The notes under the pieces: model-generated
What the model saw: only the letters and a program-made list of their open reading frames with translations
The model's database searches: none
What the model was told of the DNA's origin: nothing
DNA from: an uncultured bacterium
GTDB taxonomy: Bacteria; Acidobacteriota; HRBIN11; JAKEFK01
NCBI GenBank assembly: GCA_963843285.1
Contig: CAWJJO010000017.1
Span: 65,881-129,880, forward strand
DNA: 64,000 nt
Direction: 5' to 3'
Shown: piece by piece, positions 1 to 64,000 of the stretch
How the letters are laid out: every line of letters begins with the position of its first letter
Numbering within the stretch: the first letter of the stretch is position 1
Translations under genes and position numbers: made by a program

Positions 1-389
1 GGATTCTGAAAACGATGAAAGCCGAAACCATGATATGTGTGAAGAATGATCGGGATTTCTAACGCTGACGCCGCCAATCTTCCCAGGATGCCGGCCTTGG
101 AACTGTGAGTGTGCACAATGTCAGGTTGTAACTCTTTCAGCTGATCGCGAAGTTGATTGTAGGCATGGTAATCCGCAACGGGACGAATCTCTCGGCTCAG
201 ATCGGAGGAAAATTTGAGATTTACATCTTTTAGCTCATGGACTTCATCATCCAGCATTCCACCGGGACCGGATATCAAGTGGCAATCAAACAGGGAGCGA
301 TTCAGATTCTGGATGGTATACAGAGTGTTTTGTTGAGCTCCGCCCAATTCAAGTTTTGTGATGACGTGAACTACTCGCAGTTTTGCCAT
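1..389 (-). CDS. Glycosyltransferase family 4 (GT-B fold), N-terminal part; the gene runs off the left edge
   Basis: Not in the ORF track because there is no stop in the window. The reverse complement from the ATG at 389..387 reads MAKLRVVHVITKLELGGAQQNTLYTIQNL...DIVHTHSSKAGILGRLAA...HTYHGFGF. This is a typical GT4 N-terminal domain. Confidence 0.75.
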   Translation of the reverse strand, partial: MAKLRVVHVITKLELGGAQQNTLYTIQNLNRSLFDCHLISGPGGMLDDEVHELKDVNLKFSSDLSREIRPVADYHAYNQLRDQLKELQPDIVHTHSSKAGILGRLAASALEIPIILHTYHGFGFHRFQN

Positions 390-492
390 GCGTGAAAATT
401 TTATCACGCAACAGGCTCCGACCGCTCTCGCGCTCCGTGTTATTCTGGTCACAGGAAAACAAATTGTGAATCTCAACTGCTGTTTTTTCTCC

Positions 493-1485
493 ATGGTGTT
501 CATGGTCGCAACGCTCCTATCGATCGACCCGAGTGTCTCCAACATCTCCGCGGGCGATACGCAGTCTCGCGCCCAGGAATCGAGTCTCTTCGAATTTCAC
601 AATGGATTCTGGATCAATCTGCATCACTTTCTGCGTGGTTCCGCGCGCAGGGCGCTTCATCCCGATCCTGAAATGACAGCTGAACCTCAACCCGCATTTA
701 GCGACGAAGAAAAAAATACCTGGAATGCTTGTCTGGATTATTACAAGACGCACTATGCCGAGAAGGATCTAACTTTTGATGAAGAGCTACAAAAGATCAA
801 GAACTGGCTGGAAGATGCGGAAAAAGATGAGAAGCTCACCGATCCCATGGATCCGCGGCTTGCAGCGATTCTATCCAGTGCGGCGCCCATCTACAAGAAA
901 TATTGGTGGCAGGCGCACCAACGATCCAATCAGAAGTGGGTAGATGCAACACAGCGGCTGGTGTCTGAATTCGGTTCATCGATCGCAGTACGAATTGCGA
1001 AAGCATATAAAAAAGAATGGCCGTCTGAACCGATCCGTGTGGATGTCACTATTGAGGCTGGTTGGGCGGGGGCATATACGACCATAGATCCGCTCCGGAT
1101 CACGGCCGCCGGCGCCGATCTAAGGTATCAGGAATATGCAGGACTTGAAATGCTATTTCACGAAGCATCGCACGGCTGGGGGCATTACATTTATGAAATC
1201 CTGAATACGGAAGCAAACAAACAGCATCAGACAATGCCGAAAGATCTCTGGCACGCAATCATCTTTTATACGACCGGAGAAATCACCCGGCAACAACTGC
1301 AAAAAGCGGGAATCACCTACAGTCCGTATGCCTACAAGAACGGCGTGTATCAGAGAGGATGGCAGGACAGCCTTTGCATGCTGGAGAAAGGCTGGCAACC
1401 TTATCTAGACGGAAAAGTGACTCTGGAAGCGGCTCTTGAAAACATCATTCGCGATGACGCCAAGTGTCGTGTTCCGCCGCAATGA
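493..1485 (+). CDS. Hypothetical protein with an HExxH-type motif (possible metallopeptidase-like)
   Basis: Track ORF 388..1485. I start it at the ATG at 493 because codon 388 overlaps the divergent GT4 start codon. The motif is LFHEASHGWGH. No family recognised. Confidence 0.5.
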   Translation: MVFMVATLLSIDPSVSNISAGDTQSRAQESSLFEFHNGFWINLHHFLRGSARRALHPDPEMTAEPQPAFSDEEKNTWNACLDYYKTHYAEKDLTFDEELQKIKNWLEDAEKDEKLTDPMDPRLAAILSSAAPIYKKYWWQAHQRSNQKWVDATQRLVSEFGSSIAVRIAKAYKKEWPSEPIRVDVTIEAGWAGAYTTIDPLRITAAGADLRYQEYAGLEMLFHEASHGWGHYIYEILNTEANKQHQTMPKDLWHAIIFYTTGEITRQQLQKAGITYSPYAYKNGVYQRGWQDSLCMLEKGWQPYLDGKVTLEAALENIIRDDAKCRVPPQ

Positions 1486-1501
1486 ATCGCGCGTCAACCT
1501 A

Positions 1502-1969
1502 TTACTGAGACTCTTCTGAAACTTCCGCGGTGAGCTCGATTTCGAGACAGGAGCCAAAGGGAACTTGCGCGACACCGAAAGCGCTGCGGGCATGTGTTCC
1601 GGTCTTTCCGAACACTTCCACAAAGAGCTCGGATGCTCCGTTCGCGACCAGGTGTTGCTCGGTGAAAGTAGGTGCACTGTTCACCAGCACCAGCAACTTT
1701 ACAATTCGTTTGATTCTGTTCAGATTGTCTGTGGCCGCCTGTAACGTACCCAGGAGATCGATTGCTACACCCCGCGCCGCTTCTTTGCCTTGTTGCGTAT
1801 CGAACTCAGCTCCAAGTTTGCCGGTCAACGGCTTGCCGTCTTTTTTCGCAATATGACCAGACAAGAACAGCAGGTTGTTGACGCGTACAAACGGTACAAA
1901 TGCTGCTACCGGCGGGCTTACGGTTGGAAGTGAAATATTGAGCTCTCTCAATTTTTCATATACAGACAT
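1502..1969 (-). CDS. RidA/YjgF/L-PSP family enamine-imine deaminase
   Basis: Track ORF 1502..1984, with the start moved to the ATG at 1969 (MSVYEKL), preceded by GGAG. Family-typical sequences: FVRVNNLLFLSGHIA, VLVNS..., ARSAFGVAQVPFGSCLEIE. Confidence 0.85.
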   Translation of the reverse strand: MSVYEKLRELNISLPTVSPPVAAFVPFVRVNNLLFLSGHIAKKDGKPLTGKLGAEFDTQQGKEAARGVAIDLLGTLQAATDNLNRIKRIVKLLVLVNSAPTFTEQHLVANGASELFVEVFGKTGTHARSAFGVAQVPFGSCLEIELTAEVSEESQ

Positions 1970-1986
1970 CTTCAGCTCCTGCATTC

Positions 1987-2946
1987 CTATTTTGCAAAAT
2001 CGACAGCTTCCGTGTTACCGCCGCAAACAACGACGCCCACACGTTCTTTTCGTTCCGGCAAATAGCCGCCCGATAAGAGCGCCGCGAAGGCGGTAGCGCC
2101 GCCCGGTTCAGCAACAATACGAATTGTGTCCCACAGCATCCTTTGAGCTTGAACAATTGCATCATCCGAAACAAGCACCATTTTGTGTACGTATTGTTTC
2201 GCAATTGGAAACATCAGTTCACCGACGCGTTTTGGCGCCAGCGAATCCGCAGCGATTCCTCCCGCCGGAGCATCTATAGGTTCCCCTGCGCGTAGCGCCC
2301 AGGTCAGTGTTGGCGCGGCTTCCGGCTCTACGCCGATCACGCGAATCGCCCCGCCGTACCATGCGGCGACTCCGCCGATCAGTCCACCTCCACCCACTGC
2401 AATCAATAGTGTATCGAGATCCGGATATTGTTGCTGGAGTTCCAGACCGACAGTTGCCTGGCCCAGTAGAGTTTCGTGCTGATCATAAGCATGGATGATC
2501 AGCGCTCCGGATTGAGCCGCCCAATCCTGGCTGGCTGCCAATGCATCTGCGTATCGCTCCCCGGTAACTACAAGGTCAGCGCCGTATTGTTGGATGCGCG
2601 CTCTTTTGGCAGGTGAAGCAACAGTAGGCACAAAGATTTTCGCCCGTTTGCCAAGTTTCATTGCCGCATAAGCGACGGCAACACCGTGATTTCCACCGGA
2701 TGCTGCCACTACACCCGCTTCCGGCACGTTACGCATCAGCATGTTTGTAAACGCCCCGCGAGTCTTGAAGGATCCGGAATGCTGGAATAATTCGAGCTTC
2801 AGGATTACGGATACTGAATCCAGACCGAATTCCGATCCGTCGATTTCAAGAACCGGCGTTCGGCGGATGTGCGGACGGATGAGCGAGTCGACATTCCGGA
2901 CTTGCTCGCGGTCAATCGCGATATTCTTTGTCGCGGTCATACGCAT
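1987..2946 (-). CDS. PLP-dependent threonine/serine dehydratase (short form without ACT domains)
   Basis: PLP-lysine motif HSGSFKTRGA and glycine loop AVGGGGLIGG. At 319 aa it matches catabolic threonine ammonia-lyase or serine-racemase-like proteins. Confidence 0.85.
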   Translation of the reverse strand: MRMTATKNIAIDREQVRNVDSLIRPHIRRTPVLEIDGSEFGLDSVSVILKLELFQHSGSFKTRGAFTNMLMRNVPEAGVVAASGGNHGVAVAYAAMKLGKRAKIFVPTVASPAKRARIQQYGADLVVTGERYADALAASQDWAAQSGALIIHAYDQHETLLGQATVGLELQQQYPDLDTLLIAVGGGGLIGGVAAWYGGAIRVIGVEPEAAPTLTWALRAGEPIDAPAGGIAADSLAPKRVGELMFPIAKQYVHKMVLVSDDAIVQAQRMLWDTIRIVAEPGGATAFAALLSGGYLPERKERVGVVVCGGNTEAVDFAK

Positions 2947-2951
2947 TGATC

Positions 2952-2996
2952 TTGTATAGGGCTCCTATTGGAGTATAATTAGTTAGTTAGCTAATT
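2952..2996 (+). promoter_or_regulatory. Putative sigma70 promoter plus inverted-repeat operator of the ArsR-family gene
   Basis: TTGTAT (2952..2957), a 16-nt spacer, then a perfect TATAAT (2974..2979). The inverted repeat AATTAG (2977..2982) N8 CTAATT (2991..2996) overlaps the -10. The ATG is at 3003. Confidence 0.4.
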
Positions 2997-3002
2997 GTCA
3001 AT

Positions 3003-3311
3003 ATGAAAAAATATCGCGGCGTTGAATTGCGTGCTCTTGCCAGCGAACGCCGGCTTCAAATTCTGGAATGGCTGAAAGATCCGGTGAAGCACTTCCCTCC
3101 GCAGGTATATGGCGATCTGGTCAAGGATGGAGTTTGCGGTGTCTTCATTGCGGAGAAACTGCGTGTCAGTCAGCCGACCACAAGCATCCATCTGAAGATC
3201 CTGACCCAGGCCGGCTTTGTGCGGGCGAAACGGATCAAGCAATGGACTTTTTACAAACGCGATGAAGCTGCAATCAAGAATATGAAGCGAGTAATTGTTG
3301 CGAGAATCTGA
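3003..3311 (+). CDS. ArsR/SmtB family transcriptional regulator
   Basis: 102 aa with a winged HTH: LRVSQPTTSIHLKILTQAGFVRAKRIKQWTFY. Confidence 0.8.
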   Translation: MKKYRGVELRALASERRLQILEWLKDPVKHFPPQVYGDLVKDGVCGVFIAEKLRVSQPTTSIHLKILTQAGFVRAKRIKQWTFYKRDEAAIKNMKRVIVARI

Positions 3312-3326
3312 TTTCCCGCGAGGAAC

Positions 3327-4379
3327 CTACATTTTCGGGAATTGAATCTGAGCGATCTTCTCCGCCATATCATGGCTTCGCGAGAAGGCGAGCTCCGCCG
3401 CAGCGATCCGACTCAATCGAATCCGCATCGCCTGCACTTCCCCCTGGAAGAAACCGCCGGCAAATCCGTTGAGCGGTCTCTTTTCGGGATTCATCCCGCG
3501 GAATTCGACTGTGGATTCAAGCGAAAGAAACGCCGATTTCCAGTTTGGCGGAGACATGACGTTGGATCCTACGAGAAGCAAAGCGGGTGTCTCGGACGGG
3601 AGAGGCATCGCGCCCATCGAGCGCGCGTACGCTGTAGACCCCGCGGCAGTGGAGACCAGTACTCCGTCGCCCACCATTTTTGGCAGCCGCACTTCGCCAT
3701 CTACTTTCACTTCGATCCATGCTGTCTGGCTGGAGGCTCGCTCCACCCAGGCATCATTGAATGAAAGCGCGGTTTTCCATTCTCCATCCTTGTCCAGTGA
3801 TTCCACATACAACAAAGGCATTTGACGCAGCACCAGATCCTGTGGAGGGAATGTTCCTTCCAAAACTTCTTGTGCATCGTTCATCAGAAACCCGAGGTGA
3901 CCGGCATTGATTCCAAAGAAAGGGATTCGCAGTCTCCAGTATTTCTGGATCGCATGCAACATAGTACCGTCTCCGCCAATCACAAGAATCAAGTTCTGAT
4001 CATCGGAAGAGCGATACTCCTGTAATCTGGAAGACCAATCTACTGCTTTAGGATTTCGTTCATCCGCTACGATCAGCAGACGCGGATCTTGCAAAGCGAA
4101 GTTCGTAACTTTGTTTGGAATTCTTCCGCGATATAGACCGTACCGTTCGATATATCTGCCTACTTCCGGGGTTACAAGAGAACTGATCGACTCGCGGTGG
4201 AACAGCTTTTCCCGGATGATTGCGCTGGATCCTTCGGCATTCAATCGAATCAATTTGTGAACGGGAGGCAGATCCTCCGGGATCCAGATTGGAGCCCGAA
4301 CGCGTAACGACGGCAAACTGGTATTCTTGCCAGAGACGCTTCCCGTCTTCCCAGATCTGATGGATGAACGATAGCTCAC
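3327..4379 (-). CDS. nadK: NAD kinase domain, preceded in the same frame by the C-terminal part of a NadD-like adenylyltransferase
   Basis: NadK motifs LILVIGGDGTMLHA, FGINAGHLGFL and STAAGSTAYARS. The N-terminal roughly 95 aa of this ORF include GSSAIIREKL...VTPEVGRYIERYGLY, the ISST-x-x-R / YI-x-x-x-x-LY end of NadD. The annotated start (GTG 4379) lies inside NadD coding sequence of another frame. Confidence 0.8.
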   Translation of the reverse strand: MSYRSSIRSGKTGSVSGKNTSLPSLRVRAPIWIPEDLPPVHKLIRLNAEGSSAIIREKLFHRESISSLVTPEVGRYIERYGLYRGRIPNKVTNFALQDPRLLIVADERNPKAVDWSSRLQEYRSSDDQNLILVIGGDGTMLHAIQKYWRLRIPFFGINAGHLGFLMNDAQEVLEGTFPPQDLVLRQMPLLYVESLDKDGEWKTALSFNDAWVERASSQTAWIEVKVDGEVRLPKMVGDGVLVSTAAGSTAYARSMGAMPLPSETPALLLVGSNVMSPPNWKSAFLSLESTVEFRGMNPEKRPLNGFAGGFFQGEVQAMRIRLSRIAAAELAFSRSHDMAEKIAQIQFPKM

Positions 4380-4711
4380 TTTTGCCTGACTCGATCAGGT
4401 CCGTGCCGACCACATGCCAGACATCCCCGGCAGCGGCATACCGTTCCTGTAAAAGATGTGTGCGCGTAAAGGTGGCCTGCTCGAGATCAAACAGGTCAAC
4501 GTGAACACCCTTCAAACCGCGAAACGTCAGATCCGTCATCGTCGCGCGGTAAATGGAGTCCACATCGTTCACCATTGTTTTATCGGGACGCGGACCGTGC
4601 GGAACGACGTATACTTCATCAAAATGACGCGGAGAGCTCTTCCGCAATTCGCCGGTGATGGATTCCCGGCGGGTTGAAACTACCTCCGAACACCGCGATC
4701 GTTTTGCTCAT
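4282..4711 (-). pseudogene. nadD: NadD-like nicotinate/nicotinamide mononucleotide adenylyltransferase, N-terminal and central parts, split over two further frames
   Basis: The ATG at 4711 opens MSKTIAVFGGSFNPPGIHHRRIAEELSASF, then TGA (4621..4619). Homology continues in the +1 frame (track ORF 4060..4647: HFDEVYVVPHGPRPDK...WHVVGTDLIES...FAVVTRSG). It then continues in the frame of ORF 3327..4379. This is either a real disruption or homopolymer indel errors. Confidence 0.6.
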
Positions 4712-4782
4712 AGGAAAAAATCTTATCACGATAATGTTCCTGCAACGAACTCAATTCGAAGCATCGGAACGAATCGGATGAT

Positions 4783-5412
4783 CTACTTTCGGCGGATGAC
4801 GTAGGAGCAGTAATTTTGACCGTTCAGGATGTGATGGTCCCGGGTGACCTTTGCATCCAATAGTTCGGAGAGAAAGTTTTGCTCGCAGCTGCAAGCATCG
4901 GGATATTCTTTCGCTACTTTCGAAATCGGGCAATTCAAGAGCTTGATGACGAATTGTTTCTTGTTTACACGCTCTTGCTCCGTCATGTAGTCATTTTCAT
5001 TCAGGATTTGGGAAAGGATTTGTACGCGGGCGGAGAGATTTTTCCCTTTCATGCGGTTCCGGTTGGATTGGAGATCCGTTTTAAATCGAGCCTCAAACAA
5101 TTTACGGATGCGTCGCATCCCGTCCCGAGCGCCGAGTTCCTGTAAGAAGTCCATTAAAAGGCGTCCGTAGCTTTTTGGAAACATATCATCCGCTGATTCT
5201 GTCAGCTTGAAAACACGCACCGGCCTGCCTCTTTTCGGTTGTCTCACGAATTCGGACCGGACCATGCCCTGACTTTCGAGCGCGGCAATCGGCCGGTGGA
5301 CGGCCATAGCTGTCACCCCCAGAGAACGGCACAACTCATCCACGGTCATCCCATCTTCGCTTTTTCGCAGCAGATAGACAATCTGACGCGAAGACCCGGT
5401 CATTTCTTTCAT
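4783..5412 (-). CDS. SufR-like transcriptional regulator (wHTH plus a C-terminal Cys cluster)
   Basis: Divergent from sufB. The N-terminal wHTH is MTVDELCRSLGVTAMAVHRPIAALESQGMV. There are four Cys in the last 50 aa (NCP...ACSC...YCSY), as expected for an Fe-S sensing SufR. Confidence 0.6.
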   Translation of the reverse strand: MKEMTGSSRQIVYLLRKSEDGMTVDELCRSLGVTAMAVHRPIAALESQGMVRSEFVRQPKRGRPVRVFKLTESADDMFPKSYGRLLMDFLQELGARDGMRRIRKLFEARFKTDLQSNRNRMKGKNLSARVQILSQILNENDYMTEQERVNKKQFVIKLLNCPISKVAKEYPDACSCEQNFLSELLDAKVTRDHHILNGQNYCSYVIRRK

Positions 5413-5491
5413 AGCCTAATTATGCGCCTGGCGGAACGGCTTGTCCAGCGGGATTTCGATTTTCTAGACTTGTTATTCTATTAAATCTATT

Positions 5492-5526
5492 GTTATCTTG
5501 ACAACCGGAGCTGGAAAGCTTAACCT
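5492..5526 (+). promoter_or_regulatory. Putative suf promoter with an overlapping imperfect palindrome
   Basis: TTGACA (5498..5503), a 17-nt spacer, then TAACCT (5521..5526). The imperfect palindrome GTTATCTTGACAAC (5492..5505, 10 of 14 self-complementary) overlaps the -35. Confidence 0.3.
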
Positions 5527-5543
5527 CAAATGAAGGTGAAACT

Positions 5544-6992
5544 ATGGCCACTTCTCGAGAGATACAGGACCTAACGGAGCAGGAATATAAGTTTGGTTTC
5601 GTCACGCCGATCGATGCCGAGTCCGCCCCGCCGGGTCTGAGCGAAGAGACGATCCGCTTTATTTCGGCCAGGAAGAATGAGCCGCAATTCATGCTGGATT
5701 GGCGTCTGAAGGCGTATCATCACTGGTCTAATTTGGAGAAGGCGCAGGCCGAGCCCAAATGGGCCAACATCAAGTATGGCCCGATCGACTACCAGCAGAT
5801 CATTTATTATTCAGCTCCGAGAAAGCGACCGAACAGCCTCGAGGAGGTGGATCCGGAGCTGCTGGCGATGTACGAAAAACTGGGTGTTCCGCTGAAAGAA
5901 CGCGAGCTTCTCGCGGGAGTGGCTGTCGACGCAGTTCTGGATAGTGTTTCGGTAGCTACGACCTTCAAGGAAAAGCTGGGTGAGCTGGGGATCATCTTTT
6001 GCTCTTTTTCCGAAGCCGTCCTGAAGCACCCGGATCTCGTAAAGAAGTATCTGGGATCTGTTGTCCCGTACACTGATAACTTTTTTGCCTCATTGAACGC
6101 GGCTGTTTTTAGCGATGGCTCTTTTTGCTATGTGCCGAAGGGGGTCCGTTGTCCAATGGAGCTTTCCACGTACTTTCGAATCAATGCGGCAGACACCGGC
6201 CAATTTGAACGGACTCTGATCATTGCTGAGGAAGGCAGCTTTGTAAGCTACCTCGAAGGATGCACGGCTCCGATCCGCGATGAGAACCAGTTGCACGCGG
6301 CAGTGGTGGAACTAATCGCCATGGAAAATGCCGAGATTAAGTATTCGACCATCCAGAACTGGTATCCGGGAGATAAAGAAGGAAAAGGCGGGATCTACAA
6401 TTTTGTAACAAAACGGGGAAAGTGTGCCGGAAGGAATTCCAAGATTTCCTGGACCCAGGTTGAAACCGGATCGGCTATTACATGGAAATATCCCAGCGTG
6501 ATTTTACAGGGAGATAACTCGATTGGTGAATTCTATTCTGTCGCTTTGACAAACAATCGTCAGCAGGCTGATACCGGAACAAAAATGATCCATATCGGCA
6601 AGAACACGCGAAGCACCATCATTACGAAAGGAATCTCCGCCGGGTACGGAAACAACACGTATCGTGGCCTGGTTCAGGTCCTACCCACCGCAGTCCGCGC
6701 GAGGAATTACTCGCAATGCGATTCCTTGCTGCTGGGAGACAAGTGCGGCGCTCACACCTTCCCTTATATTGATGTTCGCAACAGCACGGCTGTTCTGGAG
6801 CATGAAGCCTCTACTTCCAAGATCAGCGATGAACAACTGTTTTACTGCAAGCAGCGGGGTGTTTCCGCTGAAAGCGCCGTGAATTTAATTGTCAGCGGGT
6901 TCTGCAAAGAAGTATTCAAGAAGTTGCCGATGGAGTTTGCCGTAGAAGCACACAAGCTGTTGGGAGTCAGTCTGGAAGGAGCTGTGGGATAA
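5544..6992 (+). CDS. sufB: Fe-S cluster assembly scaffold SufB
   Basis: 482 aa, a typical SufB sequence throughout ([30 protein letters not shown]). It is the first gene of sufBCDSU. Confidence 0.95.
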
Positions 6993-7017
6993 ACCACAGA
7001 GACACCGAGACACGGAG
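6993..7017 (+). repeat. 25-nt dispersed repeat ACCACRGAGACACMGAGRCACGGAG, copy 1
   Basis: Starts directly after the sufB stop. 22 of 25 nt are identical to 43171..43195. Its terminal GGAG serves as the SD for sufC. Confidence 0.7.
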
Positions 7018-7025
7018 TGGACTAT

Positions 7026-7784
7026 ATGTTGGAAATCAAGAATTTACATGTGGCTGTTGAGGGCAAGAAAATCTTGTCTGGCATCAGTTTGAACGTGAAT
7101 GCAGGGGAGACGCACGCGATTATGGGTCCGAACGGCTCGGGCAAGAGCACTCTGGCACAGGTGCTGGCCGGTCATCCCGCCTACACAATCCTGGAAGGGG
7201 AAGTTCTATACGAAGGAAAAAATCTCCTGGAAATGGCTCCTGAAATCCGCGCACGGGAAGGGGTGTTTCTTGCCTTTCAATATCCGGTAGAAATTCCCGG
7301 AGTCATGAATTTTCATTTTCTCAATACAGCACTGAACGAAATCCGGAAGCATCGTGGCCTGGAAGAGATGGATGCGATGGACTTCTCGCATTATCTGGAG
7401 GAAAAGGTGAAGCTACTTGAAATGGATGTGAATCTGGTCCGCCGGCGGCTCAATGAAGGTTTTTCGGGAGGCGAGAAGAAACGGAATGAGATCTTGCAGA
7501 TGGCGGTATTGGAACCAAAGCTGGCTATTTTAGATGAGACGGATTCAGGCTTGGATATCGATGCACTAAAAACGGTGGCCGCGGCGGTGAATCGTTTCCG
7601 GAGGCCGGATCATGCGATTCTTCTGGTAACTCATTACCAGAGGATACTCAACTACGTCACACCGGATTTCGTGCATGTGCTATTCAACGGGCGAATTGTA
7701 AAATCGGGCGCCAAAGACCTGGCGCTGGAATTGGAAGCCAGGGGATATGACTGGATCAAAGAGGAAGTTGAGGTGACCGGGTAA
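7026..7784 (+). CDS. sufC: Fe-S cluster assembly ATPase SufC
   Basis: Walker A GPNGSGKST, signature FSGGEKKR, Walker B AILDETDSGLD. The ATG at 7026 lies 8 nt after GGAG. The track ORF starts at GTG 7017. Confidence 0.95.
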   Translation: MLEIKNLHVAVEGKKILSGISLNVNAGETHAIMGPNGSGKSTLAQVLAGHPAYTILEGEVLYEGKNLLEMAPEIRAREGVFLAFQYPVEIPGVMNFHFLNTALNEIRKHRGLEEMDAMDFSHYLEEKVKLLEMDVNLVRRRLNEGFSGGEKKRNEILQMAVLEPKLAILDETDSGLDIDALKTVAAAVNRFRRPDHAILLVTHYQRILNYVTPDFVHVLFNGRIVKSGAKDLALELEARGYDWIKEEVEVTG

Positions 7785-9097
7785 TGGCGGAAGAAAAACA
7801 GTCATACATCCAGGATTTCAAACGCTTGGAAGAGCGCATGCAGCCGGCTTCCGGCTGGTTGCAGAAACTGCGCCTGGAGGCGTTCGACCGCTTTGCCTCT
7901 CTTCATTTTCCAACCACACATGAAGAAGAGTGGAGATTTACGAATACGGCTCCGCTTTCGAAGATCCCTTTTCGCGCCGTATTTGAATCATTCAAGGAGC
8001 CGGATCTTTCGCAGTTGGAACCGTTTCTTTTTGGTAAGGAAACGCGCCTGGTTTTTGTAAACGGTTGTTATGCCGAGCGACTCTCTTCTGATCGCTCTTC
8101 AGGTCTTCGCGTGGATAATCTCGAACAAGCCATGCTTCATCCAGCAAGCCTGGAAGAGCACCTGGCGCGCTATGCGGGATGGGGACAAAACACTTTCACT
8201 GCGCTGAACACGGCATTTTTGCTGGATGGGGCTTTCGTGGAAATTCCCGAAGGTATGATTCTTGAAAAGCCGATTCATCTACTGTATCTTTCCACCGCGC
8301 CAACAGATACGGTTTTCCATCCGCGAGTGTTGATAGTTGCCGGAAAAGGCAGCGAAGCTACCATCGTTGAAAGTTACATCAGCTTAACGGATCACCGCTA
8401 TTTTTCTAACGCCGTTGCGGAAGTAGTGCTGGGAGAAGGTTCTATCTTGCATCATCTGAAGATCCAGAAGGAGAGTCCAAAAGGCTTTCATGTTTCTACG
8501 ATTCAAGTCCAACAGAATCGAGATTCTGCATATTCCTCTTTCGTGTTGACTTTAGGGGCGGAACTTTCCCGGACCGATCTGAATGTGCGGATCGATGGGT
8601 TAGGGGCACGGTGCACCCTAAATGGTCTCTATCTGGTTTCCGGAAACCAGCATACCGATCACCACACAGAAATTGACCATGTCCGGCCGCATGGCACAAG
8701 TCAGGAATTGTACAAGGGAATTCTGGATGGCAAATCGCGCGCCGTTTTTAACGGCAAGATCATCGTAAGGAAGGATGCGCAACGGACCGATGCAAAGCAA
8801 GTCAACAAGAATCTGCTTTTGTCCGATGGCGCCCGGATCAACACAAAGCCGCAGTTGGAGATTCTGGCGAATGACGTGAAATGCAATCACGGCGCCACCA
8901 TCGGTCATCTGGAAGAAGAAGCTCTGTTTTATTTGAGGAGTCGCGGGATGAGCGATCCGAGCGCCCGCACTCTCCTGATGTATGGCTTTGTAAACGATGT
9001 ATCGGGGCGCATTCGATCGGAGGAAGTGCGCGAGAAAATCGAAAGAATTTTGATGGGACGTCTTCAGGATTTTGCCGGTACACAGGAAGCAGCATGA
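7784..9097 (+). CDS. sufD: Fe-S cluster assembly protein SufD
   Basis: 437 aa with a SufD-type beta-helix C-terminal region (NGKIIVRKDAQRTDAKQVNKNLLLSD...PQLEI). Its start overlaps the sufC stop. Confidence 0.9.
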   Translation: MAEEKQSYIQDFKRLEERMQPASGWLQKLRLEAFDRFASLHFPTTHEEEWRFTNTAPLSKIPFRAVFESFKEPDLSQLEPFLFGKETRLVFVNGCYAERLSSDRSSGLRVDNLEQAMLHPASLEEHLARYAGWGQNTFTALNTAFLLDGAFVEIPEGMILEKPIHLLYLSTAPTDTVFHPRVLIVAGKGSEATIVESYISLTDHRYFSNAVAEVVLGEGSILHHLKIQKESPKGFHVSTIQVQQNRDSAYSSFVLTLGAELSRTDLNVRIDGLGARCTLNGLYLVSGNQHTDHHTEIDHVRPHGTSQELYKGILDGKSRAVFNGKIIVRKDAQRTDAKQVNKNLLLSDGARINTKPQLEILANDVKCNHGATIGHLEEEALFYLRSRGMSDPSARTLLMYGFVNDVSGRIRSEEVREKIERILMGRLQDFAGTQEAA

Positions 9098-10317
9098 GCC
9101 TCAATGTGGAAGAGATCCGCAAAGACTTTCCTGCCTTGCAGCAGAAGGTATATGGCAAACCTCTCGTTTATCTGGACAACGCAGCAACCACGCAGAAACC
9201 ACAGGTGGTTCTGGATGCGCTCCACCACTACTATTCTACGATCAACTCGAACGTGCATCGGGGGATTCATTATCTGAGCGAACAGGCGACACATGCCTAT
9301 GAAGAAGCGCGAATCGCGACGCAACGCTTTCTGCGTGCTTCCGAGCCGGCGGAGATCGTTTTTTTACGAGGGACCACCGAAGCGATCAATCTTGTGGCGC
9401 AAAGTTACGGCAGATCTCTTGTCGGAAATGGCGATGAAATCATCATTTCCTGGATTGAACACCATTCGAATATTGTCCCGTGGCAAATGTTGTGCGATCA
9501 GGTTGGAGCGAAGCTTCGCGTCATCCCGGTCAGCGATCAAGGGGAGCTGATACTGGACGAATATACAAAACTTCTAAACGATCGCACAAAATTGGTTGCG
9601 ATTGGTCATGTTTCGAACGCTCTCGGTACGATTCATCCCATCAAGAAGATCATTCATATGGCGCATGAGTCCGGTGCGGTGGTGCTCGTGGATGGCGCAC
9701 AGGCAGTTCCACATATTTCCGTTGATGTGCAGGAACTGGATTGCGATTTCTACGCATTTTCAGCGCACAAGGTGTACGGTCCGACGGGTATCGGCGTGCT
9801 TTACGGCAAAGAGAAATTATTGGAAAGGATGCCTCCGTATCAGGGTGGTGGCGAGATGATCAGTTCCGTCAGCTTTGAAAAGACGACTTACAACAAGCTG
9901 CCTCATAAGTTTGAAGCAGGGACGCCGAACATTGCGGGAGTGATCGGCCTTGGGGCGGCGATCGGTTATGTGAGCCGCATAGGATACGAGCGTATCGCTG
10001 AGCACGAGCAAATTCTGCTCCGGCATGCTACGGACGCTGTTTCGACGCTTGCAGGTTTGCGGATCATTGGAACTGCCCGGCAAAAGTCGTCTGTTCTATC
10101 TTTTATCATGGAGGGTCTTCATCCGCACGATGTCGGCACGGTACTGGATCGCGAGGGAATCGCCGTTCGGGCAGGTCACCACTGTGCCATGCCTACGATG
10201 CAGCGGTTCGGAGTGCCGGCAACCACGCGCGCTTCTTTCGGCTTTTACAACACAAGCGAAGAGGTGGATCGACTGGTGACAGGGCTTCAAAAAGTGCGCG
10301 AGGTTTTAGGACTGTGA
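9094..10317 (+). CDS. sufS: Cysteine desulfurase SufS (class V aminotransferase, group II)
   Basis: The ATG at 9094 overlaps the sufD TGA (ATGA). PLP lysine FSAHKVYGPTG and catalytic Cys RAGHHCAMP. The longer track ORF from 8881 overlaps sufD and is not used. Confidence 0.95.
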   Translation: MSLNVEEIRKDFPALQQKVYGKPLVYLDNAATTQKPQVVLDALHHYYSTINSNVHRGIHYLSEQATHAYEEARIATQRFLRASEPAEIVFLRGTTEAINLVAQSYGRSLVGNGDEIIISWIEHHSNIVPWQMLCDQVGAKLRVIPVSDQGELILDEYTKLLNDRTKLVAIGHVSNALGTIHPIKKIIHMAHESGAVVLVDGAQAVPHISVDVQELDCDFYAFSAHKVYGPTGIGVLYGKEKLLERMPPYQGGGEMISSVSFEKTTYNKLPHKFEAGTPNIAGVIGLGAAIGYVSRIGYERIAEHEQILLRHATDAVSTLAGLRIIGTARQKSSVLSFIMEGLHPHDVGTVLDREGIAVRAGHHCAMPTMQRFGVPATTRASFGFYNTSEEVDRLVTGLQKVREVLGL

Positions 10318-10766
10318 GCGAATTAAACGAGCTTTATCAACAAGTGATTTTGGATCACAACAAACAACCACGCAACTTTCGCAAACTGGAAGGAGCGAAC
10401 AGAAAAGCGGAAGGCTACAATCCGCTTTGTGGAGATCGCGTTGTGATATACGTTCAAATGGAAGATGGCGTGATTCAAAATGTCAGCTTCGAAGGGTCCG
10501 GCTGCGCTATCTCCAAAGCTTCGGCTTCCATGATGACCGAAACCGTGAAAGGAAAGAGCAAGCAGGAATTGAATGCCTTATTTGAAAAGGTGCACAGAAT
10601 GTTGACCGCTCCACCGGATAGCGAAGTCGATTCGCAGGAGCTGGGAAAGCTGGCGGCTTTCTCAGGCGTCCGGGAATTCCCCATTCGGGTGAAGTGCGCC
10701 ACACTCCCGTGGCACACCTTGAATGCGGCGCTGGACGGCAAAGAAGAAAGAGTTTCCACGGAATAA
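10314..10766 (+). CDS. sufU: SufU/IscU-like sulfur acceptor
   Basis: The GTG start overlaps the sufS stop (GTGA). Conserved Cys contexts: NPLCGD, GSGCAIS, VKCATLPW. Confidence 0.9.
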   Translation: MSELNELYQQVILDHNKQPRNFRKLEGANRKAEGYNPLCGDRVVIYVQMEDGVIQNVSFEGSGCAISKASASMMTETVKGKSKQELNALFEKVHRMLTAPPDSEVDSQELGKLAAFSGVREFPIRVKCATLPWHTLNAALDGKEERVSTE

Positions 10767-11302
10767 TGAGCCGACTTCATCCAGGTCTCGTATGCTTTTG
10801 CGTTTTACTGTTGCTGGCACTGTCCGGCGACCGGTTCATTGGAACTCCGGCTCCGGAGTGGAGCAATCAACAGTGGATCAACTCAGCCCCGATTTCACTT
10901 TCTCAGCTCAAGGGAAAAGTGGTGCTGGTTCGGTTCTTTATGGAATCCTCCTGCCCCTTTTGCCGTGCAACTGCTCCTTATTTGAATCAGTTCTACGGGA
11001 AATACAAAGATAGGGGATTGATGGTCATCGGGATGTATACGCCCAAGCCCTCTCCACGCGAAACACCGCTTCAAGATGTACATCGATATGTGAACGACTA
11101 CGGATTTCAATTTCCGGTTGCGCTCGATAACGATTGGTCCACGCTCAACAAGTACTGGCTCGATCGCACTCCCGACGCGGAATATACATCAGTGAGTTTC
11201 TTGATCGACAAAAAGGGCACGATCCGGTACGTCCATCCGGGCGGCTCGTATAGCGCTCAGGATGTAGCAGAGATGGAGAAGAAAATCAAAGAGCTGCTCT
11301 AA
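10766..11302 (+). CDS. Secreted thioredoxin-like (TlpA/redoxin family) protein
   Basis: The ATG at 10766 overlaps the sufU TAA (TAATG). It has a signal peptide (LVCFCVLLLLALSG) and a CxxC motif (SSCPFCRA). Confidence 0.8.
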   Translation: MSRLHPGLVCFCVLLLLALSGDRFIGTPAPEWSNQQWINSAPISLSQLKGKVVLVRFFMESSCPFCRATAPYLNQFYGKYKDRGLMVIGMYTPKPSPRETPLQDVHRYVNDYGFQFPVALDNDWSTLNKYWLDRTPDAEYTSVSFLIDKKGTIRYVHPGGSYSAQDVAEMEKKIKELL

Positions 11303-11353
11303 AGTCAGGCCGGCACCTCGCATCGAAAGTCAGCATGTCACAGACGCGGGTAG

Positions 11354-14002
11354 TTACTTCGGTGTGTCCACGAGATAGAGGTCGGAGAACACGCGACTGT
11401 ACTGGAGTGCGATCGCTTTGCCGTCCGCTGTCATAAGAACATGATTCAAACTTTGGATGCCGGTGGGATCCTGTGCGGTAATCTCTTTCCAGAGCTCCAG
11501 GCGTTCCGTCTCCAGATCCAACCTGTATATGCTCATGGTGCGATTGGTGTGTCTGCTTATGTAAAGGTATTTACGATCTTCACTCCATTGAACCGGTTGA
11601 TCATGAGGGTTCAATGATGCAATGGGATGAGGCGAACCCCCTTCTGTGGGATACAGGGAGATTCGTTCATCGGGACCGATTGCTGCTACCAATTTCCCGT
11701 CAGGCGAAACAAGATTGCCAAAATTGAGCCTTACGCCGTCTTCTGTAATTGCTCTGGGATTTCCTCCGGCGAGGTCTTGCGTGTAAAGTCTCAAGCCTTG
11801 CCCAGGCCGGCTGCCCGCAAATAAGATTCGTCCGCCGTTCGGGAACCAGGTGGCTAGCTCGTACGTATTGATTTCTCCGCGCGGAAGGCTCTTTGATTCA
11901 CCAGGGCCTGTTGGCAGTAAAACCAATTGCGAAGGCGATCCGATCAAAATCGAGAGAACGAATTTTCCGTCCGGGGAAAGGGTCCCATCAACGCCATCCC
12001 CCATACTGACTGCGGGAGAGCCATCCGTTTTGCGGAGGTAAACTCCGTAATGCTTCCCTCCGCCTTCCCAGCCTTCAAAGAAAAGGACAATTTTCCCATC
12101 CTTTGAAATATCGGATACAAAAGAACCATCCAGCCAGGACAGATCCCGTTGTTCCTTTTCGTTTGAGGAACGATAATAAAAACCCGCTCGATAATCATCG
12201 CGGGTCAGCAAGAATTGTCCCTGCCTGGAGATATCCTGTAGAGTCAGTCTGCCTGCTACTCGCGCTACCAGCCGGCTCTTTCCCGAAAGATCAACACTGT
12301 ATAGAGAGTTGCCGGTTCCGGTATCCGAGGCGGTAAATCCGATTTCCTCTCCCGAAGGAAACCAGGCTAGACCCTGGATACTGAACCAGCCGTCCGAAAG
12401 CATTCTCTTCTTCTTTGCCAAGTCGACGATCTGGACTGCGCCACGGTCATCGCCGCGCTGGGGATGATCAAGAAAAGCGACCAGATCGCCTTTTGGTGAG
12501 ATGCGTGGATGGCTGATCCAGCCGCTGCTCTGGTAAAGAACATTCCCGACAGGAAATTCCAAATGATATTTTCCACTCACAACCCGTACTACGGCAAGCT
12601 GCTCTCCTTCCCTGGCCCAATCAGCGGCAGCAACCTCTTCTAAAATTTCGCGCGGAGAGCCTCCGTTGAAGGGGACTTGCGCTAGAGTGCCGATGACTTC
12701 ATTTCCTATAAAGTTGTGAAGGTTCAGAGATAAGGCGAGTTGTCCGGACGAAGAAATGGAAAGAATATCGAAGTTGGAAAGTCCCAGGGAGCGAGACTCG
12801 GGACCTTGTTGAGTTGTAGCAAAAACCTCCGGGGGATTCGTGTCCCAGGCAGCCGAATAAAGCACGGTCTGTCCGTCCTGAGTAAACCTTGCGGATCTGA
12901 TGAAGCCACGCCGGAAGGTGAGGCGGTGAAATGATGGCTGCGTTGCGGAAGCAGATTCGCTGTGTCCGGCCGCCTTCTGTGCTACGACAACGCCGCTCTT
13001 TCTGCCCAAGAAAAACGTAAGCCAGAACAGCAGAGCAAGCACAACAGCCGCAAAGGCCAACTGCAGATATGTTCGTTTCCGGACCGGAGGAATCGCACGC
13101 GAGGTAGTTGTTTGATCAGAAATTCCTGAAAGAGATTGCAGATCAAATGCGAGATCGCGAGCTGATTGGAATCGTTCTTCCGGAGATTTCTCCAGACAGT
13201 GTCTTGTTACGCGCACCATTTCCGGAGGAAGTGTAGAATTGGTCTGCAAAAGTTCAGGCGGGTCTTCCTTCAGGATCGCGTTCATCGTCTCTACCATAGA
13301 ATCTCTCTGAAATGGACGTTTGCCAGAAAGCATTTCATGGAGAATTGTTCCGAAGCTAAATATGTCTGAACGGTGATCGGCAGGTTGGCCCCGTACTTGC
13401 TCGGGAGACATGTAGCTAAAAGTTCCGAGCACAATTCCCGATCCGGTTTGTAGAACCGCAGAAGCTGTCTCCAAATCCGTTGCGAGTTGTCCTTGAGTTT
13501 CGACGGGCAAAATTTTGGCGAGTCCAAAATCGAGAATCTTTACCCGGCCATCCTTTGTGATGAAAATATTTTCAGGTTTCAGATCGCGATGAACGATTCC
13601 TTTTTCATGCGCTGCAGCCAGGCCGCTCGCGACTTGCAAAGCGTATTCGATCGTTTTCCGGACTGGAAGAGCAACGCCTGCAAGTCGACCGCGAAGCGTT
13701 TCTCCTTCCAACAGTTCAGATACCAGATAAGCGGAACCGTCGTGAGTCCCGATGTCATAGATTGCAAGAATATTAGGATGATTGAGCATTCCGGCGGCAC
13801 GCGCTTCCTGCTCAAAACGAAGGAGTCGATCTTCGCTGCCGGCATATGCGGCGGGGAGAATTTTGACTGCTACTTCGCGCTTGAGTCTCGTATCGAGGGC
13901 CCGATACACCTCACCCATACCTCCCGCTCCCAGCGGCGCAATGATTTCGTAAGGTCCAAGCTTTGTGCGTGCAGCTAACATCGGATCATCACTTTCAATC
14001 AA
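11354..14002 (-). CDS. Ser/Thr protein kinase with a TM segment and a C-terminal PD40/WD40-like beta-propeller
   Basis: Kinase motifs [30 protein letters not shown] and SPEQ. A TM helix ([18 protein letters not shown]) is followed by repeated SPDGK/SPKGD propeller units. Confidence 0.9.
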
Positions 14003-14768
14003 ACCGTAAGTGTTTCACGGATTCGCCGGAATCGCGAAGTTCTATCAGTGAATCGATCCCAATAGAAAGATGTCTTTCTACAAACTCAGTAGTTACTTTT
14101 TTGTCGCTTTCCTCGGTTTTCACTCCTTCAGGGACCATAGGATTATCGGAAACCAAAAGCAGGGCGCCGCGCGGGATCTCGTTGACAAAACCGATCACGA
14201 AGATGGTTGCTGTTTCCATATCAATTGCCATGGCACGTGTCCTGATCAGGCGCTGCTTAAATGCCTCATCGTGTTCCCAGACCCGCCGATTGGTTGTGTA
14301 AACCGTTCCTGTCCAGTAATCAAATTTGTGCTTGATAATTGTGGAGGATACAGCTCGCTGCAATTGGAAGGATGGAAGAGCCGGAACCTCCGCGGGCATG
14401 TATTCGTAGCTTGTCCCTTCCCCCCGGATCGCAGCAATCGGAAGAATCAGATCTCCCAAATGCGTCTTCTTTTTTAGTCCGCCACATTTGCCAAGAAACA
14501 ACACGGCTTTGGGTGAAATTGCGGAAAGAAGATCCATCACAGTTGCAGCAAGAGCGCTTCCCATACCGAAATTGATAATCGTGATGTTCTCCGCTGTAGC
14601 GCTTTGCATGGGTCGATCCGGACCCTTTACTTCTACGCCGAAGCGATCGGCGAACATCTTTACGTAATTACTGAAGTTCGTTAATAGGATGTATGCCCCG
14701 AACTCTTTCAACGACATTCCGGTATAGCGGGGCAACCAATCTTCGACGATTTCTTGTTTGGACTTCAC
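13995..14768 (-). CDS. AMP nucleosidase-like protein (PNP/UDP phosphorylase fold, short form)
   Basis: GTG start. Family-typical sequences: [35 protein letters not shown]. It overlaps the downstream kinase gene by 8 nt. Confidence 0.75.
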
Positions 14769-14828
14769 GTTCTTCTAGAAATTGTACATCCCTGGCAAAG
14801 GCGGCGTACTTTTCAACTGGTGCTAGTG

Positions 14829-14897
14829 GGAGCGCGGGCTTCCAGCCCGCTAGATTCCAGCTTTGATGAGACTTGCGGGCAGAGATTCCCGCGCTCC
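14829..14897. repeat. REP-like composite of two GC-rich hairpins
   Basis: GGAGCGC-GCGGGC-ttcca-GCCCGC at 14829..14850 and GCGGG-cagagatt-CCCGC-GCTCC at 14875..14897. The outer GGAGCGC and GCGCTCC are also complementary. Related units are at 17871, 31568, 44172 and 47270. Confidence 0.7.
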
Positions 14898-14910
14898 GGC
14901 TAGGAATCAG

Positions 14911-15333
14911 TCAAGCTAGCTTCGCTTCCATCGTGATGCTGGTATTCAATAGTCTTGAGATCGGGCAACCGGTTTTTGCGGCATTTGCAGCTTCTTGAAA
15001 CTTCGCCGGGTCCGCGCCTGGAATGTTTGCAACCACGTCAAGATGAATCGCAGTTACAGTCCAACCTGCTTCCAATTTCTCCATGGTTAGAGTTGCGCCG
15101 GTTTGAATACTATCGGCGGTCATGCCTCTATTGTCGAGCTGACCGGAAAGCGCCATCGTAAAACATCCGGCGTGAGCTGCCGCGATCAACTCCTCTGGAT
15201 TGGTGCCGGGCTGATCTTCAAAACGGGTGCTGAACGAATACGGTGTGTTGGAAAGCACCTTGCTATCCGTGGACACAGTTCCTTTTCCATCTTTCAACCC
15301 GCCCTTCCATATTGCGCTTGCTTTGCGTTTCAT
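14911..15333 (-). CDS. OsmC family peroxiredoxin
   Basis: Start at the ATG at 15333 (MKRKASAIWKGG) after GGAGGA. Two conserved Cys contexts: AHAGCF and TGCPIS. Confidence 0.9.
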   Translation of the reverse strand: MKRKASAIWKGGLKDGKGTVSTDSKVLSNTPYSFSTRFEDQPGTNPEELIAAAHAGCFTMALSGQLDNRGMTADSIQTGATLTMEKLEAGWTVTAIHLDVVANIPGADPAKFQEAANAAKTGCPISRLLNTSITMEAKLA

Positions 15334-15525
15334 AGCTATCCTCCTGTTTGACTGGAGAATATGATTGTGGAAACCACTTCGCAAGCCTCTGGGAGATATG
15401 AGTACAGAATTTCCGAATCATTCGTACCTCCACTGACTGTCACTGTTCCATTCAGCATTTCATCGAATCTCTTTAGGGGTGTGTCCGATTCCAGCCGGAA
15501 TGGGCAGAGGTATAATTCAGGTTCC

Positions 15526-15966
15526 ATGCAACTCCCGGTTCCAGAAACCCGAAAGAGCGTTTTGAGGAAATTGCATCTGATTGTAGGAATCGTGGGAATT
15601 GTTGTTTTTCTCGGGACCGGGCAGTATATGCGGTTGGTGTATGACGGACTGCGAGGCGTGGAGCCCCTTCCGCGGATGTTGTTCCGGTCGGCGCACATCT
15701 ACTTGCTGCTTTCCAGTCTGATCAATGTGGCTCTGGGGCTTTATCTTTCGCGTTCCTCCACCCGTGGCCGTAAAATCTTGCAGACAATCGCATCTACTTT
15801 TATTTTGTTTTCTCCCCCTCTCATGCTGACAGCATTTTTCGTAGAACCGGGTCTGGCGAGTTTTCATCGACCATTTGCCGGACCCGGTATCTATGCCTTA
15901 TTTTCAGGGATGCTGCTTCACTTGATCGCGGGTTTCCGCAAATCAGACCTGCATGAGCGCATCTAA
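15526..15966 (+). CDS. Hypothetical membrane protein (about 4 TM)
   Basis: Track ORF 15361..15966. I prefer the ATG at 15526 (MQLPVPETRK), which follows a perfect TATAAT at 15511..15516 and so may be leaderless. The rest is hydrophobic helices. The start is uncertain. Confidence 0.45.
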   Translation: MQLPVPETRKSVLRKLHLIVGIVGIVVFLGTGQYMRLVYDGLRGVEPLPRMLFRSAHIYLLLSSLINVALGLYLSRSSTRGRKILQTIASTFILFSPPLMLTAFFVEPGLASFHRPFAGPGIYALFSGMLLHLIAGFRKSDLHERI

Positions 15967-16265
15967 TGGCTGCCTGCGTTCGCTGGTGCGCTGGACCTGT
16001 CCGTCTCTTGATACGTGACCGTAACTTCTTCACCTTTTCGCAATTGGGATAGAAGTTTCATCTCGCCCCCAATCATAAAAGTGCTGTTGGTGGCGGGATG
16101 AAATACTTCTTCGCCTTCTTTTCCTTTCACGATGATGATCCTCAGCTTCGGATCGACCATCATGATTTTTCCCGAATAGCTTTGTTGCGTCGCTGCCCAT
16201 CCAGGTGTTACCACCCAGCACAGAACGGTCAGCATTCCAGTCGCGAGTGTAATGAAACGTCTCAT
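15963..16265 (-). CDS. Small secreted hypothetical protein
   Basis: The ATG at 16265 follows AAGGAGGA. Signal peptide MRRFITLATGMLTVLCWVVTPGWA. About 100 aa. The longer track ORF to 16529 has no support. Confidence 0.55.
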   Translation of the reverse strand: MRRFITLATGMLTVLCWVVTPGWAATQQSYSGKIMMVDPKLRIIIVKGKEGEEVFHPATNSTFMIGGEMKLLSQLRKGEEVTVTYQETDRSSAPANAGSH

Positions 16266-16462
16266 AAAATCCTCCTTCTTCTTCCGGAGAGTGAAGCAAG
16301 TCGCGTGCCGTATGATGGCTCGCCCAGATAGGCCTCCGATTCGAATTTTCCACCGGATTTGTGAGGAAGAGAGGGACAGTCCGGGTGAGGATTTCTTCAA
16401 CATCCGTTCTTGAATTCGGATAAGCTGAGACACATCTTTGAAGAAAGCATAGGAGGTCAAGT

Positions 16463-17044
16463 ATGTCAGCGAAGAAAATTCTGATGATTGTTGGAGACTA
16501 TGTGGAGGACTACGAGGTGATGGTTCCATTTCAAGTATTGCAAATTGCAGGTCACACGGTGCATGCCGTTTGCCCGGGCAAAAAGTCCGGCGAGAAAATT
16601 CGCACCGCCGTGCACGACTTTGAAGGAGATCAGACGTATAGCGAGAAGCGTGGACATGACTTCACATTGAACGCATCATTCGATGATGTCAAAGCCGAAA
16701 GTTACGACGCTATCGTGATCCCCGGTGGTCGTGCGCCCGAGTACTTGCGGTTAGATGAGAAAGTGCTTCAAATCACACGTCATTTCGCAAAAGAAAACAA
16801 ACCAATCGCTGCGATCTGCCACGCCCCGCAACTTCTGGCGGCCGCCGATGTTCTGAAGGGAAGGACCTGTTCCGCTTATCCGGCCGTAGGCCCGGAGGTT
16901 AAGACAGCAGGCGCGGAGTACATAAATCTGCCGTGGGACAAAGCGCACGTTGATGGGAATCTGGTCACCGGGCCGGCGTGGTCGGCACACGTGGATTGGC
17001 TCGCGAAATTCTTGAAAGTCCTTGGCACTAGGATTGAACCATAG
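16463..17044 (+). CDS. DJ-1/PfpI family protein
   Basis: AGGAGG RBS. Nucleophile elbow AAICHAPQLL. Typical length of 193 aa. Confidence 0.9.
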   Translation: MSAKKILMIVGDYVEDYEVMVPFQVLQIAGHTVHAVCPGKKSGEKIRTAVHDFEGDQTYSEKRGHDFTLNASFDDVKAESYDAIVIPGGRAPEYLRLDEKVLQITRHFAKENKPIAAICHAPQLLAAADVLKGRTCSAYPAVGPEVKTAGAEYINLPWDKAHVDGNLVTGPAWSAHVDWLAKFLKVLGTRIEP

Positions 17045-17062
17045 CTGATTCTTTTTGAAGAC

Positions 17063-17461
17063 ATGAGACCCAACAAATGGAAGTCCTTTATCCATGCGCA
17101 GGAAAATCGAGAGTATCTTGCATTATTGTCTTATCTGCCACTCAAACGGTACAGCGCCATTCCGAAGTTTCTAAAGTACGTATCGAAGATCGATCAACAA
17201 TTGCAGACCGCTAACGGGCTGATCGGTTATTCTCTCCAGGCGCAGCCATTGCTGCGAAAATTCTGGACATTATCCGTTTGGGAAGACAGTGATGCTTTGA
17301 TGGCGTTTGTCCGGAGCATCCCTCACGGTGACGTCATGAAGCTGCTGGCTTCCGACATGGATCAGACCAATTTCGCACAATGGAAGATTCAAGGATCGGC
17401 AATTCCACCTGATTGGATCGGTGCAAAAGAACGGATGTTTCCGGGCTCATCGCGAGCCTAA
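17063..17461 (+). CDS. Hypothetical protein, possibly Dabb/ABM-like (DUF3291/DUF4188-like)
   Basis: The pattern FWTLSVWEDSDALMAFVRSIPHGDVM resembles these families. The call is weak. Confidence 0.4.
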   Translation: MRPNKWKSFIHAQENREYLALLSYLPLKRYSAIPKFLKYVSKIDQQLQTANGLIGYSLQAQPLLRKFWTLSVWEDSDALMAFVRSIPHGDVMKLLASDMDQTNFAQWKIQGSAIPPDWIGAKERMFPGSSRA

Positions 17462-17848
17462 GTCCAGGCGGCCGTTCCAATCATCCATGCCCTGTCCAGT
17501 TTCCACAAACATTTTCAATGCATAAAGGAAATGAGCCCAGCCGAGTTTGTATTCCAGTACGAGTTTCGGATCTTTCAGGAATCCCGAATGACTGAATTGA
17601 AGCCGGGTATTTCCGCCATCGACCGGTTCGACGCTCCAGCTCACGAGTGTTTTTGGCTCCTGACCGTGCCAGGTGTACGTCACCATGTGTCCATCTTTGA
17701 ATTCCACGATGCGGTCGAGACCGTCTGTGCCGGCCTCTTCTGGCGCCCACCCGAACGAGTAACGCCCTCCTGGTTCGGGCTGGATCTTGATCTCTCCACA
17801 ATACGGATTCCATTTCTTGATTTCTTCCGGCTCGTCCCGCCTGCTCAT
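17447..17848 (-). CDS. SRPBCC/AHSA1-like protein, apparently lacking the first roughly 25 aa of the fold
   Basis: GGRYSFGW...VTYTWHG...LVSWSVEPVDGGNTRLQFSHSGF...GWAHFLYALK is AHSA1-like. The ORF has no upstream in-frame start. Confidence 0.7.
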   Translation of the reverse strand: MSRRDEPEEIKKWNPYCGEIKIQPEPGGRYSFGWAPEEAGTDGLDRIVEFKDGHMVTYTWHGQEPKTLVSWSVEPVDGGNTRLQFSHSGFLKDPKLVLEYKLGWAHFLYALKMFVETGQGMDDWNGRLDLGSR

Positions 17849-17870
17849 TTGATTGACAGAAAAACTTCGG

Positions 17871-17891
17871 GGAGCAGGCCAAGAGGCCTGC
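17871..17891. repeat. REP-like hairpin unit
   Basis: GGA-GCAGGCC-aaga-GGCCTGC (7-bp stem) in the divergent spacer. It belongs to the same family as 44172..44188 (GCAGGCA-aga-TGCCTGC). Confidence 0.6.
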
Positions 17892-17955
17892 GACCCATCA
17901 TGCAGCCGGGACGGCTGCGCTCCATATGGTATGCTCTCAAATCAGAGAGGTGGGC

Positions 17956-20721
17956 ATGAGAGTTGTATTTGTTTTCGCATTGTTGATTCTTGTCGTTGGA
18001 GCTGTGGGAGCCGAGAATCCGTATGCGCCGGACACGCCCGAACCGGGTTCTGTGGAAGCGATTGCGCGGGACACAACGGAGCCCCGTTTCGTAAGTCCAT
18101 GGGTTTCGTATGTTCCCGACTCGGATAGCGTCCCCTCGCCCACGGACTTTCTTGGTCACATCGCGGGCGCCGCCGGAGAACTGGTGCGACCCGATCAAAG
18201 CTATTCCTACTTTCGCGAATTAGAGCGTAAAACAAAACGGGTGAAGGTAGAGGTGATTGGGAAAACGGAAGAAGGCCGTGAGATTCTGCTTGCCCTCATC
18301 GCCGATGAAGCGGGCATTCAACAGCTGGAACAATTGAAATCTGCAATGGCACAGCTTGCCGATCCGCGAAAGACATCGCCCGAACAGGCGCGACAGATCA
18401 TCGCCAAAGCCAGACCGATGTATTTTTTCAATGCGGCCATTCATGCGGATGAATCGATCAGTCCGGACATGGCGCTCGAACTGGCGTATCGCCTTGCCGT
18501 TTCTGAACAGCCGATGATTCGTCAGATTCGCGAAAAAACGGTTGTCCTGATCAATCCGGTTGCAAATCCGGATGGCCGTGACAAGTTAGCGGATTGGTTC
18601 TACCGCTATTTGAAAGGTAAAACCGACTACGATACTCTGCCGCGCCAGTCTCCACCGTACTGGGGGAAGTATGTCTACGTCGATGCAAACAGAGACGCGC
18701 ACCAGCTGGCGCTGGAAACAACAAAGGCAGTTGCCCGCATGTTTTTCGAATATCATCCGATCGCGATTCAAGATTTGCACGAAGCGATCGCGTTGTTGCT
18801 TACCTGGAACGGGACCGGTCCGTATAATCCGAATCTGGATCCAATCGTGCTCAGCGAGTTTCTGGAACAGAGCTTCCATGAAGTCAGTACCTTGAGCGCA
18901 TTTGGAATGCCCGGCGTCTGGACCTGGAATTTCGGTGAAGGATTTGGGCATCACTACACGGATTCGGTCGCGATGAATCATAATTCAACGGGCCGTGGTT
19001 ACGAAACTTTTGGAAATGCGGTGCCATTAACTGTAACCAGGAAGCTGGATAAGGAAGACGTAACGCGCGAGTGGTATCGTCCCTGGCCGCCGGATAGAAC
19101 TTTTGTATGGTCGCATCGCGATGGATTGAATTATGCGGAAACCGGCTGTCTGGCGATTCTTGATTACACGGCTCGCAATGCGGATCAATTACTGCACAAT
19201 TTTTATCAGAAAGGTTACAACTCCTGGCAAAAAGGAAAAGCCGGGAATCCGTATGCGTTCGTGATTCCGGCCGCGCAGAGCGATCGCCTTCGTGCCGCCC
19301 AAATGGTGAATCGTTTAATGTCTCAGCGAATCGAAGTGAGCCGCGCAACAAAGGATTTTCAGATCAAGGAGGGAAAATTCGCGGCGGGCAGTTATGTCGT
19401 TCGTCTGGATCAACCGTATCGCAACTACGCCGTGGACTTGCTGCTGCCGCAATCCTTTCCGACGAATTCGCAGTATGAACCGTATGATGATGTTTCCTGG
19501 GCGCTTCCTGTTCATTATGGAGTTGAGACAATTCGGATTGATGATGCTGCGATCTTGAAGGTTCCGCTGGAGTTGATTCAGGAAGTAGTTCGGCCGGCTG
19601 GAAGAGTGAGTGGAGCAGGTCCGGTGTTCATACTCAAGGATGTCGGACAGGAATCTCTTCTTGCTGCGCGATACCGGCTGGCAAAATTCAAGGTGGAAAT
19701 CGCGGAAGAATCATTTCGTGCCGGTGCAGTGGAATATCCGCGCGGTTCGTGGATTCTTTCCGATCAAGACGGATTGGGGTCCGCGCTGGAATCCATCGGG
19801 AATGAACTGGCTCTGGATTTCGATGCAGTGTCCGCGGTTCCGCAAGTGCGCCGCCATCAGGCGGAGGTTCCTCGCGTTGGAGTGTGGGTTCCGTGGGCGG
19901 ACACAGACATGATCGGATGGATCCGCTACACTCTGGATCACGAAAAGATTCCATATACATACATTCGCGATGAAGAAGTCAAAGCGGGAAATTTGAAAAG
20001 TGTCGTGGATGTAATCATCTACGGAAATACGCTGCTCGATTTGCAAGGACAGATTCACGGGATCAAGCAGACCGATGGACCGATGCCTTTCAAGAAAACA
20101 CCGGAGACTCCCAATCTGGGTGTTCCGGCAGAATCGGACGACATTACCGGAGGCATTGGATATTCGGGCCTTGCGAATCTTCAAAAATTTGCGGAAGACG
20201 GTGGAGTTCTGATTACCATGGGTCGTGGTTCTACACTCGTGCTGGAAACGGGACTTGTGCGAAGCGTGCCGCGTGTAGATTTGCCGGGAACCACAACGCC
20301 GGGTGTCGAGCTGCGCGCCCGCTTCCTGCAGCCGAATCACCCGATCGCATACGGTTATCCGGAAATTACATCGGTCTTTCGCTCGCAGTTCCCCTATTAC
20401 GGCCCGCCGCGCACGTGGCTCACGATGTCCTACTGCACCTCCTGTTTGACCGGTCCTGTGGATCTGAGCAGTGTTGTCCTGCAATGGGGAACCCGCTCTT
20501 TTGATTCCGATGCAGAGCCGGAAATGCCGATTCTGGTTAGCGGTGGAGGCAAGAATCTGGAAGCGCTTGAAGGCCGTCCCGCGATTCTGGATGCGCCCGT
20601 TGGAAAAGGACGCGTGCTCGTATTTAACTTTAATGCGATGCACCGCGATCTCAATTACTCGGACTACCGGCTGCTCTGGAACGGAATTCTCAACTGGAAC
20701 TACCTCGTTTCACGGAAGTAA
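17956..20721 (+). CDS. Peptidase M14 (zinc carboxypeptidase-like) family protein, large secreted form
   Basis: The ATG at 17956 follows GAGAGG. Signal peptide MRVVFVFALLILVVGAVGA. Zinc motif IHADES and NPVANPDGRD. Confidence 0.8.
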   Translation: MRVVFVFALLILVVGAVGAENPYAPDTPEPGSVEAIARDTTEPRFVSPWVSYVPDSDSVPSPTDFLGHIAGAAGELVRPDQSYSYFRELERKTKRVKVEVIGKTEEGREILLALIADEAGIQQLEQLKSAMAQLADPRKTSPEQARQIIAKARPMYFFNAAIHADESISPDMALELAYRLAVSEQPMIRQIREKTVVLINPVANPDGRDKLADWFYRYLKGKTDYDTLPRQSPPYWGKYVYVDANRDAHQLALETTKAVARMFFEYHPIAIQDLHEAIALLLTWNGTGPYNPNLDPIVLSEFLEQSFHEVSTLSAFGMPGVWTWNFGEGFGHHYTDSVAMNHNSTGRGYETFGNAVPLTVTRKLDKEDVTREWYRPWPPDRTFVWSHRDGLNYAETGCLAILDYTARNADQLLHNFYQKGYNSWQKGKAGNPYAFVIPAAQSDRLRAAQMVNRLMSQRIEVSRATKDFQIKEGKFAAGSYVVRLDQPYRNYAVDLLLPQSFPTNSQYEPYDDVSWALPVHYGVETIRIDDAAILKVPLELIQEVVRPAGRVSGAGPVFILKDVGQESLLAARYRLAKFKVEIAEESFRAGAVEYPRGSWILSDQDGLGSALESIGNELALDFDAVSAVPQVRRHQAEVPRVGVWVPWADTDMIGWIRYTLDHEKIPYTYIRDEEVKAGNLKSVVDVIIYGNTLLDLQGQIHGIKQTDGPMPFKKTPETPNLGVPAESDDITGGIGYSGLANLQKFAEDGGVLITMGRGSTLVLETGLVRSVPRVDLPGTTTPGVELRARFLQPNHPIAYGYPEITSVFRSQFPYYGPPRTWLTMSYCTSCLTGPVDLSSVVLQWGTRSFDSDAEPEMPILVSGGGKNLEALEGRPAILDAPVGKGRVLVFNFNAMHRDLNYSDYRLLWNGILNWNYLVSRK

Positions 20722-20742
20722 GGGCGACCACAAGGGTCGCCC
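20722..20742. repeat. GC-rich hairpin between convergent genes
   Basis: GGGCGACC-acaag-GGTCGCCC, an 8-bp stem with no U-tract on either strand, so it is not a canonical intrinsic terminator. Confidence 0.5.
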
Positions 20743-20751
20743 CTACGGTTA

Positions 20752-21924
20752 TCAATTGATATCTTTCCCTTGTTCCAGAGTCTTGATTTGATTCTGAACG
20801 TTCACGCGATTTGCTTCGTCAGGAGCTTGCTTTAACGCGAGCTGGGCGTGTTTCAACGCCTCCTTGAAATTTCCCTGCGCGGAATAACTTCTCATCAGGC
20901 CAACTTCTGTCGGCCACACGCCGGGAAAGCGTTTTGCGTTGAGCTCAAATGTTTTGATCGCTTCCTGCGTCTTTTTCTGTGCCAGTAGGCTTCGCGCATA
21001 GAGGTGAAGATCCAGCGGCCGGGCGGTAGGATGATTTAGCGCCTGATCCAGCGTTTTGGCGGACTCAGCCGTCTGACCGTTGGCTTCCTGTAACTGGCTG
21101 AGCGTAACCAGAGTATTGAAATTTTCCTGACCGATTCCGGGTTTGCTAACCGCCATTTTTGCCCACTGCAATCCAAGATCAAGATGACTCTTTGACAGCA
21201 GACAATATTCAGCTGCCGCTTCCCAATTTTCCCAGTTGAAACCAGGATCTCTCCGCAGTTCTTGTGAAATGTAATCTACATAGATGTCCGTTATGTTATC
21301 TGCCGTAATCGTCCAGGGGAGTTGCAGATCTTCCCATTTCACCGCCGCTGTAGCCTTTGTTGTGTCTCGATCAGTAAACTCGTAAGAAAGCCATTCATGA
21401 TATTCGCTCTTTTCCGGTTTTGCCGTGACTCGCAACGCATCCTCTTTCTGGTCATACGTAAAACTTCCCCACGATGTCGAATTGTTCGAAAAAATGATCG
21501 TCCATTCGGTTTCACCAGGTAAAAAGTGAAGGCCGTAGGAACCTGCTTTCAACAGTTGCCCTTGAATCTTCACATCATGTGAAACACTAAATACCGTATT
21601 TTCGTTTGCTCCGCCTCTCCACGGGCATTGATCGCCGCAGGTGCCGAATCCGAGATTGGACATTCCGTAAGGTACGAGCGTTCCCCAAATTTTTCCGCGG
21701 CGGTCCGATCCGTCAGGCGCATGTACATTCGGACTGTGATAGTCGATCGTGATCCGAACCGGCCCGATGAATTGCGTAACGATCGCGTGCTGATTATCAC
21801 CGCTCGGCGGCAGCGTGAGTCCGCCCCAAACCCGGTTGATGTTGTCAAACTGAGCGATCGCGGAACCGCTGACGCCTAGAACAAGTAGAATCGAGACAAT
21901 GAAAACCGGAATACGATGTGTCAT
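20752..21924 (-). CDS. DUF2911 domain protein with C-terminal TPR repeats
   Basis: The ATG at 21924 follows AGGAGGA, with a signal peptide. The DUF2911-like core is RRGKIWGTLVPYGM...WRGGANENTVFSVSHDVKIQG...AGSYGLHF. The TPR-like tail is YARSLLAQKKTQEAIKTFE.... Confidence 0.7.
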   Translation of the reverse strand: MTHRIPVFIVSILLVLGVSGSAIAQFDNINRVWGGLTLPPSGDNQHAIVTQFIGPVRITIDYHSPNVHAPDGSDRRGKIWGTLVPYGMSNLGFGTCGDQCPWRGGANENTVFSVSHDVKIQGQLLKAGSYGLHFLPGETEWTIIFSNNSTSWGSFTYDQKEDALRVTAKPEKSEYHEWLSYEFTDRDTTKATAAVKWEDLQLPWTITADNITDIYVDYISQELRRDPGFNWENWEAAAEYCLLSKSHLDLGLQWAKMAVSKPGIGQENFNTLVTLSQLQEANGQTAESAKTLDQALNHPTARPLDLHLYARSLLAQKKTQEAIKTFELNAKRFPGVWPTEVGLMRSYSAQGNFKEALKHAQLALKQAPDEANRVNVQNQIKTLEQGKDIN

Positions 21925-22086
21925 GGAGTCCTCCTGCGAGTGAAGCCTTTTCATTCTACAGAATGCCGGGCGAATTGCGACACCTGTGACTTGAACGGGT
22001 GGTATTGCGGGCTGAAGCGGATTTATTGACTTGTCAGATGTGCGGAATATGTTCACAATATAGAGGAAGCCACTCCGGGTGATTTT

Positions 22087-23580
22087 ATGCGTATTTTGCT
22101 TCTTTCCATGCCCGATTCTTTTGAGCATATGCCGGTGGTTGGCATTCGTATGCCAAACGGCGCTCTTTCCTCTCTCGCGGGAAACGTCGATCCGCACCAC
22201 GATGTTGCCATCGCAGATCTGATTCTTGTACAGGACCGGGTTCGCCAAACTGTCAGCGACCTTGTGCGGAAATATTCCCCGGATGTGGTGGGCCTTTCCG
22301 TGATGACGTTCCAGCGAAAGACGGCGAAACGGATTATTGCATTGGTGCGGCAGTTGGCGCCGGCGGTAAGGATCGTTGTTGGTGGCTATGATCCGAGCCT
22401 TGCAGTGGATGAGTACACTGCGCCGGAAGAGGGAGTAGATTTTGTGATCCGCGGAGAAGGAGAGATCACCTTTCGGGAATTACTTCGCGCGCTGGAAGGT
22501 TCAAAGGATTTTTCCGCGATTCGAGGTCTCTCTTATCGATCCAGTTCTGTTTTTCACCACAATCCGGAGCGGCCGATCAGCGGTCTGAATGACGGTCAAG
22601 TACGTCCGCCAGACCGGAATGCGCGCGTGTTGTCGGGTTATGAATTCCTGGGAAATCCAGTCGATGTCATCGAAACATCGCGAGGTTGTACTTACGATTG
22701 CAGTTTTTGTTCCATCATTGAGATGAGAGGACGAAATTTCTTTACGTATTCGTACGCCCGCGTGTTGGACGATATTCGTGATGCCTATTCTCACGGAGCT
22801 CGCTCGATCTTTTTTGTGGATGATAATATCGGTCTGAACGTCCAACGCCTGGAGGGGCTTTGCCAGGCGATCATCGATGCGAAGCTGAATGGAATCGAAT
22901 ATCTGGTGCAGGCAATGACTTCGTCGATCGCCAACCATGGAGATACCTTAATTCCATTGATGGCCAGGGCGGGTTTTCGATATATTTTCCTGGGAATCGA
23001 GAATATCTTAGAAGAGGATCTGGCATTTCTGAAGGCTTCTTCAAAGAATTCAAAACGCGAGAGCGGCAAACGCACAGGCAACGCAACTCTTCAGGCGATC
23101 GACCAGGTGCATCGTCATCACATGTATGTAGTCGGCGGCTTGATCGTGGGAAACCCGGATGACACTGAAAGTTCTATCGTGACCAATCTGGAATTTGCAA
23201 AGCGCCACATCGATTATCCATACATTCAGCACCCCACACCGTATCCGCGTACGCCAATGACAAAAGACTTTGAAGAGAAGGGCCTGATCGCCAGCCGGGC
23301 GCTCGAAGAGTACGACGGCACAACCGCGGTTGTACGAACGAAGCATCTGCTTCCGCAAGACATCGAGTTTCTGCGCTGGCGGGCCGAACGCTGGATCAAG
23401 TTGCGTCATTCGCTGGCTGTGCTTCGTGATCGTCCGAAGTTTATCTTGCGAAATGGTGTCCGGATGTTGCGGTTTACATTTCGTGGAAGCACCTGGCGCA
23501 CGTTCCTGGGGCTGGAGGATGAACGCAAAGCCTTTGCCCGTTATCGCGCTCTCCGCGCGCAGGAACGGAACTACGTGTAA
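22087..23580 (+). CDS. B12-binding domain radical SAM protein
   Basis: N-terminal cobalamin-binding Rossmann region (RILLLSMPD...VGLSVMT...VVGGY) and the radical SAM cluster SRGCTYDCSFCS. Confidence 0.85.
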   Translation: MRILLLSMPDSFEHMPVVGIRMPNGALSSLAGNVDPHHDVAIADLILVQDRVRQTVSDLVRKYSPDVVGLSVMTFQRKTAKRIIALVRQLAPAVRIVVGGYDPSLAVDEYTAPEEGVDFVIRGEGEITFRELLRALEGSKDFSAIRGLSYRSSSVFHHNPERPISGLNDGQVRPPDRNARVLSGYEFLGNPVDVIETSRGCTYDCSFCSIIEMRGRNFFTYSYARVLDDIRDAYSHGARSIFFVDDNIGLNVQRLEGLCQAIIDAKLNGIEYLVQAMTSSIANHGDTLIPLMARAGFRYIFLGIENILEEDLAFLKASSKNSKRESGKRTGNATLQAIDQVHRHHMYVVGGLIVGNPDDTESSIVTNLEFAKRHIDYPYIQHPTPYPRTPMTKDFEEKGLIASRALEEYDGTTAVVRTKHLLPQDIEFLRWRAERWIKLRHSLAVLRDRPKFILRNGVRMLRFTFRGSTWRTFLGLEDERKAFARYRALRAQERNYV

Positions 23581-23686
23581 CCTTCCCCTGTGATAGAATC
23601 CGTTTGATGCCTGTCGTCGGATTGACCCACACGTATGATCCAATGCAAACAGGTTCTCGTCGTCGCCCCAACTTTTCAGAACAGCA

Positions 23687-26287
23687 ATGAATCTGAATTC
23701 CGGACAGCAGTTTGGCAGTTACGAAATCATCAAAATGCTGGGTCACGGAGGAATGGGGGAAGTATATCTTGCCAAAGACATACGATTAAACCGGCAAGTT
23801 GCGATCAAAGTACTGTCTCTCGAACTCGCGGAAAATAAGGAACAGCTTGCCCGTTTCCGAAAGGAGGCAGGGTTTGCCGCGAGTTTGAATCATCCAAATA
23901 TCTGCACGATTTATGAGACGGGAGAAGTCGATGGCCGCACCTACATCTGCATGGAATATGTGGAGGGGAAGACCCTGCGTGACCGAATTGCGGGGGAGCC
24001 GATGTCATTGCATGAGGTGCTGGATATCTCGATACAGATTGCGGATGCGCTGGAAGAAGCGCGCAAGAAAAACATTGTCCATCGGGACATCAAACCGGTA
24101 AATATTCTGTTGACTGCTCGAAATCAAGCAAAGATTCTGGATTTCGGACTTGCGAAACAAATTCGCACGCCCGGTAGTTCCGATTTGAGCGGGGCGGCTA
24201 CGGAATCATCTATCACTGAAGCCGGCGCCGTTCGGGGAACTGTCGCTTACATGTCTCCCGAACAAGCTTTAGGAAGACCGGTGGATCCCCGCAGTGATAT
24301 TTTTGCTTTCGGTGTTGTCCTGTATCAGATGTTGACCGGCCGCCTGCCGTTTTCAGGAACATCGACTACCGAAGTGCTCGATGCCATCCTGCATAAAACG
24401 CCGGCGCCCGTAGCTCGCTTCAATGATGCGGTTCCGCAGGATCTGGTGCGTGTCTTGAACAAGATGGTGGAAAAAGATCCTGACACCCGCTATCAATCTG
24501 TACACGAAGTGTGGGTTGATTTGCGACGGATCAGGGGTGAAAGCACCGCCAAAGGTGTGATCCCCTCCGAATGGCTGGAGCAACGTCCGTGGTTTCGGAG
24601 TCGTTCCGCGATGATTGCGGCGATTCTGATTCTGGCTTGTGCGATCGGCGCATCCATTTATTTTTTGCGCAAGCCTGTTTCAAATGATGTTGCAGGGGCG
24701 CCCTCCAAAGTGGCGCCGGTTTCGATCGCTGTGCTGCTGTTTCAATACAACGGACAGGACCCGGCGCACCAGTATCTGGGCACGCTCATGACCGATGGAT
24801 TGATCGCGTGCCTCCAGCCTGTTCCGGGAATCGCGATCGCCCCCTACGCCAACGTTCGTGAAATCAAGAGCACTGATTCGATGAAAGAGGTGGCGCGTGA
24901 CCTCGGTGTCCGCTGGATTGTTCGGGGTTCCGTTTCTGTAAAGAACGAGGATGTTGAAATTATGCTGGAACTGATATCTTCGGAAGGTTCTCCCGTGTGG
25001 AAACAGACTTTGAGCGGACGTCCGGTTGCTGCTCTGGATCTGGCAAAGAAGAATATTCTGGATGCCCTTCATTTGGATGGCACGGCAACAAAGGAGATCG
25101 AACAGCTTCGAACGCCGAATTTGGATGCATACCGGAAGTATCTGGAAGCGCGTAATCGTCAGGAAGGCTGGGACGTGGAAAGCAATCTGGATGACGCAAT
25201 CGCTTTATATCGAGAGGCGCTTGCTCTGGACCCGGACTTTGCGGCAGCTCGCGCCGGGCTGGCAACGGCATTGATCGGTCAGTTTCACAAAAAGCGCCAA
25301 CCCGCTCTCTTGTCTTCAGCAAGTGAGGAGGCGCAACGAGCAGTTGGATTGGATCCGAACTTACCGGAGGCACTTCTGGCTTACGGAATGGTTCAGGTAC
25401 AAAGCGGAAGGTCGGTCGAAGCGAGTGATGCGTTTTCCAGGGCGCTCAAACTTGCTCCCGGCGATGATGCCGCTTGCCGAAGTCTGGCGGACATGTATTC
25501 GTCTCTTGGAAGAAATAATGAGGCAAGACAAATGTATCAGCAAGCCATCGATCTACGTCCTGATTACTGGATGAACCACTATGTTCTTGGCACATTTGAA
25601 TGGCAATACGCCGGCGATCTGAAGGCTGCTCGTCTGCATTTGGATAAGGCAGGCCAGCTGCATCCCGAAGGGTATGCGCCTCTTGTAATGATCGGGAATT
25701 TTTACCTGACCCAGGGAAATCTTCAGGAAGCAGAAGTGTACTATCGTAAGTCGTTGGAGCTGAGTTCAAATCCGTATGCATACAACAACCTTGGGCTCGT
25801 ACATTATTACAGGGGACAGTATGAACTGGCATTGAGAAACTGGCAGACACTTTTGAAAGAAGCGCCTGACAAACCGCTGTATCGAGCAAATGTTGCGGAC
25901 GCTCTCCGCCAGCTGGGTAAGCGTGAGGAAGCGACAACTCATTATCAGGAAGTGATTCGCGCGTTTCGTGATTTGCTAAAAATCAGTCCGGCAGATGATA
26001 ACACGCGCGCAGGTATGGCCATGGCGTTGGCCGCAATCGGAGAATGCAAAGAAGCAACGGACGCAATTCGCGAAGTTCTCTCCCGGCACCCGGAAAGTAC
26101 CGATCTGGCCATTTACGGAGCGATCGCCTCCAGCCGTTGCGGCGATTTGAATCTGGCAAAACAAATCGTGCTGAAATCCATCGCCGGCGATAACGTTCTT
26201 ACGATCCGCTTCGATCCGGACTTGGAACCGATCCGAAAAATGCCCGAAGTAGTAGCAGCTTTAAAACGCGCCGGCCTCCCTATCTAG
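23687..26287 (+). CDS. Ser/Thr protein kinase with a TM segment and a TPR-repeat C-terminal region
   Basis: Kinase motifs [30 protein letters not shown] and SPEQ, then a TM helix and multiple TPR-like repeats. Confidence 0.9.
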
Positions 26288-26739
26288 GGCTGCGTTTGGG
26301 TTTGCGGTGGCGGTGGTTCCTCTATATGTGGCTTGGGAATCTCAATAATTGGATCAATTACATCGCCTTTGGATTCTGGCTCTTTGCAAGTGATCGTGTA
26401 GTGGTAAGTACCATTTCCGGCGCCAGTCGAGACGTTTAATGAATAGCGCTTGTAATTTGTTACCGGTACCGAGTACGTTGGTCCCCCGGCAAAAGGACTC
26501 GTCCCGTCAAAGTAAAAGATTACTTCGGTGTTCGGTTTGTCCACAACAATATGCCATATGAACGTATCTCCTCTATCCGCAAAGTTCTTGTTCGGGTGGG
26601 CTGGGTCTCCGCTATAGAAAATCTTACCTGCCCCGCACTTTACCATGGTGTGTATTTCTTGACCCTGGACGTGAGTAGCTACCAATAGAAGTAAAACCGG
26701 CACGGAAGCTAGGATCTTAAGAACGTTGAGTTTTTTCAT
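26284..26739 (-). CDS. Small secreted protein, paralogue 1 (beta-sandwich-like, unknown function)
   Basis: ATG at 26739, [26 protein letters not shown]. Shares V-x-C, GD-x-I-x-WHI, SPF, YTITC and IDPIIE-x-PKP with the neighbouring gene. It has a Pro-rich tail. Confidence 0.65.
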
Positions 26740-26834
26740 ATTGGGACCTCGGGATTTTGGCCGTGGACATATTGACGATGTCTCCGGCGGTTTGTGTTGA
26801 AGTGATTCCCAATTCGACAACAGATAGGGCCAGC
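26740..26834 (-). promoter_or_regulatory. Conserved 5-prime control region of paralogue 1
   Basis: About 95 nt upstream of the ATG are highly similar to 27278..27374. It contains GACAT-N7-ATGTC (26766..26782) and a GAGGT SD. Confidence 0.45.
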
Positions 26835-26866
26835 TTTTAAGGGTTGTTGCAGATTTACAGCCTTTA

Positions 26867-27277
26867 TCAGGGCTTGGGAACCTCAATGATCGGATCTATC
26901 GAATAAGATGTTGTGCCGTCATTGCAAGTGATCGTATAACTATAAGATCCTTCCGCGGCCGGATCCACATCTTCTTTTACGAGCTTTGTTCTCTTTTTTA
27001 CCTTTATTGTGAAGGAGTTTTTGTCAAACGGCGAGTCACCTGCGAATTCGAACGTGACTACTGTACCAATTTTCTCCACTGAAATATGCCAGTTGATCCG
27101 ATCTCCCTTTCCTACAACATTCTTCTTTTGATCATCTTCCTGGCTATCAAAGATTCGTTTCTTTGGGTCCGCGTCGCACCGAACAAAGGCATTTGCGGCA
27201 CCCTGTGCCACGTGGCTGGCAGTCAGCACTAAGATCGGCACGAAAACAAAAATCACCAGAACATTAAGTTTTTTCAT
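26867..27277 (-). CDS. Small secreted protein, paralogue 2
   Basis: ATG at 27277, MKKLNVLVIFVFVPILVLTASHVAQG. It has the same motif set as 26284..26739. Confidence 0.65.
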   Translation of the reverse strand: MKKLNVLVIFVFVPILVLTASHVAQGAANAFVRCDADPKKRIFDSQEDDQKKNVVGKGDRINWHISVEKIGTVVTFEFAGDSPFDKNSFTIKVKKRTKLVKEDVDPAAEGSYSYTITCNDGTTSYSIDPIIEVPKP

Positions 27278-27374
27278 ATTTGGCACCTCGAGATTTTTAG
27301 CCGTGGACATATTATGAATGTCTCCGGCGGTTTTTGTTGAAGTGATTCCCCACTTTGACAACAGATATTACCAG
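27278..27374 (-). promoter_or_regulatory. Conserved 5-prime control region of paralogue 2
   Basis: Counterpart of 26740..26834. It contains GACAT-N7-ATGTC (27306..27322), a CATAAT -10-like hexamer and a GAGGTG SD. Confidence 0.45.
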
Positions 27375-27424
27375 CTTAGCGCGGGGAAAGCAGGGAGTCA
27401 AATTGTTGGATGCTAGAATAACCG

Positions 27425-28108
27425 GTGATGGGAAAGGACGATCCTCATTACACAAATCTAAAGCAGATCACGATTCTTCTGGTGATCCCCGCTTCGTTGA
27501 TCGCCGGATATGCGATCAGGGCATGGATCGCTCCGAAGTTTCCAGCGGGGCTCGGTATGATGGGCGGTTTTCTCATCTTCCTCATTTATGTAATTGCCAC
27601 GCGAAACCGGGAGTTTGAAAAAGCTGGAATGAAGCCAAGAAGCACCGGCTTCTCGGCTCAATTGGATCTTGTGAAAGAAAAGTTACGGGAGCGTGCCGGC
27701 GAATGGGAACGCGTTTTGACGTTCGATCGCAAGATTGAACCACAGCCCGATGAGGCTGTCCTTTACATCGAACGAGTATTGCAAATTGAAAAGCCGGAGG
27801 ACGCGAAGTTTACAAACATAGTCGATGCTCTTCAAAATGAAGGAAAACTCATTCAGGCATTGTCGGGATCGGTTCGCTTACCCGAATCCGCTCGTGATCT
27901 CAGTCCGGGTGAAGCGGAAGAGTTAGAACGAGCTATCACTGCCGATAACGGAAGGCCGATCAGATCAACGGTGGAAAGAGATGTCGAACGTCATATTCAA
28001 ATTCTGCGATCGACGGCCTCCGCACTGGAAACCCGTGCTTCAGAAGTGCGTGCAAGGGGGGTATCTACCGATACTCCCCGCTGCAGTTTGCGGGCTGTCT
28101 TGGTTTGA
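27425..28108 (+). CDS. Hypothetical membrane protein (2 N-terminal TM plus a charged helical region)
   Basis: Track ORF with no recognised family. It may continue in another frame to 28252 (see findings). Confidence 0.5.
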   Translation: MMGKDDPHYTNLKQITILLVIPASLIAGYAIRAWIAPKFPAGLGMMGGFLIFLIYVIATRNREFEKAGMKPRSTGFSAQLDLVKEKLRERAGEWERVLTFDRKIEPQPDEAVLYIERVLQIEKPEDAKFTNIVDALQNEGKLIQALSGSVRLPESARDLSPGEAEELERAITADNGRPIRSTVERDVERHIQILRSTASALETRASEVRARGVSTDTPRCSLRAVLV

Positions 28109-28263
28109 TCCTGCTTCTATTGAGTGGCGGTGGTTATCTCCTGTGGAGATTCTCATTTGCCGGTCACTGGGCGTCTTGGATCGGTTGGGGACTGGTCGTG
28201 TTCGGTTTGCTGATGGGTCTGGTCCTCTACAAAATGCAGACAGAACCGGCATAGGGAATTCAA

Positions 28264-30171
28264 CTACCGATAGCCTTCGGCCTGGAGAGAAAACAGTTCG
28301 GCGTACAGACCCTTCCTTGCAAGTAGCTCCTGATGTGTTCCTTCTTCCACCATTTTCCCTTCATTCAAAACGATGATGCGGTCGGCCATCCGGACTGTAG
28401 AGAAACGATGCGAAATGATTACAGCCATTTTGCCGGCAATTAGATCTGAGAACCGACTGAAGACTTGATACTCTGCTCGCGCATCGAGCGATGCCGTAGG
28501 TTCATCCAAAATTAACACTTGCGCGTCACGAATGTATGCGCGCGCCAGCGCTACTTTTTGCCATTCCCCGCCCGACAGTTGAACGGCGCCATCAAAGCGA
28601 TATCCAAGCATCTGACGGTACCCTGCGGGCAGACGGGGCAGAAGGGAGTCGGCCAGCGATTTCCTTGCCGATTCAACAATCGGTGACGGCACATCTCCTT
28701 CAGCTACCGCAGAATCTGGAGTTGTACCGGATCCATTTGTCGGCAGATCGACATACGACTTCACCTTATCGATCTCTCCAACGCCGATATTTTCATCGAA
28801 CCGTAAATCGAACTCCACGTAATCCTGAAAGATTACACCGGTGGCGCGGCGCACCGATTCCAAATCGTAATCACGCAAATCGATCCCATCCAGGAGAATT
28901 CTTCCTTCTGTTGGATCGTAGAGGCGGGCCAGCAGTTTTGTCATTGTCGTTTTGCCTGCGCCGTTTTCTCCAACCAGGGCGATCCTTTCACCCGGTTGAA
29001 TGCGAAAGTTTACATGCCGAATGGCCCAGCGGTCCGTTCCCGGATAACGAAACCCGACATCTTCAAACGTGAACCCATCGCGAATCGGTCTCGGAACTTC
29101 TGGCGCTTCCGGCCGGCTCACGATGGTTGGTTGCATCTCCAGAAAATCGAAAAGGTCTTTGAGATACAAGCTTTGTTCGTAAATATCGCTTGCGCCCAAC
29201 AAAAGACGCTGGATCAGATCCCGGCTTCGCGCAAAAGATCCGGCGAGAAAAGTCAAAGAGCCGATCGTGATCGATCCGGCCACCGCGCGCAGCAGGATCA
29301 CTGCATATGCGCCGTAATAACCAAGCGTGCCAAGCAATGCAAGAATGCCGGACACGATACTTTTCCGGATTGCGAGCTTTTTGTTTTCTTCAAAGAAACG
29401 GTTGGACATATTCCGGAAACGCTCCATAATCCAACCGGCCAGACCGAATACTTGCACTTCTTTCGCAGTTTCATCACTCGCGCCCATATAGCGGAGATAA
29501 TCGAGCTGGCGCCGTTGTGGAGTCCACCGATAGAAGAGAGAATACTCCAGCGATGCAAAATGCGTTTCACCGATAAAGCTCGGGAAAACGGCAACAAATA
29601 GCAGCAGTAGGAGCAAAGGTGAATACACAAAAAGCGCAGCGCCCAGCGATAGTAAAGTCAGAAAATCTTGCGCAATCGAGAATAAACCTGACAGCAGCAC
29701 GATTCTGCCGGTTGTTTGTCTTCGCGCACGTTCCAGTTGATCGTAAAATTTCGGATTCTCAAACTGATACAGATCCAGCTTTGCCGCATGTTCCATTAAC
29801 CGGAGGCTGGTGCGATTTGAAAACAGATCGCCCAGCAAGCTTTCAATCAACGTGGAAGCGCGGGCCAGCGCATCCCCTGCAATCACGATGGCGATTTCCA
29901 GAACCACAAATTTCCAGAGTTCAGTGAGATTGGCGGTTCCACTGCGCGCTGCAAGTACGGTATCGATGATCAGTTTTCCCACCCATAATGTGGCCAGCGG
30001 GACAAATGCGCGGAGTAGCCGCAGAAAACCCATCGTGATCGTGTATGTGCGGTGCGTTTGCCACACCATCCGGATCAGCAGTAAAGCGTAACGCGTTGCG
30101 ACAATCTTCTCCCGCCATCCAGGAGCCTTCTCTCCACTCCCGCGCGAATTTCGACTAAAAGGATTGGGCAT
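28264..30171 (-). CDS. ABC transporter, fused permease/ATPase (MsbA/exporter type)
   Basis: Six-TM N-terminal domain. Walker A GENGAGKTT, signature LSGGEWQK, Walker B LILDEPTASLD. Confidence 0.9.
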   Translation of the reverse strand: MPNPFSRNSRGSGEKAPGWREKIVATRYALLLIRMVWQTHRTYTITMGFLRLLRAFVPLATLWVGKLIIDTVLAARSGTANLTELWKFVVLEIAIVIAGDALARASTLIESLLGDLFSNRTSLRLMEHAAKLDLYQFENPKFYDQLERARRQTTGRIVLLSGLFSIAQDFLTLLSLGAALFVYSPLLLLLLFVAVFPSFIGETHFASLEYSLFYRWTPQRRQLDYLRYMGASDETAKEVQVFGLAGWIMERFRNMSNRFFEENKKLAIRKSIVSGILALLGTLGYYGAYAVILLRAVAGSITIGSLTFLAGSFARSRDLIQRLLLGASDIYEQSLYLKDLFDFLEMQPTIVSRPEAPEVPRPIRDGFTFEDVGFRYPGTDRWAIRHVNFRIQPGERIALVGENGAGKTTMTKLLARLYDPTEGRILLDGIDLRDYDLESVRRATGVIFQDYVEFDLRFDENIGVGEIDKVKSYVDLPTNGSGTTPDSAVAEGDVPSPIVESARKSLADSLLPRLPAGYRQMLGYRFDGAVQLSGGEWQKVALARAYIRDAQVLILDEPTASLDARAEYQVFSRFSDLIAGKMAVIISHRFSTVRMADRIIVLNEGKMVEEGTHQELLARKGLYAELFSLQAEGYR

Positions 30172-30234
30172 AGAATGAGAATAAGAATTCGGGCGACATT
30201 CAGCAAAGCAGAGCGAGCAATGATCGCGGCCGCG

Positions 30235-31515
30235 TTATTTTGGCGCTTGAATTGCGTATAACGCTTCAAAACTTCGGAGGTATAGTCTCCCGTTTGAAAT
30301 TACAGGCGAGGCTGCGATGGGCTCACCCATTTCATTTTGTGAAAGAATGGCAAACTGGCGTCCGGCTTTGATAACAGTTACCGTGCCATCTCTCGCGGTA
30401 ATATAGATCTTGCCATCTCCATAGACTGGCGATGCGCGGTGACGGGTAACGCGGGTGTGTTCCTGATAAATCTTCTCTCCGGTTTTCGCATCGAGGCAAA
30501 TCAGATCGCCATTTTCGCGGCAAAGATAGACCAGACCATCCTGAATCAATGGGGAAGGGACATCCGGCGTGCCGTGTTCCAGTTTCCAGGCGTAATATTG
30601 CTTTACATTGGTGATGTCACCAATCGAATCCGGCTTGAGTCCAAGGACCGGTCCGTTCTTCGCTGATGGAACGACGATCAGACCTGGAACGGCTACGGGA
30701 GATGCGACAAATCGCAAAGATGGATTGTAGCTTTCCTTCGGATTGAGTCCCCCGCATCGCCAGATTTCCGTTCCATCACTGAGGCGATGCGCCGTCACAT
30801 AATCGGCGCCATGAACCAGCAAGAATTCCTGTTTGCCGTTTCTGTATAAGAATGGGGATGCATACGAATGCTCGCATTCTGCGCGGGCATCGCTTTTCCG
30901 TTCCTGTTTCCAGATTTCCCGTCCCGTCGCTTTATCCAGGGCCAGAACGAGCGATGCATCGGCGTGCAGGAACTGCAAATAAAGCCGGTCGCCATCCAGT
31001 AGAGGAGTAGAGGCCATTACAAAATACAGATTAAACTTCCCGTATCGTTGCTCCAGATTGGTCTTCCAAATCTGGTTTCCTTCGAAGTCGAAGCAAGCCA
31101 GATCGCCCGAGCCGGCGAATGCCCATACATGCTGACCATCAGTGGACGGCGATGGCGCAGCGAAGTTGCCTTCGTCACCTTTCACCGTATTGTTTTCGGA
31201 CCCCAGAATGCGCTTCCATAGAATCTTCCCATCCGTTCCGATGCAAAGCAGAACGATTGCATTTCCTTCGACTGAGGTCAGAAAGATCCGGTCCTCCCAC
31301 ACAACAGGTGTTGCGCCGGCAGGACCGGGGAGGGGGACGCGCCAGACGACATTTTCGGTCTTGCTCCAGCGCACAGGAAGTCCCTTTTCCAGACTGGTGC
31401 CGTCCCGCCGCGGACCACGCCAGTTGGGCCACTGCTCCGCATCGGCCCAAACGGAAATCACAACTACAAGCAGGAAGAAAAATCCAGTTCTTCGGTATTT
31501 CATCTTCTTGTTCAT
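30235..31515 (-). CDS. PQQ-like beta-propeller repeat protein (secreted)
   Basis: Signal peptide, then WPNWRGPRRDG and repeated W-x-x-x-G propeller blades typical of PQQ-like/BamB-like repeats. Confidence 0.8.
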   Translation of the reverse strand: MNKKMKYRRTGFFFLLVVVISVWADAEQWPNWRGPRRDGTSLEKGLPVRWSKTENVVWRVPLPGPAGATPVVWEDRIFLTSVEGNAIVLLCIGTDGKILWKRILGSENNTVKGDEGNFAAPSPSTDGQHVWAFAGSGDLACFDFEGNQIWKTNLEQRYGKFNLYFVMASTPLLDGDRLYLQFLHADASLVLALDKATGREIWKQERKSDARAECEHSYASPFLYRNGKQEFLLVHGADYVTAHRLSDGTEIWRCGGLNPKESYNPSLRFVASPVAVPGLIVVPSAKNGPVLGLKPDSIGDITNVKQYYAWKLEHGTPDVPSPLIQDGLVYLCRENGDLICLDAKTGEKIYQEHTRVTRHRASPVYGDGKIYITARDGTVTVIKAGRQFAILSQNEMGEPIAASPVISNGRLYLRSFEALYAIQAPK

Positions 31516-31567
31516 TCAGAATGTAACCGGCGCCTGATCGATATGCAAGAAAATGCTCACGTATAGA

Positions 31568-31590
31568 GAGAGCGCGAGCTTCCAGCCTGA
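31568..31590. repeat. Degenerate REP-like unit
   Basis: GAGAGCGCGAGCTTCCAGCCTGA resembles GGAGCGCGGGCTTCCAGCCCGC at 14829. It lies upstream of the ankyrin gene. Confidence 0.45.
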
Positions 31591-31621
31591 ACTTTCAATC
31601 TGTTACAATAGTGCGCGAATC

Positions 31622-32185
31622 ATGGTGAAAAGAATTGGAGCACTGTCTCTGCTCGCCTGTATGACGTTCTATCTGTCCTGTCATCCACCGATTTCCCAAA
31701 ACCTGTCGAATGAGTGGGCCCCAATCCTGCACGCAGCTGCATCCGGAAATCAGGAAGTAGTGCAGGACCTCATTCAACATGGAGCAAATATCAATCAAAC
31801 CAGCAAAGCCGGTAAAACCGCCCTGATTCTAGCAGCTCAATCTGGTGAATACGATATTGTGCGCGTTCTGATTCAAGCCGGCGCAGAAATAAGTCACGCA
31901 GAAGGTACAGGGGAAACGGCTCTGATCCATGCAGCCGGTTCAGGATATGCAGACATAGTTCATGTTTTGTTACAGTCGAGGCCGCAGAAAAATGATGTTA
32001 CAAAGGCTCTCATTGCAGCAGCGGCCAACGGACAGGTGTCTGTTGTGAAGCTCATGCTTGAAGAGGGAGTCTCGCCCTCCGTTCGAAACCACTATGGGAT
32101 CACGCCCGCCATTGTTGCAGGAATTAACGGGCAACAGACGGTCCTCAAAATGCTCGAACAGTATCATGCGGAATCTTTTCGTTAG
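31622..32185 (+). CDS. Ankyrin-repeat lipoprotein
   Basis: ATG at 31622, with the lipobox-like signal MVKRIGALSLLACMTFYLSC. About five ankyrin repeats (G-x-TALI-x-AA-x-x-G-x-x-x-IV-x-x-LI-x-x-GA). Confidence 0.85.
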   Translation: MVKRIGALSLLACMTFYLSCHPPISQNLSNEWAPILHAAASGNQEVVQDLIQHGANINQTSKAGKTALILAAQSGEYDIVRVLIQAGAEISHAEGTGETALIHAAGSGYADIVHVLLQSRPQKNDVTKALIAAAANGQVSVVKLMLEEGVSPSVRNHYGITPAIVAGINGQQTVLKMLEQYHAESFR

Positions 32186-33572
32186 TGATTCCTCCCATTT
32201 ACTCAAGACGAGGTTGTGGATTCTGCTGCTCGTGGCGGTTTTTACCGTTTCGAGATGCATCTACTTGCTGATTGGCATACGATTTGACGCAATTCCATTG
32301 TTGTGGTCCTGGCATTACATCGATCCATATCTTTTACAGAATAACCTGTTACAAAGCATCTACTATTTGCATATTCAGCCCCCATTGTTCAATCTCTGGC
32401 TGGGACTCGTGTTGAAGCTTGCTCCCTTGCATCTGGTTTGGATATTCCAATCGGCCTATTTGGCTATGGGGCTTCTTTTCTGCATTTGCCTTTTTCTAAC
32501 GCTGAAGCAATTCGGTGTAATCCCGCCGATTTCATTTTGTCTTGTTTCCTTATTCACGATTAGTCCATCGACGGTTCTTTACGAAAACTGGTTGAGTGAT
32601 ACCTATCCCGTAGCTCTTCTTATCTGTCTTGCGACGCTTGCACTACTCAAGTTTATCAGCACAGAACGGAAGACGTACGCATTTAGCTTCTTTTTCGTGA
32701 TGTCCATTTTGATCATGACAAGAAGCCTTTATCAACCGGTATGGTATGTTCTGATTGCCGGCAGTTTGATTTTGCAGAACAAAGCGCTTCGAAAACAAAT
32801 CGCCTTCTGTTCCATAATCGCTTTTCTTCCTGTACTGCTGCTTTCAACCAAGAACTACTTAGTTTTTGGAGAATTTTCCTCTTCCTCCTGGCTTGGGATG
32901 GGTATGTTTCGTGTCGCGACTCATACAATGTCAAAGGAGAGGAAGGAAGAATTGATCCGTCAAGGCATTCTCTCTAAATTGTCTTTGATCAGGACTTATA
33001 GCCCGATCCCTGCTTATCGACAATTCTTCAGCGGGGTTTCGCAAACGGATATTCCCGTGCTGGATCAGCAAAACAAGAGCACAGGATTTACAAATTACAA
33101 TTACCTCGGGTACGTTAAAATTTCCAGGCTGTATTTTCATGAGACGCATTCCATACTCCTGAATCATCCTCGCTACTATTTCGAAGGCTTACGCTCCTCG
33201 CTCTTGATCTATCTACGGAGTTCTGCCGATTTTCAGTTCTCACGTTACAACTACGGCAAAATTGCGGTTTTCAGTGGGCTATTTGACAGGATCATTTACT
33301 GGGAACTTCCGGATCGCCTCGGAGGCATTTGCCTTTTCGTCGCGGTGTTTGGTCCATTACTTCTTCTGTTCTCCATCCTTGACTTGCGCAAGTCATCATT
33401 TCGTGCGGCAGTGATGTTTATCTGGTTCACCGTCCTCTATGTCACTGTGGTTGCGAATGCTTTTGAGCTTTCCGAGAATAATCGCTATCGATACGAAATA
33501 GATTCGCTACTTCTCATCCTGTTTGGTTTGTTCGTTCAAAAGATGTTGAATCGAATGCGGCGAAAGGATTAA
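32166..33572 (+). CDS. Polytopic membrane protein, unknown function (possibly GT-C-like)
   Basis: The ATG at 32166 overlaps the ankyrin gene by 20 nt. It has more than 10 hydrophobic helices and is AT-richer than its surroundings. Confidence 0.55.
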   Translation: MRNLFVSDSSHLLKTRLWILLLVAVFTVSRCIYLLIGIRFDAIPLLWSWHYIDPYLLQNNLLQSIYYLHIQPPLFNLWLGLVLKLAPLHLVWIFQSAYLAMGLLFCICLFLTLKQFGVIPPISFCLVSLFTISPSTVLYENWLSDTYPVALLICLATLALLKFISTERKTYAFSFFFVMSILIMTRSLYQPVWYVLIAGSLILQNKALRKQIAFCSIIAFLPVLLLSTKNYLVFGEFSSSSWLGMGMFRVATHTMSKERKEELIRQGILSKLSLIRTYSPIPAYRQFFSGVSQTDIPVLDQQNKSTGFTNYNYLGYVKISRLYFHETHSILLNHPRYYFEGLRSSLLIYLRSSADFQFSRYNYGKIAVFSGLFDRIIYWELPDRLGGICLFVAVFGPLLLLFSILDLRKSSFRAAVMFIWFTVLYVTVVANAFELSENNRYRYEIDSLLLILFGLFVQKMLNRMRRKD

Positions 33573-33583
33573 ATCATTCCCGA

Positions 33584-35101
33584 ATGAAGATCAAAGTGTG
33601 GAAATCGCCGGCGATCATTCTTCTCTTTGTGCTTGTGAGCCTCTTGACACGCTGGTTGTCCCTGTGTGTGGACATCCTGGATCTGGACGAAGCGGGCCAC
33701 ATCATCGGGTCCTGGCAACTGCTCGCAGGCAAGCTGCTGTATACAGACTTTGTCGATAACAAACCTCCGCTCGTTTATGTTTATTACGCCCTTGCGCAGA
33801 TTCTATTCGGACGCGGAATGTTTTCCGTCCATCTTATGACGGCGCTGGTGACGATTCCAGCAATCGCCTTAGGGATATATACGTTCTTTGACCGCAGCTC
33901 CACCGGTGTTTACGCCGCCTTTATTTTTCTTTTCTACAGCGCCTCTTTTCTGGCGCACGATATGCTGGCGGCCAATACTGAGCTGCTGATGATTTTGCCC
34001 GGGACCTGGGCCCTCACTTTTGTAAACACTCGCGAGAAGGGAATGCAAGCCCATAAAGTCGCTCTGGCATCTTTTCTCATCGGAGTTGGCGTTCTTTTCA
34101 AACATCAAATCGCGTTCTGGCTTCCTGCTATCGCTGTCGCAAATAGTATCGAATGTATTAGAAGGAAACTCTACGCAAAGTGGTTTACTCTTGGTTTCGT
34201 CATGGCTCTCAGCTTTTTGATGCCGCTGATAGCGACGTATGCCGTATTCCGATTCTTTGGCGGGGCGGAGGCCTTCTTCCATTGGACGGTCACGAACAAT
34301 ATTTTCTATGCCGCCAATCCGATTTCGTTTCGCGAAGCGACAGGCCGGGTGGCCAGTTATCTGGTACCGTTCGTGCTGGTGACGGCGCCTCTCTGGTTTT
34401 ACGGTTCTAGATCATCTCGACTGCATGAGTCCGGCTACCGGAGCGTGCTGGTTTCCTGCTTGATCGTGTTTTCGATCCCTGCCGTTTTCATCGGATTTCG
34501 CTTCTTTCCTCACTATTTCATTCAGTTTTACGTCCCGCTCACCCTTGCGGCGGCGCCGTGCGTGTCCGCACTGTTTTCGGAAGGAAAGGGACGTCGCTTC
34601 GCCCTCTACTCCGTAAGCTTGTTCCTGCTGTGCAACATCGTGAATGCCATCCTGTACTTCAGTGACATAGCCGTATACCGGGAGCGAGATCCTGTCTACA
34701 GAAACGTAGCGCGGGTGCTGAAACGCAGTCCTTGTTACACGGGTGCGACTCTCTTTGTATGGGGTTATGCCCCGATGTTTTACTATTACGCTGAAATGAC
34801 GCCAGCCTCGCGCTTTGCCCTCTTGTCTCATGGAGGATTAACCGGCTATGTTCCTGGAAATCTTCAAATCATTCGGAATCGACAAAATGCCGACGGTCCG
34901 AAAAGCTGGAAGCTCTTGATGGAAGATCTTGAAAAGAACCGTTGCACCTTCATTCTGGATACCTCGCCCGCGGCGATTTACCGGTGGGACCGGTATCCGC
35001 TGAAGGATTATCCGCTGCTCAATGATTATGTGAGCCAAAATTTTGAGCTCATTTCAACAGTCGACCAGGTAGCGATCTATCAGCGCCTTCATTGCCATTG
35101 A
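33584..35101 (+). CDS. GT-C fold glycosyltransferase (ArnT/PMT, GT39/GT83-like)
   Basis: The first loop carries the acidic motif DILDLDEAGH after TM1, followed by more than 10 TM helices and a soluble C-terminal domain. Confidence 0.65.
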   Translation: MKIKVWKSPAIILLFVLVSLLTRWLSLCVDILDLDEAGHIIGSWQLLAGKLLYTDFVDNKPPLVYVYYALAQILFGRGMFSVHLMTALVTIPAIALGIYTFFDRSSTGVYAAFIFLFYSASFLAHDMLAANTELLMILPGTWALTFVNTREKGMQAHKVALASFLIGVGVLFKHQIAFWLPAIAVANSIECIRRKLYAKWFTLGFVMALSFLMPLIATYAVFRFFGGAEAFFHWTVTNNIFYAANPISFREATGRVASYLVPFVLVTAPLWFYGSRSSRLHESGYRSVLVSCLIVFSIPAVFIGFRFFPHYFIQFYVPLTLAAAPCVSALFSEGKGRRFALYSVSLFLLCNIVNAILYFSDIAVYRERDPVYRNVARVLKRSPCYTGATLFVWGYAPMFYYYAEMTPASRFALLSHGGLTGYVPGNLQIIRNRQNADGPKSWKLLMEDLEKNRCTFILDTSPAAIYRWDRYPLKDYPLLNDYVSQNFELISTVDQVAIYQRLHCH

Positions 35102-35168
35102 ACGGCTTCCAACCGGGGCATCTTGTTTCCCGGCATGGGAAGCGTTAAACTTTTCCATCGAATTGGGC

Positions 35169-35675
35169 ATGATGAATACAAGCGCCATCCATATGTTTAC
35201 CGAATTCAACCGGTGGGCGAACGCGCGCCTGTTGAATGCCGTTGCTGCATTGACCCCGGAACAGTACAACAAGGATCTCAACAGCAGCTATCGTTCGGTG
35301 CGACAGACTCTATTTCATATCCTGGGCGCCGAATGGATCTGGTTGATGCGCTGGAAGGGAATTTCTCCGACGGCGGCTCCTGATCCAAATGAGTTTCCAA
35401 CGTTCGAATCCCTGAAGGAGTGGTGGCATGGAATCGAAATGGATCAAACCAACTTTCTTTCCAAGATCTCAGATGAAGGTCTTCAAGAAGTCGTTTTTTA
35501 CGAGACAATCAGTGGGGCAAGCTGGCACCATCCGCTGTGGCAGATGATCTATCATCAGGTCAATCATTCCACTTATCACAGAGGGCAGTTGGTTTCCTTG
35601 CTTCGTCAGTTGGGAGCGCAGGGAGTTTCGCTGGACTTTATTTACTTTGCGAACGAAAAGCAAAACGCCGGTTAA
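35169..35675 (+). CDS. DinB family protein
   Basis: FNRWANARLL...HILGAEWIW...HQVNHSTYHRGQL (DinB/YfiT His triad pattern). Confidence 0.85.
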   Translation: MMNTSAIHMFTEFNRWANARLLNAVAALTPEQYNKDLNSSYRSVRQTLFHILGAEWIWLMRWKGISPTAAPDPNEFPTFESLKEWWHGIEMDQTNFLSKISDEGLQEVVFYETISGASWHHPLWQMIYHQVNHSTYHRGQLVSLLRQLGAQGVSLDFIYFANEKQNAG

Positions 35676-35682
35676 GAAGTTC

Positions 35683-36885
35683 TTACAAACCTTTCTTTAA
35701 AATAATATCTCCGTTGATCGTCTCGATTCTGATTCTGTGTTGACCGCCCGCTTCTGGACTCTTTCCATAGATGTATTTTCGGGGGGTGCCTTCCTCATCA
35801 TCCCATTTGTCGGTTTCATCCAGTTGAACTGGAAAATCACTGATGATCCGGTACTGGTTCCGCGAATGGGTTGTGTAAGCCAATCTCAAATCCAATGTCA
35901 CGGAAAGTCCGGCCGGCAAGGTAACTTCGATATCTCCACTCTTTGAGCTGATGTTTACGTCTCGCTTTCCCTGTGATGGATTTCCCGTCATGACTGCAAC
36001 GACATCTCCGCCCATCGTGTGCGCATCAATCCATCCATTAATCTTATCGATATGAATATCGCCGCCCATCGTAGATGCTTTTATATGATCGGCAGCCGAA
36101 GAGACATGAATATCGCCACCCATGGTTTCGAGATCTGCGCCCGAAGGAGCGTCTGAAATCTCCAGGTCGCCGCCCATGGTAGTCATTTTTGTTTCCTTCA
36201 TTTCGGCGGCGTCCGGTTTCTTTTTCACATTCTTGTATTCGACAGTTCCGCCCATCGAAGATCCTTTCAGTTCTCCTGTAACGTCCTGAATCAGCACGCG
36301 GCCGCCCATCGTGTGCACCTTGCCGTCCACAACGGAGTCTGTGAGCGTGATGTTTCCTCCCATCGTGCTGATGGAAAGATTTCCTTTCAATCCGCTCAGT
36401 TCCAGCTTTCCACCCATGGTGGTTCCTTCAATCTTGCCTTCCACGTTATCAATATTGATACTGCCTCCACTGGTCTGGATATCGAGATTGAAACGCGCGG
36501 GCACTCGAATATCCAGATCAATCCTGGCACGTTGTGAGTCTCGCCGGCTCAAGAACTCCGAAGTAATTTCGACGCCTGAGTCAGATTCAGTGACGTCGAA
36601 TGTGCAGTCTTCCGGATAGCATCCTCCGACTTCGCCGTTCACAGAAACGATTTCCTTTTCCCAGCCTGTAATTTGAAGTGATCCGCCCGTTTCGAGATCG
36701 ATCATCAATTGCTTTCCCATCGGGACTTGGAATTCCTTCTGGATCGAATTCGAGGAGGAAATGGAATCAGTAGAGCTTACTTTTGCGAGCAGGACGGGAC
36801 GCGGCGATTCGGAGACAGCCGTCCATACTGAATGAAATAGAGAAAGAATCGTTGTGAAAAGAAAAACAAATTGATGCAGACTCAT
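35683..36885 (-). CDS. DUF4097-type repeat protein (putative adhesin-like beta-strand repeats)
   Basis: Signal peptide, then many repeats of the (T/S)MGG(D/N)(I/L) unit. Confidence 0.8.
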   Translation of the reverse strand: MSLHQFVFLFTTILSLFHSVWTAVSESPRPVLLAKVSSTDSISSSNSIQKEFQVPMGKQLMIDLETGGSLQITGWEKEIVSVNGEVGGCYPEDCTFDVTESDSGVEITSEFLSRRDSQRARIDLDIRVPARFNLDIQTSGGSINIDNVEGKIEGTTMGGKLELSGLKGNLSISTMGGNITLTDSVVDGKVHTMGGRVLIQDVTGELKGSSMGGTVEYKNVKKKPDAAEMKETKMTTMGGDLEISDAPSGADLETMGGDIHVSSAADHIKASTMGGDIHIDKINGWIDAHTMGGDVVAVMTGNPSQGKRDVNISSKSGDIEVTLPAGLSVTLDLRLAYTTHSRNQYRIISDFPVQLDETDKWDDEEGTPRKYIYGKSPEAGGQHRIRIETINGDIILKKGL

Positions 36886-36949
36886 TCAACACCTCTTCTC
36901 CTCATTTAGACGGAATGAAGTGAAAAAGGTTGGCTTCCGGCCCTCGATC

Positions 36950-37903
36950 TTAATTCTTAGGCAAAGCCGGGAATTTTTCTACCTTATGCCGAATCGGAGA
37001 GACAGTTCTCAGATAATCGTAAATCGCGCCAAGATCCTCCTCGGTGATTCCGGAAAAATCGATCCAGGGCATAACGGTGTTCCGCTCGTCGGTCAATGCA
37101 ATTTGACGCATCTCAGGAGCTGTGTACTTCTTGAAAGCCGCGATAAAGTCCTGTTTGGACCACTTTCCGATTCCGGTTTCAGGGTCCGGGGTGATGTTGG
37201 CAGATCGGACTATTTCAAAATTTCGACCTCCCGAAAACATCATGCCGGGAAGAGGCTGATCGTGTTCATCGGTGGGTGTATGACATGCCTTGCAATTCGC
37301 AATGGTCGTAAGATATCTGCCGTAGTTCGATTGCACTTGAGGATCCGGAGCCGCCGGATGAGGGATGGTACGCACAATCAAGTTCAACGGAAAATCCAGC
37401 CTGGTTCTCGGAACTTCATGCGCAATCGGCTTCAGGGACCGGATGTATGCAATGACGGCATACAGATCTTCCTGCTTGAACTGTGAAAATTCCTGATAAG
37501 ACATAATCGGAAACAGAGGATCTCCATTTCGATTGATCCCAGATACGATCGCGCGCGCGATCTCTCCATCACTCCAGTCTTTCAAACCAAATGGAGTGAT
37601 GTTCGGCGCATATAGCTCGCCTAGACCTTCTCTTTTCAAAAACAGCGCGCCTTGACCTTCTGTTCCGGCAATAACGGGGGATCCATACGCTTTTAGATTT
37701 CTGTCAGAGTGACAATGAAGGCAGGGGACTAAGTGATTTGCGATGTACGCTCCTCGCTGGAGAAGTTCAGGCGTTGGCTGTACGGTAATCTGTGGAGGCG
37801 CCTCTTTCCTGGGAAACTTGATGAAGAGAAAAAGAAGCGCGCCTGCGGCAAGCACGATCAAAACGCAGATTAAAATTCCAACGACTTTTAGAAGCTGTTT
37901 CAC
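36950..37903 (-). CDS. Membrane-anchored dihaem c-type cytochrome
   Basis: GTG start, N-terminal TM helix, and two CxxCH motifs (CLHCH, CKACH). Confidence 0.8.
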   Translation of the reverse strand: MKQLLKVVGILICVLIVLAAGALLFLFIKFPRKEAPPQITVQPTPELLQRGAYIANHLVPCLHCHSDRNLKAYGSPVIAGTEGQGALFLKREGLGELYAPNITPFGLKDWSDGEIARAIVSGINRNGDPLFPIMSYQEFSQFKQEDLYAVIAYIRSLKPIAHEVPRTRLDFPLNLIVRTIPHPAAPDPQVQSNYGRYLTTIANCKACHTPTDEHDQPLPGMMFSGGRNFEIVRSANITPDPETGIGKWSKQDFIAAFKKYTAPEMRQIALTDERNTVMPWIDFSGITEEDLGAIYDYLRTVSPIRHKVEKFPALPKN

Positions 37904-37925
37904 GATTCCCCCGAGTGCGTGTTTG

Positions 37926-38789
37926 CTATTCTTTTCGTTTCATCAGGACCATGCCGGCCTTTCTGAAACCTTCGCGGTTCTTTTTGGGAGCGAGCAGGGC
38001 AAGCACTTGCCAGACACGACTGAACGGCATCAGACGGTTCAGGCGCGTGCCTTCATCGATGGTGGGACGGAACTCTGCAACCTCCCATCCGAGGCGGGTG
38101 AAGAAATCCACTCCTTCCTCAGGTGCGAATTGCATCTTCACACCTGCGGCAGCAAGCATCTTTCCAAATCGTTTCTGGAGCCATTCCAAAAGAATGGGTG
38201 ATGCGATATCGGCTATCCAGAAACGAAAGTTCGAGTAGGACGCCAGGTCTGTGGCAAGCGAAGTCACCTGATCCGCAGGCAAATAGACAAGGAGGCCTTC
38301 CGTAATCACAAAAACCCGTTTCGACTCGGCGTCGATTCGTGCGAATAAATCTCGCCGTGCAGCAACATCCGAAAGATCCAGTTTTACGCGTTCCAGTTTG
38401 CAGACAGGTTGCTGGCCGCTCAATTTTTCTTCTTTGAAATTCAAAATTCCCGGCAGATCCACTTCAATCCATCGAAGCGTTTGAGGAAGCGACAAACGAT
38501 AGGGTCGTGTATCGAGTCCTGCAGCCAGGTTGAGGACCGTATCCACGTTGTCGTTTCGGATGGCCTTCAGCAGAAGCTCATCGATCACGCACGTGCGCAC
38601 GATCATAGCCCAGGCGGAGGATTTCGCCCACGGCATTTTTTCGACGATTTCTTCGCCACGATTGCCGGCAAGCATTCGCGCATAGGGATCGTGAAAGTGC
38701 GCATCGGGACGTTCGCTCTCCATGGCACGGTACACCGCGACCCACATCGCGGTATCCGAAATATTTTCAATCGGCTTGTCTGTACTCAT
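37926..38789 (-). CDS. Class I SAM-dependent methyltransferase (leucine carboxyl / O-methyltransferase-like family)
   Basis: ATG at 38789. DTAMWVAVYRAMESERPDAHFHDPYA and LNLAAGLDTR are typical of this family. Confidence 0.8.
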   Translation of the reverse strand: MSTDKPIENISDTAMWVAVYRAMESERPDAHFHDPYARMLAGNRGEEIVEKMPWAKSSAWAMIVRTCVIDELLLKAIRNDNVDTVLNLAAGLDTRPYRLSLPQTLRWIEVDLPGILNFKEEKLSGQQPVCKLERVKLDLSDVAARRDLFARIDAESKRVFVITEGLLVYLPADQVTSLATDLASYSNFRFWIADIASPILLEWLQKRFGKMLAAAGVKMQFAPEEGVDFFTRLGWEVAEFRPTIDEGTRLNRLMPFSRVWQVLALLAPKKNREGFRKAGMVLMKRKE

Positions 38790-38837
38790 AACGAATCGAA
38801 CCTTCCTCATATTGTAGCGTATGTTATCCTCAGAATT

Positions 38838-40166
38838 ATGAATGATGAAAAGGCCCCTGCCCTGACGCGACTTCAGTGGTTGATTTGTGTTGTCGCATCG
38901 CTCGGTTTTGCGTTTGATATCTATGAACTCCTGATGTTACCGCTGATCTTAAGACCTGCGTTGTCGGAACTCGGTAAGATCCAGCTGGGCAGTCCTGAAT
39001 TCGCCGCCTGGCGCGATATGATGTTTTATGTCCCCGCTATTTGCGGTGGAATCTTTGGATTGCTGGGTGGGTATCTAACAGACCGGCTTGGGCGCCGCCG
39101 GATCCTGGTTTGGTCGATTCTGATTTACGGCTTTTCTGCGTTTGCTGCCGGCTTTACAACTTCTCTGACGTGGCTCCTGATTTTTAGATGCACCACTTTC
39201 ATTGGAGTGTGCGTCGAATTTGTCGCTGCGGTTGCCTGGCTTGCCGAACTCTTCCCGCATCCCAAACAACGGGAGTCCGTTCTTGGATACACGCAGGCAT
39301 TTTCCTCTCTTGGAGGTTTGCTGGTTACAGGCGCTTATTATCTCGCGGTTACATACGGAGATTCGTTGCCTGCGATTCATGGCGCTCATCAAGCATGGCG
39401 GTATACGTTGATCTCAGGTGTAATCCCCGCGATTCCGCTGATACTCATTCGTCCTTTCTTGCCGGAATCCACAACGTGGGCAAAGAAAAAGGCGGAAGGA
39501 ACACTTCAGCGGCCCAGTTTTTCCGAATTGTTCCGTCCGGAATTTCGAAAGACGACGCTGATTACGACATTGATGTTTGCGTGCAGTTACGGTGCCGCGT
39601 TTGGAGCGATTCAGCATCTTCCACAAATCGTTCCAGGAATTCCGGAAGTATCTGCATTGCCCAAGCCGCAGCAACAACAAATCGTCAGCTCGGTTCAGCT
39701 CTTCCAGGAAACCGGCGGACTCTTAGGGCGGTTCATGCTGGCATTTCTCGCGATCCGGATCTTGAGTCGGCAAAAATTGTTGCGTGTCTTTCAGATTCCT
39801 GGTTTAGTTCTGATTCCCCTGGTCTTTATATTCCCGGCGGTCAGAGATGTGGGCACTCTGCGCATTGGTGTTTTTCTTGCGGGTATGTTGACGGTCGGTC
39901 AATTCAGTTTTTGGGGAAACTATCTTCCGCGCGTCTATCCGACTCATTTGCGGGGAACCGGCGAAAGCTTTGCGGCAAATATTGGCGGGCGCATGATCGG
40001 TACGTCTGCCGCGCTGCTGACCACTCAGCTGTCGAAGTTTGTACCTGGGAATAGCCCGGCTACCAAACTCGCCTATTCCGCTGCAGGTGTTGCACTACTG
40101 GTATATGCGGTCGGTCTCTTACTCAGTTTTCGGCTTCCAGAGCCGAAGCAAGAATTGCCGGACTGA
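38838..40166 (+). CDS. MFS transporter
   Basis: ATG at 38838 (MNDEKAPALTRLQW). It has 12 predicted TM helices and the loop motif DRLGRRR. The track ORF from 38409 is antisense to the methyltransferase and is not used. Confidence 0.85.
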   Translation: MNDEKAPALTRLQWLICVVASLGFAFDIYELLMLPLILRPALSELGKIQLGSPEFAAWRDMMFYVPAICGGIFGLLGGYLTDRLGRRRILVWSILIYGFSAFAAGFTTSLTWLLIFRCTTFIGVCVEFVAAVAWLAELFPHPKQRESVLGYTQAFSSLGGLLVTGAYYLAVTYGDSLPAIHGAHQAWRYTLISGVIPAIPLILIRPFLPESTTWAKKKAEGTLQRPSFSELFRPEFRKTTLITTLMFACSYGAAFGAIQHLPQIVPGIPEVSALPKPQQQQIVSSVQLFQETGGLLGRFMLAFLAIRILSRQKLLRVFQIPGLVLIPLVFIFPAVRDVGTLRIGVFLAGMLTVGQFSFWGNYLPRVYPTHLRGTGESFAANIGGRMIGTSAALLTTQLSKFVPGNSPATKLAYSAAGVALLVYAVGLLLSFRLPEPKQELPD

Positions 40167-40174
40167 TGCCCGAA

Positions 40175-41374
40175 TCACTCGCGCTTGTTCAGGAGCGATT
40201 CCACCATTTCAACCGGCAAGCGAGTCACGCGGTAGATCGTCTTTCGTTTCCCTTTTTTTATCTCAGGATACCAGTATTCCCATACAATATTTTTTGCGTG
40301 TGTGACCTCAAAAAAATGACCGCTGTTGGCTTCGCAGATCAATGTATTCCCGTTGGGGAGGCGCTGTGCCGAACCCTGCCAGGGAGAGAAGAAAGAGGAC
40401 TGGGGAGATCCCCGATATTCCCAGACGATATTTCCGGTTACGGGCTCGATTTCGAGGATTCTGGAATACTTGCGCCGTGTCCCGTTGTCGAAGATCAGCA
40501 TAGTTCCGGTGTCCAGCAGGATAGGCAGATGCGGTCCATCTAATTGTATAGATGGTAACGACCAGACGATATCCCAGGTACTTCGATCCAGGATCGCAAT
40601 CAGGTTTGTGTTTCTGGAACAGATCAGCACGTTTCCAGCCTGAAACCTGCGGTCTCGTTTTCCCAGTTCCGTTTCCGGCAGGAGCTTCACTGTGTTCATG
40701 TGATAGTAACTGTAAGATTGATTTTTCAAGGTTTTGGCGGGCGGAGTATCCAGAGGTGAGGGGGGGTGAAACTGTTTTAGCTTTTCCAGATTCAAGAAAG
40801 TCGACCACCTTTCATTCAACGGCTTGCCCTGATCCGACAAGCGGACGATAGTATCAAAAATCACTCTGCGCGACTGGTACATTACCGGCTCCTCGCCGAC
40901 GAGAGTTAGAAGGGAACCATCCGGCATAATCTCGATCTCGTGATGTACCCGCATCGCTGTTCGCCAGAGAAGATTGGAATCCCAATCCAGCTTTACAATC
41001 CCGGTGCTTTCACACTCGATCAATAGATCACCGCTGTCTGTTAGTGTGGCGTACTCGCAGCCCTTCGCACGCCGCACCTTCCAGGTACGTATTGCTCTTC
41101 CTGAAAGATCCTGGAGGTAAACCTCATCCTGATGGTTTGTGAAGAGGTTGTATCCGGGGCTTGCGGCATCGAGGTCATACTTCGTCACCCCGGACTGTTT
41201 CAAATTCGCGTTGTTCTCGCTCCACTGCGTGTAAGGTAAAGCACGAAGAGCCTCGATCCCATCTCCGGAAAGCTCTCCGGATGTAGCGGAACGAGCATTT
41301 GCGCGGTTCCAAACAATGTACAACCCTGCAGCCAGAATGATCACCGCTGCCGATCCCACATACCACTTCTTCAT
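40175..41374 (-). CDS. Membrane-anchored beta-propeller protein, arylsulfotransferase (ASST)-like
   Basis: N-terminal TM helix. Sequences such as HHEIEIMPDGSLL and LPNGNTLICEANSGHFFEV resemble ASST-family propellers. The call is tentative. Confidence 0.45.
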   Translation of the reverse strand: MKKWYVGSAAVIILAAGLYIVWNRANARSATSGELSGDGIEALRALPYTQWSENNANLKQSGVTKYDLDAASPGYNLFTNHQDEVYLQDLSGRAIRTWKVRRAKGCEYATLTDSGDLLIECESTGIVKLDWDSNLLWRTAMRVHHEIEIMPDGSLLTLVGEEPVMYQSRRVIFDTIVRLSDQGKPLNERWSTFLNLEKLKQFHPPSPLDTPPAKTLKNQSYSYYHMNTVKLLPETELGKRDRRFQAGNVLICSRNTNLIAILDRSTWDIVWSLPSIQLDGPHLPILLDTGTMLIFDNGTRRKYSRILEIEPVTGNIVWEYRGSPQSSFFSPWQGSAQRLPNGNTLICEANSGHFFEVTHAKNIVWEYWYPEIKKGKRKTIYRVTRLPVEMVESLLNKRE

Positions 41375-41472
41375 CGCTTTTCCACCAGAAATTGTCTAGT
41401 GTAGCAGATCGTCAAACATTTCTGTGATCCGGAAACGCACGAAACTGGTGTGGTAAAATAGCAAACCTTATT

Positions 41473-43164
41473 ATGGAACCCGAAACTCAACTGAAAACAG
41501 ATTTCATCCGCGAAATTGTCGATGAAGATAACGCCACCGGGCGGTATGAAAGACGTGTGCATACGCGTTTTCCTCCCGAGCCAAACGGATATCTGCACAT
41601 CGGCCACGCGAAATCGATCAATCTGAATTTTGGAATTGCGCGCGACTACAACGGCAAAACAAATCTCCGGTTTGACGATACGAATCCGCTCAAGGAAGAA
41701 CAGGAATATATCGATTCAATCAAGCGCGATGTGAAATGGCTCGGGTTTGATTGGGAAGACCGCGAGTTTTATGCCTCCGATTATTTCGAACAACTTCACG
41801 AGTGGGCGGTCCAATTAATCAAAGATGGAAAGGCCTACGTTTGCGATCTGACTGCCGATCAGATTCGCGAATATCGAGGCACTCTGACCGAACCGGGAAA
41901 GGAAAGTCCGTACCGCAATCGGAGCATGGAAGAAAATCTGAACCTGTTTGACCGCATGAAATCAGGCGAATTTCCGGACGGCTCGCGTGTCCTTCGCGCA
42001 AAAATCGATATGGCGTCGCCAAATCTGAATCTGCGCGACCCTGTACTCTACCGCATCTTGCACGCGACTCATCCAAGGACGGGTGATCAGTGGTGTATCT
42101 ATCCCATGTATGACTGGGCTCACGGTCAAAGTGACTCGATCGAAAAAATCACGCATTCCATTTGCACTCTGGAGTTTGAGGATCACCGTCCGCTCTATGA
42201 CTGGTTCATCGATCAACTGGGCATCCATCATCCGCGGCAGATTGAATTTGCGCGCCTCAACATGACTTACACCATCATGAGCAAGCGAAAATTGCTGGAG
42301 CTCGTCAACAGCAAAATCGTAAACGGATGGGATGATCCGCGAATGCCAACACTTTCCGGTATGCGGCGCAGAGGCTACACGCCAGAAGCGATTCGGACTT
42401 TTTGCGATACGCTCGGTGTCAGCAAGAGTGAAGGAATCGTGGACTTTTCATATCTGGAATATTGTTTGCGCGAAGACCTCAACAAACGCGCGCCGCGAGC
42501 CATGGCAGTGCTCAAGCCGCTGAAAGTCGTGATCGAGAATTATCCGGAAGATGATGTGGAAATGCTGGATTGCGTCAACAATCCGGAAGATGCTTCCGCC
42601 GGAACACGTCAGGTCCCATTCTCCCGCGTTCTCTTCATCGAACAGGACGATTTTCGCGAAGATCCGCCAAAACAATTCTATCGACTGTCACCCGGTCGTG
42701 AAGTGCGTTTGCGCTATGCTTACTTTCTTACCTGCAAAGAAGTGATCAAGGACGCCGCCACCGGCCGGATCACAGAGTTACGCTGTACTTATGATCCTGC
42801 AACCAGAGGCGGAGATGCGCCGGACGGCAGAAAAGTGAAAGCAACGCTTCACTGGGTGTCTGCGGCTCAGGCACTTGCAGCTGAAGTCCGCCTGTACAAC
42901 CATCTATTCACGAAGCCGAATGCGGACGACACCGAAGAGGGAAAAGACTTCAAAGCCAATCTCAATCCTGAATCGCTGGAAGTTTTGCGGGACTGCATGC
43001 TGGAACCCTCGTTGAAAAACGCGAACCCGGGAGATGTCTATCAGTTCGAACGTCAAGGGTACTTCTGTATGGATCCGGACACGACCGCCGCCAAACCGGT
43101 TTTCAACCGGACTGTAACCCTGAAAGATACCTGGGCCAAGATCGAGAAAAAGCAAAAAGGGTAG
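41473..43164 (+). CDS. glnS: Glutamine--tRNA ligase
   Basis: [18 protein letters not shown] (HIGH), IMSKRK (KMSKS), and a GlnRS-type C-terminal anticodon-binding domain. Confidence 0.95.
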
Positions 43165-43170
43165 GCTGGA

Positions 43171-43195
43171 ACCACGGAGACACAGAGGCACGGAG
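43171..43195 (+). repeat. 25-nt dispersed repeat, copy 2
   Basis: ACCACGGAGACACAGAGGCACGGAG sits shortly after the glnS stop and just before the next gene. 22 of 25 nt are identical to 6993..7017. Confidence 0.7.
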
Positions 43196-43197
43196 GC

Positions 43198-44163
43198 TTG
43201 AAAGTCGTTGTCTTCTTCTACTTGACCTTCACCGTGTGCTTTATGACAGGAGCGCAGCCTATCGTCGCGCAATCGCAATCTGAGCCTACGGATTTTCATG
43301 AAGAAGTCGATGTCACACTCGTCAACGTGTACCTGACGGCTACGGATTCCGCTGGAAATTTCGTTTCGGATCTCAAACCTGAAGAATTGATCTTGAAAGA
43401 TGAGGGAGTCATCCAATCGATTTCCTACTTTGGCGATCTTGCTGCGGAAGACAGCAGCATTCCCGTTGTTGTAGTTCTGCTGGCGGATAACAGCACGAGC
43501 ATGAACGAGACATTCCACGGGACTCGCAAAATCGACATTGTGAAGAATGCAGGATCTCTGATCCTGAACGAGCTCAGAAGCCAGGATCAAATGCTTGTGG
43601 TTGGTTTTGATCGGACTCCCGATTTCGTGTTCGGGCCGTCCTCCAGTAAAGCCGAACTCAGAGACGCCATCAATTCCCTGAAAGTCGAATACAATCCGAC
43701 TGCGCTGTTTGACGCACTGGATTTTTCGATCCGGAAAGTCAAAGAGGAAGAGGGACGAAAACTGATCGTCATTTGCTCGGATGGACAGGACAATGCAAGC
43801 AGTCTTCGCCTGGAGCGAGTCAAGGACGAAACTCGCGCTGCGACAGACATCATGATTGTTGCCCTGGGGACCATCTACTACGATTCACCAGTGTCCTGGT
43901 TTGGCGCGGAAGAAGACCTTCGCCGCGGGAAAGATAACCTCATTTCACTCGCGGACATTACAGGAGGGTTCACTTTCTTCCCTTCGAAAACGGAAGAACT
44001 CAAACAAGCGATGGATACTCTGCAGCGATTAATTCGCAGGCAGTACACCCTTGCCTATAGTCCATCGGAAAAGAAAAAGGATGGTTCCTGGCGAAAGATC
44101 GAAATTCTCTGCAATCGTCCTGGAGTGAAATTGCGATACCGCTTAGGCTATTACGCTAAATGA
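43198..44163 (+). CDS. Secreted VWA domain protein (VWFA-related, Acidobacteria-type)
   Basis: TTG start (uncertain), a signal peptide, and the MIDAS motif LLADNSTSM. Confidence 0.8.
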   Translation: MKVVVFFYLTFTVCFMTGAQPIVAQSQSEPTDFHEEVDVTLVNVYLTATDSAGNFVSDLKPEELILKDEGVIQSISYFGDLAAEDSSIPVVVVLLADNSTSMNETFHGTRKIDIVKNAGSLILNELRSQDQMLVVGFDRTPDFVFGPSSSKAELRDAINSLKVEYNPTALFDALDFSIRKVKEEEGRKLIVICSDGQDNASSLRLERVKDETRAATDIMIVALGTIYYDSPVSWFGAEEDLRRGKDNLISLADITGGFTFFPSKTEELKQAMDTLQRLIRRQYTLAYSPSEKKKDGSWRKIEILCNRPGVKLRYRLGYYAK

Positions 44164-44171
44164 GGGATTCT

Positions 44172-44220
44172 GCAGGCAAGATGCCTGCGGTCCATAATGC
44201 AGGCTGGAAGCCTGCGCTCC
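44172..44220. repeat. REP-like composite (two hairpins)
   Basis: GCAGGCA-aga-TGCCTGC (44172..44188) and GCAGGCT-gga-AGCCTGC (44199..44215), followed by GCTCC. The first half, including the linker GGTCCATAATGC, recurs inverted at 47292..47320. Confidence 0.75.
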
Positions 44221-44259
44221 AAGTTTGCAAAGTATTATAATTTGATCCTGGAGTTTTCA

Positions 44260-44799
44260 ATGGAAGAAAAAGCGACGTTTGGTTCCGGATGTTTCTGGTG
44301 TACCGAAGCGGTTTTTCAACGGGTTCGCGGAGTGAAAAGTGTTGCGTCCGGTTATGCCGGAGGTCATGTTCCCAAGCCTACATATCATCAGGTCTGCGGG
44401 GGAAATACCGGTCATGCAGAAGTGGTTCAAATCACCTACGACCCATCACAGGTGAATTATGCGGATCTGCTTGAGATCTTCTGGAAAACTCATGACCCGA
44501 CCACGCTCAACCAGCAGGGAAATGATTTCGGAACGCAGTACAGGTCGGTGATCTTTACACACAACGAAGAACAACTGAAACTTGCCGGCGAGTACAAAAA
44601 GAAACTGAACGAAGCTGGAATTTGGAAGGATCCAATCGTGACTGAGATCACATCGTTTTCAAATTTCTATACGGCTGAAAAATATCATCAGGATTATTAC
44701 AATCAGAATTCCAACCAGCCGTATTGCCGGTTTGTGATCGTTCCGAAGCTGGAAAAATTCAAAGCCGTCTTCAAGGACAAACTGGTCTCAACTACCTGA
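44260..44799 (+). CDS. msrA: Peptide methionine (S)-S-oxide reductase MsrA
   Basis: ATG at 44260. Active site GSGCFWC, plus GHAEVVQITYDP. Confidence 0.95.
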   Translation: MEEKATFGSGCFWCTEAVFQRVRGVKSVASGYAGGHVPKPTYHQVCGGNTGHAEVVQITYDPSQVNYADLLEIFWKTHDPTTLNQQGNDFGTQYRSVIFTHNEEQLKLAGEYKKKLNEAGIWKDPIVTEITSFSNFYTAEKYHQDYYNQNSNQPYCRFVIVPKLEKFKAVFKDKLVSTT

Positions 44800-45324
44800 G
44801 CTCTGTTTCGGCAGAAATTCCGCCGGGATCGGATTTCCCTCACGTTCTCGATCCCAAAGAGAGGCAACGATCCACCAGCGATTGCCGGCAAAGACAAGCT
44901 CGATCGAGTTCACGCCTCGCGCAATGATCGGACCATCGGGTGTGCTGCGCGCTTCGTATGTGCTGAAAACATGCGTGACTTTGCCATAGCTGCGCGTGAC
45001 CCGGTGGATTTCGCGCTCGAAGAAACCGGAAGCCAGGATTGGTTCGGCGCGCTGGATGTATTGTTTGAGATCCAGAACCAGGGCGTACGGACCCGAGTCC
45101 GGATTCACTCCCGATGGGCCAAACAATGCGCCCGGAGCATAGAGTGAACGATCGCGCTCCCAATCACGCGGCTGACCGGCCGGTCCCGAAATTACATCGT
45201 AAAAAGCATTCAAAATGCCGTCCAGTGTCGATACATCTTCAGAACGCGCTGGTATTTTCAGATGTTCCAGATCTACAAATTCGCCCATGTCCTGGCTATG
45301 ATAGCATGGGAAAACTGTCGTCAT
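44788..45324 (-). CDS. Hypothetical protein, NTF2/SnoaL-like (DUF4440-like)
   Basis: Track ORF. LNAFYDVISG...GNRWWIVASLW is reminiscent of NTF2-like folds. It overlaps the msrA 3-prime end by 12 nt (convergent). Confidence 0.45.
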   Translation of the reverse strand: MTTVFPCYHSQDMGEFVDLEHLKIPARSEDVSTLDGILNAFYDVISGPAGQPRDWERDRSLYAPGALFGPSGVNPDSGPYALVLDLKQYIQRAEPILASGFFEREIHRVTRSYGKVTHVFSTYEARSTPDGPIIARGVNSIELVFAGNRWWIVASLWDREREGNPIPAEFLPKQSSGS

Positions 45325-45452
45325 GCGAGAGATTCTGGAAAACTGGCAAGTTGCGGCTTTGATCGTTTTTCTCTACATGACGGGGATGGTTCCTGATCAC
45401 GCTGATTCGCCGTCGAAACGATCTCGCAGACGTCGCATGGGGGGCGGCGCGG

Positions 45453-45477
45453 TTCATCCTTCATCCTTCATCCTTCC
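45453..45477. repeat. Heptamer tandem repeat (TTCATCC)x3
   Basis: TTCATCCTTCATCCTTCATCCTTCC. Its reverse complement CGGAAGGATGAAGGATGAAGG recurs at 61278..61298. It contains the stop codon of the 45454..47244 gene (...GRMKDEG*). Confidence 0.75.
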
Positions 45478-47244
45478 GGTGTGGCCCCAGTTTACGGGGA
45501 AGAAGCCCATGCCTCTAGCCATCGAGTTCGGCACGCAGAAGTAGGTCATCGAGATCGGCGGGTTGTATCCGCCCTTTCGGGGAAACGGATAGATGGTGCG
45601 CGTGTGTGTGCAGTACCGGGACAGGATTGCGTAGCCTCCCAGAGAAGCGCAAATACGCCAACTATGCCGTCCAAAAGAATCCGTTCCGTAAACCGGTCGC
45701 AATCCCTGTCCTGAAAGTTCGTGAACATAACGAAAGCCTGCATGATAGGTATTCCATCCGGTGGCCAGCAGATCGGGATCGTTCAGAGCTGACTCTTCGG
45801 TGAAAATGACGATGATTCCGGCGTCGCAATATTGCCGGAAGACATCCACGACGCGTTCGTTGGTTTGTCCGCGGACTTCGTGAAAGCCGTTTCCCACAAA
45901 CATCACCGCATTCTCAGTTGGAAATCCTGCCGACCGAATGGCATCAATGATCGTAGCAGGATGTCCGATATCGGCTCTGCGAATGAAAATCATGTTCTGC
46001 GGCAAGGCGCCCTGTTTCTGCAACTCGATTGCGCGATCGATGGCAGCATCTTCCAGATCCGCTCCAAAATACTGCAACCCTTCTCCCTCTTTTTGCATTC
46101 GTTGCCGTGTTGCTTCTCCGTGACCCAGAGCATGTTCAACGAACACCCCGCATTGAAAATGATTTTCTTTTGCGAAACGGTCGAAGGCATCATTTGCCAT
46201 CTGAAATGTCTTGCGGTTTGCATCCTGACTGGCCGCAATATTTTTTCCCCTCTGGACCCACGTTGCCGCCTGCATTCCAGACAACTTTGCCGCCAGGACC
46301 CGCATGTAAGGCACATACGCATGAATGATTCCGAACGGACCCGGTCCGCGTTGCAGTACACGGGCTCCCAGGATTGTCAATCTTCCAGTGCGTCCGGTCA
46401 TCCCCGCGTTCTTGAGCAGCCGTTTCATTTCCGGCATCAATGACGGGATTGCTTCGAATAGATTCGCACCTTCTTCGCGTGGGGCTTTCACAGCGTGCAA
46501 CGCAAGGACCAGCGGCAGCAAGCGGTATCCCGTTTCGATTTGAAACTCGGTGGGAGGCCAGTCTTTTTGCGGACCCTGTTGTTGAGAATATTGGAGAAAC
46601 TCCGCGATCAATTCCCGCCGGCGCTGTGAAATTCGTCTGCCGCTCAATAAGGCTGTCATGGGATCCGCCATATCTGTAAGAAAGCAATCCGGAATGGGAG
46701 ACGCTTTACGAAAAACAAATAAGGCTTGTGGATTGTCGGCAACAATGTATCTGTGCTGTCTCAATGTGAGCAGCCCGCGCGAATGCAGGAGGGAAAGATC
46801 GGAATGCAAGTGTTGCGGATTCAGGCCATGTTCGGCCATCGTGATTCCCTTGCCGTGCAAGAGTAAGTTCACTAAACCCAACTGCGCGTGCAGGCCAATC
46901 ACATGTTTGAGAATCCAGAGATCCGGCGGAGCGCAGACAGAAGCGCTATACACAATGTTGCGCAGAACCTGCAATACCCTCAGGATCTGGCGATGCTCGG
47001 ATTCGGTGAATTGTTTTCGGCCGTTCAGCTTTCTTTCCGAGCTTCGAATCCAGATCAGGAGGGCTTCAGCATCGCGGAACAGATGCGGGACATGCTGCAG
47101 GAATAACCGGAAGGAACCCTCAGATATGTAGGGAAATCCCGAGCTGCTTAATGTCGACTTTCCCGTCAGAATCCGGATCAGGAAATGTCTTTGCGGATGT
47201 TCTGGAACCACTTCCTGAATGCGTTTCGCCAGAGAAGACCGCAT
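45454..47244 (-). CDS. Large class I methyltransferase-like protein with an N-terminal wHTH-like region
   Basis: ATG at 47244 (MRSSLAKRIQ). The track start at 47295 lies inside a REP element. SAM-fold motifs: VFVEHALGHGE (motif I, AxGxG), YFGADLED (acidic loop), MFVGNGFHEV. The N-terminal 300 aa has wHTH-like segments (LSLLHSRGLLTLRQHRYIV). Family not recognised. Confidence 0.45.
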   Translation of the reverse strand: MRSSLAKRIQEVVPEHPQRHFLIRILTGKSTLSSSGFPYISEGSFRLFLQHVPHLFRDAEALLIWIRSSERKLNGRKQFTESEHRQILRVLQVLRNIVYSASVCAPPDLWILKHVIGLHAQLGLVNLLLHGKGITMAEHGLNPQHLHSDLSLLHSRGLLTLRQHRYIVADNPQALFVFRKASPIPDCFLTDMADPMTALLSGRRISQRRRELIAEFLQYSQQQGPQKDWPPTEFQIETGYRLLPLVLALHAVKAPREEGANLFEAIPSLMPEMKRLLKNAGMTGRTGRLTILGARVLQRGPGPFGIIHAYVPYMRVLAAKLSGMQAATWVQRGKNIAASQDANRKTFQMANDAFDRFAKENHFQCGVFVEHALGHGEATRQRMQKEGEGLQYFGADLEDAAIDRAIELQKQGALPQNMIFIRRADIGHPATIIDAIRSAGFPTENAVMFVGNGFHEVRGQTNERVVDVFRQYCDAGIIVIFTEESALNDPDLLATGWNTYHAGFRYVHELSGQGLRPVYGTDSFGRHSWRICASLGGYAILSRYCTHTRTIYPFPRKGGYNPPISMTYFCVPNSMARGMGFFPVNWGHTGRMKDEG

Positions 47245-47269
47245 GACGCTATGATACACCTCGGGGCGT

Positions 47270-47320
47270 GGAGCCGCGGGCCTCCGTGCCCGCATTATGG
47301 ACCGCAGGCATCTTGCCTGC
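47270..47320. repeat. REP-like composite (two hairpins), inverted relative to 44172..44220
   Basis: GGAGCC-GCGGGC-ctccgt-GCCCGC (47270..47293), then ATTATGGACC, then GCAGGCA-tct-TGCCTGC (47304..47320). Confidence 0.75.
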
Positions 47321-47325
47321 GCGAA

Positions 47326-48465
47326 TTAGCTTGCGCAGAAAGTGCGGGTTGCGTCGATTACTACGTCCCTGCAAACAAGTACTTCTTCGACGCGGACATA
47401 TTCTTCCAGTCCATGAATCCCGGCGCCACCGGGTCCAAAGATTACCGATGGAATTCCGGCCTGTGCCAGAATTGCCGCGTCCGTCCAAAAAGTCATTCCT
47501 GAACTTTTTACCGGACGATTTCGACGACCCAATTCCGCCTGCAGAATTGTTGGCAAATGATTGTTCTTCGAAATTTCATAGGGTGGTTGTCCGAATAAAA
47601 ACCGGGCATGAGCGCTGAATTCCGGATCTTCAGTTCTGAGCCGTTCCAAAATCTGGTGGACTTCCTGAAGCGCAGTCTCCGATGTTTCTCCGCTGATGGT
47701 CCGGCGCTCAAGCTGGAGCGTACAGTGGTCAGGATAGGTGCTCAGCTCACGACCTCCGGTGATCAAAGACGCATGCAAAGATGCATTTCCTAAGAGCGGG
47801 TGAGCGGGTTTTGATTGAAGGTCTCGATTCAGCGATTCAAGACCGGCGAGAACGCGTCCCATTCTGAGAATTGCATCCCGTCCTTCCAAGGGCCTGCTTC
47901 CATGCGCAGCGATTCCATCCGTATTGATCTCCACCCAGGAAAATCCTTTGTGCGCGATCCCGATTTCGAGATCAGTCGGCTCCAGCACAAACGCACCGTC
48001 TGCGTTCCATCTTTTGATGACTGCTGCAGCGCCAATGCTTGCGTATTCTTCATCCGCAACTGCGGCAACAATCACACGTCCGGCCGCCAGCCCCGAGTTT
48101 GCAATTGAACGGGCGGCCGCAATCATGGATGCGACGCCGCCTTTCATATCTGCAGAACCGCGGCCATACAACCGGCCATCACGCTCCACCGGATCAAACG
48201 GCGCTTCCATTCCAACTACGGCGACCGTATCCAGATGTCCGCAATACATCAGCGAACGGCCGGGCGAGCGGCCTTCCAGAACACCGATGACATTCGGACG
48301 CCCCGGGGCCGCTTCTTCTATTTCCACGTCCAGACCGATCTTGCGAAGTTCAGCAGCAACCGCATTGGCGATCTCGCTTTCCCCAGCGCCTCCGGGTACG
48401 AGCGATGGATTTACCGAATCGATCGCAATCAAATCACGAAGCAGCTCGATCGCATAATCACTCAT
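47326..48465 (-). CDS. M20 family metallohydrolase (ArgE/DapE-like deacylase)
   Basis: LIAIDSVNPS...GHLDTV...GRGSADMKGG...ADEE are typical M20 metal-ligand contexts. Confidence 0.85.
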   Translation of the reverse strand: MSDYAIELLRDLIAIDSVNPSLVPGGAGESEIANAVAAELRKIGLDVEIEEAAPGRPNVIGVLEGRSPGRSLMYCGHLDTVAVVGMEAPFDPVERDGRLYGRGSADMKGGVASMIAAARSIANSGLAAGRVIVAAVADEEYASIGAAAVIKRWNADGAFVLEPTDLEIGIAHKGFSWVEINTDGIAAHGSRPLEGRDAILRMGRVLAGLESLNRDLQSKPAHPLLGNASLHASLITGGRELSTYPDHCTLQLERRTISGETSETALQEVHQILERLRTEDPEFSAHARFLFGQPPYEISKNNHLPTILQAELGRRNRPVKSSGMTFWTDAAILAQAGIPSVIFGPGGAGIHGLEEYVRVEEVLVCRDVVIDATRTFCAS

Positions 48466-48519
48466 GTCATTCTCCTATTCTCCGCGTTTTTCACGCTCTC
48501 CGCGTTTCAATTCCGAACT

Positions 48520-49695
48520 TCAAAGTGTGGACGAGAGCACCGAACAGAACCGTTTGATCTCATCTTCCGTGTTGTAATAATGCACAGATGCGCGGACTAC
48601 GCTTTTCAAATTGCGTGCTTCCATATCGAGTCTCGTATAGGCTTGCGGAGATACACTGACGTTGATCCTGCGTTGAGCTAGGATTTGCTTGATTTCCGTG
48701 GGTGCCTTCCCTTCTGCGGTAAACGTCACAATTCCACATCGCTCTGTACCGAGGTCTCTTACGGTCACTTCGTTTAACTCCCTCAATTGAGACCGAAGAA
48801 GTTCGGCCAACTTATATACACGGTCTCGAATGGCGTTGATTCCCCATTGCAATGCGTAGTCCACCGCAACACCCAGACCGATTTTTCCGGCATAGTTTGC
48901 TTCCCAATTTTCAAATCTTCGCGCGTCCGGCCGGATTTCGAAATGAGCCTTTTCGGTCCATTGAGCGGAATGCAAATCCAGGAATACCGGTTCCAACGTC
49001 TTCAAGATGTCGTTGCGAACGAACAAAAATCCTGTTCCGCGCGGACCCCTGAGATACTTACGGCCCGTCGCTGAGAGAATGTCGCAGCCAATTTCCGTAA
49101 CATCGATCGGCATCTGACCGACCGACTGGCATGCATCCAGTAAATAGAGAACTCCGGCTTCACGCGCAATTCTGCCGATCGCGGCAGCGGGGTTGACAAG
49201 ACCGCCGTTGGTGGGAACGTGTGTGATTGCAATGAGCTTTACACGTTCATCGATGGAGTGCTTGAGATCTTCAATGGAAACCTGTCCATATTCATCGTTT
49301 GGAATCACATCAATCCGCGCTCCGGTCTTTTGCGCGATCTGCAAATAAGCGATGTAGTTGCTTGCGTATTCGGCCATACCGGTAAGGATTCGGTCCCCTT
49401 TCTTGAACGAGAGCGAATAGAACGCCATATCCCAGGCGCGTGTTGCGTTTTCTACAATTGCGATTTCATCTCGCGTGCAACCAAGTAGCAGAGTGATTGC
49501 GTCGTAGGTGTGCTCCCACTTCTCTTCTGCATGCTGCGCCGCCTCGTATCCGCCGATTTCGGCTTCGAGACGAAGGTGATCGATTACAGCATCCAGAACG
49601 GATTGGGGCATCAGCGCGGCCCCCGCGTTGTTGAAATGCAACACATTGGCGCAGCCCGGTGTCTCGCGACGTGCGCGCTCTATATCGATGCTCAC
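48520..49695 (-). CDS. Class V aminotransferase-fold PLP enzyme (cysteine desulfurase / C-S lyase-like)
   Basis: GTG start. FNNAGAALMP, ITHVPTNGG and SATGRKYLRGPRGTG (PLP lysine context). Confidence 0.85.
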   Translation of the reverse strand: MSIDIERARRETPGCANVLHFNNAGAALMPQSVLDAVIDHLRLEAEIGGYEAAQHAEEKWEHTYDAITLLLGCTRDEIAIVENATRAWDMAFYSLSFKKGDRILTGMAEYASNYIAYLQIAQKTGARIDVIPNDEYGQVSIEDLKHSIDERVKLIAITHVPTNGGLVNPAAAIGRIAREAGVLYLLDACQSVGQMPIDVTEIGCDILSATGRKYLRGPRGTGFLFVRNDILKTLEPVFLDLHSAQWTEKAHFEIRPDARRFENWEANYAGKIGLGVAVDYALQWGINAIRDRVYKLAELLRSQLRELNEVTVRDLGTERCGIVTFTAEGKAPTEIKQILAQRRINVSVSPQAYTRLDMEARNLKSVVRASVHYYNTEDEIKRFCSVLSSTL

Positions 49696-49814
49696 GATTC
49701 TAGGGTATCAAAGATCCACATCCGTTTTCTTGGAAAAAATTGCTGCTTTGTACGCCCTTTGCGCCCACAACCTTCTTCACGCCCATTTGATCCAATGGGA
49801 GTAAGGAGTAGTCC

Positions 49815-52250
49815 ATGGAAAGGCTGATTCAAGACCTTCGATATTCATTCCGGATGTTCCGCAAGAGTCCGGCGTCCATACTCGCGGCGCTGTTCTCCAT
49901 GGCTCTGGCGATCGGAGCAAATACTACGGTCTTTAGCTGTATCAATGCAGCGCTTCTCACAGCGCTTCCCTACCGTAATCCGGATCGGATCGCACTCGTT
50001 TGGGGAAAGACGCTGGCTCCAGACAATTACAGTCTGCGAAATCAGGTTTCCGCCACTGATATTGCGGACATGCGCGCACAAAATACCGTGTTCGAAGAGT
50101 TATCCATATATACAGGATGGATGCCGATCCTTTCGGGCGCGGGAGAGGCCGAACGTATTTCCGCAATCCAGGTAGGCGACGGCTACTTTAAAGTCTTAGG
50201 AGGTAAGCCGATGTTGGGGCGTGTTTTCAGGCCGGAAGAACAGCAGGAAGGAAAGGACTTTGTGATTGTTCTTGGTTACGGACTCTGGCAAAAGCGTTTT
50301 GGTGGAGATCCTCATATCGTTGGAAAGAGTGTCCTTCTAAGCGGCAGGTCGTACGTAATTGTAGGTGTGATGCCTCGAGATTTTGCCCCGCTTCCCGCGA
50401 GCCTGGTTTCCCCGGTTGGAGAATTCTATCGCCCTGTCGCGGAACCATATGATGACAAGAAACGAGATGAGCATCATCTTCGGGCTATCGCGCGTTTGAA
50501 GCCAGGCGTTGCTTTAACGCGGGCGGAAGCTGAATTGGATGGCATTGCGAAGAGGCTGGAGCGGCTGCATCCCGAAACAAATACGGATGAGGGAATTCAC
50601 GTTGTTTCACTGACAGATGACATCGTAGGGGAGATTCGTCCGGTTCTGTTGATGCTCTTTGGAGCGGTTACGTTTGTTCTGTTGATTGCCTGCGCCAACA
50701 TCGGAAACCTGCTGCTGGCCCGCTCTACTGCAAGACTAAAGGAGATCGCATTGCGTTCCGCGATCGGAGCTCCAAGGGGACGTATCATTCGTCAATTACT
50801 GACCGAGAGCCTGTTGCTGTCTTTGAGCGGCGGATTGCTGGGATTCCTGATGACATTTTGGGGCAGGGATCTGGTCCAGTCATTTGCTTCTTCGGTTCTG
50901 CCTCTGCTTCAAACGATTGATATCAATTTCCGCGTATTTGTGTATGCTTTCGGCATTTCTGTATTGACGGGAATCCTCTTTGGTCTTGCTCCCGCTCTGA
51001 AGTTGTCCGGAACAGATCTTACCGGCTCACTCAAGGAAGGCAGCGGAGGCATGGATGCTTTCGCGCACAACAGTTTGCGGAAAACACTGGTTGTGAGTGA
51101 AGTGGCCGTCACATTGATGCTGTTGATGTCCGCCGGTTTGTTGATTCAAACTGTGATTCGTCTTGGAAGAGTCGATCCGGGATTCAAATCTGTGAATCTT
51201 CTAACCATGAGCATCGGATTGCCGCCAATCAAGTATCCGGATCCGCCAAACTGGATTTCATTTTACCGCCAGGCTCTGGAGAAGATTGATAAAATTCCGG
51301 GTGTCGAATCGGTTGCAAGTGTAAGTGTGCTGCCCATGAGCGACAACTTTGATGGGCGCGGCATGATGGTCGAGGATTTCCCAAAACCCCGCGGTCAGGA
51401 GATCTCGGTAGATATGTACGTGGCCTCTCCGCATTACTTGGAGACCATGCGGATTCGGGTCCTGAAAGGGCGTGCGCTGAATGTGCACGATCAGGAGAAT
51501 TCGCCTCCAGTTGTGTTGATCAATCAAACGATGGCGAACCAACTATGGCCGAATGCAAGTCCAATCGGTAAGAGGATCAAATTTCCTCGCTCCGATGGTG
51601 ATCCGCAGCCCTGGAGAACGATTGTAGGCGTCGTGCACGATGTCTCCCAGTACGGGCTCGACCGAACGCCGCCGATGCAAATGTACCTTCCCCATTCACA
51701 AGTTCCAACATCCTACAACACAATTGTTGTGAGAACGCCTGTGGCCCCCGGAGTTATGATGGCATCTGTTCGGAAAGCCATTCAGGCCGTCGATAAGGAT
51801 CAAGCAGTGTTTAACATCACCACGATGGATGAGCTTCTGTCCAAGTCGGTTTCGCTCCGCAAGTTCCTGATGTTGCTCCTTGTGTTATTTGCGGCTCTTG
51901 CGCTCAGTCTGGCAACGATCGGAATTTACAGCGTGCTGTCCTATTCAGTTACCAGGCGCACGCGCGAGATCGGAGTTCGGATGGCGTTTGGCGCGCTGCG
52001 CAAAGATGTCTTAAAGATGGTGGTTCGCCAGGGAATGGCTCTCGTCATCGTGGGAATTTTTGTCGGAACTGCCGGAAGTCTTGCGCTTTCAAGGCTGATC
52101 CGCAGGCTTCTATTTGAAGTACAGCCGTCTGATCCGCTTACGTTGATCCTGGTTTCGGTGGTGATTGCAGGAGCGGCTCTGGCCGCTTGCCTTATTCCCG
52201 CGTATCGTGCGACACGGATCGATCCGATCGCTGCGCTGCATCACGAATAG
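49815..52250 (+). CDS. ADOP-type duplicated FtsX/MacB-like ABC permease
   Basis: The N-terminus LIQDLRYSFRMFRKSPASILAALFSMALAIGANT is typical. It has two MacB-periplasmic plus FtsX 4-TM modules in 811 aa. Confidence 0.9.
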   Translation: MERLIQDLRYSFRMFRKSPASILAALFSMALAIGANTTVFSCINAALLTALPYRNPDRIALVWGKTLAPDNYSLRNQVSATDIADMRAQNTVFEELSIYTGWMPILSGAGEAERISAIQVGDGYFKVLGGKPMLGRVFRPEEQQEGKDFVIVLGYGLWQKRFGGDPHIVGKSVLLSGRSYVIVGVMPRDFAPLPASLVSPVGEFYRPVAEPYDDKKRDEHHLRAIARLKPGVALTRAEAELDGIAKRLERLHPETNTDEGIHVVSLTDDIVGEIRPVLLMLFGAVTFVLLIACANIGNLLLARSTARLKEIALRSAIGAPRGRIIRQLLTESLLLSLSGGLLGFLMTFWGRDLVQSFASSVLPLLQTIDINFRVFVYAFGISVLTGILFGLAPALKLSGTDLTGSLKEGSGGMDAFAHNSLRKTLVVSEVAVTLMLLMSAGLLIQTVIRLGRVDPGFKSVNLLTMSIGLPPIKYPDPPNWISFYRQALEKIDKIPGVESVASVSVLPMSDNFDGRGMMVEDFPKPRGQEISVDMYVASPHYLETMRIRVLKGRALNVHDQENSPPVVLINQTMANQLWPNASPIGKRIKFPRSDGDPQPWRTIVGVVHDVSQYGLDRTPPMQMYLPHSQVPTSYNTIVVRTPVAPGVMMASVRKAIQAVDKDQAVFNITTMDELLSKSVSLRKFLMLLLVLFAALALSLATIGIYSVLSYSVTRRTREIGVRMAFGALRKDVLKMVVRQGMALVIVGIFVGTAGSLALSRLIRRLLFEVQPSDPLTLILVSVVIAGAALAACLIPAYRATRIDPIAALHHE

Positions 52251-52259
52251 ACCGGTCCT

Positions 52260-55200
52260 TTACGGTTCCGAAATCTCCACCGGGACTTCGGTGTCGTTGC
52301 CGCGGATTTCGGGAACATACATGGCGTAGCCGATCACAGGCAGCCCATGAAATTTTCCCGGTACTTCCGCGCGAAGATCATAACTGATTTGCCAGATTCC
52401 TTCCGGAAGTTGTTGAACAAACAGGGCAACCTTGCGATCCCGAAGCTCCTGATAAACCGGGATCGATTCTCCTGCGCCGTCTTGTTGCGGCTCGAACTCA
52501 TCGGAATCGCGCACCGGCGATTCCAGATTCCAGCGCAACGCAGTCAGGAACGCGCCGCTTTGCAATGTGGTTGCTTCCAGACCGGCGGGTTTGAGATCTT
52601 CAAACAATAGATACTCATAGTTATTCTTTGATTCGATCGTGATCACGACCTGGAGCCGGTCTCCGCTGCGGAGCAATTCCCCGTTCTTCAAAGAATGCTT
52701 ATCGTAAACGTACCCGTGTAGCAGGCTTGGTCTTCCCGTAATTCTGTAATATTGCCGTCGTACAAAAATCTGATTGCCGGTCGCTGCAACCGGCTCTTCC
52801 AGGCTGAAAAATCCGGATTGCACGGAGTAGTAGAGCGGGTGGCCGCTACTCTTGCGCACAATATGGATTGTATTGTTTCCATCACGCACCAACTTCGGAT
52901 CGATGCGGACAACACCTGGCGCCTCTCCAGAAGTGTTATGAGGAACCGGCATTCCGTTGACGTTCAGCTCAAAATCGAAAGCCATTGCTCTCTCTTTTGG
53001 ATCTGATGAAAGCATGGACCGGATCGTTTTCGCTTCATCCGATTGCTTCAAATAGTCGTTCAGAGTAAGAATCACAACAGCGGTGTCCAGAGTGCTGCTC
53101 CATTGAGCTCCACGCCTATTCTTGATGAGCCAGTTGACAGCAGGCTCTATCAACTTGTTTCGAGAATCGATCATGAGCAGCGCCCGCAAAACAAAGGAAG
53201 TCGTGCCGACAGCGCTGTCCTGCCAGCGCGGTCGAATCGCATCCGATCCCCAGTGCGCCGTTCCGATTGATGTGTTTTGAGAAACTTGCGGAGCACGTAA
53301 AACCATGGACGTATCCGGTTTGCCGTCGATTTTTACACCATCTTCCAAATTTCTTGCAAGGACTTTTGACTTTTCCGAATCCCCCAGATAGTTTGCCGTC
53401 AACGCAAGTAAGGCACGGGAATACGAATTCATCTCACGTCTGCGTCCCCACAAAGTCCGAAAAGTTTTTTTCTGATTCTCATTCGCATCTTGTTTCGTGA
53501 TCGAAGTCACCGCGTGCAGCATCCACGCCTGCTCCTCAAACGGATTCTCTTCTGGAACGAGCTGCTGATCCAAAAACGCCGTTGCCCGGTTCAGTACAGA
53601 AGGATCGATGGCAACTCCGGCGTCTCTTGCGATTCCAAGCCCCCAGACAACGTAACCGGTCATGAATCGATCGTCCGATCCGTCCTTCCACCAGCCCCAA
53701 CCGCCGGTTGCATTCTGAAGGTTGTACAAGCGATTTAGAGACAATTTCACGATTTCCTCGAGTTGTTGAAACTCCTGTTTTCCTTCCGGGTGCGTGTTTT
53801 TGGCGTACTGTGGTTCGATCCCCTGAAACATTCGAGAAGCAAGCATCTCCGGCTCTGCTCCAAGATCGCTCAGCGTTTTCTGTACAATGATCGCGGGCAG
53901 AAAACGGCTCATGGTTTGCTCCGTGCAACCGTAGGGGTAGTGAACGAGATAAGGAACCGCATCCAGCATGGCGATGGCAAGACTCGGAGCAACCTGAATG
54001 GTCAGGCTTGTTGTCTCCGGCTTTCGCTCGCGCGGCAATAGGACGTTCACGGTTACTCCATTACCCTGTACTTTTCCTGATTTCGTAATCAGCTTTTCGA
54101 TCCCATGCTCGTAAACCGGGAGACTTCTTTCCATTGCATCGGAATATTCATCTGAGAGGGCTGAAACCCTCAGTTTGGCAGTCCCGGGTTTTGAAACGAA
54201 AGCAACCCAGTCGATTCGTTTTTCGCCGTTTGGTTCTAATTCAATAGTCGGGTCGCTCTTTTCTTGTAATGTGAACCCTTCTGCCTCCAGAGAGACTTTG
54301 GTCTGCAACCGGGAGTTGACGTTGTTGTTGACGATGGCGGAAAGGGTCACCGTATCTCCGACAACGAAAAAGCGTGGACTTTCCAACCGGACAATCAGGG
54401 GCTGATTCGTGCGGGAGCTGGAAGTTGCGATGCCGAATTGCGAAGACTGTGTCGCGGCACGGGCCGTAGCTTTCCAGGTTGTGACGGAATCGGGGAATTT
54501 CACTGTAACGCTCACTTTGCCGTTCGTGTCAGTCTTAAGATCCGGCTGCCAGAATGCGGTCGTGCGGAAGTCCGATCGTACCGTGACGAGGGAATCTGAT
54601 TGTATCCTTTGGAAGGAGTCCATATCGTACACCCAACCCCGAGGTAGCGGCGTGAGGTACTCCGTTGACGACGCTTGCGTGGTAACGGCTGCTACTTCCG
54701 CAGCGACTGCAACTTGTTCCTCGAGCGATGGACGCATTGTAATCTCAAGATGGACATCGTCATCGATTGATATTTCAATACTCTCTTGTCTGATTTCTGC
54801 AAAGCCTGCCAGACGGAAAGTGATCGTGTAGGTTGCGGGAAGCAGACCTGAAAGCCGAAACATTCCATTCGCACCGCTGTAAGTCGACCGTGAGTCCACT
54901 CCTGGAGCCTCCGCTGTGACAATGACCCCTGGTATAGCGGCGCCATTTTCATCCGTAACGACGCCTTCGAGAGTTGCGACACTGTTTCCATCGCCCTTCC
55001 TTTTTCCCGAACTGATTTTCACCTGACCTTTGGCTTTCTGCCTCTCTTGTTCAGAATAGAACCTCGCATATTTCAGCAAGGCGAACGTGCTTTGCTCCGA
55101 AACACGGTTCCCCCGTTTCGTGCCGAAATAGAATTGTCGCGGGTCGGGCGCATAATCCTCCTGGATCGTATAAACAGACTCATCGATCACCCCCAGTGCA

Positions 55201-58200
55201 ACATCGCTGGATACCGGCTTGCCCTGGAAATCCAGAGCCGTAACTGTGATCGTTCCCTGGTCTCGGGGTTTATACTCATCCCTGTCTAAGGCGACGTGTA
55301 GCTGCAACAACTGTTTTTCAGGCGGAACAAGCAGAAGCGACTGCGACCGGAAGATCTGCGAATTGCTGATCATGGAGGCATTTAGAAAAACGTTGGGAAC
55401 CTGTTTGTCCTCCACGTCAAATTCAACCAGCTTTGCCATTCCGGTCAGATGCACGAGCTCGTAGTGGTAGAGATCCTCTCCCTCCACCGTAAACAGAATG
55501 TAACGATTTGCGTCTGGAGCCATCAGGATTACGGCTGCGCGTTTGCCGGGCTCAACACGGTCTCTGTCCAGAATCATTTCCAACCCGCCATGACGATAGC
55601 CAAGCTCGGTGGTCGCCGCGCCGGCCACCCATACGAAGGTTTCAGACTGGACCGGTACGAGTTCGGTGTCTATGCTATTCAAGCTAATTCCGTAGTATCC
55701 ATCCTGTGGAGGTGTGAAGCTAAAATCGGCATGGCCTTTAGCATCTGTCTTGATTCGGGCCGATAGAATCTCCCTGCGATCATACTTGCGAATTTCTTCT
55801 TTCCATGCGTTTCGAGCAATGCGAATCGTGCCTTCCTCTGATACCGGATGATTGTTGGCGTCCAGGGTCCGAAAGCGGATTAACACTTTGTCTCCGGGAT
55901 GATATACGTTATGTTCCGGAATGGCGTAAGCGAAGTACCGCTGTCTGGTAACGTTGATGGTTTCTTCGGCAACGTTTTCGCGTCGCGAAGCATCTGTAAC
56001 ACGTGCTTCTACGCGGTACTGCAAATCATGCTGAGGATATTTCGGCGTTTGCAGTGTGTAGACTGCTTTGCCGGAGGCGTCCGTTGTCAGAATCTTTCTT
56101 ATGGTGGCCCCGCCATAGCTCGATCCATAGTTTCGATTCGGGTAGACTTCTGCGGAAAGCCACGGGTAGTCCGGTTCCGGCTGCCAGCTTGGACTGAAAA
56201 ATCCCTGATAGATCAACAATTCGACTCTGGCATTGAAAACCGGGGAGCCGAAGTAATAATCGGACTGCACGGTAATGTCGACGTTTTCGCCCGGACGGAA
56301 CGCTTTCTTCTCGCCGTTTTCTTGCGGAGCTAGAACCGCAACCTTAAATTCAGGAAGCTTGTATTCCTCCAGCCGGAAGAGGGTTGCAAAACCGATCGTT
56401 TTGCTCCTTCCCTCATTCCAGAAGGAGATGCCATACGCACCGAGAGCCATCGTGTCGGTCAGCGGAAAGGAACCCCAGGCGCTTCCAAACCCGTTAAGAG
56501 TGATTTTGTCTGTTCTTACTTTTGCTCCCCGCGGGTCGGTGATTTCATATTCAATGCTCTCATTAGAAGGAGTAGAGTAGAATGAGCCATCGTATTTTCT
56601 TGCGATCAACTTCCATTGAGCCGTTTCGCCTGGACGGTAGGCGGGACGATCTGTAAAAGCATAGATGCGCCACGATTCCGGCTCCTGGTAGTTCCGGCTG
56701 AGTTTTCCGGCGCCGAATGCCTGGCGCTCTCCCGATCCGGCGATCACAAGAAAGCCTGCGTTGTGCTGAGGATCGGTCAGATCGAAGACGCAGATTCCAT
56801 CCTTGTTCGTTTGATTTGTTTGTTCAACAATGACCGGTTGCTGCTGAACGTAATTCTGTTCCCAAATCTTTAGCCCCGCATTCGGAACGGGAGATCCATC
56901 GAGTGCATTCGAAACATAAGCAAGGGCCTTCTTGCTTGTAATCTTCAGCAGAACGGTCACATCTGTAACCATGATCAAATCCCGGGATTTCAATTTGCCA
57001 CTCGTGGCTTCCAGCATGTAGGAGCCCACAGGTAGTTTGTCTTTCAAGGCCACGGTTTCGGTGACTGGCAGATAGTCGCCTTTGTCTCCTGTTTCCCTGG
57101 ACCAGGATTGCACGGGCGTGAGCGACAAAAGATCCATGCTGCGTAGCGAAGCAGTCAATTGTTGATAAGCGGCAGGCTTTGCCTCGTTCAACAAGTCGAC
57201 TTTGTATAATGCGAAATCGATCCGGCTCAGGTTTCGCCATCGGAGATTCAGGCGGATTTCCGATTCCGGCAAAAAGATATTGGATACTCCGGCAAACAGG
57301 CTTGGTAGCGTGATTTCTTGAATGCGCGAACGCGCTTCATCGTAGTAAGGCGTTTCTCCTTTTTGAAATTCATTCGTTAATCGCTGAAACAAGGCGAGCG
57401 CTTTGGCATAATCCAGCTTACGCCCTTGCGCCGTTCCTCTTGTTCGGTCTTGTTCGTTAAATCCGGAAAGCCATAGGGCGTAACCGCGAAGTGTATCATC
57501 GTACCATTCCGTTACTTTGCCGTATTGGAGAACGTGTTCGAATTCCTCCGGGACACGCCGTACCATCTCCGGAGTTAGCTGGGGTTGCTCGGACAATTGT
57601 TTTGCTATCAGATAGTGGGCGCGCGCACAATCGTTCGCATTTTCGGTGATCGTCGGAATGTTGTCCAGGATTTCAACCGGAACCAGGTTGCTATAGTAGG
57701 TACCTTGTCTCTGCGGGGGTGTCGCAGCCTTCCATACGATTGCGATGTATCTCTGGCGAGCAAGTTCGATGTCCGGGGCGCCGGCCCACCATTCTAACGC
57801 CTGCGAGTAATAGCTCCATGCGGTAGACTGATCCGCATGGTCCGGTCTAATCCAGTAGAAGTCGCCCAGTGATTCCTGCACCTCGGCCCAAACTTGGTCC
57901 TGGTCTTTCTCTTCCATATTTTCTGTGAGCGCTTCCAACTGCTTTTCAGCCTGGTTGAAATCGGATTCTTCCGCGGTACTCGAGGCGGCATGGGAACGCC
58001 ACAGAGTATCGGCCAAACGAAAATTTACCCACCGGAGATTCTCAGATGACAATTTCATGGCATGAATTCTCGAATAAATCTCGTAGGCTCTACTATAAGA
58101 GCCTTCAGCGTAGTAGGTCTCCGCCTCAGTCTTTAGACTGTCAAAGCCCGGAGGCTCTGCCTGAGACATCAATGCGATGACTAAGATGAATCCTACTGAG

Positions 58201-58214
58201 CAAATTCTTTCCAT
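52260..58214 (-). CDS. Alpha-2-macroglobulin family protein with a thioester, an N-terminal TPR-like region and an internal CarboxypepD_reg-like domain
   Basis: The ATG at 58214 (MERICSVGFILVIALMSQA) starts a signal peptide. The thioester YPYGCTEQ is at about 53911..53934. The CarboxypepD_reg-like segment GVVTDENGAAIPGVIVTAEA...YTITFRLAGF is at about 54830..54990. There are many MG-type beta-sandwich segments. Confidence 0.9.
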   Translation of the reverse strand: MERICSVGFILVIALMSQAEPPGFDSLKTEAETYYAEGSYSRAYEIYSRIHAMKLSSENLRWVNFRLADTLWRSHAASSTAEESDFNQAEKQLEALTENMEEKDQDQVWAEVQESLGDFYWIRPDHADQSTAWSYYSQALEWWAGAPDIELARQRYIAIVWKAATPPQRQGTYYSNLVPVEILDNIPTITENANDCARAHYLIAKQLSEQPQLTPEMVRRVPEEFEHVLQYGKVTEWYDDTLRGYALWLSGFNEQDRTRGTAQGRKLDYAKALALFQRLTNEFQKGETPYYDEARSRIQEITLPSLFAGVSNIFLPESEIRLNLRWRNLSRIDFALYKVDLLNEAKPAAYQQLTASLRSMDLLSLTPVQSWSRETGDKGDYLPVTETVALKDKLPVGSYMLEATSGKLKSRDLIMVTDVTVLLKITSKKALAYVSNALDGSPVPNAGLKIWEQNYVQQQPVIVEQTNQTNKDGICVFDLTDPQHNAGFLVIAGSGERQAFGAGKLSRNYQEPESWRIYAFTDRPAYRPGETAQWKLIARKYDGSFYSTPSNESIEYEITDPRGAKVRTDKITLNGFGSAWGSFPLTDTMALGAYGISFWNEGRSKTIGFATLFRLEEYKLPEFKVAVLAPQENGEKKAFRPGENVDITVQSDYYFGSPVFNARVELLIYQGFFSPSWQPEPDYPWLSAEVYPNRNYGSSYGGATIRKILTTDASGKAVYTLQTPKYPQHDLQYRVEARVTDASRRENVAEETINVTRQRYFAYAIPEHNVYHPGDKVLIRFRTLDANNHPVSEEGTIRIARNAWKEEIRKYDRREILSARIKTDAKGHADFSFTPPQDGYYGISLNSIDTELVPVQSETFVWVAGAATTELGYRHGGLEMILDRDRVEPGKRAAVILMAPDANRYILFTVEGEDLYHYELVHLTGMAKLVEFDVEDKQVPNVFLNASMISNSQIFRSQSLLLVPPEKQLLQLHVALDRDEYKPRDQGTITVTALDFQGKPVSSDVALGVIDESVYTIQEDYAPDPRQFYFGTKRGNRVSEQSTFALLKYARFYSEQERQKAKGQVKISSGKRKGDGNSVATLEGVVTDENGAAIPGVIVTAEAPGVDSRSTYSGANGMFRLSGLLPATYTITFRLAGFAEIRQESIEISIDDDVHLEITMRPSLEEQVAVAAEVAAVTTQASSTEYLTPLPRGWVYDMDSFQRIQSDSLVTVRSDFRTTAFWQPDLKTDTNGKVSVTVKFPDSVTTWKATARAATQSSQFGIATSSSRTNQPLIVRLESPRFFVVGDTVTLSAIVNNNVNSRLQTKVSLEAEGFTLQEKSDPTIELEPNGEKRIDWVAFVSKPGTAKLRVSALSDEYSDAMERSLPVYEHGIEKLITKSGKVQGNGVTVNVLLPRERKPETTSLTIQVAPSLAIAMLDAVPYLVHYPYGCTEQTMSRFLPAIIVQKTLSDLGAEPEMLASRMFQGIEPQYAKNTHPEGKQEFQQLEEIVKLSLNRLYNLQNATGGWGWWKDGSDDRFMTGYVVWGLGIARDAGVAIDPSVLNRATAFLDQQLVPEENPFEEQAWMLHAVTSITKQDANENQKKTFRTLWGRRREMNSYSRALLALTANYLGDSEKSKVLARNLEDGVKIDGKPDTSMVLRAPQVSQNTSIGTAHWGSDAIRPRWQDSAVGTTSFVLRALLMIDSRNKLIEPAVNWLIKNRRGAQWSSTLDTAVVILTLNDYLKQSDEAKTIRSMLSSDPKERAMAFDFELNVNGMPVPHNTSGEAPGVVRIDPKLVRDGNNTIHIVRKSSGHPLYYSVQSGFFSLEEPVAATGNQIFVRRQYYRITGRPSLLHGYVYDKHSLKNGELLRSGDRLQVVITIESKNNYEYLLFEDLKPAGLEATTLQSGAFLTALRWNLESPVRDSDEFEPQQDGAGESIPVYQELRDRKVALFVQQLPEGIWQISYDLRAEVPGKFHGLPVIGYAMYVPEIRGNDTEVPVEISEP

Positions 58215-58318
58215 TCTAAAGAGTAAGACGCAGAAGTCGTGCCAAAGACTTCTCGCCGAGACGATTTTCAATGAATCCAATTAGCCGAATGATGGGACGT
58301 CTTTAAGGATGTAAGGAA

Positions 58319-59149
58319 TCAAAATTTTGGTCTGTGGATTCTTCGTAATGCTGCGGGAGTTTCTCCGGTTTGTTTCTTGAAGTTGTGGGTGAAGTGACTC
58401 TGATCGTAGAAACCGGCATCCAATGCAATTTGCATCACCGATTTGTCTGTGAAAGTCAGTTCACGAATTGCCCGTTCAACGCGAAGTTTACGAATGTACT
58501 GTCCGATTGTGAGTCCAAATTCCATCCGGAATTTTCGAGCCATATGGGCAGGGTGGATTCCAACGATCGACGCGATTTCGTTTAGTCTTAGGTTTTCATC
58601 ATATCGTTCGTTGATCAGTTCTTTTGCGCGCGACAGCCACTCCGATTGTTTGGGCTCGCTCCGGATCCTTTCCTGTTTCATCCGTTGAGATTGCGCCAGT
58701 AGCTCCAGTACAAGTCCTTCAATCGCGATCAGGGACGCAGAATCCTGAATTCGTAATTCGCTGTAGATGCGACCGGCAATCAACGAATGAAATCCACTCC
58801 GGAAATGATCGATCGTCTTCAGGAGTGGAGCCAGGGCCCCAACGAGCGCCATCAATGCTGGTTTCAGTTCCACGATTAGACAATACGCTCCGGTTCGTCC
58901 ATACCGGTCTTCATGGATCGCTCCACCCGGTTTTAGAAGCATGCTTCCAGGCTTGCATTCGTGACTCTGATCGGCAGTGGTCTCCTGGAAAGAGCCGTCC
59001 AACACGAAAACCAGATTTGGGAGCTCGTGACAGTGCTTCGGCAATGTGAGTGCTGGTGCGTGCCTGGTTTCTGTCAGCACAACTGTATCCGCCTCCACGC
59101 TTCTTACTGTAGCGCCTAGAGTAATCGGACTGAAGAAATCAACCGCCAT
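58319..59149 (-). CDS. AraC family transcriptional regulator (cupin N-domain plus double HTH)
   Basis: The C-terminal region is LNEIASIVGIHPAHMARKFR...YIRKLRVERA...DAGFYDQSHFTHNFKKQTG. Confidence 0.85.
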   Translation of the reverse strand: MAVDFFSPITLGATVRSVEADTVVLTETRHAPALTLPKHCHELPNLVFVLDGSFQETTADQSHECKPGSMLLKPGGAIHEDRYGRTGAYCLIVELKPALMALVGALAPLLKTIDHFRSGFHSLIAGRIYSELRIQDSASLIAIEGLVLELLAQSQRMKQERIRSEPKQSEWLSRAKELINERYDENLRLNEIASIVGIHPAHMARKFRMEFGLTIGQYIRKLRVERAIRELTFTDKSVMQIALDAGFYDQSHFTHNFKKQTGETPAALRRIHRPKF

Positions 59150-59283
59150 TACTCAATCATATCATTCAGATCTATCCTGTCGCCTGACCAAAAAGTTGTT
59201 CCGCCGATCAGAAAATTGAATCAGGATCGCTTAATCCGACAGCCGCAGCGAGCAGAGCCCTCAGGTCTGGCAGCGTTTCAGCG

Positions 59284-59299
59284 TGGAATAAAATTTGCA
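59284..59299 (+). promoter_or_regulatory. Sigma54-like -24/-12 element
   Basis: TGGAATAAAATTTGCA has GG and GC in the canonical spacing (TGGCAC-N5-TTGCA) and a perfect TTGCA. It lies 47 nt upstream of the ATG at 59346. A second, weaker candidate TGGCAGCGTTTCAGC is at 59267..59281. No enhancer-binding protein gene is nearby. Confidence 0.25.
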
Positions 59300-59345
59300 G
59301 CGATTTATATTAAGGATATCTGCTGTTTGCAGGTGAGGAGGTGCA

Positions 59346-60827
59346 ATGTTGAGGAAATCTGCTTTCCTTTTTTTCCTCATTGTACTCACGTCCGGCGCAT
59401 TCGCCGAAACTCTCAAGACGTTGAGTCTGTCAAAAAAATTTGCGAAGACAGCGGGAACTCCGCGTGTCATCCGAAACGGGCAAGAGCACGAATGGCTTGT
59501 TGCGTGGCGTCAGGAAGGAGGTTCCGGCAAGATTTTTGGCCGGATCGTCGCATCGGACGGCACGCTGGGAAAACGTAAGGTGCTGGCGAAAGGAGTCAGT
59601 GCAAATGCTCAGAATCTGGATGTCTTTTACGACTCCGTTGCGTATACATACCTTCTTGTTTGGGAAGGGAAGAAGGGGCTTGAATCTCAGATATTCACCG
59701 GGGCCCTCTCCAAACAAGGACCTTCTAATGTACTAGTAGCTGGAGTTAGCAACGCGTTTCCCCGTCTTGCTTTCAATGCGACTCAGAAGCAATTTCTCCT
59801 GTTCTGGCTGGAATCGGCGAACGGTTCTCCGCACGCTGTCTTGAAGAGCATACTTCTGGATCAGACCGGAGCCCCTGCGGGGGCAGTGCAAACGCTTGTC
59901 CAGGCGGGATCCGGCAAATCCTTTGAATCCCTGAGTGTTTCCACAAACCAGAAAAACGAGAACCTCGTAGTAATCGCTCTGGAACAAAGCGCCGGTGGTT
60001 CCGAGCTGCTTGGCTTCCTGGTAAAGCCGAATGGGACGCTTCTGAAAAGCAAACCAGTCACTTTCGAACCGAACCAGGCGGGATTGTTCACTGTTGGAGA
60101 TGCCAGCTTCGCGGATAACGGCAAGGGGTTCGGGTTTTGGAGCTCGCAAACTCTAATCAAGTATCGAACCTTGAGCTCTAAAGGAAAACTGGGAAGCGAG
60201 AAAGATATTGCCGATGCAGCAGACACAAGTAGTCTGCAAACGAGCATGCTCTTTGACCAGCGAAACAACCAGTTCATTGGATGCTGGGGTCAGGGAAACA
60301 AGATTTCATCCGTTGTTCTCAATGCGAGTGGCAGTATCGAGGATGGCCCGTTTGTCGTTTCTTCGAATGACACAGCCACGGCCTCCATCAATGTCGCGAC
60401 TTCCTATGATGCGCAATTGGGAAATGCGATCGTTGTCTGGGATGACCAGCTTGGAAGCGGTTCTAGCGTCAAATATGTGGCGCGAGCTGCCCTCTTTTTT
60501 GTCGAAAGTAGTGCGACTCTTCAGGGAATTTCGATCGGCGACAACTTTTACACTTCCAGCAACGGCACGGGAAACATCAGCGTCAAAGCGGGTGACACGG
60601 TTACCTGGACCAATCAAGGCGGTATGGTTCACACGGTCACAAGCGGGAGTGAATCTTCTTCCCCGGGTTCGCTATTTGACAGCAATAACCTGTCGCCCGG
60701 TCAAACTTTCTCGTTCCGCTTTGTGACTGAAGGGTCGTTTCCTTATTTCTGCAAAGTTCACGGGAGTTCGGTAATGAACGGTACGATTACTGTTGCCGCT
60801 GCAGGTGAAGATCCTCCGCATTATTGA
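59346..60827 (+). CDS. Secreted seven-repeat (propeller-like) protein with a C-terminal type-1 copper cupredoxin domain
   Basis: GAGGAGG RBS and signal peptide MLRKSAFLFFLIVLTSGAFA. It has seven roughly 50-aa repeats centred on LVAWRQ, LLVWEG, LLFWLE, VVIALEQ, GFGFWSS, FIGCWGQ and IVVWDD. The C-terminal domain carries GDTVTWTNQGGMVHTV and YFCKVHGSSVM (C-x2-H-x4-M). Confidence 0.75.
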   Translation: MLRKSAFLFFLIVLTSGAFAETLKTLSLSKKFAKTAGTPRVIRNGQEHEWLVAWRQEGGSGKIFGRIVASDGTLGKRKVLAKGVSANAQNLDVFYDSVAYTYLLVWEGKKGLESQIFTGALSKQGPSNVLVAGVSNAFPRLAFNATQKQFLLFWLESANGSPHAVLKSILLDQTGAPAGAVQTLVQAGSGKSFESLSVSTNQKNENLVVIALEQSAGGSELLGFLVKPNGTLLKSKPVTFEPNQAGLFTVGDASFADNGKGFGFWSSQTLIKYRTLSSKGKLGSEKDIADAADTSSLQTSMLFDQRNNQFIGCWGQGNKISSVVLNASGSIEDGPFVVSSNDTATASINVATSYDAQLGNAIVVWDDQLGSGSSVKYVARAALFFVESSATLQGISIGDNFYTSSNGTGNISVKAGDTVTWTNQGGMVHTVTSGSESSSPGSLFDSNNLSPGQTFSFRFVTEGSFPYFCKVHGSSVMNGTITVAAAGEDPPHY

Positions 60828-61267
60828 TGATGCGGGCAGCCGGTCTTCTTCTTTTTGTTGTGTTGCTGTTTGGCGGATGTGCCGGAAACGGCACGGGTCT
60901 GGATGAAAACGGGAATCCGGTTGGATCGGATGGAAACGGATTGCCTCTTGCTCCGACATTTTCCAGTATTCAGGACCACGTTTTCAGCGCAATCTGTATC
61001 GAATGCCACACCGGCGTATCCGCTCCGCAGGGACTTCAGTTAGATGCGTCCGTTTCTTACGATCATCTGGTAAATGTACGATCTGTCGAGCATCCTGAGC
61101 TGTTTCGTGTTTCGCCGGGAGATCCGGACAATTCCTATTTGATCCGGAAGCTAGAAGGAGGCCCCGACATTGCAGGAGCGCGAATGCCTCTGAATCGCCC
61201 TCCGCTTTCGAGAGAAACAATCAACGCAATCCGGCTGTGGATCGCGATGGGAGCACAGCGCAATTGA
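60827..61267 (+). CDS. Monohaem c-type cytochrome lipoprotein (PSCyt1-like domain)
   Basis: The start overlaps the previous stop (TTGATGATG). Lipobox LLFGGC and CxxCH motif CIECH. GLQLD...VSPGDPDNSYLIRKL...RMP resembles the planctomycete-type cytochrome c domain. Confidence 0.7.
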   Translation: MMRAAGLLLFVVLLFGGCAGNGTGLDENGNPVGSDGNGLPLAPTFSSIQDHVFSAICIECHTGVSAPQGLQLDASVSYDHLVNVRSVEHPELFRVSPGDPDNSYLIRKLEGGPDIAGARMPLNRPPLSRETINAIRLWIAMGAQRN

Positions 61268-61277
61268 AGGATGAGGG

Positions 61278-61298
61278 CGGAAGGATGAAGGATGAAGG
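61278..61298. repeat. GGATGAA heptamer repeat, copy 2, containing the original start codon of the interrupted downstream gene
   Basis: CGGAAGGATGAAGGATGAAGG is identical to the reverse complement of the 45453..45477 region. The ATG at 61285..61287 is in frame with 62610 onward once the IS and one AGG copy are removed. Confidence 0.7.
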
Positions 61299-61368
61299 TG
61301 TGTTGTCCTGGAATAGGTTGACAGATTTCGGGTGGATGGAGTCAACCAGGGTAAAAGGAGTGGTGGAG

Positions 61369-61764
61369 ATGCCAGGACAGTATATAAGCTATCGTTATAG
61401 CTTAGCATTCAAGCAAAAAGTAGTATCTGAAATTGAATCCGGTAAGTTTTCTATCGGAGAAGCACGTCGGATTTATGATATTAACGGCAGCGAGACGATC
61501 CAGAAATGGTTAAAAAGGGTTGGAAAGCAGCATTTACTAGATAAGGTGGTTCGAATTGAAATGAAGGACGAAAGAGATAAATTAAGGGAGCTTGAAAAGC
61601 AGAAAAATGAGCTGGAGTCGGCTTTAGCGCAGGAGCATTTAAAGAATCTTTCTCTGGAAGCGCTCATCGAATCGATCGAAGAGCATTATGGAATAGATGT
61701 AAAAAAAAATTTTGGCGGCAAAGCGTCCCCAAAGTTTATTTACAAGCCCAGGAACAAGGGTTGA
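61369..61764 (+). CDS. IS3 transposase OrfA (HTH plus leucine zipper)
   Basis: ATG at 61369. FSIGEARRIYDINGSETIQKWLKR (HTH) and LRELEKQKNELESALAQEHLKNL (coiled coil). Confidence 0.9.
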   Translation: MPGQYISYRYSLAFKQKVVSEIESGKFSIGEARRIYDINGSETIQKWLKRVGKQHLLDKVVRIEMKDERDKLRELEKQKNELESALAQEHLKNLSLEALIESIEEHYGIDVKKNFGGKASPKFIYKPRNKG

Positions 61765-62570
61765 GATACTCAAAGGGTCGAATTTGTGGAGTGTTCGGAT
61801 TGACACGCCAAGCCTTTTATAAAGCTCAGAAATCACGTAGGGAAAGATTTTTAAAAGAAGACAGAGTTGTCAGTGAGACCAGGAGAATCCGGCGAAGCCA
61901 ACCGAGAGTCGGAGGAAAAAAGCTTTATAGAATGCTTCGCCAAATTGGAATTCAGATAGGCCGCGATCAGCTATTTCAGATTCTGCGAAATAACATGTTA
62001 CTGATCAGGCGGAGGAAGAGTTTCATAAAAACCACAAATTCCTATCATCGGTTCAGAAAATACCGCAACCTGATTAAGGATTTAACGGTGACCAGACCAA
62101 ACGAGGTTTTTGTCTCCGACATTACGTATTTGGACACGGTTGATGGGTTTTGCTATCTTGCTCTGATTACGGATCTTTATTCCCGCAAAATAGTCGGCTG
62201 GAATGTCAGCAAAAGCCTGTCGGTGGAAGGATGCCAAAAAGCTTTAAAGATGGCACTGAAAGACACGGAACATACTTCGGGTCTCATTCATCATTCGGAT
62301 CGCGGACACCAGTACTGCAATCCTCGATATACAGAGATTTTGCAAAAATATGGGATTCAAATTAGCATGACCGAAGAAAACCATGTCTACGAAAATGCGG
62401 TTGCTGAGCGAGTCAATGGAATATTGAAAGACGAGTTCCTCTTGGGAACAAGACTTCCTTCCTTCGACAATGCGAACCAACTGGCCGCAAATTCAATAAA
62501 AACGTACAACAATCAACGCTTACACCTGAGTTTGGACTACAAAACACCGGCCGAATGTTATGCAGTTTGA
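61761..62570 (+). CDS. IS3 transposase OrfB (DDE catalytic domain), expressed as OrfAB by a -1 frameshift
   Basis: DDE residues are in VSDITYLDT, IHHSDRGHQY and ENAVAERVNGILK. The -1 frame is open from the A9 run (61701..61709) through 61761, so A-AAA-AAA slippage would give ...DVKKKFWRQSVPKVYLQAQEQGLRYSKGR.... Confidence 0.9.
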   Translation: MRYSKGRICGVFGLTRQAFYKAQKSRRERFLKEDRVVSETRRIRRSQPRVGGKKLYRMLRQIGIQIGRDQLFQILRNNMLLIRRRKSFIKTTNSYHRFRKYRNLIKDLTVTRPNEVFVSDITYLDTVDGFCYLALITDLYSRKIVGWNVSKSLSVEGCQKALKMALKDTEHTSGLIHHSDRGHQYCNPRYTEILQKYGIQISMTEENHVYENAVAERVNGILKDEFLLGTRLPSFDNANQLAANSIKTYNNQRLHLSLDYKTPAECYAV

Positions 62571-63705
62571 AGTCAAAGAAGTGTCAACTTTTTTTAGGAC
62601 GACACAAGGCGGACGCGCACGTCGCGCGCTTACTCTGGCTGCTGTAATTCTGGTAAGCGTCGTTTCACTTTCACAGGCGGAATCGTATTTGGCGATTCGG
62701 GAAGGGTTGAGCTGCGGAAGCTGTCACGTGAATCGAACCGGCGGAGGACAGAGAACCCGCATGGGCGCAGGATACGGCGCAGACGAGATGCCGTGGAAGC
62801 CGATCGATCTGATAGCGAAGAAAATTCCCTTCTTCCTGTCCTTTCACGATGATTTGATCGCCATTGGAGGTGATTTCCGTTTCGAAAATCTAAGCACGTT
62901 TGTTCAAGATCACGCCTCCAACACATTTCAAACTGATAAATCCGATCTCTATCTCCGCATCAATCTGATTCCGGATCACCTGACCTTCTACCTGGATGAG
63001 AGTGTCGCGCCCGGCGGGGCTCAGTCGCGTGAAATATTCGGCATGCTTCAGGGATTGCCCGGCAGGGGTTGGCTGAAGGCGGGAGAGTTTGTGCTTCCTT
63101 ATGGAATCCGTTTGGAAGATGATCGAGCATTCATTCGTGAAGTTACGGGATTCAACTTCAACAACGCAGACCAGGGCGTGGAAATCGGCTTTGCGCCCGG
63201 CGCCTGGAACTTTGCTGCATCTGTGACGAATGGGACCCCTGGAAGTTCGGACGACAATGCCGGTAAGCTGATGGCAGGGTCTGTCTACTACTTAAACAGT
63301 AGATTCCGGATCGGAATTTCCGGATCGCATAATCCGGCGAATTCCGGCGATCGAAACAGCGGCGCGCTCTGGGCAGGGCTGAGATTGGGGCCGGCGGTTC
63401 TGCAAGGGGAAATCGATACGGTTCAGGACGACTCGGTTCCTGGACAATCCCGCGATCAATTGATTACCTATGCAGAGCTGGACTATTTGATTGCGCGCGG
63501 CTGGAATATCAAAGCGGCATATGAGTATTTTGATCCGAGCCGTGACATCGATGAGAACGAACGGGATCGAGTTCTGATCGGCATCGAGCCGGTACTTTGT
63601 TCTTTTCTACAATTGCAGATTTTTTATCGATTCAATCAAAGCATTCCCCAGAACAAACTCCAAAATGCAGACGATCTGACTGTCCGGCTGCACATCTACT
63701 TCTGA
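62560..63705 (+). CDS. Fused monohaem cytochrome / outer-membrane beta-barrel (Cyc2-like architecture), 5-prime end replaced by IS-derived codons
   Basis: Native sequence starts at 62607. The signal peptide RRALTLAAVILVSVVSLSQA is followed by LSCGSCH (CxxCH). After that come about 330 aa of alternating amphipathic strands ending in VRLHIYF (terminal Phe). The first 16 codons of the track ORF (MQFEVKEVSTFFRTTQ) come from the IS right end. Confidence 0.6.
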   Translation: MQFEVKEVSTFFRTTQGGRARRALTLAAVILVSVVSLSQAESYLAIREGLSCGSCHVNRTGGGQRTRMGAGYGADEMPWKPIDLIAKKIPFFLSFHDDLIAIGGDFRFENLSTFVQDHASNTFQTDKSDLYLRINLIPDHLTFYLDESVAPGGAQSREIFGMLQGLPGRGWLKAGEFVLPYGIRLEDDRAFIREVTGFNFNNADQGVEIGFAPGAWNFAASVTNGTPGSSDDNAGKLMAGSVYYLNSRFRIGISGSHNPANSGDRNSGALWAGLRLGPAVLQGEIDTVQDDSVPGQSRDQLITYAELDYLIARGWNIKAAYEYFDPSRDIDENERDRVLIGIEPVLCSFLQLQIFYRFNQSIPQNKLQNADDLTVRLHIYF

Positions 63706-63860
63706 TTCTGTTCCAATGAGGCGCCCGGATTTCATTGGTTGATATTGAGGCAGCGTTCTCCAGACAGCCTGATCCTCTGTCTCTGTTCCCATTTAGAATG
63801 GATCATGTCGCGCCCAATCAGCAACAAGCAAAGTATCGCTACGCGACATAGAATTCACCT

Positions 63861-64000
63861 ATGACTTTTCAGGATCATTTTTCATCCAGGGCGGATTCCT
63901 ATGCGCGATTTCGTCCACATTATCCTGATGCGCTGTTTCAATACCTTTCATCGATAGTGGAGAATCCGGATCTGGCATGGGACTGCGCAACGGGAAACGG
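63861..64000 (+). CDS. Class I SAM-dependent methyltransferase, N-terminal part (runs off the right edge)
   Basis: MTFQDHFSSRADSYARFRPHYPDALFQYLSSIVENPDLAWDCATGNG is a typical start of Methyltransf_11-type proteins (F-x-x-x-A-x-x-Y-x-x-x-RP-x-YP ... D-x-x-x-GNG). Confidence 0.6.
   Translation, partial: MTFQDHFSSRADSYARFRPHYPDALFQYLSSIVENPDLAWDCATGN

Follow-up and report, generated by a model that had tools for sequence, protein, structure and literature searches.

An IS3-interrupted copy of a conserved gene pair for a lipoprotein cytochrome and a putative haem-porin remotely related to Cyc2 in an Acidobacteriota genome

Introduction

The question raised by this locus is whether three co-directional genes, located in the 64,000-nucleotide stretch of Acidobacteriota DNA analysed here (the window), encode a single outer-membrane electron-transfer module comparable to that built around Cyc2. 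A sequence-only reading had recognized in them an exported propeller-cupredoxin (gene 1), a monohaem lipoprotein (gene 2) and a fused cytochrome-porin of the Cyc2 type (gene 3), and had grouped all three in one module. The proteins assigned to Cyc2 possess a signal peptide, one CXXCH close to the N-terminus, a motif AXPXFAR[Q/K][T/Y] upstream of this CXXCH which serves as inclusion filter for all three Cyc2 clusters, a PXL motif located four residues past CXXCH, a length of at least 365 amino acids and a 16-strand β-barrel resembling OprO/OprP (Keffer et al. 2021, PMC8406198). In the light of the comparisons presented below, the locus appears to hold a conserved cassette of two genes, gene 2 and gene 3, in a copy interrupted by an IS.

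Organization of the locus

All three open reading frames exist as previously described (Table 1). They lie next to a divergent gene for an AraC-family regulator, which scores 84.7 bits with HTH_18 and 68.2 bits with HTH_AraC. The TGA of gene 1 and the ATG of gene 2 share one base (TGATG), in accordance with the overlap noticed earlier.

Table 1. Coordinates of the features in the window, with the evidence on which they rest
Feature	Position	Strand	Evidence or detail
Divergent AraC-family regulator, cupin sensor domain and HTH_18	58319..59149	-	Pfam
Gene 1, exported propeller (~aa 19-397) and type-1 copper cupredoxin (~aa 398-485)	59346..60827	+	AF2, Foldseek, PF00127, PDB profiles, ligand conservation
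Copper-ligand codon His429, gene 1	60630..60632	+	
Copper-ligand codon Cys469, gene 1	60750..60752	+	
Copper-ligand codon His472, gene 1	60759..60761	+	
Copper-ligand codon Met477, gene 1	60774..60776	+	
Gene 2, monohaem c-type cytochrome lipoprotein, PSCyt1-like	60827..61267	+	motif conservation, PSCyt1 score, synteny
Gene 2 haem motif CIECH, single	60995..61009	+	
Gene 3, 5' fragment (ATG, codons 2-4, first two bases of codon 5)	61285..61298	+	join to 62610 restores ORF, colinear with L001
Target duplication AGG, 3 bp	61296-98 and 62607-09		flanks of IS
IS3-family insertion sequence, 1,308 bp	61299..62606	+	inverted repeats, NF033516, rve, flanking AGG
IS inverted repeats	61299-61323 and 62582-62606		25 nt, 80% complementary, TGTG...CACA
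IS orfA	~61371 to 61764	+	
A9 run in orfA/orfB overlap region	61703-61711		
IS orfB	61761..62570	+	
Hybrid ORF made by insertion, from ATG inside IS right end, in frame into gene 3	62560..63705	+	
Gene 3, 3' part (signal h-region, cleavage site, haem module, 16-strand barrel, C-terminal HIYF)	62610..63705	+	AF2, Foldseek, conservation
Gene 3 haem motif CGSCH	62713..62727	+	

Gene 3 is split at codon 5 by an insertion sequence that displays the features of the IS3 family, namely a DDE transposase, orfA and orfB in -1 frames, terminal TG...CA inverted repeats and a 3-bp duplication. The element scores 255.6 bits with NF033516 (transpos_IS3, cut-off 160) and 79.8 bits with Pfam rve, occurs as a single copy within the window, and has a GC content of 42.4% as compared to 51-52% for the flanking genes. 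Its A9 run is probably the -1 frameshift site. The in-frame joining of the two parts of gene 3 restores a protein of 369 amino acids, 92% identical to the uninterrupted protein P0001 (370 amino acids), and the rejoined DNA follows the orthologous locus L001 colinearly, free of gaps over the insertion point. The junction deduced earlier from the sequence (61285..61296 joined to 62607) lies a few bases off and out of frame, the correct one joining 61298 to 62610. The hybrid ORF generated by the insertion retains the RARR residues, the hydrophobic core and the cleavage site between SQA and E. With the barrel gene split, the system is probably inactive in this genome, or reliant on this predicted hybrid ORF.

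The barrel protein encoded by gene 3

In the restored gene 3 protein, the CxxCH motif occurs 12 residues past the predicted SQA/E cleavage site and precedes the barrel, an arrangement which had been correctly read from the sequence. The AF2 model (pLDDT 89.4, pTM 0.83) gives the barrel 16 strands. Homologues of this protein, annotated as 'hypothetical' throughout, form a family of 3,218 clusters at 50% identity distributed among several phyla. The family signature, AEPY[LF]A[VI]R.G..C..CHVN.TGGG.R, is found in 130 of the 146 representatives, the 16 others being read as N-truncated fragments (mostly 240-353 amino acids, with late-starting profile matches).

The structural matches of the barrel retrieved by Foldseek, e.g., PorB, VhChiP, OprP and OmpF, are general porins, OprP (2o4v_A) ranking fifth with a TM of 0.65, and the protein shows a marginal match to Pfam Porin_4 (20.7 bits). 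Both results would suit an ordinary diffusion porin with an incidental CxxCH. This reading is very improbable in view of the invariance of CxxCH in the 46 aligned homologues and in all representatives read as full-length, of its position within a 25-residue signature that ranks among the best-conserved segments of the sequence, and of the cytochrome partner which adjoins the gene nearly always. The longest strongly conserved stretches of the barrel protein consist of the haem module (0.70) and of a 26-residue loop connecting strands β5 and β6 (0.71). Among the 46 aligned homologues, no conserved Met usable as a sixth haem ligand occurs and only His366 is nearly invariant, so that a high-potential haem is not implied.

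The lipoprotein cytochrome encoded by gene 2

Gene 2 encodes a protein of 146 amino acids with the lipobox of bacterial lipoproteins, in which the signal h-region and LFGG precede an invariant Cys. This Cys18 is conserved in 118 of 118 homologues, with mostly Ala as the +2 residue, and so are the single CxxCH, which had also been recognized before together with the lipobox, and the pair Met120-Pro121. Met120 is the probable axial ligand, and the haem is probably His/Met-ligated.

The CxxCH...MP layout is common to gene 2 and PSCyt1 (PF07635), but the window protein scores 18.8 bits, under the Pfam cut-off of 22. Since relatives encoded at neighbouring loci exceed this threshold, e.g., the related protein L165:1896-3104 with 34.6 bits, the relationship to PSCyt1 is likely, though sub-threshold for the window protein itself. 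PSCyt1 usually stands at the N-terminus of large PSD1/PSCyt2 proteins, whereas gene 2 encodes a stand-alone lipoprotein of ~150 amino acids with a conserved CAG.G.GLDENGNP tether.

The propeller-cupredoxin encoded by gene 1

The gene 1 product (493 amino acids) carries a Sec signal cleaved between MLRKSAFLFFLIVLTSGAFA and E. Its AF2 model (pLDDT 91.9, pTM 0.90) contains ~29 strands within residues 19-397, which fits seven four-stranded blades and agrees with the propeller-like repeats seen in the sequence. The top PDB match is the YncE propeller, and both YncE and NosZ occur among the Foldseek matches; Pfam and PDB sequence searches gave no match for the propeller (~380 amino acids). The C-terminal domain scores 36.9 bits with PF00127 (cut-off 21.2) and matches the PDB profiles of plastocyanin, amicyanin and the NirK-tethered cupredoxin, with E-values down to 8.5e-19. 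The complete type-1 copper ligand set proposed for it, His429, Cys469, His472 and Met477 (C-x2-H-x4-M), is invariant in all 45 full-length homologues. The domain thus shares its H...C-x2-H-x4-M ligands and its PF00127 match with rusticyanin, plastocyanin and amicyanin, from which it differs by its fusion to a seven-bladed propeller of ~380 residues.

The combination of a propeller with a cupredoxin had been presented as unfamiliar among described iron-oxidation and EET systems. It is not new as such, since NosZ offers it in the same order, the seven-bladed propeller preceding the cupredoxin. NosZ structures supply many of the top Foldseek matches of gene 1, yet with an RMSD of 17-20 Å. The NosZ cupredoxin contains a two-Cys CuA site, whereas Cys469 is the sole invariant Cys of the copper-site motif in gene 1. 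Similarly, the NosZ propeller harbours a seven-His CuZ site, whereas the gene 1 propeller holds one nearly invariant His only and therefore lacks a CuZ-type histidine cluster. Both metal sites of NosZ are absent from gene 1.

Relationship to Cyc2

With respect to Cyc2, both families consist of a signal peptide, a short haem module with one CxxCH and a 16-strand barrel; OprP occurs among the structural matches of both, and both comprise roughly 360-480 amino acids. The spacing A-x-P-x-[FL]-A-x3-G-x2-CxxCH at the mature N-terminus of Cyc2 proteins (e.g., Acidithiobacillus ferrooxidans Cyc2 and Mariprofundus Cyc2PV-1) is identical in the gene 3 family. However, the residues that distinguish Cyc2 are replaced. 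Instead of AXPXFAR[Q/K][T/Y], the window protein contains AESYLAIRE and the family AEPY[LF]A[VI]R[ET]. The PXL motif gives way to TGGG, the CH of the haem motif being followed by VNRTGGGQR in gene 3 and by VN[RP]TGGG.R in the family. The restored protein, with its 369 residues, slightly exceeds the Cyc2 minimum of 365, but the family is shorter (about 355-400 residues) and many members comprise 345-362 residues.

Profile comparisons suggest a distant relationship. A Cyc2 HMM built in this analysis from 86 Cyc2 sequences gives 3.5 bits to the window protein, as compared to >400 bits for real Cyc2. Across the 83 related loci, six of 83 barrel-gene ORFs match it at E <= 1e-3. Conversely, the gene 3 family HMM, run against 4,431 ORFs, retrieved 55 Cyc2 ORFs, one Cyc2 fragment and no other match, so the two profiles recognize each other reciprocally and specifically. 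The alignment of the family with the 86 real Cyc2 by hhalign gave a probability of 95.2% (E = 2.9e-8, 314 columns). The haem module alone gave 95.4% (E = 1.9e-8), the barrel alone a weak 40.8%, and an unrelated CxxCH family used as control 26-47%. These comparisons support a remote homology to Cyc2, mainly via the haem module. Judged from the sequences, the gene 3 family would represent a remote sister family of Cyc2 rather than a part of it; the Cyc2-like architecture announced by the sequence-only reading is thus retained, without the two Cyc2 motifs and without a Cyc2-like HMM score.

That gene 3 could be a bona fide Cyc2, and the operon a dedicated counterpart of the cyc2-cyc1-rus pathway for lithotrophic Fe(II) oxidation, would agree with this architecture, with the remote homology, and with the occurrence of a cupredoxin and a c-type cytochrome within the same operon. 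We consider it improbable, taking into account the replaced motifs, the HMM score of the window protein and the genomic surroundings. Not one of 120 loci showed a gene 2-type lipoprotein, an obligate partner in the gene 3 family, beside canonical Cyc2. In addition, genes for a terminal oxidase, bc1 or carbon fixation are absent from the vicinity; for oxidase and bc genes, a check suggested earlier, this covers ~25 kb upstream in the window.

The conserved cassette and the linkage of gene 1

In 57 of 65 informative loci the barrel gene is immediately preceded by a gene 2 homologue, and in two further loci it is immediately followed by one. The conserved unit is therefore the pair of genes 2 and 3. 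Locus L001 keeps the same four-gene arrangement, the divergent AraC gene included, at 85.6% DNA identity. The three genes form one operon, conserved in close relatives, but the three-gene module is not general: an orthologue of gene 1 accompanies the pair in two of the 83 barrel loci only (L001 and L126, whose barrels are 90-92% identical).

Depending on the weight given to this restricted distribution, gene 1 could be functionally separate from genes 2 and 3, as a co-transcribed neighbour in one shallow lineage with another periplasmic role. Five other loci of the gene 1 family (L004, L005, L206, L207 and L209; 45-58% identity) are devoid of the pair, and at four of these loci the gene 1 homologue adjoins murJ. 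The one-base stop/start overlap, the preserved arrangement in L001 and the recurrence of other cupredoxin proteins close to the pair run against this separation, which we regard as somewhat doubtful.

Proposed function

The cassette most likely serves as a minimal electron conduit of the outer membrane with two haems; for this conduit we infer haem attachment, topology, partner docking and substrate. Gene 3 would encode a fused cytochrome-porin in which a c-haem module starts from the first mature residue and precedes a compact 16-strand barrel. The haem may be located at or in the pore, beside a highly conserved L3-like loop, and could exchange electrons with a small dissolved redox species, Fe(II)/Fe(III) being the most plausible, that enters the pore. 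The gene 2 cytochrome, presumably tethered to the outer membrane, would act as the dedicated periplasmic partner of the barrel. The exported propeller-type-1-copper protein and the AraC regulator seem to have joined the operon in this Acidobacteriota lineage only, where the copper protein might provide a third one-electron carrier, by analogy with rusticyanin in Acidithiobacillus. To this reading as a whole, the lineage-specific copper carrier included, we assign about an even chance. Against it stand the weak similarity of the barrel alone to Cyc2, the lack of a conserved Met ligand in the barrel protein, the usual setting among housekeeping genes with no oxidase or bc genes within ~25 kb upstream here, the otherwise unlinked family of the copper protein and the interruption of the barrel gene.

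MtrCAB, MtoAB and PioAB also combine an outer-membrane barrel with c-type cytochromes, one of which is a lipoprotein (MtrC), a likeness by analogy only. In these systems a 26-strand barrel sheathes a separate decahaem protein, whereas the present barrel is formed by 16 strands and bears one haem itself, a further one being carried by the lipoprotein.

The cassette could also carry electrons over the outer membrane for non-energetic purposes, such as reductive iron or copper acquisition, detoxification of Fe(II) or oxidants, or redox sensing. Most cassettes stand alone among housekeeping genes and they are spread across phyla, most members of which are not known as iron lithotrophs. Regulators often adjoin them, e.g., the AraC gene in the window and sigma-54 response regulators at 12 loci, and the haem module of the barrel is devoid of a conserved Met ligand. 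However, nothing specific to uptake was found, and TonB, ABC and siderophore genes do not recur among the neighbours of the cassette; we hold such a role to be unlikely. In favour of the two-haem conduit, Cytochrom_C and Copper-bind belong to the five most recurrent Pfam families of the neighbouring genes. Likewise, at locus L202 the pair of genes 2 and 3 shares a single co-directional cluster with cupredoxins, a dihaem cytochrome c and a divergent Cyc2.

The haem-porin family of gene 3

The novelty of the locus at 59346-63705 lies less in its operon, damaged by an insertion sequence (IS), than in the large and undescribed family of Cyc2-like haem-porins, equipped with a dedicated lipoprotein cytochrome, to which its third gene belongs. 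The three genes noticed in a sequence-only reading, namely a propeller-cupredoxin (gene 1), a monohaem lipoprotein (gene 2) and an IS-split haem-porin barrel (gene 3), were confirmed as described; their interpretation as an electron-transfer module resembling Cyc2, the fused cytochrome-porin Fe(II) oxidase, is partly supported, with respect to architecture and remote homology but not to Cyc2 membership.

The AlphaFold2 model of gene 3 consists of 16 strands (pLDDT 89.4, pTM 0.83) and its structural matches are the 16-strand porins PorB, VhChiP, OprP and OmpF. An alignment of 46 homologues displays invariant C40, C43 and H44 residues within the consensus AEPYxAVREGLKCSxCHVNRTGGGxR, so that the proposed barrel with an N-terminal haem motif is borne out, and the possibility of an ordinary porin, suggested by these structural matches, was rejected because the haem motif is invariant. 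The longest strongly conserved segments are the haem module (0.70) and a 26-residue loop between strands 5 and 6 (0.71), which occupies the L3 position of classical porins, the remaining loops being short. Pfam returned Porin_4 only, below threshold, NCBIfam gave no match, the family profile found no meaningful match among PDB sequences, and no description of the family was found in the literature.

For both the structure and the representative searches, the window fragment 62608..63702 served as the first alignment row. An exhaustive profile search yielded 3,218 representative clusters (50% identity) at E <= 1e-3, of which 509 reach E <= 1e-30. The family signature directly follows the signal peptide in 130 of the 146 top new representatives; the other 16 are read as N-terminally truncated fragments, since most of them are 240-353 aa long and match the profile from a late position onwards. 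The named members originate from metagenome-assembled genomes of Acidobacteriota, Nitrospiraceae, Ignavibacteria, Deltaproteobacteria and Pseudomonadota, and every one of them is annotated as a hypothetical protein.

Relation to Cyc2

Cyc2 has been defined by a signal peptide, a single CXXCH preceded by AXPXFAR[Q/K][T/Y] and followed four residues downstream by PXL, a 16-strand OprO/OprP-like barrel and a minimum length of 365 aa (Keffer et al. 2021, PMC8406198). As a comparison set, a degenerate DNA motif-pattern scan of genomes yielded 86 complete cyc2 genes, belonging to Zetaproteobacteria, Gallionellaceae, Sideroxydans, Chlorobium, Nitrospira, Bacteroidales and others, and a Cyc2 HMM was built from them. 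Profile-profile comparison aligned the barrel family with Cyc2 over 314 columns (95.2% probability, E = 2.9e-8); by part, the haem module reached 95.4% (E = 1.9e-8) and the barrel alone 40.8%, whereas either haem module compared with the unrelated CxxCH region of gene 2, used as a control, gave 26-47% over 10-12 columns. Both families share the mature N-terminus A-x-P-x-[FL]-A-x3-G-x2-CxxCH with an identical spacing and, among 4,431 ORFs of Cyc2 loci, the barrel family HMM retrieved 55 Cyc2 ORFs and one Cyc2 fragment, and nothing else. As judged from these profiles, the haem module of the porin is remotely homologous to that of Cyc2.

However, the FAR[QK][TY] and PXL motifs of Cyc2 are absent from the barrel family, gene 3 of the window scores 3.5 bits on the Cyc2 HMM as compared with more than 400 bits for real Cyc2, and only 6 of the 83 barrel-gene ORFs from related loci reach E <= 1e-3. 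True Cyc2 membership of gene 3 was rejected, the defining motifs being absent. With these motifs missing and the Cyc2 HMM scores low, and yet a detectable profile homology, the barrel family is treated as a remote sister family, Cyc2-like in its architecture.

Partners of the haem-porin

The lipobox cysteine, the single CxxCH and a Met-Pro pair of gene 2 are each kept in 118 of 118 homologues, and the stretch CAG.G.GLDENGNP following the lipidated cysteine is kept in at least 90% of them. The lipobox and the single CIECH motif claimed for gene 2 therefore hold, but the match to PSCyt1, to which its domain was likened, stays below threshold (18.8 bits for 22), although a related domain in locus L165 passes it (34.6 bits). 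The sole match among PDB sequences was a cytochrome c550, at chance level. Directly adjoining barrel genes, the cytochrome domain of gene 2 is further met with in tandem, or as the C-terminal part of large extracytoplasmic repeat proteins 580-920 aa long (Table).

Altogether 83 barrel loci were examined, 80 from a metagenome scan and three from exact look-ups. Counting adjacency from the position of the haem cysteine, for which 65 loci offered enough upstream sequence, a gene 2 homologue stands directly upstream of the barrel gene in 57 of the 65 and directly downstream in two more, whereas none was found beside canonical Cyc2 in 120 Cyc2 loci. No neighbour family besides gene 2 is frequent among 142 neighbouring proteins; Cytochrom_C and Copper-bind, both in the top five families, account for five neighbours each. 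In two loci the pair has richer surroundings: it ends a co-directional redox island in L202, where a divergent Cyc2 homologue, IPAFARMYKTGCSTCH, scores 77.8 bits on the Cyc2 HMM, and it is followed by further redox proteins in L165 (Table).

The propeller-cupredoxin encoded by gene 1 was modelled with AlphaFold2 from 41 homologues (pLDDT 91.9, pTM 0.90) as about 29 strands over residues 19-397 followed by a small β-sandwich. The top structural match is the YncE propeller. The C-terminal domain scores 36.9 bits on PF00127 (Pfam cut-off 21.2), its family profile matches the PDB entries of plastocyanin, amicyanin and a NirK-tethered cupredoxin (lowest E 8.5e-19), and all 45 full-length homologues possess the copper ligands His429, Cys469, His472 and Met477 without exception, which agrees with the propeller and type-1 copper cupredoxin already recognized from the sequence. 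Many further structural matches are nitrous oxide reductases (NosZ), which share the propeller-to-cupredoxin order but superpose poorly (RMSD 17-20 Å). Since just one histidine of the propeller is nearly invariant, it is devoid of a CuZ-like site, and a NosZ-like enzyme was rejected because the metal ligands are absent.

Co-localisation of all three genes, which the sequence-only reading had proposed to look for in related genomes, was encountered in only two orthologous loci, L126 and L001, the latter harbouring the uninterrupted 370-aa gene 3 relative P0001; their barrels are 90-92% identical. In five other loci, whose gene 1 homologues are 45-58% identical, the pair is absent; four of the five adjoin murJ and, in L206, L207 and L209, the tested ORFs downstream of such homologues match none of the gene 2, gene 3 and Cyc2 models. 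Homologues in L004, L005, L206, L207 and L208 (45-58% identity) keep a conserved divergent neighbourhood of murJ, HMGL-like, M20/M28 peptidase and M1 peptidase genes, which hints at an ancestral context of the propeller-cupredoxin unrelated to cytochromes. In L004, a Tn7-like element lies directly downstream of the gene 1 homologue (Table).

Possible function and significance

The conserved cassette associates a haem-motif porin with a haem-motif lipoprotein, and in the window's lineage a type-1 copper protein is co-transcribed with the pair. The barrel haem would sit at the pore, beside the conserved L3-like loop, and exchange electrons with a dissolved species, a solid being out of reach for a lone haem enclosed in a 16-strand barrel; the gene 2 lipoprotein would be its tethered periplasmic partner, and the gene 1 copper protein an extra carrier in this lineage. 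By analogy with Cyc2, Fe(II)/Fe(III) appears as the most plausible substrate. The barrel protein has no conserved Met and its context is one of housekeeping genes, which argues against assuming a lithotrophic iron oxidation. In the window, nearby oxidase or bc-type genes, suggested as a check on the initial interpretation, do not occur in the 25 kb upstream, which contain housekeeping genes instead.

When microbial Fe(II) oxidation is inferred from genomic or metagenomic data, Cyc2 serves as the main genetic marker. The published Cyc2 filters would exclude the barrel family on account of its missing PXFAR motif and of the length of many members, which falls below 365 aa. It is conceivable, at somewhat less than an even chance, that the TGGG-type haem-porin and its dedicated PSCyt1-like lipoprotein constitute a second widespread minimal outer-membrane electron conduit, which current Cyc2-based marker searches would miss. 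Such a conduit could explain Fe(II) oxidation or extracellular electron exchange that has gone unrecognised in soils and sediments; should the family indeed transfer electrons through the outer membrane, iron or other extracellular redox capacity is under-counted in abundant soil phyla such as Acidobacteriota, and the cassette would offer a very small, expressible two-protein model of trans-outer-membrane electron transfer. The significance for the window genome is smaller, its barrel gene being interrupted and its copper protein a lineage-specific addition.

The interrupted locus and its surroundings

The IS3-family element occurs as one copy in the window, is flanked on both sides by a 3-bp AGG duplication, encodes a transposase matching NF033516 (255.6 bits) and has a GC content of 42%, as compared with 51-52% in the flanking genes. 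The restored gene 3 is 92% identical to P0001, and its DNA aligns without gaps across the insertion point with the empty site of L001. The IS-split gene claimed from the sequence is real, but the junction had been placed a few bases off. The hybrid ORF created by the insertion retains the signal-peptide core and the cleavage site of the barrel protein, so that the interrupted gene may not be fully dead and might still be expressed.

Table. Coordinates of the features in the window and in related loci (L numbers).
Feature	Location	Strand	Remarks
613-aa ORF	45454..47295	-	no Pfam match at E <= 1e-5
MacB/FtsX-type ABC permease	49815..52250	+	adjoins next gene
Alpha-2-macroglobulin-like protein	52260..58280	-	2,006 aa; MG2, A2M, bMG10 domains
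AraC-family gene	58319..59149	-	divergent from the three co-directional genes
Gene 1	59346..60827	+	493 aa; N-terminal Sec signal
Gene 2	60827..61267	+	146 aa; ATG shares one base with gene 1 stop codon
Gene 3, restored	61285..61298 joined to 62610..63705	+	369 aa
IS3-family element	61299..62606		interrupts gene 3; 1,308 bp; 25-nt inverted repeats
Hybrid ORF	62560..63705		in frame; ATG inside IS, overlaps end of transposase gene
Gene 2 domain, large-protein or tandem	L155, 6160-7908
Gene 2 domain, large-protein or tandem	L200, 2350-4467
Gene 2 domain, large-protein or tandem	L159, 2430-5189	-
Gene 2 domain, large-protein or tandem	L180, 3765-4922
Tn7-like element	L004 (GCA_975752425.1), 10172..16194		TnsA-like, rve transposase, TniB-like ATPase, two TniQ genes
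Redox island	L202 (Ga0255053_10000186), 1..9814		histidine kinase, sigma-54 response regulator, cupredoxin/CarboxypepD_reg protein, divergent Cyc2, two-domain cupredoxin, dihaem cytochrome c, gene 2-like and gene 3-like pair
Pair and the redox genes after it	L165, 669..9864		gene 2/gene 3 pair, then Big_2+PSCyt1 protein, cupredoxin-like, GltD-like Fe-S flavoprotein, Rieske, multihaem c-type cytochromes

Promoter-like sites were found at the level of shuffled sequences, and the 11 terminator-like sites exceeded the shuffled average (6.1, sd 2.7) by only about 1.8 sd, so that neither kind of site was relied upon. The genes for the alpha-2-macroglobulin-like protein and the MacB/FtsX-type permease are located immediately upstream of the AraC-family gene.
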